A stretch of DNA of 64,000 nucleotides from an uncultured virus (IMG/VR IMGVR_UViG_3300043410_000754) (taxonomy: Duplodnaviria > Heunggongvirae > Uroviricota > Caudoviricetes): the IMG/VR virus record IMGVR_UViG_3300043410_000754; one strand, given 5' to 3'. The notes beneath the pieces were generated by a model, which saw only the letters and a list, made by a program, of their open reading frames with translations, searched no databases and was not told the DNA's origin. Shown in pieces: positions 1-64,000 of this stretch. Numbering within the stretch: the first letter of the stretch is position 1; each line of letters opens with the position of its first letter. Position numbers and translations under genes: made by a program.

Positions 1-26
1 GCCGAAGTTCCCGCTGAGGAGTAATC

Positions 27-959
27 ATGGCCAACACGTCTGGCACCGCATCATTCAACCTTGACTTAGCCGAGCTGGTCGAGGAAGCGTTCGAGCGTGC
101 CGGACGTGAGCTTCGTTCCGGCTACGACTTGCGTACTGCTCGCCGTAGCTTGAACATCATGTTCGCCGAGTGGGCCAACCGGGGCATCAACATGTGGACG
201 ATCGACTCGGGCACCATCAGTTTGGTGCAAGGGCAGAACACGTACCCGCTCCCCAACGACACAGTTGATTTGCTTGAGCACGTTATCCGTACTGGAGGAA
301 ACGTAGCCTCCACGCAAGCGGACCTCACGATCACGCGGATTAGCGTCTCCACGTACGCTACGATCCCCAACAAGATTCAGCAGGCTCGCCCCATTCAAAT
401 TTGGGTGCAGCGCTTGGACGGCCAAACCTCGCCGACGGGGTACGCTTTGGCGTCGAGCATCACTGCTGCGGACGTAACGATACCGCTGACAGGCGCACAG
501 AATCTACCTACTACGGGGTTTGTTCAAGTAGGCTCGGAAACGATTGCTTATGGCTACATCTCCGGGAATACCCTATATAACTGTTTCCGCGCCCAGAACG
601 GAACCACGGCGGCAGCGCACAGCGCAGCGGCTGCGGTGTACCTCCAGAACCTCCCTGCCGTGACGGTGTGGCCGACTCCCGACGCTGCTCAGTCGTATCA
701 GCTGGTGTACTGGCGTCTGCGCCGTACCCAGGACGCTGGTGGCGGCGTCAACGTGATGGACGTTCCGTTCCGCTTCATCCCCTGCATGGCTGCGGGGCTG
801 GCGTACTACATTGCGAGCAAAATCCCCGAGGGGGCCGAGCGCATCATGATGCTCAAGCAGCAATACGACGAAGCCTGGGAGCTGGCCGCGTACGAAGACC
901 ACGAGAAAGCCGCCCTGCGCTTTGTGCCTCGGCAGCAGTTCATCGGGGGCACCATCTAA
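27..959 (+). CDS. Virion structural protein, probable head-tail connector, with an inserted beta-rich domain
   Basis: 310 aa ORF with AGGAG RBS; position after the capsid module; helical N- and C-terminal parts typical of head-completion proteins. Confidence 0.6.
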   Translation: MANTSGTASFNLDLAELVEEAFERAGRELRSGYDLRTARRSLNIMFAEWANRGINMWTIDSGTISLVQGQNTYPLPNDTVDLLEHVIRTGGNVASTQADLTITRISVSTYATIPNKIQQARPIQIWVQRLDGQTSPTGYALASSITAADVTIPLTGAQNLPTTGFVQVGSETIAYGYISGNTLYNCFRAQNGTTAAAHSAAAAVYLQNLPAVTVWPTPDAAQSYQLVYWRLRRTQDAGGGVNVMDVPFRFIPCMAAGLAYYIASKIPEGAERIMMLKQQYDEAWELAAYEDHEKAALRFVPRQQFIGGTI

Positions 960-1388
960 ATGGGCAATCGGTTCGCGTCCGGTAAATGGGCGATCGCGCA
1001 GTGCGACCGCTGCGACGGGCGTTTCAAGCTCAAAGAGCTACGGCGCGAGATCATCAAGACCAAGAACTACGAGTTGCTGGTCTGCCGGGAGTGCTGGGAC
1101 CCCGACCAGCCGCAGTTGCAGTTGGGCATGTACCCAGTGGACGATCCGCAGGGGCTGCGTAACCCGCGCCCGGACCGAAGCTATGTAACCTCGGGTTTGT
1201 CGGGGCTACAGATTTTCAACACCACGAGCCCCAACCCGGACGCTCAAGGTACGCTGGAAGGCGGTAGCCGGGTCTTTCAGTGGGGGTGGAATCCGGTGGG
1301 CGGGGCAGCTGGGTACGACACTGGGCTGACCCCAAACAATTTGATTTTGACTGTATATTTGGGTACAGTCACGGTAGCAACGACGTAA
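960..1388 (+). CDS. Zinc-ribbon phage protein
   Basis: CDRC...CREC motif pairs; abuts the upstream gene. Confidence 0.7.
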   Translation: MGNRFASGKWAIAQCDRCDGRFKLKELRREIIKTKNYELLVCRECWDPDQPQLQLGMYPVDDPQGLRNPRPDRSYVTSGLSGLQIFNTTSPNPDAQGTLEGGSRVFQWGWNPVGGAAGYDTGLTPNNLILTVYLGTVTVATT

Positions 1389-1398
1389 GGAGTCGAAC

Positions 1399-1584
1399 AT
1401 GGACAAGTCCGATCTGGCGCAAGACAAGAAGCTGATCAAGAAAGCGTTCAAGCAGCACGATGCTCAAGAGCATAAAGGCGGCAAGGGCACTTCTTTGAAG
1501 CTCAAAAAGGGCGGCGTCACCTCTATGGCGATGAAGAAGGTTGGCCGCAACATGGCCCGCGCAAACAACCAAAGAGGCCGTTAA
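1399..1584 (+). CDS. Small basic protein
   Basis: AGGAG RBS, Lys-rich, LKKGG motif. Confidence 0.6.
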   Translation: MDKSDLAQDKKLIKKAFKQHDAQEHKGGKGTSLKLKKGGVTSMAMKKVGRNMARANNQRGR

Positions 1585-1585
1585 T

Positions 1586-1888
1586 ATGGCTACGAACGTA
1601 AAACCCACCACCAAGAATAGCCCCCGGATTCACGTTGGGGCTAACAAGGACAACGGGCCCGCCGAGCGCTATGCAGCTCGTGGCACGGATGTGAACGCAT
1701 CGTTGAACAACGGTGGGTATCGTCCTGACCCGAACACGTTGCCTGCCGATAAGGTCATGCCGGGCGGTACGCCTGCTCGTCGCGTGTCTGTTGGCGATCG
1801 CATTCGTGAGCCCAAGTCGGACGGCATCACCATGCGTGGGCATGGCGCGGCTGTCAAAGGCATTAAGTGCCGAGGCCCGATGGCATGA
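1586..1888 (+). CDS. Small basic hypothetical protein
   Basis: ATG at 1586 right after the upstream stop; ATGA overlap with the next gene. Confidence 0.6.
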   Translation: MATNVKPTTKNSPRIHVGANKDNGPAERYAARGTDVNASLNNGGYRPDPNTLPADKVMPGGTPARRVSVGDRIREPKSDGITMRGHGAAVKGIKCRGPMA

Positions 1889-2577
1889 CTTACACCGAGT
1901 TGGTCGCCGCAATCCAGTCGTATACGGAAAACCAATTCCCGGATACGTATCTTGCTGATGGAAGTGCTGTGTCTTCTACGACGCAGATCAACATTTTCAT
2001 CAAGCAGGCGGAGCAGCGCATCTACAACACGGTTCAGTTTCCGTCCTTGCGTCGTAACGTGACCGGTATCACATCCGGGAGCAACAAGTATCTGCAGTGC
2101 CCATCGGACTTCCTCGCTGTGTATTCGTTTGCAGTGATTAACGCGGATGGCAGCTACGAATACCTGTTGAACAAGGATGTGAACTTCATCCGGCAGGCGT
2201 ACCCTAACCCCACCGACCAAGCGACCCCCAAGTACTACGCGTTGTTTGGGCCGACGACCTACCCTTCTACGGAGTTGTCGTTCCTCCTTGGGCCCACGCC
2301 TGACATCCAGTACAACGTCGAGTTGCATTACTTCTACTACCCCGAGTCCATCACCACGGTGTCTGGTGGGCGTACGTGGCTGGGCGACAACTTCGATTCC
2401 GTCCTGCTGTATGGGGCGCTCGTCGAAGCCTACACGTTCATGAAGGGCGATGCCGACATGATTACCTTGTACGAGACCAAGTACAAGGAAGCATTAGGTT
2501 TGGCCAAGCGTCTGGGCGATGGTATGGAGCGTCAGGATGCGTACCGTTCTGGCCAATTCCGACAGGCGGTGACCTGA
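1885..2577 (+). CDS. Head-tail adaptor / tail tubular protein A-like
   Basis: MTYTELVAAIQ...FIKQAEQRI...LLYGALVEA pattern typical of adaptor proteins; gene order. Confidence 0.6.
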   Translation: MTYTELVAAIQSYTENQFPDTYLADGSAVSSTTQINIFIKQAEQRIYNTVQFPSLRRNVTGITSGSNKYLQCPSDFLAVYSFAVINADGSYEYLLNKDVNFIRQAYPNPTDQATPKYYALFGPTTYPSTELSFLLGPTPDIQYNVELHYFYYPESITTVSGGRTWLGDNFDSVLLYGALVEAYTFMKGDADMITLYETKYKEALGLAKRLGDGMERQDAYRSGQFRQAVT

Positions 2578-2999
2578 TGGCTTTTACCGGCAACTACTCC
2601 TGCAACTCGCTCCGGGCTGGTCTTGCTAACGGCACGATCAACTTCACGACCGACACGTTCTACATGGCGCTGTACACCAACGCAGCGTCGCTTAGCCAGA
2701 CCACCACGGCGTACGACGCTTTGGGGGAAACAACCGGGTCTGGGTACACGGCTGGAGGGCAGGTTATTACCGCGACGGTTACTTCCCAAGCCACTGCTTC
2801 GGGCAGCGTCACCTACATCTCTTTCTCTACGCCGACGTGGACTGGGTCCATCACGGCGCGGGGCGCACTCATCTACACACCGGGGGACAACGGAGCCATC
2901 TGTGTGCTAGACTTTGGAAACGATAAAACGTCGTCTTCATCTTTTACCGTGCAGATGCCAGCGGACACCGCTTCATCTGCTCTCCTCCGAATTGTTTAA
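2577..2999 (+). CDS. Virion structural protein (tail-associated)
   Basis: Thr/Ser-rich 140 aa, TGATG overlap, ARGALIY...VLDFG motif. Confidence 0.6.
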   Translation: MAFTGNYSCNSLRAGLANGTINFTTDTFYMALYTNAASLSQTTTAYDALGETTGSGYTAGGQVITATVTSQATASGSVTYISFSTPTWTGSITARGALIYTPGDNGAICVLDFGNDKTSSSSFTVQMPADTASSALLRIV

Positions 3000-3011
3000 T
3001 GGGGTGATTTC

Positions 3012-3596
3012 ATGACAAGTGAAACTTCTAAAGCTGTAGACGCCGTTAATAGCGACATCATGGCTTCCCGTGGAGCCGCAGAAGCTCTTGCCGCCTCTGG
3101 CGTTTATACGTTCAAGTGCTACGACGCGGACGGCAATCTCAAGTGGGAAGCGGTCGCCCCCAACAAAGTGACTAACGTCGGGGTTCAGGATATGAACACC
3201 AAGTATTTCACTGGCTCCGCATACACTGGCGCGTTCTACCTCGGCCTGATCAACGGCCCTGGCGCAGGCAACACGTATAACTTCACCGACACGATGTCGA
3301 GCCACACTGGCTGGACCGAGAGCGCATCCTACAGTCAGGTCAACCGTCCTACGTGTTCGTTCGGTGCCCCCACCAACGCCAACCCTTCTGTGGCCACCAA
3401 CAGCCTTTCCACGGCTACGTTCAGCATCAACGGCACCGCCACGATCGCTGGAGCGTTCCTGACTACCAGCAACGCCAAGTCCGGCACGAGCGGCACGTTG
3501 TTCTCTGCGGCTAACTTCCAATCCCCCGGCGATCGTTCCGTGGTCAACGGCGATACGCTCGTCGTGACCTATACCTTCAGCCTGACCGCAACCTGA
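3012..3596 (+). CDS. Virion structural protein
   Basis: Thr/Ser/Gly-rich beta protein in the tail cluster. Confidence 0.6.
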   Translation: MTSETSKAVDAVNSDIMASRGAAEALAASGVYTFKCYDADGNLKWEAVAPNKVTNVGVQDMNTKYFTGSAYTGAFYLGLINGPGAGNTYNFTDTMSSHTGWTESASYSQVNRPTCSFGAPTNANPSVATNSLSTATFSINGTATIAGAFLTTSNAKSGTSGTLFSAANFQSPGDRSVVNGDTLVVTYTFSLTAT

Positions 3597-3608
3597 TAGG
3601 AGGCCAAC

Positions 3609-3788
3609 ATGGCTACTGCATTCAAAAAAGGGCAAAACGTCAAAGTCAATTCTGTCGTGCCGGAAGGCCCGGTCGAGGCCTTGCGCATGGATGAAGATGG
3701 AACGGTGTTCTATCTGGTGAAGTGGACCGACGCGGACCAGGGCCAGCATGAGCGCTGGTTTGCTGAAGCCGAGCTGGTCGCTAGCTGA
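3609..3788 (+). CDS. Small hypothetical protein (59 aa, below the ORF track cutoff)
   Basis: AGGAGG RBS; MATAFKKGQNVKV...RWFAEAELVAS; fills the gap between neighbours. Confidence 0.7.
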   Translation: MATAFKKGQNVKVNSVVPEGPVEALRMDEDGTVFYLVKWTDADQGQHERWFAEAELVAS

Positions 3789-3807
3789 TAGTTAACGGGG
3801 CGTAATC

Positions 3808-5472
3808 ATGGCATTTGTTCTCGCTGATCGCGTAAAAGAAACGACGACAACTACGGGCACCGGCACAGTCACGCTGGCTGGCGCAGCTACGGGGTATCGT
3901 TCGTTCGCTGCGGTCGGCGACGGCAACCAGACCTATTACGCCATCGTTGACAACACCAACAACGTGTGGGAGATTGGGCTTGGCACCTACACGGCTTCGG
4001 GTACAACCCTGTCGCGCACGACGGTGTTCTCCAACTCCCTAAGCACCACCGCACTGATCAACTTCGCAGCGGGTACCAAGGATGTGTTCTGTACGCAGCC
4101 CGGTTGGAGCACCCAGAACGGCAACATCGCACTCGGGAATCAGTCTGGCAGTGCCCTGACATCGGGTAGCAGTAACAACGTACACGTTGGCAACTCGGCT
4201 GGTCTGCGTAACCAGAACGGCTACGCCACGTTTGTGGGCTTTCAGGCGGGCGCGACCAACACTAACCCCAACAGCGACAACACCGCGATCGGTAACTCCG
4301 CACTTGGTCAGGGTTCTTTCTATACGGGTAACGGCCTCACTGCGGTGGGTGCTTACTCCTTGGCGAAGACGTACACCACAAGCGCAACTGCGGTCGGCAA
4401 CTTATCGCTATACAACGCCAACAACGCCCAGTACTCCACTGCCATTGGTAATAGTGCTCTATATAGCAACGTCAACGGTTGGTATCACACGGCGCTTGGG
4501 GCGCAGGCGGGGTACGCCCTTGACAGCGGCAACTACAACACATTCATTGGGTATCAGGCCGGATACGGCGGTACTACACCTTCTGGCGGGAACAACGTAG
4601 TTGTCGGAGCGCAGGCATTCAAAGCATACACAGCCGCCACCAATAATACGGTTCTTGGGTATGGCGCTGCTCCTGCGCTCACTTCTGCCACGTATAACGT
4701 CGTCATTGGCTCCGGTACCGGTGCCGCCTTAACCACATCTGGCAGCAACGTCTTGATTGGTTACGGCGCTGGGGCTGGTATCGTATCTAGCTCGAACGGT
4801 AGTAATATCGCTATTGGGTATCAGGCGGGCAACGGCACGACTGGTGGATACAACATCCTTCTTGGGTTCCGGTCGTTCTTCACGTCGGGGGCGGGTGAGT
4901 ACAACACGTTCATTGGGCACACTGCTGGATACGCGGGTACCAGCGGTAACTACAACGTCCTCATCGGCGGGTACCAAGGTTCCGGCGGACCAGTTGATGC
5001 TACGACAACTAGCAACAACATCGCTATCTCGGACAACCAAGGAAACGTCCTTATATATAAAAACAGCTATGGTGGAGCTGGGCGCAACACTTTTTTCACC
5101 GACAAGTCCTACGCTACTTCGGCCTCCACTGGTACGGTCAACTTTGATGTGCTATCCCAGACCGTTCTGTATGCAGCATCTACCGCTACCGCCAACTTTG
5201 TGCTGAACGTACGTACTAGCGCCACCGCTACACTTAACAACGCGATCAACACAAGCACGTACTTGACCATCCAGTACTGGAACTTGAACGGCGCTACGGC
5301 GTACTATATGACTTCGTTGACGATTGACGGCACTGCTCAAACGGTAAGGTGGGCTGGCGGCAGCGCACCGGTTGCAGGCAACGCCAACGCACTCGATGTG
5401 TACACGTTCACTATTTACAAAACAGGCGCTAACTCGTACCTCGTCAACGGCAAACTTGAGAAGTACGCTTAA
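3808..5472 (+). CDS. Tail fibre protein with NTAIG-like beta repeats
   Basis: Many N-[TV]-x-[IV]-G-x-x-A repeats; N-terminal DRVKETTTTTGTG anchor. Confidence 0.75.
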   Translation: MAFVLADRVKETTTTTGTGTVTLAGAATGYRSFAAVGDGNQTYYAIVDNTNNVWEIGLGTYTASGTTLSRTTVFSNSLSTTALINFAAGTKDVFCTQPGWSTQNGNIALGNQSGSALTSGSSNNVHVGNSAGLRNQNGYATFVGFQAGATNTNPNSDNTAIGNSALGQGSFYTGNGLTAVGAYSLAKTYTTSATAVGNLSLYNANNAQYSTAIGNSALYSNVNGWYHTALGAQAGYALDSGNYNTFIGYQAGYGGTTPSGGNNVVVGAQAFKAYTAATNNTVLGYGAAPALTSATYNVVIGSGTGAALTTSGSNVLIGYGAGAGIVSSSNGSNIAIGYQAGNGTTGGYNILLGFRSFFTSGAGEYNTFIGHTAGYAGTSGNYNVLIGGYQGSGGPVDATTTSNNIAISDNQGNVLIYKNSYGGAGRNTFFTDKSYATSASTGTVNFDVLSQTVLYAASTATANFVLNVRTSATATLNNAINTSTYLTIQYWNLNGATAYYMTSLTIDGTAQTVRWAGGSAPVAGNANALDVYTFTIYKTGANSYLVNGKLEKYA

Positions 5473-5485
5473 GGGGTAGTCGAAC

Positions 5486-5815
5486 ATGAGTCTTGCTATC
5501 ACTTGGCAAATTGAACAGCTACGAACCCTCGACCACTTGGCCGATGGGTTCGTCACGCACGTGGTCTACTTGGTCACCGCCAAAGACGGGGAAGCCGAAG
5601 CGTGGCATCGCGGCCAGATCGAATACGACACCCCCGGGGATGCGTTCACGCCGCTCCAAGACTTAACTGAAGATCAAGTTGTTGCGTGGGTGCTAGACCA
5701 TCTAGGACCCGAACAAGTGCAACATATCAGCGGCCTGTTGGCAACGCAGATTGACCACCAGCTAAACCCTCCGGTTGCGCCAAAAAGTATTCCCCTCCCT
5801 TGGACTACGGGGTAA
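5486..5815 (+). CDS. Tail fibre-associated small protein
   Basis: LTEDQVVAWV...LPW motif; follows the fibre gene. Confidence 0.5.
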   Translation: MSLAITWQIEQLRTLDHLADGFVTHVVYLVTAKDGEAEAWHRGQIEYDTPGDAFTPLQDLTEDQVVAWVLDHLGPEQVQHISGLLATQIDHQLNPPVAPKSIPLPWTTG

Positions 5816-5818
5816 CCC

Positions 5819-6499
5819 ATGTTTGGAGCTAACCCGTTTTCGGAAGTTCCGTTCTCAAGTCTAGCTGCAGGTGGTGGCGGTGCAACTTACAACGGGTCGA
5901 TAACCGAGGCTGCGTCCTCGGCTGACGCATTCACGGGTGTACCAGGGATTCCTGGGGCTGTAACTGAGGCTGCATCCTCTGCGGAAACCGTTAGCGCAGC
6001 AGTTTTTGCCACCTACAACGGGGCCATTACTGAAGCGGGTTCGGGCGGTGAGACTGTCAGCGCCATCCTGGTAACTACATACAATAGCTCCATTACGGAA
6101 GCGGCTTCATCTGCGGATACATTCATTGCGGCGTTGAACTTCATCGCTTTGTTGACGGAGGCCGCGTCGTCCGCCGACACTTTCTTGGGCACGTTCCCGC
6201 CGATCCCTGGGTCGGTTTCGGAAGCCGCGTCTTCTGGAGAAACGGTTAGCGGCGCGTACTCCCAGGGTGTTTCGGTTACCGAAGAAGCTATTGGCCTCGA
6301 TACCCCAAGCAGTACCGCGTCTACGCAGGTGTTTATCACGGACGCCGCCACCGCTTCGGATACGTTTGTCGGCGGTCGGGGTGCTCTTGCGTCAGTTTCT
6401 GATGCCGCGTATGCAGCAGATGCCGTGGCGGGTCGTGGGATTTGGGAAGACATTGACGCCACGCAGGATGCTGGGTGGGAAGACATTATTGCGGGGTAA
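5819..6499 (+). CDS. Acidic repeat-containing structural protein
   Basis: About 9 copies of [IV]TEAASS[AG][DE]T[FV]; MFG..PFS start. Confidence 0.65.
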   Translation: MFGANPFSEVPFSSLAAGGGGATYNGSITEAASSADAFTGVPGIPGAVTEAASSAETVSAAVFATYNGAITEAGSGGETVSAILVTTYNSSITEAASSADTFIAALNFIALLTEAASSADTFLGTFPPIPGSVSEAASSGETVSGAYSQGVSVTEEAIGLDTPSSTASTQVFITDAATASDTFVGGRGALASVSDAAYAADAVAGRGIWEDIDATQDAGWEDIIAG

Positions 6500-6520
6500 C
6501 CCCCGAACACGGAGAAAGAC

Positions 6521-7285
6521 ATGGCAACGTATTCACCAAGCCTACGATTGAACCTGATCGCCACTGGCGCGGAAGCGGGTACATGGGGCAACACGACCAA
6601 CTATAACCTTGGCACGTTGATGGAGCAGGCCGTGACCGGCCTTGCTGTGGTTTCCGTGGCTTCTACGTCTCAAGCGCTCACTGCTAACAACGGCGTGGCC
6701 GACGAGTCCCGTGATGCGATCATCCAACTGAATGGTGGCGGTGTAGCAGCGGCGTTTAGCATCTACGCCCCTCCGGTCTCCAAAATCTACATGGTGTGGA
6801 ACAACACGTCGTATGACGCTACGTTCTACAACTCCACTGTCCTGGGCGGCACCACTGCTGCGGGTACCGGGGTTACCGTTAAGACGGGCATCAAGTCGTA
6901 TATCTTCAGCGACGGGACCAACTTCTACGGCGTCTCGGCTGGCGGCGTCTCCGGTGTCATCCCGATTGCCAACGGCGGTACGGGTCAGTCCACACAGCAA
7001 ACGGCCCTCAACGCACTTGCCGGTGCGGTGACTGCAGCTCGATTCTTGCGCGGCGACGGTACGAACGTCACGCTCTCGGCCATCCAAGTTACGGATGTGC
7101 CGACGCTGAATCAGAATACTACCGGGAGTGCAGCAACCGCTGGGTCGGTTGCCACCACCAACTTCACTATTACGGAGTCTGGCGGCAAGCTATTGTTCAA
7201 GTACGGTGCTACCACTCTTATGTCGATCGACTCTTCGGGCAACGTGACGACCATCGCCAACGTGACCGGCTACGGCACGCCGTAA
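6521..7285 (+). CDS. Tail structural / fibre protein
   Basis: MATYSPSLRLNLIATG...TWG..TN N-terminus; PIANGGTG fibre motif. Confidence 0.65.
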   Translation: MATYSPSLRLNLIATGAEAGTWGNTTNYNLGTLMEQAVTGLAVVSVASTSQALTANNGVADESRDAIIQLNGGGVAAAFSIYAPPVSKIYMVWNNTSYDATFYNSTVLGGTTAAGTGVTVKTGIKSYIFSDGTNFYGVSAGGVSGVIPIANGGTGQSTQQTALNALAGAVTAARFLRGDGTNVTLSAIQVTDVPTLNQNTTGSAATAGSVATTNFTITESGGKLLFKYGATTLMSIDSSGNVTTIANVTGYGTP

Positions 7286-7294
7286 GGAGTAGGT

Positions 7295-8872
7295 ATGACG
7301 GCACTTAACTCTTCTGGCCCCATCAGCTTGGGCGGCTCCACTGCAGGACAGTCAGTTAACCTTGCGCTGAATAAATCCGCCACCGCTACGGTGTCGTTTA
7401 ACGACACCGCTGTGCGAACACTAACTGGAACTTCCGCAGGTGCTATTGTTCGTATGCCAGCGGATTTTTGGGGTAAGACGTACACCGCGTCTGTGTCAAC
7501 GTTTTTTGGCACTAGCACTGCGACATCGAGCCAAGCACCGCAGCCTTTAACCCAGACGGTTGTGAACCCGACTACTAATGAGATGTACGTCATTGGTAAC
7601 TACACCCCATCGGGCAACAACAAAGCAATATGGGTGCAAAAGCTAAATAGCGCTGGGCAAGTATCGTGGACATACTTGTACTACGTCCCTACGGCGTTTG
7701 GCAGTATTGACCTTACGTTGCAACCCGGTGCAAAGTGCGGGATTGACTCGTCGGGGAATCTGTACATTGTGTGCTTCCGCACTACCCCCCAGGTAGTACT
7801 GTTCAAAATTGACACGGGGGCAAACGTAGTTTGGTCGCGGCTTCTTAGCCCTGTTGGGACCTATACCCTTGGCCTTCTCGGGGGGTTAGGGGTAGATTCG
7901 TCGGGTAACTCCTACATAACAATCGACGTTAATGCTGGCGGCGCCACCTACACTACCGCAGTTGTGAAATACAACTCAAGCGGCACTATACAGTGGCAAA
8001 AAGTTTTGAACGGTACCGTCGTAACGGGCCGTTATATGCGGCCTTGGCCTGGATCAACGTGTGTTGACCCTAGCGGTAACTTTTATTTTGGTGGATATAT
8101 AAAAGACCCGTTCAATCAGGATGGTCCTACGTATGTAAAGTGCGACAGTAGCGGAACTGTACAGTGGGTGTCGCAATACACCCCATCAGGTGCGGGTGGG
8201 ACTCGGTACGGGTATCCAGCTGGTATGGTAACGGATAGTTCTGGTAATTTATACGTCGCCGCTAAGTACGCTAAAACCACTCCTGCGCTTGGGGACGACA
8301 CGTACGTTTTTCAAGTAGATTCGACCGGGTACATAACGAACCAGATAGGGATAACCTCAAAGAATGGTGGGGGTTTCTTAGCTATTGACACGACCAATAA
8401 TCTGTACGTTATCACGTTCCCAAACACTACTGGCCTGGACTTTTCAGTCTGCAAGACGAACTCCACTCTCAGCTCTGTAACGTGGGAGCGAAACTTTGCC
8501 GCCATAACTTCTGGTGGAAGTTCAAGCTACTTGAACTATAACGCGGTGTACCTCTCCACAAATGCTGGGTCCTACGTTGCCACCATGTGGGCGGGTGCTC
8601 CATACGCCTCAACATTTTGGGGGTCGCTCACGTACATGCTGAAGAATGATGGTAGCTACACCTCTGCTACTTCTACGTTCTCCACAACGCCCGTTACTAG
8701 CGCAATTGCTGTGACCGCAGGCTCCAGCACAAGTTTTGCCCCTGGGTTTGTAACTACGGGGTATGGTTTGGCGTTGTCATCTAACCTTAATTGGAATGAC
8801 TCTAGCTTTGCGGGCAACATCTTCACAACAATCCCGACCGCGTTCTATACGACACAAGTGATTACGAAGTAA
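7295..8872 (+). CDS. Putative receptor-binding protein with beta-propeller repeats
   Basis: Repeated DSSGN[LS]Y...K[YC][ND]SSGT[IV]QW blades; N-terminal SSGPISL fibre-tip motif. Confidence 0.65.
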   Translation: MTALNSSGPISLGGSTAGQSVNLALNKSATATVSFNDTAVRTLTGTSAGAIVRMPADFWGKTYTASVSTFFGTSTATSSQAPQPLTQTVVNPTTNEMYVIGNYTPSGNNKAIWVQKLNSAGQVSWTYLYYVPTAFGSIDLTLQPGAKCGIDSSGNLYIVCFRTTPQVVLFKIDTGANVVWSRLLSPVGTYTLGLLGGLGVDSSGNSYITIDVNAGGATYTTAVVKYNSSGTIQWQKVLNGTVVTGRYMRPWPGSTCVDPSGNFYFGGYIKDPFNQDGPTYVKCDSSGTVQWVSQYTPSGAGGTRYGYPAGMVTDSSGNLYVAAKYAKTTPALGDDTYVFQVDSTGYITNQIGITSKNGGGFLAIDTTNNLYVITFPNTTGLDFSVCKTNSTLSSVTWERNFAAITSGGSSSYLNYNAVYLSTNAGSYVATMWAGAPYASTFWGSLTYMLKNDGSYTSATSTFSTTPVTSAIAVTAGSSTSFAPGFVTTGYGLALSSNLNWNDSSFAGNIFTTIPTAFYTTQVITK

Positions 8873-8873
8873 T

Positions 8874-9146
8874 ATGAACTGGGCCGACGTACTCAAAGCT
8901 GTAATCCCTGTCATCGTTGCCTCCCTTGCGTGGCTGCTTGGGCAGGTGACGGACTTCTCTACTCGTCTCACCAAGATCGAGGGGTCCATGCCTGCGCTGA
9001 TTACGAAAGAGGGTGTCCCCACGGACAGTCCGATCTCCGCTGAGCGTCGGCATGCCCTCAAGGAAGAGATATACCGTGACATTCACCAGCTTCAGGTGAA
9101 GGTCCAACTGCTCGAAGAGCGAGAAAAAATGGGGAAGAAGCAATGA
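8874..9146 (+). CDS. Small membrane protein (lysis module)
   Basis: One N-terminal hydrophobic helix plus coiled coil. Confidence 0.55.
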   Translation: MNWADVLKAVIPVIVASLAWLLGQVTDFSTRLTKIEGSMPALITKEGVPTDSPISAERRHALKEEIYRDIHQLQVKVQLLEEREKMGKKQ

Positions 9147-9661
9147 TCCCAATCGTCGCGTCGCTACTTGGAACCCTGGCTGAGAACGGCCTGGGCCTGC
9201 TGTCGTCCGCGATCCAAGCCAAGGGCAAGGAAGTTGTCGAGAATACCCTGGGGGTCAAGATCAGTGACAACCCGAGCCCCGAGGAAGTTGCCAAGCTGCG
9301 CCAGCTTCAATTCGACCACGAAGAGCGCCTGCTGGAACTTGGGATCGAGAAGGCTCGTTTGGAGCAGGAAGAACTTAAAGCCTTGCTGGCGGCTCAAGCC
9401 AACCAGGAAAACAACGTCAGCGATCGTTGGAAGGCTGACATGGCATCCGATTCATGGTTATCCAAGAACATTCGACCTGGGACTCTGATCTACATTTTGA
9501 GTGCCTATCTGCTTTTTGCGGCGCTGAGTGCGGCGGGCATCAACGTGCAAGAATCCTACGTGGCGCTGCTGGGGCAGTGGGGGATGCTGGTCATGACCGC
9601 CTATTTTGGTGGGCGCTCGGCGGAAAAGATCGTTGAGTTGCTGAAGAAAGGCAAAGAATGA
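9143..9661 (+). CDS. Holin-like membrane protein
   Basis: WLSKNIRP followed by two TM segments and YFGGRS; adjacent to the endolysin. Confidence 0.7.
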   Translation: MIPIVASLLGTLAENGLGLLSSAIQAKGKEVVENTLGVKISDNPSPEEVAKLRQLQFDHEERLLELGIEKARLEQEELKALLAAQANQENNVSDRWKADMASDSWLSKNIRPGTLIYILSAYLLFAALSAAGINVQESYVALLGQWGMLVMTAYFGGRSAEKIVELLKKGKE

Positions 9662-9999
9662 GTCTGTCCCAAGAACAAGCGGCGTTTCTCCTGGACGCCT
9701 GCGCCCTTATCCAGTATGCTACCCAGCAAGGGTTTTTGGTGACCGGTGGGGAGTTGGCTCGGACGCCGGAGCAGCAAGCGATCTACGTCAAGACTGGGCG
9801 CTCCAAAACGCTCAACTCCATTCATTTGAAGCGCTGCGCCATCGACCTGAACTTCTTCAAGAACGGGCAGATCATCTGGGACAAGGAAACTCTGGCACCC
9901 CTAGGCGCGTACTGGGAATCTCTCAACCCGAAGAACCGCTGGGGTGGCAACTTCAAGTCGCTGGTAGACTGCCCGCATTTCGAGCGAAACGTGGGGTAA
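9658..9999 (+). CDS. Endolysin, M15 family peptidase
   Basis: RTPEQQ, SxH-x6-D (SIHLKRCAID), WGG, DxxH (DCPHFE). Confidence 0.85.
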   Translation: MSLSQEQAAFLLDACALIQYATQQGFLVTGGELARTPEQQAIYVKTGRSKTLNSIHLKRCAIDLNFFKNGQIIWDKETLAPLGAYWESLNPKNRWGGNFKSLVDCPHFERNVG

Positions 10000-10003
10000 C
10001 GCC

Positions 10004-12649
10004 GTGGCACTACAGAAAATTCAATTCCGGCCAGGGGTCAACCGCGAGGGCACAACGCTTGCCAACGAGGGTGGCTGGTTTGAGTCGGACAAGGTGCGCT
10101 TCCGTTCCGGGTACCCTGAAAAGATCGGCGGCTGGACGCTGGATACGGGCGTTGCTGACACCACGTCTTTTGTTGGTGAGTTGGCCCCGCCGACCGGCTC
10201 GTTCTGGGGTGTGTGCCGTGCGCTGTGGAATTGGGTAAACCTTTCTGGTTACAACCTGCTCGGTGTGGGTACGAACCTAAAGTATTACATTCAGAACGGC
10301 CCCAATGGTAATTTCTACGATGTGACTCCGCTGCGGTCGGGTAGCCCAACCCCTGCGGGCGCGGTTACGTTTGCCGCCACAAACGGCTCCAAGACCATCC
10401 TGGTTACCGACCTTGCTCACGGGGCGCAGACCGGGGACTTCGTGACGTTCAGCGGGGCGGTTGGTCTCGGCGGCGTTATCACGGCTACTATCCTGAACGC
10501 TGAGTACCGCATCACGTACGTGAACGGGGATCAGTACACCATCACGACCACCATTGCGGCTGACGTAAGCGATGTGGGTAACGGCGGCGCAGCCGTTGTA
10601 GCTAGCTATCAAATCACTACGGGTTCCGAGTTCTACACGGTTGGTGTGGGCTGGGGTGCAGGTGGCTGGGGCGGTACCACCGGTCCGTTGTACTCAACCA
10701 CTCTGTCGGGTTCGCTGTCCACCGTTGCCAATACGACGTTAACTGGAGCGTTGACTACCACGGCCACAACCATCAGCGTGGCGACTACTGCGGCCTTGGC
10801 TGCTTCTGGTAGCGTGCTCATCGACAGCGAAATCATTTCTTACACGGGCAAAACAGCAACGACGCTGACCGGGTGTACCCGCGCCACTGCTGGTTCCACT
10901 GCGGCTACGCACGTCATCTATACGGGCGTGATCCAGTATTCGACGGTGACCATCAACGTGGCGTCGGCTGCTACATTCCCTGCTACCGGCATCATCAACA
11001 TCGGTAGTGAGGTGATCTCCTACACCGGCAAGGGTGCCACCACGTTCACCGGGTGTGTTCGGGGGATCAACGGATTCGTAAGCGCCCACGCGGGCGGTGA
11101 CCCGGTGTATCAATATGCTTCTACGGCCAGCGGCTGGGGCAGTGCCTCGACAACGGGAACATCGGCTGCAATCCAGCTGCGTACCTGGAGCCAATCGAAC
11201 TACGGCGAAGACTTGGTCATGAACCCTCGCGGTGGAGGAATCTACTACTGGGCCAATGCTGCGGTGGCATCTACGTTCAACCGTGCGCAGTTGATGGGCC
11301 CTGGCTCCACCATTGTCACCAAGTCGGGTTCCGTTGTGGTGGATGGCTCGTGCCCCACCGTGTGCAACTACGTGACGGTGTCCGATGCCTCACGGTTCAT
11401 CTTGGCGTTTGGAGTTAATGACTACGGCAGCTCCGTGCAAGACCCGATGTTGATCCGGTGGTCGGACCAAGAAAACTTTGGTACCTGGGTTCCTGCAGCC
11501 ACCAACCAAGCTGGTAGCTACCGCTTGAGTCACGGTTCGTCCATCGTGTCTACCTTGCAGACTCGTCAGGAAATCTTGGTGTGGACGGATACGGCCCTGT
11601 ACTCCATGCAGTACCTTGGCCCGCCGTACGTCTGGGGCTTCCAGATCATGGCCGACAACATCTCGGTCATGGGACCCAACGTGACGGCGGTTGCTAACAA
11701 CGTCGTGTACTGGATGGGGACGGACAAGTTCTACATGTACACGGGCCGCGTTGAGACGCTTCCCTGCACCCTGCGGCAGTACGTGTTTGAGGACATCAAC
11801 ATCGACCAAGCGTATCAGTTCTTCGCGGCGACGAACGAGGGCTTCAACGAGGTGTGGTTCTTCTACTGCTCGGCGAACTCTGACTACATCGACAAGTATG
11901 TGGTGTACAACCACTTGGAGCGCACGTGGTACTACGGGACGATCTCGCGCACTGCGTGGCTTGATACCCCCTTGCGTAAGCAGCCGGTGGCTACTTCGTA
12001 CTCGACACCTACGTTTGTTGCCTCCCTTTCTGGGACCACGCTCACGGTGACTCAAGTAACTGCGGGTACGTTGCAGACTGGGATGATCGTGGTGGGGGAC
12101 GGTATCCCTGACAACACTACCATCACGGCGCTGGGGTCTGGGTCCGGTGGTACGGGCACGTATACGCTCAACAACTCTGTAACGGTGGCAAGCTCCACCA
12201 TGACGGGCATCCCGCCGACCGCTTGCGGTATTCTGGTCAACCAGGAAACTGGGAATGATGACGGCACAACCAACCCGGTGTCCCCTATCACTGCGTTCGT
12301 GCAGTCCTCTGATTTTGACATTGGTGACGGCCACAACTTCGGGTTCGTGTACAGGATCATCCCTGACTTGACGTTTGACGGATCAAATGTGAACACCCCG
12401 AACGTGGTGCTCACGGTTCGTCCTCGGCAGTTCCCAGGTACCAACTATGGCTCTACGGATACGCCGACGGTGGCAAGTGCTCAAAACTATGTGAATCAGC
12501 GTTCATACAACGTGCAGCAGTTCACGGAGCAGGTGTATGTCCGAGTACGTGGTCGTCAGCTTGCGTTCCGCATTTCGTCGAGCGATGTTGGGGTTTCATG
12601 GCAGTTGGGTGTACCTCGACTTGAAGTCCGTCCTGACGGGAGACGCTGA
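10004..12649 (+). CDS. Tail nozzle / DNA stabilization protein
   Basis: 881 aa beta-rich; IRWSDQE, WTDTALYSM propeller-like segments; precedes the internal proteins. Confidence 0.65.
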   Translation: MALQKIQFRPGVNREGTTLANEGGWFESDKVRFRSGYPEKIGGWTLDTGVADTTSFVGELAPPTGSFWGVCRALWNWVNLSGYNLLGVGTNLKYYIQNGPNGNFYDVTPLRSGSPTPAGAVTFAATNGSKTILVTDLAHGAQTGDFVTFSGAVGLGGVITATILNAEYRITYVNGDQYTITTTIAADVSDVGNGGAAVVASYQITTGSEFYTVGVGWGAGGWGGTTGPLYSTTLSGSLSTVANTTLTGALTTTATTISVATTAALAASGSVLIDSEIISYTGKTATTLTGCTRATAGSTAATHVIYTGVIQYSTVTINVASAATFPATGIINIGSEVISYTGKGATTFTGCVRGINGFVSAHAGGDPVYQYASTASGWGSASTTGTSAAIQLRTWSQSNYGEDLVMNPRGGGIYYWANAAVASTFNRAQLMGPGSTIVTKSGSVVVDGSCPTVCNYVTVSDASRFILAFGVNDYGSSVQDPMLIRWSDQENFGTWVPAATNQAGSYRLSHGSSIVSTLQTRQEILVWTDTALYSMQYLGPPYVWGFQIMADNISVMGPNVTAVANNVVYWMGTDKFYMYTGRVETLPCTLRQYVFEDINIDQAYQFFAATNEGFNEVWFFYCSANSDYIDKYVVYNHLERTWYYGTISRTAWLDTPLRKQPVATSYSTPTFVASLSGTTLTVTQVTAGTLQTGMIVVGDGIPDNTTITALGSGSGGTGTYTLNNSVTVASSTMTGIPPTACGILVNQETGNDDGTTNPVSPITAFVQSSDFDIGDGHNFGFVYRIIPDLTFDGSNVNTPNVVLTVRPRQFPGTNYGSTDTPTVASAQNYVNQRSYNVQQFTEQVYVRVRGRQLAFRISSSDVGVSWQLGVPRLEVRPDGRR

Positions 12650-13332
12650 TGGCTACGAACGCGGTACTTCACCTACGCCCCACGGTGGCTCCTCGGATGC
12701 CCACCGCGCCGACCGACTACCAGCAGCTCTTCCAGGATAGCTTCGAGGGCATCCTGCGCCTGTACTTCAACCAGATCGACGGGGTCGTCGGGGGCCTCCT
12801 GGGCGCGGACCAGAACACTGGGCAGTACACGGGTGGCAAGTTCCTGAGCTTCCCGTACGCGGCGATTCAGCGGACCACCAACTTCACCTTTATCGCTGCT
12901 AACACTGCCTACCTAGTTACGTGCAACCAGAACGACTTCATGAACGGCTGCACCAACACGGGGGTGAACGGCATCCACGTGCAGCAAGCTGGAATCTACA
13001 ACTATCAGTTTAGTGTTCAGTTTGCTAATCCAGACACGCAGATTCATACCGCCCATATCTGGCTGCGGGTAAACGGAGTCGATGTTCCAGGTACTGGGAG
13101 CAAATTTGACATCCCTGCCAAACACGGTACTTCAGATGGGTATCTGGTTGCTGCGTGCAATTTCTACGTCCAGCTCCAGGCAACCGACTATGTAGAACTT
13201 TGGTCTGCGTCGGACAGCACCCAACCGTACATGGAGGCTTACGCTGCTCAGACTTCTCCCTTTGCTATGCCCGCGATCCCGTCGGTTGTAGCTACTCTGA
13301 GCTTCGTTTCCGCGCTATCCACAAGGGTATAA
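12649..13332 (+). CDS. Virion structural protein with C1q/TNF-like C-terminal part
   Basis: GIYNYQFSVQ...IWLRVNG...DYVELW strand pattern. Confidence 0.55.
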   Translation: MATNAVLHLRPTVAPRMPTAPTDYQQLFQDSFEGILRLYFNQIDGVVGGLLGADQNTGQYTGGKFLSFPYAAIQRTTNFTFIAANTAYLVTCNQNDFMNGCTNTGVNGIHVQQAGIYNYQFSVQFANPDTQIHTAHIWLRVNGVDVPGTGSKFDIPAKHGTSDGYLVAACNFYVQLQATDYVELWSASDSTQPYMEAYAAQTSPFAMPAIPSVVATLSFVSALSTRV

Positions 13333-13372
13333 AAATGTTACGATCCACCAACCCCCATTCTGAGAGGCAGGA

Positions 13373-15058
13373 ATGAGCCTTCAACACGCCGCCCAACTAC
13401 TCGCCGCCCAAGGGCGTCACGGAGATTCTCACCTAGTCCACATGTCCTCCGGGGAAATCCGTGGGTTGCAGGACCTTGCCAAGCTCCACGGTACCAGCCT
13501 GACGACCAACCCGCATACGGGTTTACCCGAAGCATTCAGCCTGAAAAGCCTGCTACCTGCGATTCTGGGGGCCGGTATCGTTGCGGCTACTGGCGGCGCT
13601 GCCGCTCCTTGGATGGTTGGCGCTGGTATTGGCGGGTTGGAAGCTATGCGTACTGGCAGTCTGAGCAAGGGCTTGTCTGCTGGTTTGGGTGCCTACGGTG
13701 GGGCTGGCCTGGGTGCCGCTCTGGCCGAGACCGGCGCATCTTCTCTGGCTAGCGAAGCAGCCGGTGCGGGGGGAGCAACGCCCGTGGACCCCGTCAGTGG
13801 AGTTCAGGGTGGCACTCCTGCAAACCCATGGGCGTCTACAGCAGGTGAGGGTGCGGCCCAGGGCGCAGCTCAAGCCCCCATGACCACGGAGCAAATCCGG
13901 GCTATGGCCCCCGAAGCAGGCGCTGCCGACGTACAAGGATTCCAGCAATCGCAAGGTGCCACACAAGGCATCTCTCAGGCTGCGCCGTCTGAGTACCAAC
14001 CTCAAGTTGGCCAGTCTCTGGGTGACATCAAAACCTCCACCCCTATGTTGGACCAGATGAGCGCGGGGGCCAAGTCTCTGGGCCGTAGTATTATGGACGG
14101 CACCGGCTCGTCCGCGCTGAACTTCGCCAAGGACAACGCCAAGTCGATCATGGCCGCTGCTTCCCCGGTGGTCGCCGACGCGCTCACCCCTGCGGCTCCC
14201 CCTGTTGTCCCCGTGGACAAGGACCTGGGCCGTCGGTACTCTTACTTGCCTGGGCGCACTAGCCCCACCCCCTCGCCGAGCGGCACGGGCGTTACCCAGC
14301 AGTACTTTGCCCCCTCGTACGGCACCATCTCTTCAGATGAGGCCAAGCGCATTTATGGGTTTGCCGACGGTGGCATGCCGTCGTCTTCGCCGATGCCGGG
14401 CGCTCATAGCCCGGTTGAGCAGATGTCCGAGGCTAACTCGCTGGGCAAGAACACTGGGTTCCCCACTGCGGACATCCAGCACGGCGCGTACGCCACGCCC
14501 TGGCAAGACCCGCTCTCGCGCAACATGGTGCATAACTCCACCGACTCCAACGTGGACATGTTTACTGGCGAGCCCACTGGCCTTGCCGCTGGTGGGATTG
14601 CTCGCTATGGTTGGGGCGGGTTGAGCGGCGATTCTGAGGGCATGCTGGGCAAACTTATCGGCAAACTCAAAGAGGCGGGGGCATTCGATGGAGGAGCCCA
14701 GCAACAAAAGTTCACCTATAACCCCGGAACCCAAACCTACAAGCAAGCGGCGCTGGCTTCTGGTGGTCTGTCTGACCTTGGTGGCTATTCTGATGGTGGC
14801 CGACTTCTTCGCGGTCCTGGTGATGGCGTTAGTGACTCCATTCCCGCCGTGATTGGTAAGAAGCAGCCTGCTCGTTTGGCCGACGGCGAGTTCGTTGTGC
14901 CTGCTCGTATCGTCTCTGAGTTGGGCAACGGCTCGACCGAGGCAGGTGCGCGTAAGCTGTACGCCATGATGAACCGAGTGCAGTCGGCTCGCGGCAAGAC
15001 GGTGGGTAAAGACCGGGTGGCGAGGAACACTCGCGCTGACAAATACCTGCCAGCATGA
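13373..15058 (+). CDS. Internal virion / ejection protein
   Basis: GRHGDSHLVH..NPHTGLPEAF N-terminus, Gly/Ala hydrophobic stretch, GPGDGVSDSIPA..LADGEFVV C-terminus. Confidence 0.6.
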   Translation: MSLQHAAQLLAAQGRHGDSHLVHMSSGEIRGLQDLAKLHGTSLTTNPHTGLPEAFSLKSLLPAILGAGIVAATGGAAAPWMVGAGIGGLEAMRTGSLSKGLSAGLGAYGGAGLGAALAETGASSLASEAAGAGGATPVDPVSGVQGGTPANPWASTAGEGAAQGAAQAPMTTEQIRAMAPEAGAADVQGFQQSQGATQGISQAAPSEYQPQVGQSLGDIKTSTPMLDQMSAGAKSLGRSIMDGTGSSALNFAKDNAKSIMAAASPVVADALTPAAPPVVPVDKDLGRRYSYLPGRTSPTPSPSGTGVTQQYFAPSYGTISSDEAKRIYGFADGGMPSSSPMPGAHSPVEQMSEANSLGKNTGFPTADIQHGAYATPWQDPLSRNMVHNSTDSNVDMFTGEPTGLAAGGIARYGWGGLSGDSEGMLGKLIGKLKEAGAFDGGAQQQKFTYNPGTQTYKQAALASGGLSDLGGYSDGGRLLRGPGDGVSDSIPAVIGKKQPARLADGEFVVPARIVSELGNGSTEAGARKLYAMMNRVQSARGKTVGKDRVARNTRADKYLPA

Positions 15059-15501
15059 ACAGTCGCGGCAAACTAGAGTGGTTCGGGGGCAATGAGGATG
15101 CCCTCAATATGTACCGTGCGTTTGCCGACTTGTCCCACACTTGGGACGACATGATTGATAAGGATAAGGACGTACCGGCGGACAAGATCAACCAAGCGTT
15201 CCTAACTTGTTTGGTGTACCTCCCGGCTAATCCGTTCTACCGGAGTATCCAGGACCAGATTCTGCCTATGTGGCTGGTTGTCGTGTCTGCGTATGAGACG
15301 GCAAACTTCTTCGAGGCGACTAAAGACGCTCATGGAATTGAGATTTCCCATGGGTTGCGTTATGCGGCGGGCAACATTGTGGCGTATGCGATTCACGTAT
15401 GCGTCGGGGCTGAGAAGGCCAAAGAGTATTTGCCCGACATGTGGAAGACCATTTTTTACGAGCGGTTTGATGAGTACCGCAAGGAGCATCTGAATGTTTA
15501 A
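15055..15501 (+). CDS. Hypothetical helical protein with DDxxD motif
   Basis: WDDMIDKD; overlaps both neighbours. Confidence 0.6.
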   Translation: MNSRGKLEWFGGNEDALNMYRAFADLSHTWDDMIDKDKDVPADKINQAFLTCLVYLPANPFYRSIQDQILPMWLVVVSAYETANFFEATKDAHGIEISHGLRYAAGNIVAYAIHVCVGAEKAKEYLPDMWKTIFYERFDEYRKEHLNV

Positions 15502-17848
15502 CCTCCTCAAGCTGTGGAAGTTTTTTGTTCCCACGTTGAGCATCGACATGGGCGGCGGTGGCGGTGGCGGCGGTACCCCTGCGCAAACTACACAAACTCA
15601 GGAACTCCCCGAGTGGGCCAAGCCTTATGCCAAGGACATCCTGGCCAAAGGCCAAGCGCTGACGGACATTAACCAGAACCCGTACCAGCAGTACGGCCAG
15701 GACCGGATCGCCGGGTTCACTCCGATGCAGCAACAAGCCCAACAGGGCGCTGCGAACATGGCACCTGCATGGCAAGGGGGTTTGGCTAGCCAGTATGCCG
15801 CTCAAGCTGGGATGTACCAGCCTGGGCGCTTTGGTACTCAAGACGTTCGTACCGGCTCCTTCCTGCAGCCGGGGGCCAGCGACGCCTACATGTCTCCGTA
15901 TATGCAGAACGTCGTCGATGTTCAGCAGCGGGAAGCACAGCGCCAGTCCGACATCCAACGCAACCAGAACCAAGCTCAGGCTGTCGGTGCGGGCGCGTTC
16001 GGTGGTAGCCGTCAAGCTATTGTTGAAGCGGAGCGTCAGCGCAACCTCGGCACCCAGCTTGGGTCGATCCAGGCTCAAGGCCTGCAGAGCGCGTACCAGC
16101 AAGGGCAGCAGCAGTTCAACACCGAGCAGCAGGCACGCCTGCAAGCGGCCCTCGCTAACCAACAGACCCGGATGCAGGCACAGCAGCTGGGTGAGCAGTC
16201 TCGTCAGTACGGCGCGGGTCTCGGCCTCCAGGCTGCGGGTCAGCTCGGAACTCTGGGCGGGCAACAGCTCCAACAGCAGATGGACATCAACAAGCTGCAA
16301 AGCGCCTACGGCGGGCAGCAACAAGCCCTGAAACAGCAAGGGCTGGATCAAGCGTACCAAGACTTCGTTGCCCAGCAGAACTACCCGTACAAACAGCTCG
16401 GCTTCATGTCTGACCTGCTGCGCGGTACGCCGACTGGCTCTTCCAGCGTGACTCAGATGTACGGCGCACAGCCTGGGCTGGCTCAGACTCTGGGCGGTAT
16501 CGGCATGGGTGCGTACGGCCTGAGCAAGTTCATGGCCGACGGTGGTGTGACCAGCTCGGATAACGAAACCCGCATCATCAACAAGCTGAGTGACGCGCAG
16601 ATTCAAAAAGCGCTGCAAGCCGCCAAGGTCCGTAACGACCAGGAAGAAATCTCCTTGCTGTCTGAGGAGATGGCGGAGCGTGCCTCGATCCGTGGGGGTC
16701 TGGGTGGCGCGTTCAATGCGTTGCCCGCAGGGCAGCAAGAAGCTATGACCAACATGGCTGGTGGCGGGATCGTTGCATTTGGTGAGGGTGGCAAGACGCC
16801 CAGAACCGCTGCCGACTACATCGCCCAAGCGTTCAGCAAAGACTACACCGCCCCCACTGAAGACGAGCAAGAAGCTGGTATCACCAAGGGCGTGGAGTTC
16901 CAAAAGCGCATGCGCGGCGAGAGCGTGACTGCTCCCTACCTGGAAGAGATCAAGAAAGAACGCGCTGACCTCGCGGGGCAGAGAGAACAAGCCAAAGGGC
17001 TGGCCGCACTCGCTGCGGCTCAAGGACTCCTGTCGTCCCCCAGCCTGGGAGTTGGTGTCGGCAAAGCGTTTGGCGCTGCTGGAGAGACTTTGGCCAAGGC
17101 GGACAAAGATCAACGCGAAGCCAACCGTGCCCTGCGTGAGTCCGAGATGAAGTTGGCCATGGCCGACCAAGCTCGTAACGAAGGTATGCTCGACAAGGCC
17201 CAGGCCCTGTACAAGGACGCCGAGGCGCTCAAACGCGAGAGCGCGGAGAAGACCCGCACTGCCAACCTCACCGCAGCCAGCACGCTGGGCCACATGGAAT
17301 CGGCGAAGTACACGGCTGACCGTGGCTACGCAGGGCACGCCCTATCCGCTAACAAGCCCACCGACCTGGAGCGTATTGCGTCGTCGAAGTTGCAAAAGCT
17401 ACTCGCCGACAACCCGGAGATCAAGAACGATCCCAAACTGCTCGCCGCTGCCCAAGAGCAAGCGTATACCGAAGCTGCAAACATCTGGGGCAAACTGCCG
17501 GGGACGGTTCGTTCCGAAACCGCAGAGGCTGGCCGCGTCTCGGATGCGCTCAAGACCGATCCTCAACTGAAGATGCTGGGCGCTATGCGGGCCTCGTACG
17601 CCACGCGTGAGATGACGCCTGAGTTGCAGAAGAAGGTCGAGAACATCGACGCGCAGATTGCGAAACGCACAGCTGAAATCCGTGCTCAAAATGCGACGCA
17701 ACCTACAGGGACGCCTGGGCAGGGTACTCCCAGCCCCAGTGCAGCACCCCAAACTGTTACCATCGGCAACCAGACGTATGTACGTCCCCCCGGCATGACC
17801 GACCAACAATGGAGCGCTTACCAAGCGTACGTCAAAGGGAATAAATAA
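15494..17848 (+). CDS. Internal virion / ejection protein, Gln-rich
   Basis: GAFGGSR motif, Q-rich coiled coil; start may be the MGGGG at 15548. Confidence 0.6.
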   Translation: MFNLLKLWKFFVPTLSIDMGGGGGGGGTPAQTTQTQELPEWAKPYAKDILAKGQALTDINQNPYQQYGQDRIAGFTPMQQQAQQGAANMAPAWQGGLASQYAAQAGMYQPGRFGTQDVRTGSFLQPGASDAYMSPYMQNVVDVQQREAQRQSDIQRNQNQAQAVGAGAFGGSRQAIVEAERQRNLGTQLGSIQAQGLQSAYQQGQQQFNTEQQARLQAALANQQTRMQAQQLGEQSRQYGAGLGLQAAGQLGTLGGQQLQQQMDINKLQSAYGGQQQALKQQGLDQAYQDFVAQQNYPYKQLGFMSDLLRGTPTGSSSVTQMYGAQPGLAQTLGGIGMGAYGLSKFMADGGVTSSDNETRIINKLSDAQIQKALQAAKVRNDQEEISLLSEEMAERASIRGGLGGAFNALPAGQQEAMTNMAGGGIVAFGEGGKTPRTAADYIAQAFSKDYTAPTEDEQEAGITKGVEFQKRMRGESVTAPYLEEIKKERADLAGQREQAKGLAALAAAQGLLSSPSLGVGVGKAFGAAGETLAKADKDQREANRALRESEMKLAMADQARNEGMLDKAQALYKDAEALKRESAEKTRTANLTAASTLGHMESAKYTADRGYAGHALSANKPTDLERIASSKLQKLLADNPEIKNDPKLLAAAQEQAYTEAANIWGKLPGTVRSETAEAGRVSDALKTDPQLKMLGAMRASYATREMTPELQKKVENIDAQIAKRTAEIRAQNATQPTGTPGQGTPSPSAAPQTVTIGNQTYVRPPGMTDQQWSAYQAYVKGNK

Positions 17849-20800
17849 TGGGCCAAGTACTTAGCCCGGATGAATGGTTGGCAACGCAAACAGAAGCTGC
17901 TCCATCTGCGCCGCTAAGTCCTGAACAATGGATGGCGCAACAGCAACCGCAGCAACCGGCGGTGCTTAGCCCTGAGCAATGGCTTGCGCAACAAGAAGAC
18001 CCGAGCAAACAGTCTTCGCTGCGTCAAGTTGCGGATGTCCCGTTGAAGCTGGGGCAGGGTGCCATTACTGGGGTGCGTATGGTCGCCGACTCCTTTGGCG
18101 CGGGCAGCGGCATGTCCGAAGCCTTGAAAGGGGCCGAAGACTACTTGGGTGATCTGCTGAGTGCCCAGTCCAAGCGCGATGCTAAAGAAATTTCGCGCAT
18201 CATGAAGGAAGCCCAAGACAAAGGGGCCCTCGACCAAGTGCAGGCCGCACTCAAGGCGCTCACCGTTGCCCCCGTTGATCTGATTACCAACGCGCTGGGA
18301 ACCGCTGCACCTGTGTTGGCAGCTACATTGCTTGGTGGCTCCTCTGCCCTTGCTGCGCGTGCTATCGGCGCTGGGGTCGGCGTGGCCATGGGTGCTGGTA
18401 CGGTGAAGGGCACAATCTATGATGCCGTCAAGGATGAGCTGAAAAAGACGGACATGACAGCCGCTCAGATCGAAGAGCGGGCTCAACTTGCGCAAGCCTA
18501 CGGCGGCAAGAACCTGGACATGATCCTGGCGGGCGCGGCCCTTGGCGGTTTTGGTGCTGCCTCTGGGTTTGAACCTGCAGCGGCGAAGGCCATCGCAGGA
18601 CGTATCGCGGGTAAGGCTGGAGCCAAAGAAGCAGCCGAGCAAGCTATCGAAGCCACCGCCAAGAAAGAGCTGGAGGCAGTAGCCAAGCGTGGTGCTATTG
18701 GCCAAGGTGCCCGCACCGGCCTGACCGAGTTCGGTACGGAAGCTATTCAGGGTTCACAAGAACAACTAGCCGAGAACGTCGCGCTGCGCCGCGAAGGCTA
18801 TGACGTGCCTATCATGCGCGGGGTTATCTCCCAGGGTGTGCTGGAAGGTATGGCGGGCTTCGGGCTTGGTGCCCCCATGGGTGCGATCGAAGGGCGTCGG
18901 GCTCGGCAAGCGCAAGAAATTGCGCCTATCCAGCTGTCCAAGGAAGACATGGCGGTTGTCGAGGCCCCGCTCACCAAGGAAGAAGCGCCCGACGATGTCC
19001 AGCTTGATGCCGAGTACATCAAGACCGTTGCTACCGATCTGATCGCAAGTGGAGTACTCCCCGCCTCTGCGCGAGAGATGGCTGTTGCTATCGCTACTGA
19101 GGAAGCTAGAGCCGATGCGCTTGCCGAGAAAGAAGCAAAAGGAGCTGAGAATGCTGCAGCATCTGTCACCCCAGCAGGTGGAGTTAGCCCTGAAGTGGCT
19201 GGACAGCCCAGTGCAGAGCCCGCCGCCCCAGGAGCTGGAGGCGCTGAACCAAGTGGAGTGGTACCTCCTGGACCAAATGCTGCAGACCTTACTCAAGGAA
19301 AAGCAGTCGAGCCTGTTGCACTGACGCCGCCAAATGAACCTGCACCTACTACCCCTGTTGCCCCTGCCGTTGCTGAAGCTCCTGTATCGCCTGCCCCTGC
19401 CGAGCCGGTTCAAGCACAAGCTCCTGCTGGAACTCCTGAAACGCTGACCCCCGAGCAGCAGGAAGCGGAGTTCGACGCCAAACTAACGGCAGCGAAAAAG
19501 ATCGCGAAGTCCAATTTCGACACCGCGCTCGACCAAGTGGACGATCCCATGTACGGCGGCGACATTGGCGCAGCCCTTGACGCGTACTACCAGAACACGA
19601 TTGATACTTTGGCGGAATCGGGCGAGACAGACCCCAATGTTATCAACCGCGCGATTACTCATTTTGAGCGGCTGGTGGATGAGCACAAGAATAAAGCTCT
19701 AAAGGACCAGCCCGCCGACGTGGTCGCGGAGAAGGTCGAGCCCCTGCGCCTGGAGCCCGGTGAAGTTGTTGAGCCCACCCCGAAACCCGCAGGCAAGAAG
19801 CGCGGGCCGAAAGGCGCTCGGCTGACCGAAGAACAAAAGACCGAGTCCAAGCAGCGCGGTGAAGAAGGTACCAAGCTGTGGAAGGCGATCAACAGTACCG
19901 TCAACAAGGCAGTCGCGGCTTTCAACGAGGCCATCACTCCGCTTGACCCCGACAACTACCCCGACATCCAGCAGTTCCAAGAAGCTGTTGAGTCTCGACG
20001 CATCCAGAAAATCCAGGCTATCAAGACGCTACTGGAGCAGCAGCGCTACGCTCGTGGCAAGGCCAAACTGGAAGCGGCTATCAACGAGGCCCTGGCTCAC
20101 AAAGAGATCACCCCCAAAGAGATTGCCGACATCAAAGAGGGCATGAAGCGGGTATCTAAGGCGAGTACCGAGGTCAAGGTCGGTCGAGCCGACACGCGGT
20201 TCAACAACTTCTCCAACGCCGAGCAAGCGCTGCGGCACGTCATCAAGACGGGCAATCCATTCCAACGGTTCCTGGCCCAGCGCCTCCTGCCGTTTGTGAA
20301 GGGTGTGAACTTCACGGTTCTTGAGGAAGGGGAAGTAGTACCTGATGTGATCCGCGACGGCGGTGCTACGAAAGATTGGGAGATGTCTCGCGGGCTGTTC
20401 CTGCGGGAAGTTGCTTCGGGGCAACGGCACATCTTTGTTCGCGGCATGTCTGGCGGTCCGTCGCAAGGGATCAACAACGTCACGGTTTTGCACGAAGCCC
20501 TCCACGCTGCCCTGAACAAAAAGATGGACATGGCGGACTGGTCACTCAGAAGTGGGTTTGACCGTCACTCTGACCTGACCCGCGCATTCAAACCGTTGGC
20601 GGAAACAATCCGTCTGACGCAAGAGCGTATGGCGGCTATGGAAGAAGCAGGTACGTTGCCAGACCATTTGAGCGAGCTGGTTGACGCAAAGATTTTTGAA
20701 GACGCCCGCGAGTTTGTGGCCTACGCCATGACCGACCCGATCTTCCAGAAGTTCCTGATGCAGACCCCCGGCGTGGTCAAAGAGTCTTTGTTCACCCGGT

Positions 20801-23800
20801 TTGTGAACTCGGTGCGCCGCATCTTTGGCATGGAGCCGGGTACGGTTAACGCTCTGTCGGATGTCATCAACATCACGGACAAGATGCTGTCGGCGCGGAT
20901 GACGCCGCTAATGCGTGAGGAACTGCGGGCTGAGCAAGAGACTGCCGGGGACGCTGAAGTTTCGTCGATGGCCAAGAAGAATGTGGCCAAGACCGACAAG
21001 CTAATGGAGAAGGTTGCCAAGTCCCATACGGGGACTAGCCCCCAATTGGTTGGACTCAGCGCCATCGCCGAGGCAGTCAAAGCGCGGGATGGAAAACTTG
21101 CCGCCGACGTGTTGGCTGCGCATTGGGATGCTTGGAAGTCCGGCTCCATGCGCCAGCTGTTGCCCGCGCTCCAGACGGAAACGATCATTGACTGGGTCAA
21201 GAACATCGGCAAGAAGGTTCCCGGTGTCGGCGGGTGGGCCGACCACCTCAGCAAAGCCTGGGGCACCGTCAAAGATGCCAACGCCATGCGCGTTGCAGGT
21301 GTGGCTAAAGCCGCGCCCATCAGTGACAAGTTGCTCCGCCTCGCGGGCAAGAACCAAACGCAGTACCGTGCGCTGGCCAACGTGATGCACTACTCCACCT
21401 TGGCCAAGGTTGACCCCTCCAAGGATACGAAGCTCAAGGCTTTGAATGAGTTGTGGGCCAAGTTGGACGACGACACGAAGGCGCTGTACAACGAGGTGCG
21501 GGAATACTACTCCAGCAACTACGACCTCTACCATCAGTTGCTCACGGACCAGATCGAGCAGTCAAAAATCCCCGGCACTTCTAGTGATCCGAATACGGCC
21601 AAGGGCAAGCTCATGGCCGAGATCAAGAAGATGTACGAGACTGGGGCGCAAGAGGTTCGCGCTGCCGACGGGACGATGTATCGTCCCCCGTATTTCCCGC
21701 TCGTTCGCTACGGTCAGTTCTGGTTGCGCCTGGGTTCCGGTAAGAGCCGTGAGTTCTACATGTTCGAGTCGCAAGCCGAACGGGAAGTGTTCCTGCGCCA
21801 ACGCGTCCGTGCAATGAAAGAATCTGGGGATACCCGTACGTACGAAGAGATGTACGAGGATGGCGACGTTCAAAAAGGCGACAACATCCAAGAAGCCCGC
21901 CAAGACATCAAGGATTCGAGCGCCCTCATCAAGTCTCTGTTCGAGGCAATCGAGGATGCGGCTGGACGCCCCATCGCTGTTACCGACGACTTCGGCAACC
22001 AAGTTAGCAAGTACTCCACCATCGACCCTGACAAGATGAAGGACGAGGTGTATCAGCTGTACCTGCACACCCTGCCGGAGCGCAACTTCCGTCGTCAGTT
22101 CATCCATCGCCAAGGGACCACCGGCTTCTCGCAGGATATCTCGCGCAACTTCGCCACGACCAGCACTAACATGGCTAATCAGTTGGCGCGTATCAAGTAT
22201 GGCCCAACGATGGTAAACGAGGTGCAAGCCGCCCGTGACGCTCTGAAGGGCAACCCCGATGAGGCTAAGTTGGCCGAGTTTGTTTCCGAGATGCGCATGC
22301 GCGTTGAGCAGGAGGCGTACCCTGACCCCGGCAATTCGCTGGGGCACCGCATGGCGGAGATGGCCAACAAGACCGCGTTCCTGTGGATGATGTCCACGAT
22401 CAAGACTGCTGTTGCTCAGTTCTCCGCGCTGCCGGTATTTGTTGCACCCGTACTCGCGTCCAAGCATGGTCCCGTGGCGACCGCCAAGGAAATGGGCCGG
22501 TTCATGAACGTGTTTAACAACCTCGGCGTCATCAAGGAAGACGGCTCGTTCGTTGCTCCCACCATTGCGCAATCCCGCAACGTCAAGCTGAACGCAGAGG
22601 AAGGCCGAGCAGCACAGTACATGGTCGATCGCGGTATCAGCGAAACCACCATGGCATACGACTTGGGCAACCGCCGCAAGCGGGCCACGTACGAGCAGCA
22701 CTCGACAGCTTACAAAGTGACCAGCGCTATTACCAACGTGATGACGGGTCTGTTCCACCACGCCGAGCGCATGATCCGCGAAGTGGCGTTCATGTCTTCG
22801 TTCCGTCTGTACCGGGACAAGTTCCCCAACATGGCGTTTGAAGAGGTGGCTAAGCTCGCCGAGCAGGACACGTACACGGCGCTGGGCAACTTCTCGTCGG
22901 CTAACCGCCCCCGTGGTCTTATCGCTACTGCGGAACGTAAAGTGGTGCTCGATGCGCACAAGCCGTTAGGCCGTGGGCTGTTCCAGTTCAAGATGTTCCC
23001 CGCGTTCGTCACGACCTACTTCGTGCGCAACTTCTACCGCATGACCGCCAAGGACATGACCAAGGAAGAGCGTAAGCAGGCGGCGGTCCAGTTCTTTGGC
23101 TCCATGATGATGTCGTTCTCGATCGCTGGCTACATGGGTGTCCCCGGCATCAGCTTCGCCATGGGCCTTGCTCAGGGGCTGCGCAATTTGTTCAAGGATG
23201 AGGACGATGATGATCCGCTCGAAAAGCGTGACCTGGAGTTCTGGTTCCGCAACATCTGGCTGCAGCAGACCTTTGGCAATGTGAAGATCGGCGACCACAA
23301 CTTGGCCGACTTGATGAACCGAGGGCTCGTTGCGAGTTTGACCGGATACGACATCTCCAGCAGCTTGTCGTTGAACAACATGTGGTTCCCCGACGTGAAG
23401 GAGCAAGCCACTGCCGAGGCAACCATGGGGGAATACCTCAAGTCCTTGGCGGGCCCGTTCGCATCTTTGGCGGTGTCCCAGGTTCCTCGCGCAGTGGACA
23501 AGCTCCGTGAGGGCAAGATTCTTGAGGGTATCGAGCAGTTGCTGCCCGGTATGGCACGCTCGCCCGTCACCGCGTATCGCTATTCGCAAGAAGGCGCAAC
23601 CACCGCCGCTGGCGCCCCCATTAAGGATGCCCAGGAATTCACCCTCGGGCAACTCGTTGCTCAGGGCATGGGCTTCTCCACCGAAGGGCTTGTGGCTCGG
23701 CGGGAGGACATCTTCAAGGCGCAGGCCCTGCGTCTCCAGGTGCAGAACGAGAAGAAGGCGCTCCTCAACCGTCTGGATGTGGGGCTCCGTAGCGACCGGG

Positions 23801-24015
23801 ACGTGGACAAAGTCCTCGACGATGTGTTCCGGTTCAACGCAAAGAACTCGTTCGACCCCATCGACGCCGACTCGCTCACCGCATCCATCATCAACCGCCT
23901 GGAGCAACGCATCCTGTCCGATCGTGGCATGCGCATCGACGAGAAGTACTACCCGCAACTCATCCAGCTTATGGAGCCCTCGTCGCGCCGCCTGGACGTG
24001 GAGGCCAGGAAATAA
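17848..24015 (+). CDS. Large internal virion (ejection) polyvalent protein with zincin-like HEALH motif
   Basis: 2055 aa, last gene of the structural operon; HEALH at 20491-20505. Confidence 0.65.
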   Translation: MGQVLSPDEWLATQTEAAPSAPLSPEQWMAQQQPQQPAVLSPEQWLAQQEDPSKQSSLRQVADVPLKLGQGAITGVRMVADSFGAGSGMSEALKGAEDYLGDLLSAQSKRDAKEISRIMKEAQDKGALDQVQAALKALTVAPVDLITNALGTAAPVLAATLLGGSSALAARAIGAGVGVAMGAGTVKGTIYDAVKDELKKTDMTAAQIEERAQLAQAYGGKNLDMILAGAALGGFGAASGFEPAAAKAIAGRIAGKAGAKEAAEQAIEATAKKELEAVAKRGAIGQGARTGLTEFGTEAIQGSQEQLAENVALRREGYDVPIMRGVISQGVLEGMAGFGLGAPMGAIEGRRARQAQEIAPIQLSKEDMAVVEAPLTKEEAPDDVQLDAEYIKTVATDLIASGVLPASAREMAVAIATEEARADALAEKEAKGAENAAASVTPAGGVSPEVAGQPSAEPAAPGAGGAEPSGVVPPGPNAADLTQGKAVEPVALTPPNEPAPTTPVAPAVAEAPVSPAPAEPVQAQAPAGTPETLTPEQQEAEFDAKLTAAKKIAKSNFDTALDQVDDPMYGGDIGAALDAYYQNTIDTLAESGETDPNVINRAITHFERLVDEHKNKALKDQPADVVAEKVEPLRLEPGEVVEPTPKPAGKKRGPKGARLTEEQKTESKQRGEEGTKLWKAINSTVNKAVAAFNEAITPLDPDNYPDIQQFQEAVESRRIQKIQAIKTLLEQQRYARGKAKLEAAINEALAHKEITPKEIADIKEGMKRVSKASTEVKVGRADTRFNNFSNAEQALRHVIKTGNPFQRFLAQRLLPFVKGVNFTVLEEGEVVPDVIRDGGATKDWEMSRGLFLREVASGQRHIFVRGMSGGPSQGINNVTVLHEALHAALNKKMDMADWSLRSGFDRHSDLTRAFKPLAETIRLTQERMAAMEEAGTLPDHLSELVDAKIFEDAREFVAYAMTDPIFQKFLMQTPGVVKESLFTRFVNSVRRIFGMEPGTVNALSDVINITDKMLSARMTPLMREELRAEQETAGDAEVSSMAKKNVAKTDKLMEKVAKSHTGTSPQLVGLSAIAEAVKARDGKLAADVLAAHWDAWKSGSMRQLLPALQTETIIDWVKNIGKKVPGVGGWADHLSKAWGTVKDANAMRVAGVAKAAPISDKLLRLAGKNQTQYRALANVMHYSTLAKVDPSKDTKLKALNELWAKLDDDTKALYNEVREYYSSNYDLYHQLLTDQIEQSKIPGTSSDPNTAKGKLMAEIKKMYETGAQEVRAADGTMYRPPYFPLVRYGQFWLRLGSGKSREFYMFESQAEREVFLRQRVRAMKESGDTRTYEEMYEDGDVQKGDNIQEARQDIKDSSALIKSLFEAIEDAAGRPIAVTDDFGNQVSKYSTIDPDKMKDEVYQLYLHTLPERNFRRQFIHRQGTTGFSQDISRNFATTSTNMANQLARIKYGPTMVNEVQAARDALKGNPDEAKLAEFVSEMRMRVEQEAYPDPGNSLGHRMAEMANKTAFLWMMSTIKTAVAQFSALPVFVAPVLASKHGPVATAKEMGRFMNVFNNLGVIKEDGSFVAPTIAQSRNVKLNAEEGRAAQYMVDRGISETTMAYDLGNRRKRATYEQHSTAYKVTSAITNVMTGLFHHAERMIREVAFMSSFRLYRDKFPNMAFEEVAKLAEQDTYTALGNFSSANRPRGLIATAERKVVLDAHKPLGRGLFQFKMFPAFVTTYFVRNFYRMTAKDMTKEERKQAAVQFFGSMMMSFSIAGYMGVPGISFAMGLAQGLRNLFKDEDDDDPLEKRDLEFWFRNIWLQQTFGNVKIGDHNLADLMNRGLVASLTGYDISSSLSLNNMWFPDVKEQATAEATMGEYLKSLAGPFASLAVSQVPRAVDKLREGKILEGIEQLLPGMARSPVTAYRYSQEGATTAAGAPIKDAQEFTLGQLVAQGMGFSTEGLVARREDIFKAQALRLQVQNEKKALLNRLDVGLRSDRDVDKVLDDVFRFNAKNSFDPIDADSLTASIINRLEQRILSDRGMRIDEKYYPQLIQLMEPSSRRLDVEARK

Positions 24016-24046
24016 AAAAGACCCCCCAGTTTTCACCGGGGGGTCC
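24015..24046. terminator. Hairpin terminator between convergent modules
   Basis: GACCCCCC...GGGGGGTC stem preceded by an A-run (U tail on the minus strand). Confidence 0.7.
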
Positions 24047-24113
24047 AAGAGGAGAAAGGGAGCTAACCCTATGAGGAGATACAGGCAACTGCTACCTGTA
24101 ACGGAAGTCTACC

Positions 24114-24308
24114 TCAGAGACGCCACACCCGCAAACCTTTCACCCCGTCCACAACCACAACTTGTGTTACAACTTCCATTTTAAGTCTTTTGGTTACACG
24201 AGCTATCTGCGCCCGTGCTGCCCCTGCGTCTATGCAGGGGACAAAGAATGAGTAGCCCTTGCGGAAGTTACGCCAGTTGATCTGATACGACACTGTCTCG
24301 ATCTTCAT
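24114..24308 (-). CDS. Small hypothetical protein
   Basis: MKIETVSYQINW...GLRVWRL; overlaps the primase end. Confidence 0.6.
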   Translation of the reverse strand: MKIETVSYQINWRNFRKGYSFFVPCIDAGAARAQIARVTKRLKMEVVTQVVVVDGVKGLRVWRL

Positions 24309-27132
24309 CCTTGGCCTCGGCTTCCTCGGCTTCCAGGTGCAGGAACTCATGGTTGGAGGCATCGAACCGGAGCACACGCACTGCCGGAGCCACCACCTTC
24401 ATACCCTTGGACATGCGCTTGTTCATCGCTTCCTTAAACACGCCGATCTTGGTTAGGTCCCCCAGCGCCCCCTTGTAGTTGATCTGGTTCCTAACACAGT
24501 ATTCTTTAAATGCTTTTGCGCTGATAAAGAGTTCTTTAGTATCGGGCTCGTACCGCACCATCAGCTCACCGCGTGGCTCCATCAGGGGCAGGGCGTCCAT
24601 GTTCGTGCGGGCGTCGGCGATACCGTTCACCACCAGGACGTTGTTGATGTGGCTGTTGATGAAGTCACCGATCGTGGTGACCGGGGTGCTCTGGGGCGGC
24701 TTGATCTCGTGGCGCATCTCGCTGAGCATGACCTTCACCCATTCGTAAATGGCGCTCATGTCGTAGCTGTGCAGACCGAGTCGGCGGGCGATGAGACCCC
24801 CAGCGATGTTGCATGCCACCACACCGGACCAGAAACGCTCGCGGGCGGAGAACTGCACTTCCTTGTCGATCTTGGCCTGCACGGCCCGCATCAGCTCGAC
24901 TGCTTCTTCCAGGTTATTGACCAGCCACTGGACGTAGGGCTCGATCGCGTGGCCGTAGTTGTCCCGCAGTTGGTGATCGAACATCTGCTTGCCCACGTCG
25001 GTAGGGATGATGTCGGTCGGCGCGATACGGTACTCAAGCAAGCGCATGGACTCGCCGTCGGGGGTGCTCTTGGAAACCCCCAGCTTCTCGTAGAAGCTAG
25101 CGTTGGAGGAGCAGAGTGTGATGCCCTGCCATGTGGTGTTGTTCTTGCGCAGGGTGTTTGTTTGCCCCTGCATGCGGTCCTTGCCTCGGCCCTGGCTGAC
25201 GCTGTACACCAAGTCAGAGAACTCCATCCCGGTCATGTTGGTGATCTCGTCGATCGTGTTGGCCAAGTTGTTCATGACGCCGAGCCGGTGTAGCTTCGCG
25301 TTGAGCGTATCCTTGAACATGCTGGTCAGTTGCTTGGGCTGGCCCGTCACGCTGTTGCACATGAACAGGGCTGTTGACTTACCCGAACCTGACTCGGGGG
25401 AGATCAAGTTGATGATGGCCCCTTCCAGCCCGGTGAACTTCAGCAATGGAGAGCCGAACGCCGTGAGTGCCGCAAACGCATGGGGTTCCAGTCCGGGTTG
25501 GGCGTAGAGATTGAACACCTCTTTCCACTTGTCGAACTCGCCCTGCACGTGAACCTTGTCCACCACATCCTCGGTGGTAGATGACGGCGGGCTGTAGAAC
25601 ACCCCGTCCTTGGTAACTTCGCGGTCGCCCACGATGAACTTGCTGTCTCCGTCGGCCCATCCGTACTGTGTTCTCATCTTCTCTGCCTTCTTCTCGTACT
25701 GTAGATTCTTGAGTGAGCTGACCACAAACGCGGACAGCGCATCGTATTGCGCCTTGGATGTCACCACACCGTGGTGGGCTAGTAGCTTGCGCAACTCATC
25801 CTTGGAGCAGATTGCCGCCGCCGTCAGGGAGAACTCCCGGACACCGTCATGCGGCAGGTGGAGTCGGAACAACACAACTTCCCCGGTCTCCGGGTCGGTC
25901 ATGCGTTTGACTAGGTAGAAGTCGTGTTCGTACACGAGCTTGGGTTCGTCCTCGGCCTCTGGGGGTGGGCGCAGGTAAACGCCACCGTTCTTGCCACGGA
26001 AGAATGGGAATGGGTAGTCAGGAATGACGAACCGTGTGGTCTCTCCAGTCTCCTCGTCCTGCACTATGAACTCGTCATCCTCGGCCTCGGCGATCTCGAC
26101 CCCCAGCATGATCGGGGACTTGATCTTGCCCTTGTGTGGGCATCCGTCGCAACCACCAGGGTTGCGCTCCTCGAACGTCGTGCATAGGTGGGGACCACCG
26201 TTCTTGCGCAGGTTGGCCAGCTTCGTGTCCACTTCGCTCGGGTCGTACCGATCGTAGTCCTCGGACATCTTGTGGGCGGCTTTGTCCCCGTCAACGCAGA
26301 ACGCTGTTATGGAGAGTGCCGACTGCCACAGCGGCTCGTCGAGGTTTTGCTGGTTGTTGTAGCAGTGGTTGAGCTGGGCGCACCCATTCTCCGCCTTCAT
26401 CATGATCAAGCTGAACCGCTTGACCTTGTTCTGCATCAGGGCCTCCATCATGGGGCTCATGCCCTGGGGGATGAAGTCCGGCACTTCCTTGGGTGCGGTC
26501 TCGGCCTCGCCTAGTATCAATCGCACCTGCTCGTACGTCATGCGTGGAGACTCTTCGTTCCACATGTGGACAGGCTTGGGTTCCTTGTCCTTCTTGACGT
26601 TCATCGTGTCGGGCACACGCAGGATGCGTGACGCCTCAAAGACCTTGCGGTCCACGATCAGGCCGTGCTCGGCGCACAGCTCTTTCAGCCTACCCGCCAG
26701 GGGTTCCCACTCTCGGCGAGTGAGGGTTTGCTCGATCAACCAGTAGGCATGGATACCGTTGCCTGAGTTGACCAAGATCGGCTTTGGCAAGCCAACCGCC
26801 TTGCAGAACTTTTGAAGCTCGGCCAGCCCAATCTGCTGGTCAAGGTAGCCTTCGATGATCCCCTTGTCGTTGGGGACGCCCTTGGTAGGGCCGCAATCAA
26901 GGTCAATCCAAAGTGCCCGAATCGCCGCCACGTTTTCATGTGTGCGGTTGTTCAGGGGGCCAAACTTAGAACATGCAAAAAACACGTTCACGTTGCTGGC
27001 CTTGAACTCCTCAATAATCTCGTCAGCTTCTTCTCTGGTCTCCGCGAACCGTTGGTCTGTGTACTTGCCGATCCCTACTATGCAGTACCGCCCTTCCGTT
27101 GGTAGCACTGCTTCGAGGAGATCGAATGACAT
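24268..27132 (-). CDS. Primase-helicase (RepB-like primase + DUF927-type ATPase)
   Basis: WIDLD, SGNGIHAYW, RILRVP primase motifs; Cys cluster; Walker A ESGSGKST; IDE Walker B. Confidence 0.85.
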   Translation of the reverse strand: MSFDLLEAVLPTEGRYCIVGIGKYTDQRFAETREEADEIIEEFKASNVNVFFACSKFGPLNNRTHENVAAIRALWIDLDCGPTKGVPNDKGIIEGYLDQQIGLAELQKFCKAVGLPKPILVNSGNGIHAYWLIEQTLTRREWEPLAGRLKELCAEHGLIVDRKVFEASRILRVPDTMNVKKDKEPKPVHMWNEESPRMTYEQVRLILGEAETAPKEVPDFIPQGMSPMMEALMQNKVKRFSLIMMKAENGCAQLNHCYNNQQNLDEPLWQSALSITAFCVDGDKAAHKMSEDYDRYDPSEVDTKLANLRKNGGPHLCTTFEERNPGGCDGCPHKGKIKSPIMLGVEIAEAEDDEFIVQDEETGETTRFVIPDYPFPFFRGKNGGVYLRPPPEAEDEPKLVYEHDFYLVKRMTDPETGEVVLFRLHLPHDGVREFSLTAAAICSKDELRKLLAHHGVVTSKAQYDALSAFVVSSLKNLQYEKKAEKMRTQYGWADGDSKFIVGDREVTKDGVFYSPPSSTTEDVVDKVHVQGEFDKWKEVFNLYAQPGLEPHAFAALTAFGSPLLKFTGLEGAIINLISPESGSGKSTALFMCNSVTGQPKQLTSMFKDTLNAKLHRLGVMNNLANTIDEITNMTGMEFSDLVYSVSQGRGKDRMQGQTNTLRKNNTTWQGITLCSSNASFYEKLGVSKSTPDGESMRLLEYRIAPTDIIPTDVGKQMFDHQLRDNYGHAIEPYVQWLVNNLEEAVELMRAVQAKIDKEVQFSARERFWSGVVACNIAGGLIARRLGLHSYDMSAIYEWVKVMLSEMRHEIKPPQSTPVTTIGDFINSHINNVLVVNGIADARTNMDALPLMEPRGELMVRYEPDTKELFISAKAFKEYCVRNQINYKGALGDLTKIGVFKEAMNKRMSKGMKVVAPAVRVLRFDASNHEFLHLEAEEAEAKDEDRDSVVSDQLA

Positions 27133-27134
27133 GT

Positions 27135-27374
27135 TTATTTCCGTCGTTTGTGGCGCTTGATGAAGCGTTCAATCGCTTCGTGGTGTTCTTCGTTGGGCCA
27201 GAATGCCCCGGAAAACCAGTTGTAAACCGTCATGCGGCTCACCCCCAGCACCTCGGACACCCTGAGCACAGGAATATCATTTGCGACGCAATGACGCCCC
27301 AGGGCCACACCTGGGTTCTTGGTATCTGCCTTGCGGTTGGCGTACACCAAATTCATACTGTAGCCCTGAGACAT
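27135..27374 (-). CDS. HTH DNA-binding protein
   Basis: VSEVLGVSRMTVYNWFSG. Confidence 0.75.
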   Translation of the reverse strand: MSQGYSMNLVYANRKADTKNPGVALGRHCVANDIPVLRVSEVLGVSRMTVYNWFSGAFWPNEEHHEAIERFIKRHKRRK

Positions 27375-27377
27375 TCA

Positions 27378-28262
27378 TTACTCCTCGTCGGTCCACTGCT
27401 TGAGCACGGAGTCCAAGTCTTTCTTGGCGGTCGGTGCGGCGGCAGTCTTCTTGCTCTCACGTTTAACAGGTTCACCAGCTTCTTCAGCAGGTGCGGCTTC
27501 AGCCTTGGGGGCCGGGAGTGCCTTGCCAGCGGTGTCCGCTTGGAACGGGGTCATGATCACCAGCTTCTGCACTTCGGGCTTGCCGCCCAGCTTGGAGGTG
27601 ACTTCGTACTCTTCCTTGCGGATGAAGCGCGTCGGCGTGAAGAGCACCGACTGGTTGTCGTTGTCCTCGTTGAACCCGATCTGGGTAACCACGTAGTCCA
27701 GGCTCTTGCCGTTGTTGGCAAGGTACTTGGTGTAGTTCTCGAACGTATGGGCGTTGTCCTGGTTGCTGTCGCCGAACAGAGACTTGGATGCCAAGTTCAT
27801 CTGGTACACGCGGCCTTCCAGCCCAGTGCCGAAGTCCTCTTCCAACACCATAGCCAGTCGGCGGGAGTAGCGGCAAGCCTTGGAGTTGCCCATGCCAGAA
27901 CCCTTGATGTTCTGCGAGCACGAGTCACACCGATTGCTCTGGGCATTGGCGGATTGCGGGTCCGGGGCCTCACCGTCATTGGAGAAGCAGTCGGGTGCAG
28001 ACGGCTCAGCATCGGGGGTCCATGCCTTCGCGTAGAAGATACGGCCAACTTTGGGGGACGCGTTCACGATAATCGCGTTCACGGTGCCCTTGACGCGGCC
28101 CATTTCTTCACCGCCGACTACCTTGCGGAAGATACCGTTCTTGGGAACGATACGGGGAACCCCACCACCGCCGCCACCGGCAAGTTGTTTGGTGAGGGAG
28201 CTGATCCCTGCGGATTGCAGGAAGTCGGGGAGGTCTTGGTTGTGCAGTGCGATATTGCTCAT
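27378..28262 (-). CDS. Probable ssDNA-binding protein
   Basis: Cys motif (PDC..CDSC..KAC), acidic tail WTDEE, replication module position. Confidence 0.55.
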   Translation of the reverse strand: MSNIALHNQDLPDFLQSAGISSLTKQLAGGGGGGVPRIVPKNGIFRKVVGGEEMGRVKGTVNAIIVNASPKVGRIFYAKAWTPDAEPSAPDCFSNDGEAPDPQSANAQSNRCDSCSQNIKGSGMGNSKACRYSRRLAMVLEEDFGTGLEGRVYQMNLASKSLFGDSNQDNAHTFENYTKYLANNGKSLDYVVTQIGFNEDNDNQSVLFTPTRFIRKEEYEVTSKLGGKPEVQKLVIMTPFQADTAGKALPAPKAEAAPAEEAGEPVKRESKKTAAAPTAKKDLDSVLKQWTDEE

Positions 28263-28271
28263 CACTTTTCC

Positions 28272-28490
28272 TTAGATTGCGATCCAGTCGCTGTTGGGGG
28301 GAAGAACGTATTGGGTATCAACTTTATTGGCTTGCCATGTGTGGATGTGCCCCACGTTTTTATCAAGCCGCTGGAAGAAGTCGATGGTCCTACTCATGTC
28401 GGTGCAGTTGCCCTCCGGCATGTACACATGAGCCACATGTTTTTGGAAGTCGTACGTAATACGCTCCACCTCGCATCCTAAATTTATCAT
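28272..28490 (-). CDS. Hypothetical protein
   Basis: Fills the gap between neighbours. Confidence 0.5.
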   Translation of the reverse strand: MINLGCEVERITYDFQKHVAHVYMPEGNCTDMSRTIDFFQRLDKNVGHIHTWQANKVDTQYVLPPNSDWIAI

Positions 28491-28909
28491 CACTTTTCCT
28501 TTGAACGTCTAACAACAATGGTGTACTCATTCTCCACATTCATACCCTTGGGGAATAAGTCTGGATTCTCAGAGATGAAGTCCTTCATGTGTGTCTGATG
28601 GATTCGTTTCTCTAGCAGGCCGTATGCGCCGGTCTCCTCGATGAAGTCGTACATAGAATCCCAATCGTTCGTCCAGTATCGGGTTTTGACTGAACGGACA
28701 ATCGTGCCGTGCGGGGTGCGAACGCTCGACGCGTTCATGTTCTTGCAGTGATCCAGTAGCTCACTCTCGATCACCTTCAACTGTTCGTCTAGGTCCGCGA
28801 CCTTGCTTTTGAACTCGTCGGCTAACGCGTCCTTGGCATCACGGATTGCTAGGTATGCTCTGGTGAGCACGTCCATGTCTGGCGACTGGACTTCGTTTTC
28901 ATCTGACAT
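28490..28909 (-). CDS. Conserved-type phage protein (coiled coil + beta)
   Basis: AAGGA RBS, downstream of a promoter. Confidence 0.65.
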   Translation of the reverse strand: MSDENEVQSPDMDVLTRAYLAIRDAKDALADEFKSKVADLDEQLKVIESELLDHCKNMNASSVRTPHGTIVRSVKTRYWTNDWDSMYDFIEETGAYGLLEKRIHQTHMKDFISENPDLFPKGMNVENEYTIVVRRSKEK

Positions 28910-28934
28910 TTCGTTTCCTTTCTAACAAAAACCT

Positions 28935-28962
28935 AGTATAGCACACTCTTTGACAGTGTCAA
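28935..28962 (-). promoter_or_regulatory. Sigma70-type promoter
   Basis: TTGACA-16-TATACT with extended TGn. Confidence 0.7.
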
Positions 28963-30350
28963 ATCTCCACCCCCTCCTGAAATTGTTCCCGGTACAGGTC
29001 GATGATCTCGTTGTGGTTGGCGATGTTGCTCCGCAGGAGGGAGTACATCTTTGTCTCTACCTTACTGCCCCGAACGTGGATGACCGTCATCGGGTTCACT
29101 TGACCGGGTCGGTCGATCCGGGCGTTGGCTTGCAGGTATGTCTCGACACTCATGCACGGTGCGTACCAGATGATCGTGTCGGCGGCAGTTAGTGTAAGGC
29201 CATGCGATGCGGCCTGCGGCTGAATGATGAGCACCCGAGGGTTTTCACCACTCTGGAACGTCTTGACGATCTCGGCCCGACCGTTCGCCGACACCGCCCC
29301 GTTTATTACGTCGCACGTAATACCGTTCTTCTCCAGATGCTTGCGAAGCAGGTCGATGGTATGCGTGAAGGGCACGAACACGAGTACTTTATTGCTAGCT
29401 TCCTCGATGGCTTCCTGCACCACATTCAGTCGGTTGCTCACGTCGAAGTCCACGATCTCCCCGGTATCCGTGTACACGGAACCGCAGGCAATCTGGAGGA
29501 GCTTGTTCACCTGGGCGGCGGCGTTGACCGCCGAGATTTCCTCCCCTGCGGCCTCGATCAAGGCTTGCTTGACCAGCAGTTTGTAGAACCCCTGCTGTTG
29601 CGGGGTGAGGGGTGCGTCCCGGTCGATGTACGTGATGGGCGGCAGGTCCAGGCAATCTTTCTTCTCAAACCGGATGGCCGGTTGGAGAACATTGTGTACT
29701 ATATGCTTAGCTTCCGGGCGGGGAATCCAGCGGTACTCGCTCACCTTGACCATGACCTGATCACGAAACTGCCCGTAGAAGGGGGCCACGTTCTTGGGGT
29801 TCACCAGCTTTGCCAGCCCGTACGCGTCCACCGGAGATTGGGCAGCTGGAGTACCTGTTAGCATCCAAAGGCCTTTCACGGTCTTGGTCAGGTCACGCAG
29901 GTCTTTCCAACGCTCGGTGCGGTTGTTCTTGTAGGCCGACGCCTCGTCCACGACGATCAGGTCGAACCCGCCCGCCATGATCTCTTTCTTCACGATGCCG
30001 ACGCCATCGAAGTTGATGATGACGAACTCGGCCATGCCGTTCACGATCTCTTTACGTTTCTTTGCGGCTCCGTGAGCTACGGCTACTGTGCGGTGCATAG
30101 CGAACTTGAACAAGTCGGCTTGCCACGATGCCTTCATGATCGAGAGGGGGCAGATCACAAGCACTCGGCGCAGTGCGCCGATGTTCATCAAGTAGTCCAC
30201 GGCCCAGATAACTGATGCGGTCTTGCCGGTGCCCTGCTCGTTGAAGCAGAACGCCTTGCGGTTACCAATCAAAAACTCGGCTGTTTCCTTCTGATGCTCG
30301 AACGGTTGGAACCCCAGGGGTCTGGGGTACTCATACTCTGACAGGTTCAT
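28959..30350 (-). CDS. SNF2-family helicase
   Basis: EQGTGKT, DEAS, LTGTP, HGLTLTAA, QANARIDRPGQ. Confidence 0.9.
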   Translation of the reverse strand: MNLSEYEYPRPLGFQPFEHQKETAEFLIGNRKAFCFNEQGTGKTASVIWAVDYLMNIGALRRVLVICPLSIMKASWQADLFKFAMHRTVAVAHGAAKKRKEIVNGMAEFVIINFDGVGIVKKEIMAGGFDLIVVDEASAYKNNRTERWKDLRDLTKTVKGLWMLTGTPAAQSPVDAYGLAKLVNPKNVAPFYGQFRDQVMVKVSEYRWIPRPEAKHIVHNVLQPAIRFEKKDCLDLPPITYIDRDAPLTPQQQGFYKLLVKQALIEAAGEEISAVNAAAQVNKLLQIACGSVYTDTGEIVDFDVSNRLNVVQEAIEEASNKVLVFVPFTHTIDLLRKHLEKNGITCDVINGAVSANGRAEIVKTFQSGENPRVLIIQPQAASHGLTLTAADTIIWYAPCMSVETYLQANARIDRPGQVNPMTVIHVRGSKVETKMYSLLRSNIANHNEIIDLYREQFQEGVEI

Positions 30351-30667
30351 TTCTTCTTGCGTTCTTTCTTGCTCGTCTCGGAGACTAGGTTGCCCTTTGC
30401 GTCTCGGCGGAATGAGCGGTTCTTCTTGACCGACTCGATGCGCACACCGTCTTTGTTGGAGCCACCCTTATCGAGTGCCTTCTTATGGGCAACATCCTTG
30501 CCCTCTCGAATCTCCGCAGTCTTGTCCTTGTCGCGGGGGTCGTCTTTGTGCTTCTTGTCGATGGCTTCCCGTGCTCGTTGGCGTTCGAGGCGCTCGTCGG
30601 CTTCGCCTCGTTTCAACTGCATCTGGTACTCGTGTTTATACGGGCGGGGGCTCTTGGTGTACGGCAT
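30347..30667 (-). CDS. HNH-like basic protein
   Basis: GKDVAHKKAL..GGSN..NRS. Confidence 0.6.
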   Translation of the reverse strand: MPYTKSPRPYKHEYQMQLKRGEADERLERQRAREAIDKKHKDDPRDKDKTAEIREGKDVAHKKALDKGGSNKDGVRIESVKKNRSFRRDAKGNLVSETSKKERKKK

Positions 30668-30956
30668 TTCTATTTACCTTTTCGATGTTGGATGACGTGG
30701 GCACTTCACCGAAGCCCAACGCGGCCATGTCGGTTTCCCATAAAGGGGTGCGGCCTTCATTTTCTATCACCCGCAGTGATTTGCCAACCGCTATCGAAAC
30801 CTCCATCAGCATAGAGTCCTTCTGCTCGACAAAAAGTTTACGCACTTCTTCTTTGATGAGGGGCCCTACCACTTCCTGCATAACTGCTTTTACTCGGCGT
30901 CGCAGTTCGTTCTCCAGGATCAGGGCGGTATCGGCTTCTTGGTTGGTCATGCTCAT
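30636..30956 (-). CDS. Hypothetical protein
   Basis: GGAG RBS, helical. Confidence 0.5.
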   Translation of the reverse strand: MSMTNQEADTALILENELRRRVKAVMQEVVGPLIKEEVRKLFVEQKDSMLMEVSIAVGKSLRVIENEGRTPLWETDMAALGFGEVPTSSNIEKVNRNAVHQEPPPV

Positions 30957-30965
30957 GGTCTCTCC

Positions 30966-31187
30966 TTAGTAGCTGGCAGTGTTGCCTTTGTAGACAATGC
31001 GGTAGTTTTGAATCTCTCGGTCAATGACGCCCTTGGAGTAGTTGCTAGCGATTCGACCCACCTCAGCCGCTAGCATCCCGTACGGGTTCATTCGCAGTTC
31101 CTCCACAACCGTCGTCAGGATCAGGTGCCTCACGTCCTCGTGCAGTTTCAGATACGCCGCCGCTTGGTTTAACTCCTCATCTCTCAT
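30966..31187 (-). CDS. Hypothetical protein
   Basis: Tight packing with RBS. Confidence 0.55.
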   Translation of the reverse strand: MRDEELNQAAAYLKLHEDVRHLILTTVVEELRMNPYGMLAAEVGRIASNYSKGVIDREIQNYRIVYKGNTASY

Positions 31188-31189
31188 GT

Positions 31190-31846
31190 TTAGCTCCGGT
31201 TGTATTCACACGTTTTGACGTGGCAGAACTTGCACAACGGTCCCTGGAGGGGGTTCCACACGCCGCTCACCAACGCCGACTCGATACGCGCCACGTCCTG
31301 CGCGGGCTTCTCCATGTACTTGGGGATCATCGCCCGGTGGTGCTCGGTCTTGACGAACTCCTTGCTCACCACAAACACCAGGGCGCTCTTGATGCGCTCC
31401 AGCTCCGGGAAATGGGCAAAGAGGCCGACCGCCACCAGATCGAGCTGTTTGGTATCTGCATACCGGGCGCTCTTGCTGGTCTTGTAGTCCACCGAGTGGG
31501 CTTTGTCTCCGTTCAGCACGACCAAGTCGGCTACCCCACGCCACCACACGTCCGGGTCGAAGAAGTCGCATGGGGTCAGGTCCATGCGCAAACCCATCTT
31601 GTACTCGCAGTGCTTCTCGCCAGGGATGCTGTTGAGTTGATCCAGCACGGGCTTCATGTAGTCGTACTTGGCGGGGACCTTCTTGCCGTCTCGGATGGCC
31701 TCCTCGGCAACGGTGTGGACCTCCTTGCCGTACAACGTGGCTTGCGTGTCGGGCTCTTTGACATCCTTGGCTACCTTGGTGTGGTAGTACTTGCGGGGAC
31801 ATTGCTGGAATGTCTTGAGGCTACTGTATGACCAAGCGATACTCAT
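31190..31846 (-). CDS. PD-(D/E)XK (Cas4/RecB-like) nuclease
   Basis: SYSSL..CP, G...H, ADL, DYKT, QL, C-terminal CxxC..C. Confidence 0.85.
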   Translation of the reverse strand: MSIAWSYSSLKTFQQCPRKYYHTKVAKDVKEPDTQATLYGKEVHTVAEEAIRDGKKVPAKYDYMKPVLDQLNSIPGEKHCEYKMGLRMDLTPCDFFDPDVWWRGVADLVVLNGDKAHSVDYKTSKSARYADTKQLDLVAVGLFAHFPELERIKSALVFVVSKEFVKTEHHRAMIPKYMEKPAQDVARIESALVSGVWNPLQGPLCKFCHVKTCEYNRS

Positions 31847-32145
31847 TCACTCATCTCCTCGTACCCCCAAGCGTTGCCACAGTTCGGGCAATGCACTCGG
31901 TCGGCTAACAGGTTAAATAGCTGGTTGTCGCAGGTCATGCACGTCCATACTTGGCTCCCTGGCGCGGGCATGATGTCGTACTTGCTACGGCCCTTCATCG
32001 AGTTGCACTGGGGGCACTCAAACTCTTGGGTCCCAGGCTTCCATACAGCGGTCCAATCATGGTTGCATGCCATGCAGTACAACTGCCCGGAGATATGCGG
32101 CTCGCGTTCTTCCTTGGCCTTCTTGAAGTCAATTATTTCCGTCAC
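31843..32145 (-). CDS. Double zinc-ribbon protein
   Basis: Four CxxC motifs. Confidence 0.7.
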   Translation of the reverse strand: MTEIIDFKKAKEEREPHISGQLYCMACNHDWTAVWKPGTQEFECPQCNSMKGRSKYDIMPAPGSQVWTCMTCDNQLFNLLADRVHCPNCGNAWGYEEMSE

Positions 32146-32327
32146 CTCTGGTTCTCCCGCATGTGTCGAAAGGCCAGGGTGGTGATGCGTAGCTCTACGA
32201 TGGCTTGCGTAATCAGTTCCTCGGCGGCGTCGTAAGCGTGTTCCAGCGCCGCGTTATGCGCTTGCTTCATCTTCATCTCGGCCATCATCATGGGGTGGGC
32301 GTAGTCAATAACTTCAACAGGCTCCAT
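32142..32327 (-). CDS. Hypothetical protein
   Basis: MEPVEVIDYA...; overlaps neighbours. Confidence 0.55.
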   Translation of the reverse strand: MEPVEVIDYAHPMMMAEMKMKQAHNAALEHAYDAAEELITQAIVELRITTLAFRHMRENQR

Positions 32328-34140
32328 AGCTGTCTCCATGTCCAGATTCACAGTTGAGGGGTAACTCAGGAGCCCACTTGGGGCGGATGCGCATGCACAT
32401 CTCGACGAACTCCTGGGCGGTCTTGACCTCAGCTTCCGGCACCACGCAGGCAATGGCGTCATGGACAGTCATCACCACACGGTATTTCTTGGCAATCAGA
32501 AGCATCTGGTCGCCGATGATGATACGCGCAAGGGCTTGGCAGACGTTCTCGGTTACCTTCCCGCCGTAGATGCGGTTGGGGAGAGTGGCCTTGCCCTTCT
32601 TGGTGTCGTACACGAACTGGGTCTTGGCGCGACCGTTCTCGTCCATCTCGGTCCAGCGCAGGTTGGGGTACTTCAGATACAGGCCGTTAGGCAAGCGGAT
32701 TCCGTTTCTGCCCTCAACCTTCAACACGCCGTCGCGGCCCAGGTCCATGGTCTGGTTGCCGAGGATCGCGCCTAGCGCCCTGCCCGCCGTCTTCCAGAAC
32801 TCAGCAATCTTCGGGTACGTGCGTCGGTAGGTTTCAATAATGCGCTGGGCCTCCTCCAAGGATACGTCCACTCCAAAGTTCTTGAGTTGCGCCTGGAACT
32901 TCGCCGCACCCATACCGTAGCCCGCGCCAAGGATCGTAGTCTTGCCGACGAACCGTTCGTCTTTCGTAATAGCCGCAACAGGTTTGCCGTAGATAGCCGA
33001 AGCCATGATTCTGTAAACGTCCTCGCCACGATCAAATGCCTCCACCAAGTCATCTTGCCCAGCTAGCCATGCCAGCGTACGTGCTTCAATCTGAGATGAG
33101 TCCGAGTCGATCATCGTGTGCCCGATCGGGGGGATGATGGCGTACTTCAACGGAGACTGCCTCGGTAGGTTTTGCAGGTTTACCTTGTCATCGCCGCCCC
33201 ATCGTCCAGTGTGTGCCGCGTAGTATCGTAGGGGGACGGGTAGGGCACCGCGCCTTGCAATACCGATGAATCGCTCCGTGCGAGTTTCTTCAAGAGTGGA
33301 TTTAGTACCCAACCGCGCAGCGACCACGGCTTGAACGTGGGGGTCCTCATGATCGAGTAGAGCTTTGAACGCTTCATCCGTCTTAGAGAAGGCATAGGTT
33401 TCCTTGCCCGTGGTCGGGCTAATTTTCTTCGGGGGCTCAACCCCCAGCAGAGTGAGTAGTTGCGCCAGCTTCTGGTTGCTGTTGAGCACCTCGGTACTGT
33501 ACTGCCCCAGTAGCTTTTCTTTCTTGTCCTTGGTGATCAGCAGGTGGTGCGTCAGCATGCGCTCGTTCAGTTGCAAGACCGGCTCGGTGAACATGCGCAC
33601 GGTCAAGTCGATCAGCTTCAGCTCGGACTTCGGGAACCCTGCGGACATGTGCAGGAACAAGTCATACGTCAGGGCCACGTCATTCTTGCAGTAGTCACCG
33701 TACCGGGCAAGCTGGTCAGGCGGGAACTCCTCACGGCGTAGGCCGAACGCGTTGACTACCTCATCGCCCTTCTCCCCGAGCGCGTAGTACTCGGCGAGCA
33801 CTTTGAGGCTACCGCCCACTTCCGTGCCATGCAGGGCTCGGCCCATGCTCAGCGTGTCCAGCCAGACCTTCGGCTTGATACCGTACAGCCAGCTCAGGAT
33901 GGCACCGTCGAAAATCGCGTTGTGCGCTAAGGCTAGCGAATTGTCCCAATCGAACTTTTTGAGGAACTGGTACATGCTCGCGGCATCGCCGCTGTGCCAC
34001 TCCGGCTTGCCATCGTTTACCTGTACCGCAACGCCGATAACTTCAAAGCGTGGGTCGCGGATGTACTCCTCGGTCGTCTGGGTTTTGAACCCCAGGTCCT
34101 TGTCGTAGTACGTCTCGAAATCAACTGTGATCAGGTTCAT
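32314..34140 (-). CDS. DNA polymerase family A with 3'-5' exonuclease
   Basis: DFET, HNAIFD, TGRW, NLQNLP, DSSQIEAR, KTTILGAGYG, VHD. Confidence 0.95.
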   Translation of the reverse strand: MNLITVDFETYYDKDLGFKTQTTEEYIRDPRFEVIGVAVQVNDGKPEWHSGDAASMYQFLKKFDWDNSLALAHNAIFDGAILSWLYGIKPKVWLDTLSMGRALHGTEVGGSLKVLAEYYALGEKGDEVVNAFGLRREEFPPDQLARYGDYCKNDVALTYDLFLHMSAGFPKSELKLIDLTVRMFTEPVLQLNERMLTHHLLITKDKKEKLLGQYSTEVLNSNQKLAQLLTLLGVEPPKKISPTTGKETYAFSKTDEAFKALLDHEDPHVQAVVAARLGTKSTLEETRTERFIGIARRGALPVPLRYYAAHTGRWGGDDKVNLQNLPRQSPLKYAIIPPIGHTMIDSDSSQIEARTLAWLAGQDDLVEAFDRGEDVYRIMASAIYGKPVAAITKDERFVGKTTILGAGYGMGAAKFQAQLKNFGVDVSLEEAQRIIETYRRTYPKIAEFWKTAGRALGAILGNQTMDLGRDGVLKVEGRNGIRLPNGLYLKYPNLRWTEMDENGRAKTQFVYDTKKGKATLPNRIYGGKVTENVCQALARIIIGDQMLLIAKKYRVVMTVHDAIACVVPEAEVKTAQEFVEMCMRIRPKWAPELPLNCESGHGDSYGAC

Positions 34141-34682
34141 TTTTTCTTTCCGAGGCCCAGGAATCCGAAGAACCCGCCTGTCTGGTTAGGGCTAACATTG
34201 TTAGTGGTCGCGTAGATACCCCCCGGTTGCAGGTTGGTGATCTGCCCCAACCCCTGCTGACCCGATAAAGGCCCCAGATTCTGCGCACCCAGCATTTGCG
34301 CCTTCATTTGTGCCTGCATCTGCTGGTTGTAGATGTGTTGCTGGTTCTCCTCATCTTGGCGCTCGTAGAACTTGTCGTCGAACACCCGCTCCATGATGCG
34401 CCTGTCGAACTCGGTACGCCGCATGCTTTTGTACGCCGCAAGTAATGCGTCCTGCTCGGCGGGAGTCAGGTAGTGCCACTCGGGCCACTTCGCCAGGACC
34501 TCATCTTTGAGATGCCCGGTGATTATGCGTTCCAGCCTACTAGCAATCGCGCTGAACTTGTAAGCCCTCGTGCGGCGCATGTTCGCCAAGTCGTGTTCCT
34601 CGTCGGCGAAGTCCTCGGGGTTGGTCTGCATGCGCTCGATCAGGATACGCACCCCCGCGCAGAACTCTTGGGGGTCACTCAT
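34137..34682 (-). CDS. Hypothetical protein (paralogue of 34679-35029)
   Basis: GVRILIERMQTNPEDF. Confidence 0.65.
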   Translation of the reverse strand: MSDPQEFCAGVRILIERMQTNPEDFADEEHDLANMRRTRAYKFSAIASRLERIITGHLKDEVLAKWPEWHYLTPAEQDALLAAYKSMRRTEFDRRIMERVFDDKFYERQDEENQQHIYNQQMQAQMKAQMLGAQNLGPLSGQQGLGQITNLQPGGIYATTNNVSPNQTGGFFGFLGLGKKK

Positions 34683-35029
34683 TTATTCATCCGTTTGATC
34701 ATCTCGGCCTGGGCCGCGCTGATGACCAGCTTCTTGGGTTGCACGGGGGTACCCTCCATCTTGGCGATGGCGTTGCCGTAGTACGCCTCGGATTCCGCTT
34801 GCTGTTGCTCATCCACCTTCAGGATCGTTGCGGCGGCTTTAGCAGTGATCTCCATGCGGCGTACCTGCTTCAGCTGTTCGTGAATCGCAACCTTCTCAGT
34901 CTCGGTCATCACCTCGCGCATGACCTCTTTGAAAATCCACTTCCACCGACCACCATCGTCGAAGAACTCCTCGGGGTTGGACTTCATGCGGTTCAGGATA
35001 ATTTGGATTCCATCGTTAATGTCACTCAT
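34679..35029 (-). CDS. Hypothetical protein (paralogue of 34137-34682)
   Basis: GIQIILNRMKSNPEEF. Confidence 0.65.
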   Translation of the reverse strand: MSDINDGIQIILNRMKSNPEEFFDDGGRWKWIFKEVMREVMTETEKVAIHEQLKQVRRMEITAKAAATILKVDEQQQAESEAYYGNAIAKMEGTPVQPKKLVISAAQAEMIKRMNK

Positions 35030-35246
35030 CTTCATGCTCCAGTAGTTTCATCATGCCGGTTGCGGCTTCTTTGGTTAACCCTCGGGCGAGGGTCGTTGTG
35101 ATACCACCCTCTGACTTGAATATGCAGTACTTCCCGTATACCGACTTCATTTTGTAGGCTGGCTTGCCCTTGCTGTACTCCATGTCGAACAGAGAATTCA
35201 GTCCGGGCAGTAGTGATTTCAACACTTGGGCTCGGGATATTGCCAT
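35022..35246 (-). CDS. 74-aa protein whose N-terminus matches the major capsid N-terminus
   Basis: MAISRAQVLKSLLPGLNSLFDMEY vs MCP MAISRAQLLKELLPGLNALFGLEY; TGATG overlap with the upstream gene. Confidence 0.8.
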   Translation of the reverse strand: MAISRAQVLKSLLPGLNSLFDMEYSKGKPAYKMKSVYGKYCIFKSEGGITTTLARGLTKEAATGMMKLLEHEDE

Positions 35247-35548
35247 CACCCGCCCCGTGTCATGGCCCGGATGCGCTCCTCCAGGATGGGCAGGTTCTCC
35301 TCGTTGACGACCATACCGAACCCGCCAGCGTCACGGATGGCGCGTAGGTTCTTCAGTTGTAGTGCGGTGGCTTCGTTCTTCCCGGCTTTAGCTTCGATAG
35401 CCAGGAACTGCCCAGCGACACAGCAAAGGAAATCGGGCACACCGCTGTTCCCGAACCCCGTACCAATGGGCATGGCGTAGTACACGCCGTGTTCTTTCAA
35501 GATAGCCTTGATCTTTGTCTTGACCTTGGCCTCTGGTGTTGCCGCCAT
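35246..35548 (-). CDS. VRR-NUC nuclease
   Basis: PEAKVK, GVPD, IEAKA, LQ. Confidence 0.85.
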   Translation of the reverse strand: MAATPEAKVKTKIKAILKEHGVYYAMPIGTGFGNSGVPDFLCCVAGQFLAIEAKAGKNEATALQLKNLRAIRDAGGFGMVVNEENLPILEERIRAMTRGG

Positions 35549-35575
35549 CTGACTCTCCAGTTGATTTCTGGAATC

Positions 35576-35603
35576 AGTATAGCATATCGCTTTACACCGT
35601 CAA
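35576..35603 (-). promoter_or_regulatory. Sigma70-type promoter
   Basis: TTGACG-16-TATACT with extended TGn. Confidence 0.65.
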
Positions 35604-35607
35604 GCAA

Positions 35608-35633
35608 TAAAAAAGCCCGCACATGGCGGGCTT
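35608..35633 (-). terminator. Rho-independent terminator
   Basis: AAGCCCGC-loop-GCGGGCTT with U-run on the minus strand. Confidence 0.75.
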
Positions 35634-35817
35634 CGGGTTACCCCTAACATTGTTAGGGTGGGGTGGATAGATTCGTACCGGGACCCCAAGCTCCGGGCGG
35701 ATTTACTGGGTGCGCAAGGTTCTCCATCACGTGCAAAGGGGGCCTCACGAACCCCCCGCCTAGTAGCCCGCATCTATCTGACATCAGCTACAACGGCGGG
35801 ATATGCTAATACCCCCT

Positions 35818-36039
35818 TTACGAAATCACGTTAGGCACTACTCCGTACGCGGATCGCGTCCACAAGAGACGCTCCCCCGCAACGGCACCAAGTTTTTTCA
35901 GGTAGTCGGCTGAGTACGCCGTCCCACCTTTCCTGTACCCAGGGCCAACGAACACCGAGGCGTTGTCAAAGTGCGGCACGTACGTCACCTCGCCGAGCGT
36001 GTACACCGTGTACATTCCACGTTCTACGGAATCGTTCAT
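35818..36039 (-). CDS. Hypothetical protein
   Basis: ATGA overlap with the upstream gene. Confidence 0.55.
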   Translation of the reverse strand: MNDSVERGMYTVYTLGEVTYVPHFDNASVFVGPGYRKGGTAYSADYLKKLGAVAGERLLWTRSAYGVVPNVIS

Positions 36040-36671
36040 TCTGCGGCTCCCAGTTCACGCATCAGGTACCACATGGCCTTCTGCAAGTTCTCTTTGCGCT
36101 CGCCTTTGTGGTCGGCGCGAGTCACGTATTTCACTACGTTACCCAGGTTGTAGTTCAGGCCCTTGGCCTCGATGAAGTCGATCGTCTCGACCCCGCCAAC
36201 TTTGTAGTGCGGCGGGTGGTTCACCATGTCGGGCTTGATGGGCTTGTCGGACGTGACCGTAGCCACGGCTTTCCACTTGCCGTTCTTCTCCTCGTATTCG
36301 TTGCCCACGCCCTCGACGTTCATAAACTGTTTCGCGGCTTCACGTGCGGCTCGCTTCGCGGCCTTCACTGCTCGTGCCTTAGCCAGCAGATCGACCTTGG
36401 AATGGGGTGGCGGGGCAATGCCAGCCGCCTTCAGTTTACGCACGGCGGTACGTATTTTGTAGCTACGGGTAATGCTCACCTTGAGCATCTGCGCCAATTC
36501 GTCCGCTGAAATGTGGGGGCGACGGAGCATGATGCGCTGTGCGCGTTCAAGCTGGGCTTTCCCGGTTTCCTTGGGGGTGCGGGGGCTGTATCGGCGTTTT
36601 TGTTTCGGTGCCGTGTTAGCGGCGATGGTCAAATCGTTCATGGTTTGTGCAGTTGTAATTAAGTCAGTCAT
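36036..36671 (-). CDS. Protein with C-terminal DUF3310-like domain
   Basis: DMVNHPPHY..GGVETID..GNVVKYVTRA..K..NLQKAMWYL. Confidence 0.8.
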   Translation of the reverse strand: MTDLITTAQTMNDLTIAANTAPKQKRRYSPRTPKETGKAQLERAQRIMLRRPHISADELAQMLKVSITRSYKIRTAVRKLKAAGIAPPPHSKVDLLAKARAVKAAKRAAREAAKQFMNVEGVGNEYEEKNGKWKAVATVTSDKPIKPDMVNHPPHYKVGGVETIDFIEAKGLNYNLGNVVKYVTRADHKGERKENLQKAMWYLMRELGAAE

Positions 36672-36915
36672 GGTTAGCTCCATTGTTGTTGACGTATGCC
36701 GCCAGAATCTCTCTCATCTTTGCTTGCTTGTTTCCGGGGTGGTGTGCTTCAAAATAATCCATTACCTCCTTGCTCAATCTGATGCTGGTACAAAAAAGTG
36801 CGGGCTTTTTCCCAGGCCCGCGCCCCTTGCGTTTAACCACGGGTGGTCCCTTGATGTCGCACCGTGGGCAGGACTCTCCCGGCATCGGGTATCCACAGCC
36901 TACACAGAGCTTCAT
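36664..36915 (-). CDS. BrnA/DUF4415-like ribbon-helix-helix protein with N-terminal Zn ribbon
   Basis: GRGP..TSIRLSKEVMDYF..Q..MREIL; two CxxC. Confidence 0.55.
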   Translation of the reverse strand: MKLCVGCGYPMPGESCPRCDIKGPPVVKRKGRGPGKKPALFCTSIRLSKEVMDYFEAHHPGNKQAKMREILAAYVNNNGANHD

Positions 36916-36933
36916 AGCAGTGCCTCCCCAACG

Positions 36934-37185
36934 CTATCGCGTAACTTTTCCCGGTGCATACGCTCCAGTATCCTCCCGTCTACTCTCTCGAAAGGCCACC
37001 AAGAGTTCTCGGTTAGCTTCAAGATGATCTCGGCGTTCTTGCTCAAGTTCCGACTCCGGGATGACGACTTCTTTTGTTGTGAATTTGTGTCCGTTCGCAC
37101 ACTCTCTCCTTCGTTTGTACCCAAATGTGGGCGACCTACGCGTCTCATGCACGATCGTCCATACACCACACTCGGGGCATTTCAT
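36934..37185 (-). CDS. NrdR-like zinc-ribbon protein
   Basis: MKCPEC..ETR..RRRECANGHKFTTKE. Confidence 0.7.
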   Translation of the reverse strand: MKCPECGVWTIVHETRRSPTFGYKRRRECANGHKFTTKEVVIPESELEQERRDHLEANRELLVAFRESRREDTGAYAPGKVTR

Positions 37186-37475
37186 TTCGTCTCCAGACCC
37201 TTCATCGTCATGACGACTGCGAGCTGGTCGGCGATCGGTTGGTCTTCGTTCAGAATCCAGTACGTGGTAGTCCAGTCCGGGCCATGCGGGTTACGCTTGA
37301 ACGTACACACCTCCAGCACCTTGCCGTTCATCACCTGCAAAATACCGAACCGAGCATGCGGCATCTCGGGTTGTGACGATGCGTTCGTTTCTCCCGTCTC
37401 CAAACCCAATCGCATCTTCACGCGCTCGTCGCTGTCGTTGAATAGCCATTTTCTTATCCATCCGCGAATGTTCAT
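37182..37475 (-). CDS. Hypothetical protein
   Basis: ATGA overlaps. Confidence 0.55.
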   Translation of the reverse strand: MNIRGWIRKWLFNDSDERVKMRLGLETGETNASSQPEMPHARFGILQVMNGKVLEVCTFKRNPHGPDWTTTYWILNEDQPIADQLAVVMTMKGLETK

Positions 37476-37687
37476 TTCTTCATGCTCCTTATGAATTCTG
37501 CAAAACTAGCAATGGTGTCCTGACCAAAGGGGATCGTGAATTCCTCCAGGGCCTGGGCCACCTCCTCGATCACCTCGTTACGGTAAATGTCTAGCTCGTT
37601 GTCTAGGCGCACCATAACCTCTTTGACTTCTTTGCGTCCCAACTTGTGCTCCAATGCCTCAAAGGCTTCATCTTCTTCAGTTCTCAC
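37472..37687 (-). CDS. Hypothetical protein
   Basis: RNEVIEEVA motif; overlaps neighbours. Confidence 0.6.
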   Translation of the reverse strand: MRTEEDEAFEALEHKLGRKEVKEVMVRLDNELDIYRNEVIEEVAQALEEFTIPFGQDTIASFAEFIRSMKK

Positions 37688-38013
37688 AGGGCGTTACCTC
37701 TCTTGGCGCAAGGCCATACCGCTTTCAAAACTCGGTTCACCAGGATGTCCCCCGTCAGGTGTCGATCCGCAGGTGAGTTCTCCAGGTAGTTCTTCACCAT
37801 GTCGTTGATCTGCCCAGCCGTTGCGTTGGATGGGGCGCAATGCACTACACCAATACCCATGTCCGCGATGCCAGCGATGTACCCAAGGCCGTAGCCTTGG
37901 TTGAAGTATGAGGAGTCTTTCAGCAGACTCAGCAACTTGTTTCCGTCTTGGAACTCGGCTTGCGCCGACCCCATTGCAACCGTGGCTAACAATGTTAGTG
38001 CGAGGCGTTTCAT
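37684..38013 (-). CDS. Rap1a/Tai-like secreted protein
   Basis: Signal peptide MKRLALTLLATVAMGSAQA; GNKLL, GYIAGIAD, C-x-P, YLENSP, WPC. Confidence 0.7.
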   Translation of the reverse strand: MKRLALTLLATVAMGSAQAEFQDGNKLLSLLKDSSYFNQGYGLGYIAGIADMGIGVVHCAPSNATAGQINDMVKNYLENSPADRHLTGDILVNRVLKAVWPCAKRGNAL

Positions 38014-38483
38014 GTGTTCTTCTCCTTGAGTTTGGCTTCGATGGCGCGTATTGCCTGCATGGCCCAGTCGTACAGGGCATGGCCTCCAGATGGCGGAACT
38101 GAAAGTTGTCCAAGCACACCTGCAACCTCTTTCTCCGTCAGCCCAACCCATTCACGCTGTGGTTTGTTGGTAAGCAATTCAACAATACTGTTTGCGAGAT
38201 GTGTTCGCGTTGCGTTGTCGGTATATTTGTAGTTGTAATTGATGTGGACATAAACAAACTCGCCGCCAAGTCGAATGTCAACGCCGCCAAACAAATCGTA
38301 TCCGACCTCAATACCATTCGCCACTTGCGAAAATTTTATTGGAGGCATTTCCACCGGCTCCTGCTTCTCAGCCTGCTCTATGGCGTCCATCATCTCCGGT
38401 GTAATGCCGCACATCCAGCCATTGTCAGAAGGCCAGAACCTTAAAACGTAGGCTCCAATACGAATTTCTTTGAAGGCAGTCAT
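38010..38483 (-). CDS. Mosaic hypothetical protein
   Basis: AEKQEPV and PQREWVGLT..EAKLKEKN segments. Confidence 0.55.
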   Translation of the reverse strand: MTAFKEIRIGAYVLRFWPSDNGWMCGITPEMMDAIEQAEKQEPVEMPPIKFSQVANGIEVGYDLFGGVDIRLGGEFVYVHINYNYKYTDNATRTHLANSIVELLTNKPQREWVGLTEKEVAGVLGQLSVPPSGGHALYDWAMQAIRAIEAKLKEKNT

Positions 38484-38786
38484 ACTTCAATCCCCAAGTG
38501 CTTGTCTGCTTCGCGCAAGATTTGTTGCAACGCATCACGCATGCCGACCTTGTCTCCAACCACAAGCCCTGTTTCGGCTTCTTGTTTGATGCTTCGGATT
38601 ACTCGATCCCCATCCTGCTTTTCAGCCTGCTTCATGGCTTCAATGCTCATTCGCGTACCCCCATTAGTGCTACCAACCAACCCAACACCGCGCTTATCCA
38701 TGCGGCGGCTCGTCCAAGGTCTTTCTCCCACAGGGAGAACCCTGCGTTGATAAGGGCGATCAATACGGTGAACCCAAATACGAACT

Positions 38787-39333
38787 TCATTTCCTATCCT
38801 TCAAAGTTAAGAACGCTCCAAACCACAGCAGGAGAACAACGAACAACGTAGGCAACGCCAACCACACGGGTAGGAACTCCACAGCGGCCCCAGCCACAAA
38901 CGGCGCACCGATAACCACCCAAAAAGCGAATCGGTCCCTGCTCACCGTGCGGCTCCCAGGTTGCGAACCCATGCGGGCTCAGGTTCTTGGATGACGGGGG
39001 GCGTCATCTTCTCGCTCGGCGGGGTCCACCCGTACTTGCGCCACGTTGCTTGTACGTCAGCGCCGGAAGTCCACTTGTAGTCGGGGTGCCCCACGGGAAT
39101 CCAGGGCATCGTTAGTTTGGCTTCATTCATTTGTATTTACCCCATGTCGCCGCGCCGTCAATCAGCCCGTGCAGGTTCACAAGCCCCCCGAACAGAATGA
39201 CTCCGATGTATCGCGCAAGGGGCAACTCCCAGGCGCATGCCAGCATGCCACCAAACGAAACCCAGAACAGTACGGTTCGGGCTCGCTCGCTATTCAGCAG
39301 ATACTCAAACCCCTGGTACACAAACTTTTTCAT
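38787..39333 (-). CDS. Three small genes (38787-~38945, 38942-39130, 39127-39333), two with TM segments
   Basis: Overlapping short ORFs with hydrophobic stretches. Confidence 0.45.
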
Positions 39334-40184
39334 TCGCTTTTCTCCTCACTCGGCAAAACCACAAACGCGTCTTGGTCGGCTCTGAAACCAACCCCAGACA
39401 GATATTGCTTCGGCTCGACTAGCTTCAGCAGGCCCAGCTTCCGCTTCAAATCTTCAGGCAAGTCATCGTTGCTATGCCTAACAGTGTTATCCCCTTGCTT
39501 GACACTGTATATTGTATCACATCGTAACACAAACAATGCTTTGTCGTTGCGATACGCCGACTCAATTTCATCCATGTGCTTGAATTCTGTGTACAGCTCG
39601 TCTCGTTTCTCGATGGTATTGAACACTCTCACGTCCGTGTTCCGCATGTGCTCCACGAACGGACCCCACCCTACCGAAGCGGCGTACTCCATCAGCGCCT
39701 TCTCTACCACTTGTCTGGTTGAGTTGTACGCGCCGTACTTGTTCGACCGCAGGTTGTGCATTTCCTGGCTCGCCGCGTTCTCGGCGTCATTCATCAGCTC
39801 CTGTACAGTTTTACTGCTAAAGGTTTTCTTGACCATGGCTACGGCCTTGTCCACGCTCTCGGTCGAGTAGAAGCTACGCCGTTGCATCTTCGAGTCGATC
39901 CGGTCGTTGTGTACCTTGTACTTTAGGTTGCTGTTGCTGTACCCCACACGTGCATACGACACATGCCCAAGCTCCTCGTTGTCCTTGAATATACGCAGGA
40001 CCACGCCTGCATAGTTAAACCCTCCAAAGTTCGTGACCTTGAAGTGCCACAATGGTTTGTCCAGTAGCAACACATCCAGCACCGGCTTCAACCGTGGGTG
40101 TAGCGTTGGCTCCGCAGGTATGGGCCGGTTCTCCTCGGCGCTCGCCTCGACCCGGTTGTTGTTCTCATATCCAACTAGCTTCAT
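39330..40184 (-). CDS. Hypothetical protein
   Basis: 284 aa with AGGAG RBS. Confidence 0.7.
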   Translation of the reverse strand: MKLVGYENNNRVEASAEENRPIPAEPTLHPRLKPVLDVLLLDKPLWHFKVTNFGGFNYAGVVLRIFKDNEELGHVSYARVGYSNSNLKYKVHNDRIDSKMQRRSFYSTESVDKAVAMVKKTFSSKTVQELMNDAENAASQEMHNLRSNKYGAYNSTRQVVEKALMEYAASVGWGPFVEHMRNTDVRVFNTIEKRDELYTEFKHMDEIESAYRNDKALFVLRCDTIYSVKQGDNTVRHSNDDLPEDLKRKLGLLKLVEPKQYLSGVGFRADQDAFVVLPSEEKSE

Positions 40185-40194
40185 CTTCTTCTCC

Positions 40195-41049
40195 TTACCA
40201 CTCAAACTTCTTCAGAATGTCATCGACCTTGGCCTTCACATCGGCGCGGTAGTGTTTGTCCTCCTTGATCCCCTCCATCGTTACCCCTAACATTGTTAGC
40301 TCTACCTGTCGGCGGGCTTCTTCCAGCTTCGGATCGTTGGTGATGTTCAGCTTGGTCAGCAGGCCGCAAAGCTCCAGCGGGTTGGTAAGTAAAGAGTCGT
40401 AATAACGCTTCTTCGCATCATCCCCCTCAACATCAGTCAACTTTTTCGAGATAGCCGATAGCTCAGCATGCAGACGTTCCCACGGCTCGCGGCATGCCTC
40501 AGCCAGCTTGTCACGCTGTTGCGTCTCAAACTCTTGTACCAGTTCCTGCATATCCACGGCGGGCACATCCAGGCGAAAGTCCCCTGCCTCGGGTACGGGC
40601 TTAACGGTACGTCGGAACCCAAACTTGAGTCGGACCTCCTCGATCTCCGGGTAGTCCTCAGCCTTGTACAGCTTGCCCAGGTTGACCTGCGCGTCATTGA
40701 CCAGACGCGGGTACTCGTTGAAGAACGTGTCGCACATGTTGTTGAACTCATGCTCGTAGGCGTTCATGGCTTGCTTGTACTCCATGAATAACGCAGTCGG
40801 CAGTAGGCGCTCGCCCTTGTCAGCCCAGGGTAACGTGTGCTGGTTGTGGTACTGACGTACACGGGACGCAAAGCGCTCGATGTCCTTACGCAAGCTGGTA
40901 CCTGCGAATAGGTTTTTCTTGGTCTGCGCCGCACCAGGGAGCGCCCCGGCGTTCGCGTTGACCTGCTCGGTGGACTCTCGGTCGATCTTCGACGCAGGCC
41001 ACACGCTGATGTTCAGTTCCACTAACAATGCTGATGCGCTAATACTCAT
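40195..41049 (-). CDS. Helical protein, DUF3150-like
   Basis: HTLPW..G.RLLP, DYP motifs; near the AAA/vWA pair. Confidence 0.6.
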   Translation of the reverse strand: MSISASALLVELNISVWPASKIDRESTEQVNANAGALPGAAQTKKNLFAGTSLRKDIERFASRVRQYHNQHTLPWADKGERLLPTALFMEYKQAMNAYEHEFNNMCDTFFNEYPRLVNDAQVNLGKLYKAEDYPEIEEVRLKFGFRRTVKPVPEAGDFRLDVPAVDMQELVQEFETQQRDKLAEACREPWERLHAELSAISKKLTDVEGDDAKKRYYDSLLTNPLELCGLLTKLNITNDPKLEEARRQVELTMLGVTMEGIKEDKHYRADVKAKVDDILKKFEW

Positions 41050-41050
41050 A

Positions 41051-41260
41051 TCATTTCTCCAACAAAAGTTTCGCAAACCCCACCGCCATATTGCGATCAG
41101 GGAACCACTCCGTGAGGATGTCAAAGTCCTCTTGATCTCCAACGTACCGTCCGTTGGTCTTGACCACCGCCCACCGACCAGCGAGACACGCGATCCCATA
41201 CTCTCGCCCCCAGAAGTGGGGGCTACGTATCCAGTCAACCTCCGGTATCAGCTTTGCCAT
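41051..41260 (-). CDS. Small early protein (shared C-terminal motif family)
   Basis: Ends ILTEWFPDRNMAVGFAKLLLEK. Confidence 0.55.
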   Translation of the reverse strand: MAKLIPEVDWIRSPHFWGREYGIACLAGRWAVVKTNGRYVGDQEDFDILTEWFPDRNMAVGFAKLLLEK

Positions 41261-41684
41261 TCTCAATCCTCCATAGTTCTGACACTAGGTGACGCACCTC
41301 GTTCTCCACGTACTCCCACGTGCGGTACGTCTCATGATCCTGCCTGTACTGAAGGCTACTACCCACTGTGACCAAGCTGACCAACACACCCGGCACCAAG
41401 TCCCCCGCGTGCCCGCAGTCGAACCCGAAACACCACCACCCGCCGTCATCATGTGAGTACGTCAGCCCACCGTGTATCTTCACATCCACATCGTCGTACG
41501 TTTTCCCATACGCCGGGTGAGACTTCGCCACACTCACGTACCCATTCAGGTGCAAGAGCGTAGGGTGTCGGCTAATCCTGCATCGGTACCCAGTCTGGTC
41601 GTCCTCCCACTCGGCCTCGTTGGGCTCACCCTCCCAGGGTCTGTCCTGCACCAGCAGTTTCAGTTGTTGCTCTGGCTCTAACAT
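41235..41684 (-). CDS. Hypothetical protein
   Basis: HGGLTY..GFDCGH motif; ATG supplied by the palindrome. Confidence 0.7.
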   Translation of the reverse strand: MLEPEQQLKLLVQDRPWEGEPNEAEWEDDQTGYRCRISRHPTLLHLNGYVSVAKSHPAYGKTYDDVDVKIHGGLTYSHDDGGWWCFGFDCGHAGDLVPGVLVSLVTVGSSLQYRQDHETYRTWEYVENEVRHLVSELWRIENGKADTGG

Positions 41685-41686
41685 TG

Positions 41687-41905
41687 TTAGTCCTCCCATA
41701 GTTCCATCAACTTCAGTGTGCCCACCAACCCGTCATAGGTTAGGTGTCTGTGTACTTCTTCGCTGTTATTGGGGGAATACCCAACGTAGTACACCCGCAG
41801 GTTGTACCGCCACGGCCTCCACCACACCCGGCTGACTGTCCACCCATACAATGGCGATGGATGGTCTAGCGACACCATGTACATATCCCCGCAACGAATT
41901 TTCAT
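41687..41905 (-). CDS. Small early protein (motif family)
   Basis: Stop supplied by the palindrome. Confidence 0.55.
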   Translation of the reverse strand: MKIRCGDMYMVSLDHPSPLYGWTVSRVWWRPWRYNLRVYYVGYSPNNSEEVHRHLTYDGLVGTLKLMELWED

Positions 41906-42150
41906 CCGTCCTCCGGTTGTGTTAGCAGTTTCACGTATCCCTTCGCCGCTTCTTCACTCAGGCCCGTGTACAGCGGCTCCTTGGTGTACGGCTTTGTGGT
42001 GGTCCGAGTTACCTTGACCACCGAGTACGTATTGCAAGGCTCCCAATTACCCCGGTGTTCCTTGTGTACCTCATACGTAACTACCCAGCTGTCCTGCCCA
42101 AAGATTCCTCTCGGGTCAGTCCACCCATGGTTGAACCTCTCGGTCGCCAT
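41902..42150 (-). CDS. Small early protein (motif family)
   Basis: Ends LYTGLSEEAAKGYVKLLTQPEDG. Confidence 0.6.
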   Translation of the reverse strand: MATERFNHGWTDPRGIFGQDSWVVTYEVHKEHRGNWEPCNTYSVVKVTRTTTKPYTKEPLYTGLSEEAAKGYVKLLTQPEDG

Positions 42151-42401
42151 CAGTCCTTCTCCGGCTTCCCCGCCAGCTTCGCCATGCGATAGATGTCGTC
42201 GCTGATGATCTGCATGGAATAGCTCCGGTCGTTGGGGTACACGTGGTACGTGTAGTCGTCGGTCATGCCCTTGGCCTCACGCTTTTCCTTGGACCAATAC
42301 TTGTCCTCGAACCGCTCGGCGCTCGAAAGAATCTCAGACAACTGCAACGCTTTGTCGTTCTTCAACACCACCTTCTGGTAGCCCAAGTCAATCACAATCA
42401 T
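42150..42401 (-). CDS. Hypothetical protein
   Basis: AGGAG RBS; MIVIDLG... Confidence 0.6.
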   Translation of the reverse strand: MIVIDLGYQKVVLKNDKALQLSEILSSAERFEDKYWSKEKREAKGMTDDYTYHVYPNDRSYSMQIISDDIYRMAKLAGKPEKD

Positions 42402-42411
42402 GTCGCTCTCC

Positions 42412-43602
42412 TTAGCGTTCGATATGGATGGTTTTGCCGTTCGGGGCGGTGACTTCATTGCCACCAGTAATGCACCACAGTACAGGGCAGACCCAATTAC
42501 CACCCCAATCGGAGCCCACATACCCATCTGTGAGAACAATGACGCACTCTGGATCAAGTTTCTTCTCCTCCATATACGATGTGATACAGCTCGGTGATGT
42601 ACCGCCACCGCCCTTGGGCTGTGTTGACTGGATGATCGAGCTAACATTGTTAGACTCGTATGTCTCGTGACCTGCCACCTCGCTGTCCCAGTACAGCAGG
42701 TCCACGCACTCGGGGTTAACGTCCTCGGCGATACCCTTCACCTCGGATAAGAACTCGGCAAGCTCAGGCCCACCGATGGAACCCGATGTGTCGATTGCAA
42801 CCACGATGTGACCCACGCGCTCACCGATCATGCTGGGCATGTACGTACCCGTAGACAGGAAACGCCGATTGACTCGACGCCACGAACTCTTGTCCAGCGC
42901 ACGACACGATGCCTTGACGAACTCACGCAACACCTCGCGCCAGTCCACCTTGGGTGCCATCAACTCCTCAAGCTCACGGCTCATGCCACCCGCACCCTTA
43001 CCCGCAAGTTTCTGGTGCGCCATCTGACCCTGACGGATTGCTTGGTCGATCTCTTTGGCGAGTTGCTTCTTCTCCTCCTCGCTCATGCCCTGCGCATCGG
43101 CCCAGTCATGGAAGTCCATGCCATCGCCATCACCGCTATCGGGATTCTCTTGCTTGAGAATGTCGAACACTTGCTTGCTGTTCATGCCACGGAACCGCTC
43201 GTCGATCAGGCCCATGGGCTCGCCCTTCTTCGGACCCTCGGTCCATCGGGGCATCTGAATCAACCGACCATCGGGGTCCATGTCATTCAGCATCAGGTTG
43301 ATCACATAGTCACACGCCGCGTTCGCAAGCTGGTGGTTCTCGTCGTGCATCTTGCGCCACGTAGTCAGGTGCCGGAACATCTTGTGTCCAGCCTCGTGGG
43401 CCACCACAAAGTTAAGCTCGGCATCCTTCAAGCGCTTGACGAACTCGCGCCCGTACCGCTCGTCACGTCCATTAGTTGCCGCCGTGGGGATGTCATCCAC
43501 CACACGGGTCTTGCCCACCATCAACACACCAGACAGTAGCGCGAACTTCGGGCTACGCATCAGGCTGATCTTGGCTTTCTGTACTTTGCGTTCCTCTAAC
43601 AT
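42412..43602 (-). CDS. Metallopeptidase + vWA domain protein (DUF2201-like)
   Basis: TAATNG, HEAGH, NAACDYVIN; MIDAS DTSGS, GGGT, LTDG. Confidence 0.85.
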   Translation of the reverse strand: MLEERKVQKAKISLMRSPKFALLSGVLMVGKTRVVDDIPTAATNGRDERYGREFVKRLKDAELNFVVAHEAGHKMFRHLTTWRKMHDENHQLANAACDYVINLMLNDMDPDGRLIQMPRWTEGPKKGEPMGLIDERFRGMNSKQVFDILKQENPDSGDGDGMDFHDWADAQGMSEEEKKQLAKEIDQAIRQGQMAHQKLAGKGAGGMSRELEELMAPKVDWREVLREFVKASCRALDKSSWRRVNRRFLSTGTYMPSMIGERVGHIVVAIDTSGSIGGPELAEFLSEVKGIAEDVNPECVDLLYWDSEVAGHETYESNNVSSIIQSTQPKGGGGTSPSCITSYMEEKKLDPECVIVLTDGYVGSDWGGNWVCPVLWCITGGNEVTAPNGKTIHIER

Positions 43603-43604
43603 TG

Positions 43605-44559
43605 TTAGTCCTTCATCAGTTTGTTCAAACCCTTGGCGAGATTCGCCGCGCTAACCTTCGTGTACTTCGTGGCGATCAACCGACTGTTCTGCCACACCTC
43701 ATACCTGTATGTAACCTTCGGCCTTGCCTTGGTCCCTCCACTTGACACCTCCCGCACCCATGCAGGCTCGTACCTGTACGTCTCTCTCCCCGTTGTGTCA
43801 TACGATACGTACGCCATGTTGCCTCCTCGCATCCTCCGTTATGGACAACAGCATCACCAGAGTCGCCTCGACCTGCGCCGGGTCGTTACTCTCCACCATC
43901 ACGGTACGGCTCCGCTCCCCACCGAGTTGCCCCTCCCACTTCACGATGGTCGCTCGGTACTGGAAGAAGTCAGTCATGTCCTCCGCATAGCTCAGCATGC
44001 GCCGCTCCATCAGCAGTTGGTAGAACACCGGCAGTCCAGACACCTGCTTACGCAAGTACGCATACATGTCCTGCACCTTGTCCCACCGTGATGGGATGTC
44101 TGCCCACGCTTCCTTCGTTTTGATCTCTGCGTATAACATTGTTAGCCCTCCGGTGGTAGCAACAGCTTCACCATGTCGTTCAGTTCACTCAGGTCAGGTG
44201 TCTCGTGGACCACCGGATACCGTAGCATCTCTGGTCCATACGCTCCGGTCTTAGTGTGCAACGTGTACGTGCGCACTCCCTTGTCCACGAACGTACCCAC
44301 CATGTACCCAGCGCGGTTCAGCCTTTCCGTGGTGTCGGAACGGATAAGCCAATCACCCTGGAAACTAATCGGTGTCACTCTCAGCCTCCACTTGCTTGTT
44401 GAAAAAGATGGCTAGGCGCTGGGCCTCGGCCTGATCGGTATGTTCAGAGACAACGCGACTACCGTTACCCCATCCGCTACCAATCAGAAGCTCGTACACA
44501 AAGGGACGGACGTAGTTATCGCCCCCCTTCTTGATACGCACCCAGGCCCACTCTTTCAC
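43605..44559 (-). CDS. Four small early genes (43605-~43817, 43798-44139, 44142-44378, 44365-44559)
   Basis: Tightly packed ORFs between the AAA and vWA genes; palindromes at junctions. Confidence 0.55.
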
Positions 44560-45620
44560 AGCAGGTCTTGGTTCTTAGCAACCCAGTCGGCGAACGACTT
44601 GCAACTGAACGCGATGCTCTGCTTGGTCGGTGTCTTGGCGATGTTGATCGCGAACACAGCTTGCCACTCGGCATCGAATCGCTCCAGATACTGCATGAAC
44701 GGCGTGATGCTGTCCTTGGTGATGCGACTGATCGCACCGAACACCACGATCGCACAGGCACCAGGGCTCGACGGAATCTTGGTCTTGGTCGGCTCCTTGA
44801 TCGTTGCATCCCATGTCGGCAACTGATCCGAGAACTCAATGTATGCCTGCATATCCCGAGCACCGGCCTCGCCGATAGCACCAGTCAACGCCGAGATGAT
44901 CGTGTCCTGATCCAACTCCTTACGTGCCCTAACAATGTTAGAGGCGGTAGCCATCGAGCGCGGAGACACAAAAGCATTTTGATGCTTGCGCGGGTTGTAG
45001 ATATACGGGTTGTCAGCCTGCGCCGCGTCCGTGTACGAAGCAAAGATGTGCGGGTACTGATTCGCCCAGGCCAACACCTCGGGCTCGATCCCGTTGTTCA
45101 TGCCCCACTCAATCCATTCCTCGGATGTAGGTTTGGCAATCGTCACCGGAACCAGTCGGTTACGGCTATGTGCTTTCAGGGAGTCACCCACGCCATCGGT
45201 GGTCAGGTTGCCCGTCAGGAACACAATGTTCTTCTCATGCAGGGAGATGTCACCCAGGCGAGGATTCGCCTTCTCAAGCATGGGGTGAAGCATGTTCTTC
45301 ACCGGGTCGGCACCCTTGGTGAACTCGTCGAGCATGATCACGACAGGCTTGCCCTCATGCACTTTGAATCGTGCGTTCGGATAGTACCGGGTCGTCTTGG
45401 TTTCGTGGTCGATCACCGGCATCGCGATGTCGCCCAGGTCCAAGTTGGGTACGTCAATATACGCATGGTCATACCCCAGGTCGTCGGCGATCTGTTTCAG
45501 GATCGAGGACTTGCCGATGCCGGGCTCGCCTTGCAACAGGAAACGCGTCTCGGGGTTCGTCTTGATCAACTGCGCGGCTTGCTTCAGGGTGATCGTCTTA
45601 CCAAACAGTACTTCTGCCAT
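44556..45620 (-). CDS. MoxR-like AAA+ ATPase
   Basis: GEPGIGKS, MLDE, TGN, NRL, SPRS. Confidence 0.85.
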   Translation of the reverse strand: MAEVLFGKTITLKQAAQLIKTNPETRFLLQGEPGIGKSSILKQIADDLGYDHAYIDVPNLDLGDIAMPVIDHETKTTRYYPNARFKVHEGKPVVIMLDEFTKGADPVKNMLHPMLEKANPRLGDISLHEKNIVFLTGNLTTDGVGDSLKAHSRNRLVPVTIAKPTSEEWIEWGMNNGIEPEVLAWANQYPHIFASYTDAAQADNPYIYNPRKHQNAFVSPRSMATASNIVRARKELDQDTIISALTGAIGEAGARDMQAYIEFSDQLPTWDATIKEPTKTKIPSSPGACAIVVFGAISRITKDSITPFMQYLERFDAEWQAVFAINIAKTPTKQSIAFSCKSFADWVAKNQDLL

Positions 45621-45696
45621 TTCTGATTCTCCAATGATGCCCCATAACATTGTTAGGGCGGGTTACACAAACTAACACTCGAACTTTTTTGATTTA

Positions 45697-45725
45697 ATTA
45701 TACCACGTAAACTTGGCATTGTCAA
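45697..45725 (-). promoter_or_regulatory. Consensus sigma70 promoter
   Basis: TTGACA-17-TATAAT with extended TG. Confidence 0.85.
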
Positions 45726-45817
45726 GTCTCATGACTTCGTCCAAGGCATGAGCCTTGGTTTTCGCGTGACGGCCCGCGTTGCGGAAAGGCTTTTGCACCA
45801 GTTCCCGCACGACAGGG

Positions 45818-46009
45818 TTACGCCCGCGACTGCGTGGCTTTCCATTCTTTGAGTTTCCTAATCGCCTCATTCCTGACTCCTTCGTTCTCAAGTATCTCGC
45901 GCATCATGTGTGCCGTCACGTTGCGTTCGTGGTGGTACTTCAACGCTTGACCCGTGGCGAGAACCGCCCAGGCAAACAGACCTAACTCTGTTAGGGTAAC
46001 TTCAATCAT
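45818..46009 (-). CDS. Small membrane protein
   Basis: Hydrophobic N-terminus, AGGAG RBS. Confidence 0.5.
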   Translation of the reverse strand: MIEVTLTELGLFAWAVLATGQALKYHHERNVTAHMMREILENEGVRNEAIRKLKEWKATQSRA

Positions 46010-46136
46010 TTTTTCTCCTTCCATCCGATCTCTTTATTCAACCACCCGATACCGATCCACACTCCCTCGGTGTCGTTCTTCCCAAACGCAAGCACAGGCC
46101 ACACAAGCCAGTGCGGTTGGTTCTTCTCAAAGTACA

Positions 46137-47174
46137 TCATGCTTCTTTCTCCTTCAATGAATACTTCTCGTCCTCGCATATCCAGTTGGCGTACTGCGGG
46201 TTGGGGATTCTCCCACTATTCAACTTGATCTTCTCAAGCACCTCGTCTGCATGCCAGCGCATGAGGATCAAGTCATACAGTCTCGGCAACATCTTCAACT
46301 CCCTGCGAATCACCCGCTGGTCCTCCATGTTCAGGGTTGTCTTGAATGTCACCAACGCTATCGCCGCCTTGTAGAACTGCTCCGTGTCACCAGACTCAAT
46401 CCACCCAAAGAACTTCTCACCTGCACTGCGGTACTCGGCAATCGCCTCGAATCTTTTGGCATCCGTGTACCCCGAATGGGTGAACGCATAATTCTCATAC
46501 GGTCGCAGGTTCAAGCACTCGAACTGCTCCGTGTTCACCCACTGCGCTGTGTGAAACCTAACGGTCGTACCCAACAACTCACCAGCCTCAGCGGCTGTGT
46601 ACTCCACACACGCCAGCTCCCCTCGGTGCGTACTCACGTGCGCCTTGCGCAGGTTGAGGAACCCTTTGAAGTAGTCGGCGAACGCCTTGTACTTGGCCCT
46701 AACATTGTTAGCCGCCTTGCGGTTAAGCCGGTACCCATAGCGAACCACGGGCGCATTAGCCAGGGACAACTCCCCGTCCAACGATCGCAACTCGATCCCG
46801 CCTTCGATCATGTGCTTCTCCTCCCCGAACTCGATGAGGGCATGGTTGCTCCGCGAGTAGCAACTCACGTTCAATACGCGCTCGATGAACATCCGTGTGG
46901 ATACAGAGTTATACCCACCCATGTCGATCTTGATCTCGGTGGTGTTCAGCACCCGCGCCATGTCCTTCGTGAACGTGATCACGGGAGTCCGGTACAACAC
47001 AAACTGAACCGCGTCCCCATTCATACGTACGCTGTATGAGTCGGCATCACGCCGCGCACCCAACGGGCGCAACTCAGTAGCACGACCACGGATCGGTACA
47101 CTATTCTCAAAGATTGCTTTCGCCTCGTTGTAGTCACGGCAACGCGGCACGTGCTTCACAGTTCTGTATCCCAT
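46137..47174 (-). CDS. Hypothetical protein
   Basis: 345 aa with GAGGAG RBS. Confidence 0.75.
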   Translation of the reverse strand: MGYRTVKHVPRCRDYNEAKAIFENSVPIRGRATELRPLGARRDADSYSVRMNGDAVQFVLYRTPVITFTKDMARVLNTTEIKIDMGGYNSVSTRMFIERVLNVSCYSRSNHALIEFGEEKHMIEGGIELRSLDGELSLANAPVVRYGYRLNRKAANNVRAKYKAFADYFKGFLNLRKAHVSTHRGELACVEYTAAEAGELLGTTVRFHTAQWVNTEQFECLNLRPYENYAFTHSGYTDAKRFEAIAEYRSAGEKFFGWIESGDTEQFYKAAIALVTFKTTLNMEDQRVIRRELKMLPRLYDLILMRWHADEVLEKIKLNSGRIPNPQYANWICEDEKYSLKEKEA

Positions 47175-47177
47175 CTC

Positions 47178-47336
47178 TCACTCCTCTGAATAAAGCGGCA
47201 AGTAAAACAATGCCTCTTGGTTTGTCTTGAACCCTCGGGCTAGGATTTCCCAGTCCCCAGTCACATGCGGTATCAGCCTCGCCACTACCGCATCCTTGGA
47301 TATAGGCAACCGCAGGATGCACCACTCCTCATCCAT
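47178..47336 (-). CDS. 52-aa protein not in the ORF track, paralogue of 47329-47526
   Basis: MDEEWCILRLPISKDAVVARLIPHVTGDWEILARGFKTNQEALFYLPLYSEE. Confidence 0.75.
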   Translation of the reverse strand: MDEEWCILRLPISKDAVVARLIPHVTGDWEILARGFKTNQEALFYLPLYSEE

Positions 47337-50300
47337 CTTCTGCCCCCTCGTTGTAAAGCGGCAAGTAGAGTCTTGCCTCTTGGACTGACTTGAAACCTCG
47401 GGCTAACAATGTTAGGGAAGGATAGAAGGGTATGGGGTCCTCTAGGCCGTACATCCTCAACACCACCAGCTCCTTCGACCTGGGCATGCGCATGATTACC
47501 CATTCCTCCTTCTTCTCATCCATCATCCTTCCCCTCGATCAGTGCCTTCATCTGCTCAAGCGATTCCTTGTCCTCACTCTCGGCGAGGAACGTGTACGTT
47601 AGCCCATGCAACGCTTGGACGGTCGGCCCCTTGTTCCGTTCCCAATGTATGCCCTTCTGCCACGCCGCTTTGCTCCGCACAAAGTAGCGGATTCTGGGGA
47701 TGCTATGCAGGTGCACAAAAAACTTAGTGACCTGCCTCTCCGTCTTGAACAGCACCCACACTCGGTTGCGAAACCGACCCATCACCCGCCCCGTAACGCA
47801 TACACCTTCACCATCTTGAGCGTGGGGTACTGCGTCACGAACCGCTCACGTGCGGCCTCTCGGTTCCTGCACTCGTACGATTCAGTCATCCAATGCCCGA
47901 ACCGAGCGCTCCACCCTGCCACCATGTATCTGCACATTCCACTCATGACTCCTCCTTCTCGTGCGTCAGCATGCACATCTGCAATGCAGACTCCTCAGTC
48001 TCTAGTACACACACCTCGACCACGATGTCCGGCTTTATGTCCACGGCATCGGATGTTTTGTACGTCTCCCATGCCTCCGTCTCGATGTAGTAGCACAGCC
48101 GGTTGTCCCTGCCTTGGTTTAGTCGGTGATCGGGGTTGGCCTTCAACACCGTCCAGCTTCCCGCAGGTCTGCGCCACACGTCACGGTCGCCATTCCCACG
48201 GTCCATGTACAGGCTCAGCTTCGGCCTGCCCGAACTCGATTGTGAAATCATCAGTTTCATCATCACTCCTCATCTTGCAACAGCTTGATCATCTGCTCGA
48301 CCTCTGCGTGTGTTCCTCGGAACAGCACCTCTCGAACGTAGTGGTCCTGCGGGTCGCGGTTCCCAAACAACCCCGCACTGCATCGGTAGTACAGCTTAGA
48401 GCGTGGATCGCTCCCATCCTTGCGCGTACGCCGGTACAGCACCCACTCATCCTCTAACATTGTTAGCCTCACGCTCGGCGAGCACCCCGATCAACTCCTT
48501 CATGTGCGGAGCGATCATCACCGCCACGCTTACAAACTCGGGCACCAAGATTAGTTTCTTGCGCAGGTACGTGTCCTTGCAGATCACTCGCACTAGTTCC
48601 CCGACTTTCTCAAGTTCTTCGTGTGTCATTCTGTCACCTGCTTTTCTTGTATCCAGTAGATATACCCACGCCCGTCATCCGCGTCCTTCATGTGGCGCAG
48701 ATGTGTCTCAGCTAGCACTTTGTCGATGAACAGCGCCTCGATATGGGCCTTCTCGGTATCGCTTTCCCACAGAATCCAAACCGTCATTCCATCTCCTCCA
48801 ATTCCCCGCACAGGGCGAGTATCCATATCTCCATCTCCACAGCCTCCTCGGTCTTTCCCGCATCGCGGAGCGCCTCGGCTAACTTCATCCCCGCGTCATG
48901 TACGCGTTGCACATCTCGTTTCTCTAGCTTCACTTCGCACCTCTGATCGTCACCGTCGATTGAATTCGCGCCCGCAGGATCACGGCCTTCATGTAGTGAT
49001 TCACCGCCGACTTGAACTCGGCCTCGTCCATGTCACCGATCTCCAGCATCTCGTCCAGGTGTTCCATCGCCACCTTGAGCGCGTCCAGCTCGGCTGTGTA
49101 GTCTGTTCTTTTCTCCATGCTCCAGCTCCTTGAGAATACGTTTCCAATCAACTCGTCCAATGAACCACCCGAACAGCTTGCGGTCGCAGTCTTGGCACAG
49201 CAACTCCGGGTTATCTCCGTTGTCCCCGCTAACATTGTTAGGGCTGGGGCGGTTCCTCTCGTTCGTCTCCCCCATTCGCAAGCCTCCACATCATGTCCAT
49301 GCGATCCCGTAGCGCCTTGGTCCGCTCCGGGTACAGATCGAGAAGCGCTCGGCCCACCGGGAAACAGTTGTCCCCGCGTTGCGCCATGTGTACTGCGGCC
49401 TCGCCCAGTACTGCGTCCAGGTCGATGATCAACCTGCCTAGTCCTTCACCTTGGTGCATACTCATCCTTCCCTGTTTTTGTGTTCTTCCGGCAGGAACTG
49501 CGCGTACGACCTGTCTGCCGCATCCCGGTCTTGCACCTCTGCCGCCTTGTCGTTGGTCATCAGCGCCGCGTACTTCAACAGCTTGGCTCGGTCCTGGCTC
49601 TTGTGCAGGATGCTCCACTTGCCGAAATACGCAGTTGGCCTGACATCTACCCCGATCCCATCGTATTTCTTGGCATCCGTCAGCCGGGTCACGCGCACCT
49701 CGCCATCGTCGGCATCCCGGATCATCACGTAAAAGTGACGGACTTTGCGTACAGATTCCTTGTTATAGGCTGTATTCGCTTGTGGATTCTCTAACATTGT
49801 TAGTCCTTTTCTTCCGCTAGCTGGACCATTTGTAACGCTGTCGCATGGTCGTCGTGCATGCTGACAACAGGATGGTCACGCACCCATTGCCCGATGTACT
49901 CGTTGGTCATCACCGACTCGCCCGAACCAGCCAGCCTCTGGATGTGCCCGATGTACTCTGCCGCTCGCGTCACATACATACGACTCTCGCCGTTGCTCAG
50001 GTAGTACTTAATGACTAAGTACAGTTGGTTGTGTGCCTTGTTCCCTAACATTGTTACTCCTCCCTCGTCAGCGCCACGAACCGCAACGCCTCGTCCTCGG
50101 TCAGCCCCTCGGCAACCACCTCGGCAACCAAGTCCTTGATCACCTCTGGGCGTACCTTCCAGCCATCCCATCGCTTCTGGGTAATAGCCTGCAACCAACC
50201 AGACTTCAGCCGGTACACGACCCAGTCGGCATCGTTGGTTCTCATTTCATCCCCTGGGTTGCTTCTGGTTGGTGTTCTTGAGCGAGACGAACGCGCTCTC

Positions 50301-50477
50301 GGTTGTTACGTATTGGTAGTTACCCTTGCCGTATTCCTGGATCACGCACCAGGATGCACGTTCGGTACGTGCGGCATCTTCACCGCAGAAAAGGCAATGG
50401 CGGTAGCCGAGTTGCCAGCGCTCGATGCGAACCTCGTCGCCGCATGACACACATTCTTTCCAATCTAGGTCTAACAT
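47329..50477 (-). CDS. Array of about 14 small early genes (e.g. 47329-47526, 47516-47785, 47943-48266, 48263-48460, 48447-48629, 49462-49797, 49800-50051, 50054-50245, 50247-50477)
   Basis: Head-to-tail short ORFs with RBSs, overlapping stop/start or palindrome junctions. Confidence 0.6.
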
Positions 50478-50520
50478 TGTTAGGGCTCCGGTTTGTTGAT
50501 GAATTTCATTGTTTTCTTAT

Positions 50521-50549
50521 ATTGTACCATAATGTTATGTAAATGTCAA
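50521..50549 (-). promoter_or_regulatory. Sigma70 early promoter
   Basis: TTGACA-17-TACAAT with extended TG. Confidence 0.8.
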
Positions 50550-50989
50550 GTGTTGTGGCTTCGGGTGAGGCAAGAGCAGAGTAAAGAAACATAACAATGT
50601 TAGGTGAGCAGGCACTAACCAAAATAAACGTAACAATAGCTTTGTTATGAAATGAGGTGGGGAATGTGATAAAAATAATGTAACATTGTGATGAAACGTA
50701 ACAGGAAACGTAACGCGCTAAGTTGTTGATTTGATTGAAGAAAATGATGTTTGTTGATATATTGTTATAAAGTTACGTGTTTTTTAAAGTATGAGTGTGG
50801 CCTGCAAAAATTGGTGAGGTGCGAACTGCACTTGCTGACACCCTCGGTCTTGAAAAAGTTCTCTCTTAATTTGCCAAAAAAACGTAACATGTAACATTAG
50901 GCGTTTTTTCCTTTAAAATCAACGACTTAGCGTGTTACGTTACGTTTTTGGAAATGTAACGCGTTACGTTTTCGCATAACATTGTTAGA

Positions 50990-51083
50990 CCCTAAGCCTA
51001 CCCAGAGAACTGGTACATTTCCGTAACATCGTATTGTTACGTTTCCACCGAGCCCCTAAGCCTATCCAGAGAACTGGTACATT
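50990..51083 (+). repeat. 30-bp direct repeat x2
   Basis: CCCTAAGCCTA(C/T)CCAGAGAACTGGTACATT at 50990 and 51054. Confidence 0.9.
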
Positions 51084-51153
51084 AGCCCTACGCGGGAATG
51101 AATAGAAACGTAACAATGCCCTAACATTGTTAGGGTGCAAAACGTAACAAAGC

Positions 51154-51184
51154 AAAAAGCCCGCAGGGCGAACCTTGCGGGCTT
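51154..51184 (-). terminator. Rho-independent terminator
   Basis: AAGCCCGCAGG..CCTTGCGGGCTT with U tail on the minus strand. Confidence 0.75.
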
Positions 51185-51203
51185 GGGGTTAGGTGGGAAT
51201 GGG

Positions 51204-51566
51204 TTAGTGCTTGGGCTGAACCTTCAGGCCGAGCCGAGCGTATTCCTCAGCCATGATAGGGTTGTTGGCCTGGACGGCGATGGTGGACACTAGATCGTAA
51301 TCCTTCCAATTCATGCGCCCGGTTTGCTCGCAAGCCTCGGCCCACTTGAGAACCCGCAACAATGCCTGGGTGTCCAGTTTGTGCTCGCCGAGGGACTTGC
51401 CCAGGTTGATTTCATTTTCGACTAGCTCATGGCATAGGTTGATTGCCATACACGCGGCCTGGACGATCCCGGCGCGGGTCAGGGATACCGATTCCAAGAT
51501 ATCCATTAGGTCATCCGGGTTCGCGGGTGTCTGAAACATGGGGAGAAAATCAATGGGGTTTTGCAT
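51204..51566 (-). CDS. Hypothetical protein
   Basis: 120 aa ORF followed by a terminator. Confidence 0.55.
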   Translation of the reverse strand: MQNPIDFLPMFQTPANPDDLMDILESVSLTRAGIVQAACMAINLCHELVENEINLGKSLGEHKLDTQALLRVLKWAEACEQTGRMNWKDYDLVSTIAVQANNPIMAEEYARLGLKVQPKH

Positions 51567-51636
51567 GGTGATTCCAGGGTAAGGGTAACAATGTTAGGGT
51601 GTGTGTCTCGGGCCGGGTTTCCCCGGCCCGTCCCGA

Positions 51637-52161
51637 TTACTTGACCATATTCAGATCAACACCCAGGGCCGCGAGGGCCGCGCAGATGTGGGCATGTGCG
51701 GCGCTTTGCTTTTCGTCCAGGTTGTTTTTACCTTCCTCACGCTTGCATGCCTTGTGAAGTGCGGACAATTCCTCGACCATGCGCAAGGTCAACCCGCGCA
51801 CTTGCTTAGCTCCGGCCTTGTCTCCCTCGCCCTCGCCGTCCTCGCCGTCCTCGCCGTCCTCGGACGCCTCGCCCTCGGCTAGCTTCGCGCCTTCTTGACG
51901 GACGCGAGTCCAGGCCACGCTCGGGTTAGAGTGTCCGGCCTTGCGCAAGGCATCCCGGAATTTTTGGCCTTCTTCTTGAATCGGCTTAGCCTCGGGGTCT
52001 TTGTCGTTGTACTCGAACGCGAACCAGTCGGACGCAAAGAAGCTAAACAAGTGTTCGGCGTAGGCGCGGGTCGCGCCGTATCCTCGCATAATGTCGCTGA
52101 CAGTCTCGGCGCGGATGATATCCAGGGCGGACACTTCGGGGGTGATGATTTGATTTTGCAT
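51637..52161 (-). CDS. Hypothetical early protein with acidic EDG repeat
   Basis: 174 aa, GGAG RBS. Confidence 0.7.
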   Translation of the reverse strand: MQNQIITPEVSALDIIRAETVSDIMRGYGATRAYAEHLFSFFASDWFAFEYNDKDPEAKPIQEEGQKFRDALRKAGHSNPSVAWTRVRQEGAKLAEGEASEDGEDGEDGEGEGDKAGAKQVRGLTLRMVEELSALHKACKREEGKNNLDEKQSAAHAHICAALAALGVDLNMVK

Positions 52162-52585
52162 AACATTAAACTCCAGGTAAGTGATGATCCCTTGCGGGGT
52201 TTGTATCGAATGGGTTTCCCCCCTTCGATAACGCTATATTCGCATTTTAGGGTACGATTTGCAAGGTTTCAGGAATAAATAATTTGATACCCGGCCTAGC
52301 CCTAACATTGTTAGGCTTGACCGATCCAGCCGACCCCATCCCCCCGAACTGACACGAAGGAGTCCCTGGGTCCTATTACACAGTGTGTAGCACTCTCGAT
52401 CACCTCGTTTCAACTTTATATAACACCGTAGTACAAATACCCCCCACCCCCATCATTTTTTCCCCACGTTTCTCATTGACGTTTCATGCAAAAACACCCC
52501 CCGTCAAGGGACCCAGAAACAAAAGTTGCACGGGTATATATTTTTCTGTTACATTTCGCGCACTCCCTTTTCATTAAGGTGCCAC

Positions 52586-53197
52586 ATGATTCCTGTTGAG
52601 CCCACAGCAGAACACCCTATTCCGTTCGACCTTTCGGACGAGACCCCCGCTACACATAGCGACGCAGTAGCTACTGCGGTCAACACCGTCGATCTCATCG
52701 AGGAACTCGGCGGCGGGCTGGACTTCAGCAACCCGGACCTGTTTCAAGCTCAAAAATTGGTGCTCGGCCAGGACAAACCGAACACACCCCGGCACATTTC
52801 CTCCCCCACCGAGGCTGCTGCAGCTCACGCAATCATCCGTCGGCACGACTTCACTGCGTTCCAAGACGCACTCCAGGCCCGGAACTTCATCACAAACAAG
52901 CTGGTAGCGCTCGCCGACTGCGGAGACCCAAAGTTGGAGCTCAAGGCGCTCGAGCTGCTCGGAAAACACTCGGATATTGGCCTTTTCACCGAGCGCAGCG
53001 AGATCACAATCACCCACACCACGTCCACAGCACTAGAAAACAGCATCAAAGAGCGGGTGAAGCGCCTTTTGGGGGCCGATACAGTGGACATCGTGCCCGA
53101 ATTGATCGACGAATTGGACACTTTGAACGCGAAAAAAGAGGATGTGAGTTCAATTCACACCCCTGAAACCCCTGCCGAGGAGCCAGAAGATGAGTGA
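52586..53197 (+). CDS. Probable terminase small subunit
   Basis: LKALELLGK motif; upstream of the large terminase; AAGGT RBS. Confidence 0.6.
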   Translation: MIPVEPTAEHPIPFDLSDETPATHSDAVATAVNTVDLIEELGGGLDFSNPDLFQAQKLVLGQDKPNTPRHISSPTEAAAAHAIIRRHDFTAFQDALQARNFITNKLVALADCGDPKLELKALELLGKHSDIGLFTERSEITITHTTSTALENSIKERVKRLLGADTVDIVPELIDELDTLNAKKEDVSSIHTPETPAEEPEDE

Positions 53198-53489
53198 TAC
53201 CAGCCTGAGCGGGTTCAAAGCCCCGGATTTTGGAAAAACCCACGAAGAAAAGACCCGGAGTCAGCTGCTCAAGCAGTTCATGGACGCGGAAACCCTCTCA
53301 AATCTGCCGTATGAAATTGCCAAAGGGCGCAAAGAGGCACGCGAAGCCGAGCAAAGAGCGAAGATGGAGGCCCGTCTGGCAACTCGCATCACTCGGGACA
53401 TCCCCATGGAGAACTACCGGGCCTCTTCTTCCTACGACGACGATGCGACCTACAAACCTGGGGCTTTTTTAGGGCTGGGGAATGGCTGA
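53190..53489 (+). CDS. Hypothetical protein
   Basis: Overlaps both terminase genes. Confidence 0.5.
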   Translation: MSDTSLSGFKAPDFGKTHEEKTRSQLLKQFMDAETLSNLPYEIAKGRKEAREAEQRAKMEARLATRITRDIPMENYRASSSYDDDATYKPGAFLGLGNG

Positions 53490-55002
53490 CATCACCCTCA
53501 AGGACATCGAACTGCTGATCAACTCGGGGAAGTTGTCCGAGAGTGACTTGCGCACGTTGGAGGCGCAGCTCATTCGACTAGAGAAGCTCAAGGATAGAGA
53601 ACTCGCGCAGGAAAAGTTCATCAAGTTCGTGGAGAAGGTGTGGCCGACGTTCATTTCTGGGGCACACCACAAGCGGATGGCGGCTGCGTTCGAGCGCGTG
53701 GCGCGTGGAGAGTGCAAACGGCTCATCATCAACATGCCTCCCCGGCATACCAAGTCCGAGTTCGCGAGTTACCTGCTCCCGGCTTGGTTTTTGGGTAAGT
53801 TTCCACACAAGAAAGTGATCCAGGCGTCCAACACGGGCGAGTTGGCGGTGGGCTTCGGTCGTAAGGTGCGAAACCTTGTGGATTCCGAGGTGTACAAGGA
53901 CATCTTCCCCGATCTCTCCCTGTCTGCCGACTCCAAAGCGGCGGGGCGGTGGAACACATCCAAGGGCGGGGATTATTTCGCTATTGGTGTGGGCGGTACG
54001 GTGACGGGTAAGGGTGCCGACGTGCTCATCATCGACGACCCGCACTCAGAACAAGAAGCGGCCATGGCTGCTACCAACCCGGACGTGTATGACAAGGTAG
54101 AAGAGTGGTACACGTCAGGTCCGCGTCAGCGTCTGCAGCCGGGTGGGGCCATCGTGATCGTGATGACGCGTTGGGCGCAGAGAGATTTGACTGGCCGAGT
54201 GCTCAAAAGCGCGGCGCAGCGGGGTGGCGAAGAGTGGGAGGTCATTGAGTTTCCCGCGATCCTGCCGAGCGGCAATCCGCTGTGGCCGCAGTTCTGGTCC
54301 ATCGAGGAGCTGGAGGCGCTCAAAGAAGAACTGCCCAACGCCAAGTGGCAGGCGCAGTACCAGCAGAACCCGGTGGGCAACGAGTCCGCCATCATCAAGC
54401 GCGACTGGTGGCAGTGGTGGGAAGAGGACCGCCCGCCCGAGTGTGAGTACATCCTCCAGAGCTGGGACACGGCGTTCGAGAAGACCCAGCGGGCCGACTA
54501 TTCCGCAGGGACGACGTGGGGCGTGTTCACCCACCACAAGGACAACACCAAGAACATCATTCTCCTGAACACGTACAAGAAGCGTGTGGAGTTCCCGGAG
54601 TTGAAGAAGGACGTGCTCAAGGAGTACACAAACTACGACCCGGACACGCTGCTGGTGGAGAAAAAGGCGTCTGGAGCGCCTCTCATATATGACCTGCGAG
54701 CCATGGGTATACCGGTCAGCGAGTACACGCCGAGCAAGGGGCAGGACAAGATTGCCCGTTTGAACAGCGTCTCGGACATAATTGCCAGTGGGAAAGTGTG
54801 GGTTCCGCGCACAAGATGGGCGGAAGAGTTGGTTGATGAGGTTGCGGCGTTCCCGTCAGGCGAGCATGATGACTTGGTGGACGCAACGACGTTGGCGCTG
54901 ATGCGCTTCCGTCAGGGTGGGTTCCTTCGCCTTCCGGTGGACGAGCCTGAAGAGATTACGTGGTTCAAAGGACACCGCCGAGAGCGGTTCTATTCGGTGT
55001 AA
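53482..55002 (+). CDS. terL: Terminase large subunit
   Basis: PPRHTKS, IIDDP, MTRW, SWDTA, HDDLVDA. Confidence 0.95.
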   Translation: MADITLKDIELLINSGKLSESDLRTLEAQLIRLEKLKDRELAQEKFIKFVEKVWPTFISGAHHKRMAAAFERVARGECKRLIINMPPRHTKSEFASYLLPAWFLGKFPHKKVIQASNTGELAVGFGRKVRNLVDSEVYKDIFPDLSLSADSKAAGRWNTSKGGDYFAIGVGGTVTGKGADVLIIDDPHSEQEAAMAATNPDVYDKVEEWYTSGPRQRLQPGGAIVIVMTRWAQRDLTGRVLKSAAQRGGEEWEVIEFPAILPSGNPLWPQFWSIEELEALKEELPNAKWQAQYQQNPVGNESAIIKRDWWQWWEEDRPPECEYILQSWDTAFEKTQRADYSAGTTWGVFTHHKDNTKNIILLNTYKKRVEFPELKKDVLKEYTNYDPDTLLVEKKASGAPLIYDLRAMGIPVSEYTPSKGQDKIARLNSVSDIIASGKVWVPRTRWAEELVDEVAAFPSGEHDDLVDATTLALMRFRQGGFLRLPVDEPEEITWFKGHRRERFYSV

Positions 55003-55011
55003 GGACACATC

Positions 55012-57549
55012 ATGGCAATGGAAAAAGGTTTGTACGCAGCGCCCGAGGGACTCGGGGCTTTGGCTGGGCCCGCGATGGAGATCGAGATCGAGGACCCCGA
55101 GGCGGTCCACATTGGGTTGGGCGACATCGAGATTGACCTCGAACCCCGCCAGCATGAAGAGGAAGACTTCGACGCGAACCTCGCCGAGCTGATCGACGGC
55201 AAAGAGTTGGCTGCTCTGGCCACCGACCTGATTGCCGACTTTGACAAAGACATCAACGACCGCAAGGAGTGGATGCAGACGTACGTGGACGGCCTGAAGC
55301 TCTTGGGTCTCAAGTATGAAGATAGGACTGAGCCATGGCAAGGAGCCTGCGGTGTGTTTCACCCGATGCTGACCGAGTCCGTTGTGCGCTTCCAGTCGGA
55401 AGCCATGACCGAGACGTTCCCAGCGATGGGGCCTGTGAAAACCCAGATTGTTGGCGCGATCGACAAACTGCGCGAAGAAGCGGCCACACGCGTGCGCGAG
55501 GACATGAACTTCCAACTGACGGAGGTCATGACCGAGTACCGTTCCGAGCATGAGCGCATGTTGTGGAGCCTGCCGATCACTGGCTCTGCGTTCAAGAAGG
55601 TCTACTACGACCCGAGCAAGGGACGCCAAGTAGCCATTTTCATCCCCGCCGAGGACATTGTCGTCCCCTACGGCAGCTCGAATATCGAGGACTCTGAGCG
55701 TGTTACCCACGTGATGCGCAAGACCGAAAACGAAGTGACCAAGCTGATGGACGCCGGGTACTACCTCGACGTGGACCTGGGTGAGCCGTCATATCAGTTG
55801 GACGACATCGAGAAGCAGAAGGCCGAGGAGATGGGCCTCACAGCGATTGAAGATGATCGCTACCGTATCCTTGAGATGCACGTGCTGCTCGACCTGCCTG
55901 GGTTCGAGCACAAGGACAAGAAGGGCCGTGAGACCGGCATCGCTCTGCCGTACGTGGTGACAATCGAGAAGGGAACGACTAATATCCTAGCCATCCGCAG
56001 GAATTGGTACGAAGATGACAAACTCCACACCAAACGACAACACTTCGTCCACTACCAATACATCCCCGGATTCGGATTCTACGGGTACGGACTCATCCAC
56101 CTCATCGGTGGCTACGCCAAGTCCGCGACCATGCTCATTCGCCAGCTGGTGGATGCAGGCACGTTGTCGAACCTCCCTGGTGGCCTCAAATCACGAGGCC
56201 TTCGCGTTAAGGGTGATGACACGCCGATTGCCCCCGGAGAATTCCGGGACGTAGATGTGCCGAGCGGCTCGATCCGCGACAACATCCTGCCGCTGCCGTA
56301 CAAAGAGCCGAGTCAGGTTCTGTACTCGCTGTTCCAGCAGATCGTTCAAGAGGGCCGTGCCTTTGCGTCTAGCGGAGACATGAAGGTGAGCGACATGAGT
56401 AGCCAAGCCCCCGTGGGCACCACGCTGGCTATTCTTGAGCGTACCCTGAAGGTGATGACGGCTGTGCAGGCCCGCATCCACAACGCGATGAAGCAGGAGT
56501 TCAAGCTCTTGAAGGTCATCATCGCCGACTACTGCCCGGAAGAGTACGACTACCAGCCGGTGGACGGTAGCCGACGCGCTCGTCGTAGCGACTATGACAT
56601 GGTGGACGTGATTCCGGTGTCGGACCCCAACGCTGCCACCATGGCGCAGAAAATCGTGACGTACCAAGCTGTGCTGCAGCTGGCTCAGTCTGCCCCTCAG
56701 TTGTATGACCTGCCCCTGTTGCACCGTCAGATGATCGAGGTGTTGGGCGTGAAGAACGCTGCCAAGCTCGTGCCCATCGAGGACGATGCCACACCGATGG
56801 ACCCCATACAGGAGAACCAGAACCTCCTGACGCAGAAGCCCGTCAAGGCGTTCTTGGAGCAGAACCATCAGGCCCACATCCAGGTCCACATGTCTGCCAT
56901 CCAGAACCCCAAGATTCAGCAGCTCATGCAGATGAACCCGTCCGCCCAGGCCATCATGGCTGCAGCGATGGCGCACATCAACGAGCACATTGCCATGGAG
57001 TACCGTATCCAGGTCGAGCAGGCCATGGGTATGCCGCTGCCCCCGATGGAGGACAAGAACTCCGAAGAGAAACCGCACATCCCGCCGCAGATGGCCGACC
57101 AGATCGCCATGATGGCCGCGCAAGCGTCTCAACAACTCTTGCAGCGCGACCAGCAGCAGGCTCAACAGCAGCAGGCCCAGCAGCAGATGCAGGACCCGGT
57201 GGTCCAGATGCAGATGCAGGAGCTTCAGATCAAGCAGCAGGAGTTGCAGCTCAAGCAGCAGAAGCAGCAGATCGAGGCCGTGGCCAAAGCCGACCAGCTC
57301 GAGATCGAGAAGGCTCGCATCGAGGCTCAGAAAGAGATCGCCGCCATGCAGGTGGGTGCTACCGCTGCCGCTGCCAAAGACAAGGCTCAGCGCCAGTCGG
57401 AGATGGAGGGTATGCGCATCGGTGTTGACGTGGCCAAGCACAAGGCCCAGATGCGCCAGCAGAACATTCAGCAGCACCTGCAGCGACAGCACCAGACCGC
57501 GCAGTCCAAGGCGCAGCAGAAGGCTCAACCCAAGAAGGAAACTAAATGA
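55012..57549 (+). CDS. Portal protein
   Basis: Follows terL; 845 aa with a Q-rich coiled-coil C-terminus like P22-type portals. Confidence 0.8.
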   Translation: MAMEKGLYAAPEGLGALAGPAMEIEIEDPEAVHIGLGDIEIDLEPRQHEEEDFDANLAELIDGKELAALATDLIADFDKDINDRKEWMQTYVDGLKLLGLKYEDRTEPWQGACGVFHPMLTESVVRFQSEAMTETFPAMGPVKTQIVGAIDKLREEAATRVREDMNFQLTEVMTEYRSEHERMLWSLPITGSAFKKVYYDPSKGRQVAIFIPAEDIVVPYGSSNIEDSERVTHVMRKTENEVTKLMDAGYYLDVDLGEPSYQLDDIEKQKAEEMGLTAIEDDRYRILEMHVLLDLPGFEHKDKKGRETGIALPYVVTIEKGTTNILAIRRNWYEDDKLHTKRQHFVHYQYIPGFGFYGYGLIHLIGGYAKSATMLIRQLVDAGTLSNLPGGLKSRGLRVKGDDTPIAPGEFRDVDVPSGSIRDNILPLPYKEPSQVLYSLFQQIVQEGRAFASSGDMKVSDMSSQAPVGTTLAILERTLKVMTAVQARIHNAMKQEFKLLKVIIADYCPEEYDYQPVDGSRRARRSDYDMVDVIPVSDPNAATMAQKIVTYQAVLQLAQSAPQLYDLPLLHRQMIEVLGVKNAAKLVPIEDDATPMDPIQENQNLLTQKPVKAFLEQNHQAHIQVHMSAIQNPKIQQLMQMNPSAQAIMAAAMAHINEHIAMEYRIQVEQAMGMPLPPMEDKNSEEKPHIPPQMADQIAMMAAQASQQLLQRDQQQAQQQQAQQQMQDPVVQMQMQELQIKQQELQLKQQKQQIEAVAKADQLEIEKARIEAQKEIAAMQVGATAAAAKDKAQRQSEMEGMRIGVDVAKHKAQMRQQNIQQHLQRQHQTAQSKAQQKAQPKKETK

Positions 57550-57746
57550 CGTTTGATTCCCGTGCGTTCGCGCACGTGCAAAAAGAAATCGCGAGAACTC
57601 GGCAAGAGCAGGTGGAATTCCTTGCCGCAGGAAGCGCAAAGACGTACGACGAGTACCAAAAAATCTGCGGAGTGATCCGGGGTCTTAACCTCGCAGATTC
57701 CACCATAAACGACCTCGTGCAAAGAATGGAAACATCTGATGAGTGA
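57546..57746 (+). CDS. Small helical protein
   Basis: EYQKICGVIRGL. Confidence 0.65.
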   Translation: MTFDSRAFAHVQKEIARTRQEQVEFLAAGSAKTYDEYQKICGVIRGLNLADSTINDLVQRMETSDE

Positions 57747-58149
57747 ATTCGACGTGAACGCCGTTGACCTGTCTGGAATCCTGAACAAGGACTCCGAACA
57801 GAAGGCCAAACAGCTCCCCGAGCCCGCAGGGTTCATGCTGCTCACCGTGGTCCCCGAGGCCATGGAGGAGTACGCGGATAGCGAGATTGGGATTGTGAAG
57901 TCCAGCGGTGACATCTGGCGTGAGGAAATGCTCACTCCGGTGCTGTTCGTGGTCAAGATGGGCCCCGAGGCTTATCAAGACAAAACGCGGTTCCCTAGTG
58001 GACCTCGCTGCAAGGTGGGCGACTTCGTTGTCGTTCGCCCCAATTCAGGCACCCGCCTGAAGATTCATGGCCGAGAGTTCCGCATCATCAATGATGATTC
58101 GGTCGAGGCTGTTGTTGAAGACCCGCGTGGTATCACCCGCGCTGCTTAA
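57739..58149 (+). CDS. GroES-like co-chaperonin
   Basis: P..G..LL, GIV mobile loop, VVKMGP, CKVGDFV, GTRLKIHGREFRIINDDSVEAVV. Confidence 0.8.
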   Translation: MSEFDVNAVDLSGILNKDSEQKAKQLPEPAGFMLLTVVPEAMEEYADSEIGIVKSSGDIWREEMLTPVLFVVKMGPEAYQDKTRFPSGPRCKVGDFVVVRPNSGTRLKIHGREFRIINDDSVEAVVEDPRGITRAA

Positions 58150-58158
58150 GGAGCACAC

Positions 58159-59181
58159 ATGGCAACCCAAGCTAAGTACGACGAAGGGGAAGACTTCGAG
58201 TTCCCCGACGAGAAGGAAGAGAAGGCGAAGGCCAAGGCAAAAGCCAAGGACGACGACTTTGAAGTCGATATTGAAGACGACACCCCGGTCGCGGACCGTG
58301 GCCGCAAGCCCTCCAAGGAGCCCGTTGAGGACCCCACGGAAGACGAGCTTGCAAGCTACGACGAGAAGGTCCAGAACCGGATCAAGAAATTCACTCGTGG
58401 ATATCACGATGAGCGACGTGCCAAGGAGCAAGCCCTGCGTGAGCGGGAGGCTGCTGAGTCGTTTGCCCGTCAGGTGTTCGACGAGAACAAGAAGCTGAAA
58501 GAGCAGCTGTCTGTCGGTAGCAAGGCATACGTAGAGACGGCAAAAAGCGCCGCCGAAGCCGAGCTGGAAGCCGCCCGCGAGAAGTACCGCAAGGCGTACG
58601 AGACCGCCGACCCTGACGCACTCGTCAAGGCGCAAGAGGACATCGCCCGTGCCACGGTGAAAGCCGAGCGTGCTGGCCACCTGCAGCCGGTGGAGATGGA
58701 GGACGACAAGGAGTTCCGCATCCCTCAGAGCCAACAAGAGCAGGAAGCTCCTCGCGTGAGCCGCCGTACCCAGTCGTGGTTGGATAACAACTCGGACTGG
58801 TTCGGGAAAGATGACGAAATGACGATGGCTGCGATGGGTCTTGACAAGAAGTTCCAGAAGCAGTATGGTCCCGACTACGTTGGTACACCTGAGTACTTTC
58901 AGGCTATCGACAAAACAATGCGCAAGCGTTTTCCTGAGTATTTTGAAGATGCTCAGAGCGATGAGGATGACGAGCCGCCTCGAAAGAAAAGAGCTGAACC
59001 GGCAGATGAGGATGAACCTCCGCGCCGTGCCTCAAAAACCGCTACGGTCGTGGCTCCGGCCTCACGTAGCACACCGCCTAGTCGTGTACGACTGAAGGCA
59101 TCCGAAGCAGCGATCGCTCGCCGACTTGGGGTCCCTTTGGAAGAATACGCAAAACAGGTTGCTAAGCTAGAAAGAAGTTAA
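58159..59181 (+). CDS. Probable scaffolding protein
   Basis: Acidic coiled coil; C-terminal IARRLGVPLEEYAK; upstream of the capsid gene. Confidence 0.65.
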   Translation: MATQAKYDEGEDFEFPDEKEEKAKAKAKAKDDDFEVDIEDDTPVADRGRKPSKEPVEDPTEDELASYDEKVQNRIKKFTRGYHDERRAKEQALREREAAESFARQVFDENKKLKEQLSVGSKAYVETAKSAAEAELEAAREKYRKAYETADPDALVKAQEDIARATVKAERAGHLQPVEMEDDKEFRIPQSQQEQEAPRVSRRTQSWLDNNSDWFGKDDEMTMAAMGLDKKFQKQYGPDYVGTPEYFQAIDKTMRKRFPEYFEDAQSDEDDEPPRKKRAEPADEDEPPRRASKTATVVAPASRSTPPSRVRLKASEAAIARRLGVPLEEYAKQVAKLERS

Positions 59182-59183
59182 AC

Positions 59184-59663
59184 ATGGAACAGACTACACA
59201 AACTCAGGCTGCAGGCCGTCAAAATCGTATGACTCGTGAACTCGATTCGCGGGCTACATTTCAACGTCCCACAGCGTGGCGTCCCCCGGAGACCCTCCCG
59301 TCTCCTGATGCCCGTCCGGGTTGGACCCATCGTTGGGTTCGCATCTCGATGCTCGGTAGCGCTGACGCGTCTAACATTTCTAGCAAGTTCCGCGAAGGAT
59401 ACGAACCCTGCAAAGCAGAGGAATATCCCGAGCTAATGATGCACGCGACTACCGAAGGTCGTTTCAAAGGAAACATCGAGGTGGGCGGTTTGTTGCTCTG
59501 TCGTATTCCCGACGAGTTCCTGCGTCAACGGGAGGCGTACTACGCCAACCAGAACAAGGCTCAGATGGAATCGGTGGACAACAATTTCATGCGTGACAGT
59601 GACCCCCGAATGCCGCTCTTCGCTGAGCGTAAGTCCAACGTCACTTTCGGTCCCGGTTCTTAA
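59184..59663 (+). CDS. Head-module protein of unknown function
   Basis: HRWVR..GYEP..VGGLLLCRIP. Confidence 0.65.
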   Translation: MEQTTQTQAAGRQNRMTRELDSRATFQRPTAWRPPETLPSPDARPGWTHRWVRISMLGSADASNISSKFREGYEPCKAEEYPELMMHATTEGRFKGNIEVGGLLLCRIPDEFLRQREAYYANQNKAQMESVDNNFMRDSDPRMPLFAERKSNVTFGPGS

Positions 59664-59683
59664 ACTTTTTCAAGGAGTCTTAA

Positions 59684-60571
59684 ATGGCTTACCCCACGGT
59701 CTCGGCCCCCTACGGCCTAAAGCCTGTGAACTTGATTGGTGGTCAGGTGTTTGCGGGTTCTACCCGTAACATTCCTATCCAGTACGGATACGCTACCAAC
59801 ATTTTCTACGGCGATTTCGTCGCGATTACTCGCGGTTTCGCAACCCGTCTGGCAGTCACTGATGGCGGCACCGCTGCTACCGGCGCTCCCGGCTACGGTC
59901 AAGTTGGTATCTTCTTGGGCTGTTCCTACACGGACCCCGCCACCAAGCAAAAGCGTTACGCCCAATACTGGCCCGCTTCGACCTTGGCTGGTGACGCCGT
60001 CGCTATCGTGACGGACGATCCTGATACCATTTTCAAGTGCGCTGTTGTGACGACCCAAGGTGGTACCACCATCGGTTCCGCCGCTCGCGCAATGGTCGGT
60101 CTGAACATGACCGTTTCCAACTTGGCTGGTAGCCCCAACACGGGTAACTCTTCCAATGGTATCCTGGCTAGCTCCGCCGCTACTACCGCCGCTCTGCCGG
60201 TGCGTGTGATCGACGTTGTGCCTGAGACCGCTGTGGCTCTGGGTACGGCAACTTGGTCGAGTGGTACCACCACCCTGACCACCTCTGCTCTGCCGCAGGC
60301 TCTGCCGGTTGGTACGGACGTTGGTTTCGTTGCTGCTAACGGCCAGTTTGTCTCCACGGGCAACTGGGTGTCTACCGCCGCTGCCGCTGGCGCTACTTCG
60401 GTGGTGCTGAACGCTCAGTACGGTGTGATGAACGCTGGTGGTGTTGCTGCTACGGCTACCGCCATTCCGGCTAGCTCCACTCTGGTGTTTACGCAGTACA
60501 CCGAGGTGTTGGTGAAGATCAACTTCGCTAACCACTCGTATTACACTGCGCTGGGCACTCAAACCGCTTAA
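59684..60571 (+). CDS. Probable capsid decoration / minor head protein
   Basis: APYGLKPV, IFYGD; Ala/Thr/Gly-rich; directly before the MCP. Confidence 0.6.
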   Translation: MAYPTVSAPYGLKPVNLIGGQVFAGSTRNIPIQYGYATNIFYGDFVAITRGFATRLAVTDGGTAATGAPGYGQVGIFLGCSYTDPATKQKRYAQYWPASTLAGDAVAIVTDDPDTIFKCAVVTTQGGTTIGSAARAMVGLNMTVSNLAGSPNTGNSSNGILASSAATTAALPVRVIDVVPETAVALGTATWSSGTTTLTTSALPQALPVGTDVGFVAANGQFVSTGNWVSTAAAAGATSVVLNAQYGVMNAGGVAATATAIPASSTLVFTQYTEVLVKINFANHSYYTALGTQTA

Positions 60572-60584
60572 GGAGTAATACAAA

Positions 60585-61496
60585 ATGGCAATTTCACGCG
60601 CACAACTACTCAAAGAACTCCTGCCCGGTCTTAATGCACTGTTTGGCCTTGAGTACGCCCGTTACGGCGAGGAGCACAAGGAAATCTACGAAACCGAGAC
60701 CTCGGAGCGTAGCTTTGAAGAGGAAACCAAGCTGTCTGGCTTCTCCGCCGCTCCGGTGAAGAACGAAGGCTCTGCGATTGCTTATGACAACGCGCAGGAA
60801 GCGTGGACGACTCGCTACAACCACGAGACCATCGCCCTGGGTTTCTCGATCACTGAAGAAGCGATCGAAGATAACCTGTACGACAGCTTGTCTGCTCGCT
60901 ACACCAAGGGTCTGGCCCGTGCCATGGCATACACCAAGCAGGTGAAAGCCGCTTCTGTCCTGAACAACGGCTTCAGCTCTGCCTTCACCGGCGGCGACGG
61001 CGTTGCTCTGTTCAGTGCAGCCCACCCCCTGGTGAGCGGCGGTACCAACGCTAACACCCCCACAACCCAAGCCGACCTGAACGAGACTTCCCTGGAAGCC
61101 GCCGTTATTCAGATCGCCGGTTGGACGGATGAACGTGGTCTGCTGATCGCTGCCAAGCCCAAGAAGCTGGTAATCCCGCCTGCTCTGCAATTCGTTGCTA
61201 CTCGTCTGCTGGAAACCGAACTCCGTGTCGGTACCAACAACAACGACATCAACGCGATCAAGAGCAATGGTGCGATCCCCGATGGTTACACCATCAACCA
61301 CTTCTTGACCGACAACAACGCATGGTTCCTGACGACTGACGTTCCCAACGGTCTGAAGCACTTCGTTCGTACCCCGCTGCAAAACAGCATGGACGGCGAC
61401 TTCGACACCGGTAACGTCCGTTACAAGGCCCGTGAGCGTTACAGCTTCGGCTGGTCGGACCCTCTGGGTGTGTTCGGGTCTTCGGGCTCGTTCTGA
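60585..61496 (+). CDS. Major capsid protein (Mu gpT-like HK97 fold)
   Basis: GGDGVALFSAAHP, PKKLVIPPAL, AWFL, RYSFGWSDP; followed by a terminator. Confidence 0.9.
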   Translation: MAISRAQLLKELLPGLNALFGLEYARYGEEHKEIYETETSERSFEEETKLSGFSAAPVKNEGSAIAYDNAQEAWTTRYNHETIALGFSITEEAIEDNLYDSLSARYTKGLARAMAYTKQVKAASVLNNGFSSAFTGGDGVALFSAAHPLVSGGTNANTPTTQADLNETSLEAAVIQIAGWTDERGLLIAAKPKKLVIPPALQFVATRLLETELRVGTNNNDINAIKSNGAIPDGYTINHFLTDNNAWFLTTDVPNGLKHFVRTPLQNSMDGDFDTGNVRYKARERYSFGWSDPLGVFGSSGSF

Positions 61497-61497
61497 T

Positions 61498-61522
61498 AAA
61501 AGGGGGCTTCGGCCCCCTTTTT
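61498..61522 (+). terminator. Rho-independent terminator
   Basis: AAAAGGGGGC-TTCG-GCCCCCTTTTT. Confidence 0.9.
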
Positions 61523-61524
61523 AG

Positions 61525-61552
61525 TTGACACGCCATTCTTTTGGTGTATATT
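61525..61552 (+). promoter_or_regulatory. Sigma70-type promoter
   Basis: TTGACA-16-TATATT. Confidence 0.6.
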
Positions 61553-61641
61553 GGCGGCATCTGGGTGATCCGCCTTGCCGCCACTGCCCCAGCAGACGAT
61601 GCAACGATTGGCAAGGTACTTTTGCATAAGGAATCTTTGCT

Positions 61642-62325
61642 ATGGCACGCGCAACATTCGACGGTCCGGTCCTCGTTGGTGACAACCGTTTTGGCCCCCT
61701 CCGTAACGTCGGCACCGCCGAACTCGTTCAGGGCATTACCCTCAACTTTGGCAACGTGACCCCCGCTACGGCTGGGTACGGCGGCGGCTCCGGCATTTTT
61801 GCCGGCAGCAACAACATCCTGAACACCCCGGCGCAGGTCTATACCCCTGGCTCCAACCCCCCCACCGCGCAGACGATCACCGCTGACGTGGTCAACGCTT
61901 CCTCGTTGTATCGTGGCGCTGTGTTCTATGTGCCGGTTGGCGCTGATCTGCATGACCTGCTGATCGACGTGCAGGCAGTCCCCACGTTTGGTTCCGGTTC
62001 GTTCGGTAACCTCCAGTTCTTCTGCTCCAACAAGTTTGACGGCGCGGCTGGCAGTTACTTCCAAACTGGCGCTACGGGCGGTATTGGTCGTACGGCGCTA
62101 TCCACGTTTACCGCCGCACAGATGGCTGCGCAGCAATCTACGTCCGCCGATATTCTGCAGGGTAGCGGCCAGCCGAACGTTTCTCAGGTTGTCGTGACTT
62201 GCGTTATCAACGGCACGACCATGAACTCGCTCAACGGCGGCATCATCAACATCACGCTGCGCTACGGTGTGCCCGATAACAACATCGGCAACGCCACCAC
62301 GTACCCCTACGGTAACCTGGACTGA
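61642..62325 (+). CDS. Virion structural protein
   Basis: MARATFDGPV N-terminus, beta-rich. Confidence 0.6.
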   Translation: MARATFDGPVLVGDNRFGPLRNVGTAELVQGITLNFGNVTPATAGYGGGSGIFAGSNNILNTPAQVYTPGSNPPTAQTITADVVNASSLYRGAVFYVPVGADLHDLLIDVQAVPTFGSGSFGNLQFFCSNKFDGAAGSYFQTGATGGIGRTALSTFTAAQMAAQQSTSADILQGSGQPNVSQVVVTCVINGTTMNSLNGGIINITLRYGVPDNNIGNATTYPYGNLD

Positions 62326-62332
62326 TGGTTGA

Positions 62333-62357
62333 CGGGGGCTCCGGCCCCCGCCTTTTT
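62333..62357 (+). terminator. Rho-independent terminator
   Basis: CGGGGGC-TCCG-GCCCCCG followed by a T-run. Confidence 0.65.
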
Positions 62358-62368
62358 GGAGTACGAGC

Positions 62369-62659
62369 ATGATGCAGACTGATGTAAGCAGCAGCCACCT
62401 GAGCACCAGCGGCACGATGTATAACGGCCCGACTCGTTTGCGCGGGCTGATTATTTGCCCCGCTGTGAGCACAGCCGCTACGATTCGTTTCCGTGACGGT
62501 AGCGCCACCGGGAGCATCCTTTTGGAAATCGACGTGGTTGCCAACACGAACCCCAATACCTACACCTTCGATATTCCGGGGGAAGGCATCCGTTTCCCTA
62601 CGTCGTTGTATATGACAACGAGCGCGGCAGTCACGGGTGTTACGGTGTTCTATGGCTAA
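62369..62659 (+). CDS. Small structural protein
   Basis: IPGEGIRF..VTVFYG. Confidence 0.6.
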   Translation: MMQTDVSSSHLSTSGTMYNGPTRLRGLIICPAVSTAATIRFRDGSATGSILLEIDVVANTNPNTYTFDIPGEGIRFPTSLYMTTSAAVTGVTVFYG

Positions 62660-62897
62660 GTCGCCCGCATGGCAGCGCAAGGAAGGCAAGAACCCCAATG
62701 GCGGACTCAACGCCAAGGGGCGAGCCTCTGCGAAAAAGCAGGGGATGGACCTCAAGCCTCCGCAGCCCGAGGGCGGCAAACGCCGCGACTCTTTTTGCGC
62801 CCGTATGGAGGGCATGAAGAAGAAGTTGACCGGCGAGAAGGCCAAGAAGGACCCGAACTCCAGAATCAATAAAAGCCTGAAGGCGTGGAATTGCTGA
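62652..62897 (+). CDS. Basic protein
   Basis: GGLNAKGRAS..RRDSFCARM..WNC. Confidence 0.7.
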   Translation: MAKSPAWQRKEGKNPNGGLNAKGRASAKKQGMDLKPPQPEGGKRRDSFCARMEGMKKKLTGEKAKKDPNSRINKSLKAWNC

Positions 62898-62898
62898 G

Positions 62899-63153
62899 AT
62901 GGACCCGGTACATATCCTGTGGAGTAGCGTGCTGTCGTTCCTGACCGCGATCGTTATGTGGACGCTGAAAGAGAAGTCGGCGGACATCAAGCGATTGGAA
63001 GTGTTGTTGAGCAAGACTCGTGAAGAACACGCACGTGACTACGTGACCAAGGCTGATGTCCATAGCGATATCAACCGTGTGCTGTCTCGATTGGACCGCT
63101 TGGAGGGCAAGCTCGACGAGTTCATGAAGGAGCAGAGAAGTGCCCTCGGCTAA
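62899..63153 (+). CDS. Small membrane coiled-coil protein
   Basis: N-terminal TM helix, YVTK, heptads. Confidence 0.65.
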   Translation: MDPVHILWSSVLSFLTAIVMWTLKEKSADIKRLEVLLSKTREEHARDYVTKADVHSDINRVLSRLDRLEGKLDEFMKEQRSALG

Positions 63154-63541
63154 TAAGCGTCAACACAATCTGATGGCGATGGTCGCTAACGACCCCGCTG
63201 CAGCAAAGCGGACCGGCATCCCCCAGTCCGTGGGTAAGGAGTTCGTGCAAGCGGACAAAGGACTGAAGTTGAAAGGGAGCGCCGAACAGCGCCCTGATCG
63301 GCAAGTGGTTAACCGTTCCGAAACCAGCCACGGCAAGTCCGGGCTATTCAAACAAGGAGGCCTTATGGCTACGAAGAAAATGGCATCTGGTGGTAGCGTT
63401 GACGCTGGTAACAGCACGAAGATGCAAAAAGTTAAAACGGCTGCTCCCAGCCGCGATGGTGTTGCTTCCAAGGGCAAGACCAAAGGTAAGCAAGTTTCCA
63501 TGCCCGGTAACAAAGGCATGAAAAAAGGCGGCAAGTGCTGA
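63140..63541 (+). CDS. Basic protein with xKxGG motifs
   Basis: Lys-rich; FKQGG, MASGG, MKKGG. Confidence 0.6.
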   Translation: MPSANKRQHNLMAMVANDPAAAKRTGIPQSVGKEFVQADKGLKLKGSAEQRPDRQVVNRSETSHGKSGLFKQGGLMATKKMASGGSVDAGNSTKMQKVKTAAPSRDGVASKGKTKGKQVSMPGNKGMKKGGKC

Positions 63542-63555
63542 TTTAGGAGATCACG

Positions 63556-64000
63556 ATGCCTGAAATGGACCCCTTAGAAGAAGCGAATGCGAGCGAAGAC
63601 CCGATTGCGGCTTTGAACAAGCGCAAAGGGTGGACCGGCACGGACGAAGAGCCCGCTGCCCCCGCTGTGTCTAAACCCAGCTTCAAAGAGGCGTTCGCTT
63701 CTGCGCGTCGTGCTGGCGACAAAACCTTTGAGTGGAACGGCAAGAAGTTCACGACCGAGCTGGCAACCGAAAAGAAGCCCGCGCCGAGAGCTGAACCCAA
63801 AGCTGAGGCGGAAAAGCAAGCTCCCAAAGCTCCCCTGCGGCAGGAGACCATGCAGGAACGAGCTGAGAGCTATGTTGCCAAACGCGCTGCGCAACGGGCA
63901 GCGGACGCCGCTGCAAAGAGTGCCGCTGCCGCAAATAAGCCCGCTGTGGCTATCCCCAGCCGTGGCCGCATCGACACGTCTCGGGTCAATCCGAACACGC
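63556..64000 (+). CDS. Hypothetical protein, truncated by the window end
   Basis: AGGAG RBS; SFKEAFASARRAGDKTFEWNGKKFTT; open to the end. Confidence 0.65.
   Translation, partial: MPEMDPLEEANASEDPIAALNKRKGWTGTDEEPAAPAVSKPSFKEAFASARRAGDKTFEWNGKKFTTELATEKKPAPRAEPKAEAEKQAPKAPLRQETMQERAESYVAKRAAQRAADAAAKSAAAANKPAVAIPSRGRIDTSRVNPNT

What the first reader, a model, noticed from the sequence alone, without database searches (positions are those of the whole stretch)
35022..35246. Small early gene carries a copy of the phage's own major capsid N-terminus (possible decoy)
Seen: the first 24 residues match the MCP (60585-60656) at 19/24, yet 9 of those identical residues use different codons (e.g. ATA/ATT, TCC/TCA, CGA/CGC, GGA/GGT), which points to selection on the peptide rather than a recent DNA duplication. 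The rest is unrelated to the MCP and ends in the shared motif LARGLTKEAATGMMKLL. It lies on the opposite strand, 25 kb away, just downstream of a sigma70 promoter. Established: some defence systems sense capsid proteins (CapRel-SJ46; Lit via the T4 Gol peptide). Inference: a capsid-mimic decoy made before the real capsid, or a regulator of capsid assembly or of competing phages.
Basis: partly seen in the sequence, partly recalled or inferred. Interest (0 to 1): 0.9.

Follow-up and report, generated by a model that had tools for sequence, protein, structure and literature searches.

The report
Early phage protein mimicking capsid N-terminus
A small optional gene of an uncultured tailed phage starts with an old, selectively kept copy of the first 24-26 residues of the phage's own major capsid protein, and a sister gene copies the capsid protein's tail end, which points to deliberate self-mimicry of the capsid whose purpose (decoy or assembly control) is still untested.

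Summary
ORF 35022-35246(-), 74 aa, matches the window's own HK97-fold major capsid protein (MCP, 60585-61496) at 19 of the first 24 residues (BLASTP E 2e-11; family-profile comparison E 2.9e-13). Identical residues share codons no more often than codon usage predicts (10 seen, 8.0 expected). The best of 79 foreign MCP 5' ends is 58/72 nt identical. So the copy is old and is kept at peptide level.

It is a real gene family: about 85 distinct small proteins, always sitting between a VRR-NUC-like nuclease gene and DNA polymerase (44/44 loci), with dN/dS about 0.2. The predicted fold is helix, three strands, helix. No Pfam, PHROG or clear structural match was found.

The gene is optional: present in 4 and absent from 5 near-complete genomes with 81-94% identical MCPs. 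Its N-terminal module is swapped between near-identical bodies: 49/85 are MCP-like and 33/85 are not.

A second small ORF (41902-42150) has a related C-terminal helix and copies the MCP C-terminal motif. Related phages carry MCP spine-helix copies in neighbouring accessory proteins.

Function is untested. I favour a competitive mimic of unassembled MCP, either an immune or satellite decoy (0.35) or a scaffold-binding assembly modulator (0.25).

The parts
35022..35246 (-). sORF-N: 74-aa CDS (stop at 35022-35024), the finding itself
   Evidence: ORF list. 19 homologues in the protein database, 44 viral loci and 46 representatives, all 49-95 aa. dN/dS 0.18-0.25. No Pfam, PHROG or PADLOC hit.
35169..35246 (-). 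Codons 1-26: copy of the MCP N-arm (predicted helix alpha1, residues 5-26)
   Evidence: BLASTP E 2e-11. hhalign of family against MCP family: 98% probability, E 2.9e-13, 28 columns. AF2 helix 5-26. Among 49 MCP-like members: P14 49/49, F20 49/49, R5 48/49, L12 and L16 47/49.
35034..35159 (-). Residues 30-71: three strands plus C-terminal helix, the conserved body of the family (YGKYxIY ... TTLAxGLxKExAxGMMKLL)
   Evidence: Alignments A2 and A3. AF2 pLDDT 88-92 over this part. Only weak fold matches: best VIA Z 5.0, Foldseek E >= 0.08.
60585..61496 (+). Major capsid protein, 303 aa, HK97 fold
   Evidence: Pfam Phage_capsid_4 and Mu-like_gpT. PHROG major head protein. Foldseek probability 1.0 to HK97, T1, SU10 and phiXacJX1 capsids and to encapsulins.
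60585..60662 (+). MCP residues 1-26, the N-arm that sORF-N copies
   Evidence: Predicted helix 5-33. 17 invariant columns between residues 3 and 27 across 60 MCPs of 66-93% identity.
61428..61478 (+). MCP residues 282-298, the C-terminal motif that sORF-C copies
   Evidence: Predicted strands 278-290 and 296-299. Conserved block in alignments A6 and A7.
41902..42150 (-). sORF-C: 82-aa CDS whose C-terminal helix is related to that of sORF-N
   Evidence: Family HMM E 0.0036. BLASTP E 3e-4. hhalign 88.5% probability, E 2.7e-6. 11 homologues.
42097..42147 (-). sORF-C residues 2-18: copy of MCP residues 282-298
   Evidence: 10/17 identical, E 3e-6. hhalign 96% probability, E 3.9e-9. G9, D12, P13, R14, G15, F17 and G18 invariant in 11 homologues.
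35246..35548 (-). VRR-NUC-like endonuclease gene, first gene of the unit; its stop codon overlaps the sORF-N ATG
   Evidence: PHROG endonuclease E 3e-14. Sequence. Precedes the small gene in 44/44 loci. The name VRR-NUC is my recall.
35576..35634 (-). Terminator-like hairpin (35634-35612) followed by a sigma70-like promoter (35603-35576)
   Evidence: Consensus scan, 10/12 matches with a TG extension. These are pattern matches only.
34137..35035 (-). Two paralogous unknown genes (118 aa and 181 aa) between sORF-N and the DNA polymerase gene; the first overlaps the sORF-N stop
   Evidence: Relatives of this family carry MCP spine-helix-like or C-terminal-like tails.
58159..59181 (+). Scaffold-like head-module protein, 340 aa. 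Its last ~32 residues (about 59083-59178) are the best-conserved block. It is a candidate partner of the MCP N-arm.
   Evidence: Alignment with five cultured relatives: 22-34% identity overall, with a conserved C-terminal block. The role is inferred from position and composition and was not tested.

Best explanation
sORF-N is a real, optional early/middle-operon protein made of two modules. The body is a small module of three strands and a helix. The N-terminal helix is an old copy of the capsid protein's N-arm, held to the MCP sequence by selection on the peptide. I read it as a competitive mimic of unassembled MCP: it presents the N-arm, and sister or neighbouring proteins present the spine helix and the C-terminal strand, to a factor that recognises newly made capsid protein. 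The most likely such factor is a host immune sensor or a capsid-hijacking satellite, which would be occupied or blinded before and while the real MCP accumulates. Shown here: the copy, its age, purifying selection, the two-module build, the optional distribution, and the copies of other MCP segments. Inferred: that the protein binds anything at all, the identity of the partner, and the decoy outcome.
For: 1. The copy is significant.
2. It is old and selected as a peptide. Same-codon counts among identical residues, observed against expected from codon usage, are 10/8.0, 8/7.3, 6/6.4 and 3/4.8 in four genomes. The best foreign MCP 5' end is 58/72 nt identical among 79.
3. Residues with no obvious role in a plain amphipathic helix are kept as in the MCP: R5 48/49, P14 49/49, G15 41/49.
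4. Ten distant members keep an MCP-like N-terminus (14-22 identical residues) while their bodies are barely recognisable.
5. The gene is optional. Four near-complete genomes have it. Five with MCPs 81-93% identical lack it, and the nuclease gene is directly followed by the next gene family. Five cultured relatives also lack it.
6. It evolves faster than its neighbours: 43-58% identity against 65-74% for DNA polymerase.
7. N-terminal modules are swapped between near-identical bodies. P0016 against P0003 or P0005 has 42/45 identical body residues but 4 against 22 or 19 N-arm identities.
8. Only MCP segments are copied. These are sORF-C (MCP 282-298), spine-helix copies in L257/L258 and in the G003 p142 tail, and a C-terminal-like motif in L033/L037 p170.
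9. The copied segments are among the most conserved MCP blocks.
10. Host sensors that bind MCP monomers are in print. Passages of bioRxiv 10.64898/2026.01.04.697583 describe Avs7/Dsr1 binding a newly synthesised MCP monomer, helped by EF-Tu. CapRel and Lit/Gol are my recall.
Against: No partner is known, and the host is unknown. No RNA or protein evidence of expression was obtained. 33 of 85 members have no MCP-like N-terminus. In G004 and G005 the copy has decayed (13/25 and 6/24) although the MCP is unchanged, so mimicry is not needed for every family member. A copy of a trigger could just as well set off a sensor as block it. I found no precedent for a capsid-segment decoy in phages. AF2 packs the helix into one compact fold with the body, so it need not be a free arm. 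The spine-helix and p170 matches are modest (E 1e-3 to 0.4 within their ORF sets).
Confidence: 0.35

Rival explanations
1. Assembly modulator. The N-arm copy binds what the MCP N-arm binds in the procapsid, namely the conserved C-terminal helix block of the phage's own scaffold-like protein. This would titrate or time scaffold-MCP engagement, or cap MCP subunits.
For: In P22 and 80alpha procapsids the scaffold's C-terminal helices dock on the coat protein's N-arm helix (passages read in PMC9965877, and PMC5644958). The window's scaffold-like protein has its best-conserved block at the C-terminus. The MCP N-arm is invariant. MCP residues 5-33 and sORF-N residues 5-26 are both predicted helical. 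[quoted passage not shown] Copies of the N-arm, spine helix and an A-domain strand could therefore all belong to one inner-surface site.
Against: The gene is absent from 5 of 9 near-complete genomes with nearly the same MCP and from 5 cultured relatives, so assembly does not need it. It sits in the replication operon, not the head module. Late MCP would vastly outnumber it. Modular swapping and fast evolution are unusual for assembly factors.
Confidence: 0.25
2. Structural co-option without mimicry. An old illegitimate recombination fused the MCP 5' end to a small strand-helix gene, and the helix is kept only because it packs on the sheet of the new fold.
For: AF2 gives one compact helix-strand-strand-strand-helix unit (pLDDT 83). 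Many members have unrelated but similarly amphipathic N-termini. In G004 and G005 the copy has drifted. dN/dS of the N-terminal part (0.25) is no lower than that of the body (0.18).
Against: This does not explain why R5, P14 and G15 stay as in the MCP. It does not explain why distant members keep the N-arm better than the body. It does not explain why only MCP, and only its most conserved blocks, are copied repeatedly in at least two carrier families.
Confidence: 0.2
3. Capsid-targeted cargo. The N-arm copy works like a capsid-targeting sequence that brings the small body into procapsids, to be delivered into the next host.
For: The N-arm faces the capsid interior and the scaffold in the model phages read. 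T4 internal proteins use a short N-terminal targeting peptide (my recall).
Against: No prohead protease was recognised in the head module by Pfam or PHROG. The gene is in the replication operon. There are no virion proteomics. sORF-C and the spine-helix copies do not fit an N-terminal targeting signal.
Confidence: 0.08
4. Chance match or non-coding ORF.
For: None beyond the short length of the match.
Against: E 2e-11. The family is conserved, with fixed synteny in 44/44 loci. dN/dS is about 0.2. Purine-rich ribosome-site-like stretches lie before the start codons. There is no Rfam hit.
Confidence: 0.02

Closest known systems
SaPI1 CpmB competing with the phage 80alpha scaffolding protein (PMC5644958, passages read)
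   Same: A small protein copies a short helical motif that belongs to the interface between the capsid N-arm and the scaffold, and it competes at that interface.
   Different: CpmB is satellite-encoded and copies the scaffold side (a C-terminal helix and hook). sORF-N is phage-encoded, copies the capsid side, and sits in a replication operon. Its binding has not been shown.
MCP segments or monomers as immune triggers: Avs7/Dsr1 (bioRxiv 10.64898/2026.01.04.697583, passages read); CapRel-SJ46 and Lit/Gol (my recall)
   Same: These show that host factors read conserved parts of newly made HK97-fold capsid proteins, and that (for Gol, recalled) a short MCP segment can be sufficient as a ligand.
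   Different: Those are host sensors and their triggers. No phage-encoded copy of a trigger segment that blocks them is described in what I searched.
T4 capsid-targeting sequence of internal proteins (my recall)
   Same: A short N-terminal peptide is shared between otherwise unrelated small phage proteins and is linked to the head.
   Different: The T4 peptide is not a copy of the MCP and is cut by the prohead protease. No protease was recognised here, and the segment here is 24-26 residues of MCP sequence.
Small strand-strand-strand-helix and helix-strand-strand-strand-helix folds: chains 3bid, 2k7i and 6q2z, and dsRBDs
   Same: The order of secondary-structure elements is the same. VIA Z is 3.8-4.4 over residues 26-74. 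dsRBD chains appear among Foldseek hits at E 0.08-0.6.
   Different: The scores are in the range of common arrangements. There is no Pfam hit in any of 44 members at E <= 10 for dsrm or DUF1508. That the three chains belong to the YegP/UPF0339 family is my recall, not a tool result.
Protein mimics used by phages against defence (Ocr and other DNA mimics; my recall)
   Same: The general logic is a small early protein imitating a molecular surface to occupy a host factor.
   Different: Those imitate DNA. Here the imitated object would be the phage's own capsid protein.

Membership tests
HK97-fold capsid protein paralogue (such as a vertex or minor capsid protein) | Full HK97 fold (N-arm, E-loop, P and A domains) alignable along the MCP | tested here: not met
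   The protein is only 74 aa. Only 26-28 columns align with the MCP. The MCP HMM matches residues 2-30 only.
dsRBD (Pfam dsrm) | Match to the family profile | tested here: not met
   No dsrm hit in any of the 44 members at E <= 10.
dsRBD (Pfam dsrm) | Helix-strand-strand-strand-helix fold superposable on solved dsRBDs | tested here: inconclusive
   The order of elements is the same. Foldseek hits to RNase III, HYL1, Staufen and TARBP2 dsRBDs have E 0.08-0.6, TM 0.26-0.36 and rmsd 6-14 A.
YegP/UPF0339 (DUF1508)-like small domain | Profile match and fold match | tested here: inconclusive
   No Pfam hit. VIA Z 3.8-4.4 to 3bid_A, 2k7i_B and 6q2z_B over residues 26-74. The family label of those chains is my recall.
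T4-type capsid-targeting-sequence cargo | A prohead protease in the head module that removes the targeting peptide | tested here: inconclusive
   No protease family was found among head-module proteins by Pfam or PHROG. Two head-module proteins (159 aa and 295 aa) remain unassigned.
T4-type capsid-targeting-sequence cargo | Presence of the protein in procapsids or virions | not testable with these tools
   This needs proteomics of particles.
Scaffold mimic (CpmB-like) | Similarity to the scaffold's capsid-binding C-terminus | tested here: not met
   In the early-against-late screen, sORF-N hit only the MCP and not the scaffold-like protein 58159-59181.
Known defence-system proteins (PADLOC) | Profile match | tested here: not met
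   No hit for sORF-N, sORF-C or their three neighbours. No library of anti-defence proteins was available.

The most novel reading that the evidence does not exclude
This very abundant phage clade carries a changeable set of early accessory proteins, on at least two carrier domains, that each display a copy of one conserved segment of the phage's own capsid protein (N-arm, spine helix or C-terminal strand). Together they would act as decoys that blind host or satellite factors which recognise unassembled capsid protein. That would be a self-mimicry counter-defence not described before.
Probability: 0.3. Interest if true: 0.92.

Novelty: categorically new. Interest (0 to 1): 0.8.

Why it matters
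Capsid proteins are now known to be prime targets of bacterial immune sensors, yet the only well-known phage answer is to mutate the capsid. Here a phage keeps separate small genes that copy exactly the capsid segments it cannot afford to change. If these copies are decoys, they define a new class of counter-defence. They would also point to the capsid epitopes that sensors read in a phage clade with at least 8000 MCP clusters in public data. If they instead act on the scaffold, they are a new optional layer of assembly control. Either way, the finding gives a simple recipe for finding more such genes: search early accessory ORFs with the phage's own structural-protein profiles.

Tried and rejected
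- **Complex prediction.** MCP (alignment A7) plus sORF-N (A3) gave no verdict (score 0.00, controls not run). This is no evidence either way. The scaffold C-terminus and sORF-C could not be tried because the cap is one job.
- **Rfam.** No hit in 34000-43000.
- **Pfam, PHROG and PADLOC.** Nothing for sORF-N or sORF-C.
- **ESM Atlas.** Best scores were 0.83-0.85, below the level at which hits mean anything.
- **PDB sequence search with the MCP.** No hit.
- **Fold searches of the sORF-N model.** No convincing match.
- **Co-variation of the small N-terminus with its own MCP.** Not testable, because the MCP N-arm is invariant in all 5 paired genomes and nearly so in 60 MCPs.
- **Does the non-MCP 'type B' N-terminus copy another protein?** No match in its own genome (G005) and none among 50,697 phage records.
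- **Recent gene conversion or a foreign DNA donor.** Rejected.
- **Tree of the body domain** (80 rows; 6 rows dropped as MCP fragments or truncated, 3 more without the hairpin motif). It gave at least 19 changes of N-terminal class, against 23-28 in the 10 label shuffles I printed out of 200. The roughly 45-column tree is too weak to carry weight, so I rely on the near-identical pairs.
- **megablast of 33000-38000 against phage records.** No match.

Full report
**What the window is.**
The 64-kb window is nearly a whole tailed-phage genome. Late genes lie on the plus strand (terminase, portal, head and tail modules). Early and middle genes lie on the minus strand from about 24 to 52 kb. Its MCP (60585-61496) hits Pfam Phage_capsid_4 and Mu-like gpT. 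Its AF2 model has an HK97 fold, with Foldseek probability 1.0 to HK97, T1, SU10 and phiXacJX1 capsids and to encapsulins. The nearest cultured phages are Pag-Yong1/MinM2/Pra-JY27 (MCP 72% identical), pelagiphages HTVC023P and HTVC027P, DSL-LC04, and roseophages CRP-901/902. The MCP family is very abundant: 8000 of 8000 scored clusters reached E <= 1e-10, and the best 120 were 92-100% identical.

**The observation.**
ORF 35022-35246(-) encodes 74 aa.
- Its first 24 residues match the MCP's first 24 at 19 positions (BLASTP E 2e-11).
- The two 72-nt stretches are 53/72 identical, and 9 of the 19 identical residues use different codons.
- I screened 124 early minus-strand ORFs against 49 late plus-strand ORFs. 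Only two hits were below E 1e-3: this pair, and ORF 41902-42150 against the MCP C-terminus.

**It is a gene.**
- Nineteen homologues of 70-81 aa were found in the 5.8-billion-protein collection.
- Forty-four loci were found in viral contigs.
- A profile search over 1.84 billion representatives gave 46 hits, all 49-95 aa, with no fused form. Four of them are MCP N-terminal fragments, which I set aside.
- In 44 of 44 loci the gene lies directly after a VRR-NUC-like nuclease gene and before DNA polymerase, with zero to three copies of an unknown gene family in between.
- In the window its ATG overlaps the nuclease stop codon, and the next gene overlaps its own stop codon.
- A terminator-like hairpin and a sigma70-like promoter lie upstream of the nuclease gene.
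- Among 18 members with DNA and an MCP-like N-terminus, 88 of 153 pairs were usable and 65 were saturated. Median dN/dS was 0.25 for codons 2-24 and 0.18 for codons 30-70.

**Anatomy.**
AF2 on the 44-row alignment gave mean pLDDT 82.9. The elements are helix 5-26, strands 30-36, 39-46 and 49-57, and helix 59-71. The invariant residues lie in the body: Y31, Y37-G38-K39, A62, G64, M66-K67 and L69. No Pfam, PHROG or PADLOC family matches. Fold searches give only weak resemblances: dsRBD-like order of elements at Foldseek E 0.08-0.6, and small strand-strand-strand-helix proteins at VIA Z 3.8-5.0 over residues 26-74. The body is therefore a generic small domain of unknown function, and the MCP-like part is the added N-terminal helix.

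**Age and selection of the copy.**
- The family profile aligns with the MCP family profile over 28 columns (98% probability, E 2.9e-13).
- In the window and in three related genomes whose small protein is MCP-like, I counted how many identical residues also share a codon. Observed against expected from each genome's codon usage: 10/8.0, 8/7.3, 6/6.4 and 3/4.8.
- Against 79 foreign MCP 5' ends, the small gene's first 72 nt are at best 58/72 identical (median 50; own MCP 53).
- Synonymous sites are therefore saturated and there is no recent DNA donor. The peptide has been held.
- Among the 49 MCP-like members, P14 and F20 are kept in 49, R5 in 48, L12 and L16 in 47, Y24 in 43, and G15 in 41. These same positions are invariant in 60 MCPs of 66-93% identity.
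- A Pro-Gly pair and an arginine kept inside a predicted helix argue for the same specific constraint as in the MCP, not just amphipathicity.

**The copy is not universal and not essential.**
- Of 85 distinct family members (89 sequences minus the 4 MCP fragments), 49 share at least 13 of 26 residues with the MCP N-arm. Three are intermediate and 33 are not MCP-like; many of those carry a second recurrent N-terminus.
- That second type matches nothing else in its own genome and nothing among cultured phages.
- All five paired genomes have the same MCP N-arm. The small protein's identity to it is 19/24, 21/24, 20/24, 13/25 and 6/24.
- Near-identical bodies carry different N-termini. P0016 against P0003 or P0005 has 42/45 identical body residues. 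P0017 against P0006 has 40/45.
- Conversely, ten distant members keep 14-22 N-arm identities with barely recognisable bodies.
- Four near-complete genomes carry the gene. Five others, with MCPs 81-93% identical to the window's, do not: the nuclease gene is followed directly by the next gene family.
- Five cultured relatives also lack it.

**The wider pattern.**
Its C-terminal helix is related to that of sORF-N.
- Its residues 2-18 match MCP residues 282-298 at 10/17 (E 3e-6). At the family-profile level the match has 96% probability and E 3.9e-9.
- The motif is nearly invariant in its 11 homologues.
- It is 71-82% identical to MCP C-termini of the wider clade. That scan found no further true homologue in IMG/VR.
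- I scanned ORFs of related genomes and loci with an MCP profile and found further copies.
  - Two members of a distant branch of the small family (L257, L258) start with a segment aligned to MCP 93-117, the spine helix (HMM E 2e-3; BLASTP E 2e-4; hhalign E 5.4e-5).
  - The gene after sORF-N in G003 (= L006-L008, 142 aa) ends with a segment aligned to MCP 89-124 (HMM E 1e-3 among 829 ORFs; hhalign E 2.6e-5).
  - L011 and L022/23 have weaker versions of that tail (E about 0.4).
  - L033/L037 p170 holds a C-terminal-like motif (E 0.09; hhalign E 1.3e-4).
- These last matches are modest and were followed only partly.
- In every screen the copied protein was the MCP, and the copied pieces were among its conserved blocks.

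**Mechanism.**
- What is shown: a two-module optional early protein whose N-terminal module is held to the MCP N-arm sequence in most lineages.
- What follows from published structures: in P22 and 80alpha the N-arm helix lines the inner face of the procapsid and is the docking site of the scaffold's C-terminal helices. On maturation it turns into an arm that reaches a neighbouring subunit (PMC9965877 and PMC5644958, passages read).
- The window's scaffold-like protein has its best-conserved block at its C-terminus.
- A copy of the N-arm should therefore compete for whatever reads the N-arm of unassembled MCP.
- I rank a host or satellite factor first (0.35). The gene is optional, fast-evolving and modular, and sits in an early/middle operon. 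Internal and C-terminal MCP segments are also copied. Sensors of MCP monomers exist (bioRxiv 10.64898/2026.01.04.697583, passages read).
- I rank the phage's own scaffold second (0.25), plain structural co-option third (0.2), and capsid-targeted cargo fourth (0.08).
- The one complex prediction allowed (MCP with sORF-N) gave no verdict and counts for nothing.

**Comparison with what is known.**
I found no description of phage genes that copy segments of their own capsid protein. The searches were full-text searches. Only listings and abstracts were seen, except for the passages noted above. The nearest analogue in logic is SaPI1 CpmB, which copies the scaffold side of the same interface. By family, the protein belongs to nothing curated.

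**Verdict.**
The finding is real, wider than reported, and of unknown function. It is strange enough to deserve bench work.

Noticed in passing
window 41902-42150 (-): An 82-aa ORF whose residues 2-18 copy MCP residues 282-298 and whose C-terminal helix is related to that of the finding's ORF. It has 11 homologues with a nearly invariant motif. It is absent from G002-G005 and G017-G021.
   Followed up: yes
L007:3231-3656 (= G003, the gene after the small ORF); also L011:3237-3665, L022:3641-4084, L033:1927-2436: Members of the unknown gene family that follows the small ORF end in segments resembling the MCP spine helix (MCP 89-124), or in L033/L037 the MCP C-terminal motif (MCP 274-301). E-values range from 1e-3 to 0.4 within 829 ORFs.
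   Followed up: partly
L257:1302-1550 and L258 (distant branch of the small family); L252-L254 and L277: Small proteins with the same hairpin-and-helix body but a roughly 45-residue N-terminal extension. In L257/L258 the start of that extension aligns with the MCP spine helix (93-117). They sit at another early locus, upstream of the DUF3310 gene.
   Followed up: partly
window 34679-35035 (-), residues 98-108: The tail of the 118-aa neighbour reads VQPKKLVISAA, against MCP 190-200 AKPKKLVIPPA (7/11 identical; hhalign E 0.059, probability 0.9%). On its own this is not significant.
   Followed up: partly
window 43605-43832, 48263-48472, 50054-50245 (all -): Three more small ORFs give weak matches (E 0.7-0.9) to the body of the small-protein families. 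None has an N-terminus that matches a late protein. They may be further members of a broad strand-helix class.
   Followed up: partly
L019:1264-1650: In frame, just upstream of the small gene's ATG, lies a second, degenerate copy of the N-arm-like peptide (…VSRVQLLKELLHELEELFA), which suggests duplication or recombination at this module boundary.
   Followed up: no
L037:2950-3366: The small gene is fused in frame to the following gene: its C-terminal helix is cut short and continues into the neighbour's sequence.
   Followed up: no
window 42412-43602 and 44556-45650 (-): A DUF2201 gene (putative metallopeptidase plus VWA-like domain) and an AAA ATPase gene lie next to sORF-C. Their role is unknown.
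   Followed up: no
window 57739-58149 (+): A 136-aa head-module protein gives a weak Cpn10/GroES match (E 0.0019, below the Pfam cut-off). It is syntenic with genes annotated as co-chaperonin GroES in five cultured relatives. This hints that MCP folding depends on chaperonin.
   Followed up: partly
L012:4901-5421: An inverted second copy of the nuclease and small genes sits at the end of this contig. It is probably an assembly artefact.
   Followed up: no
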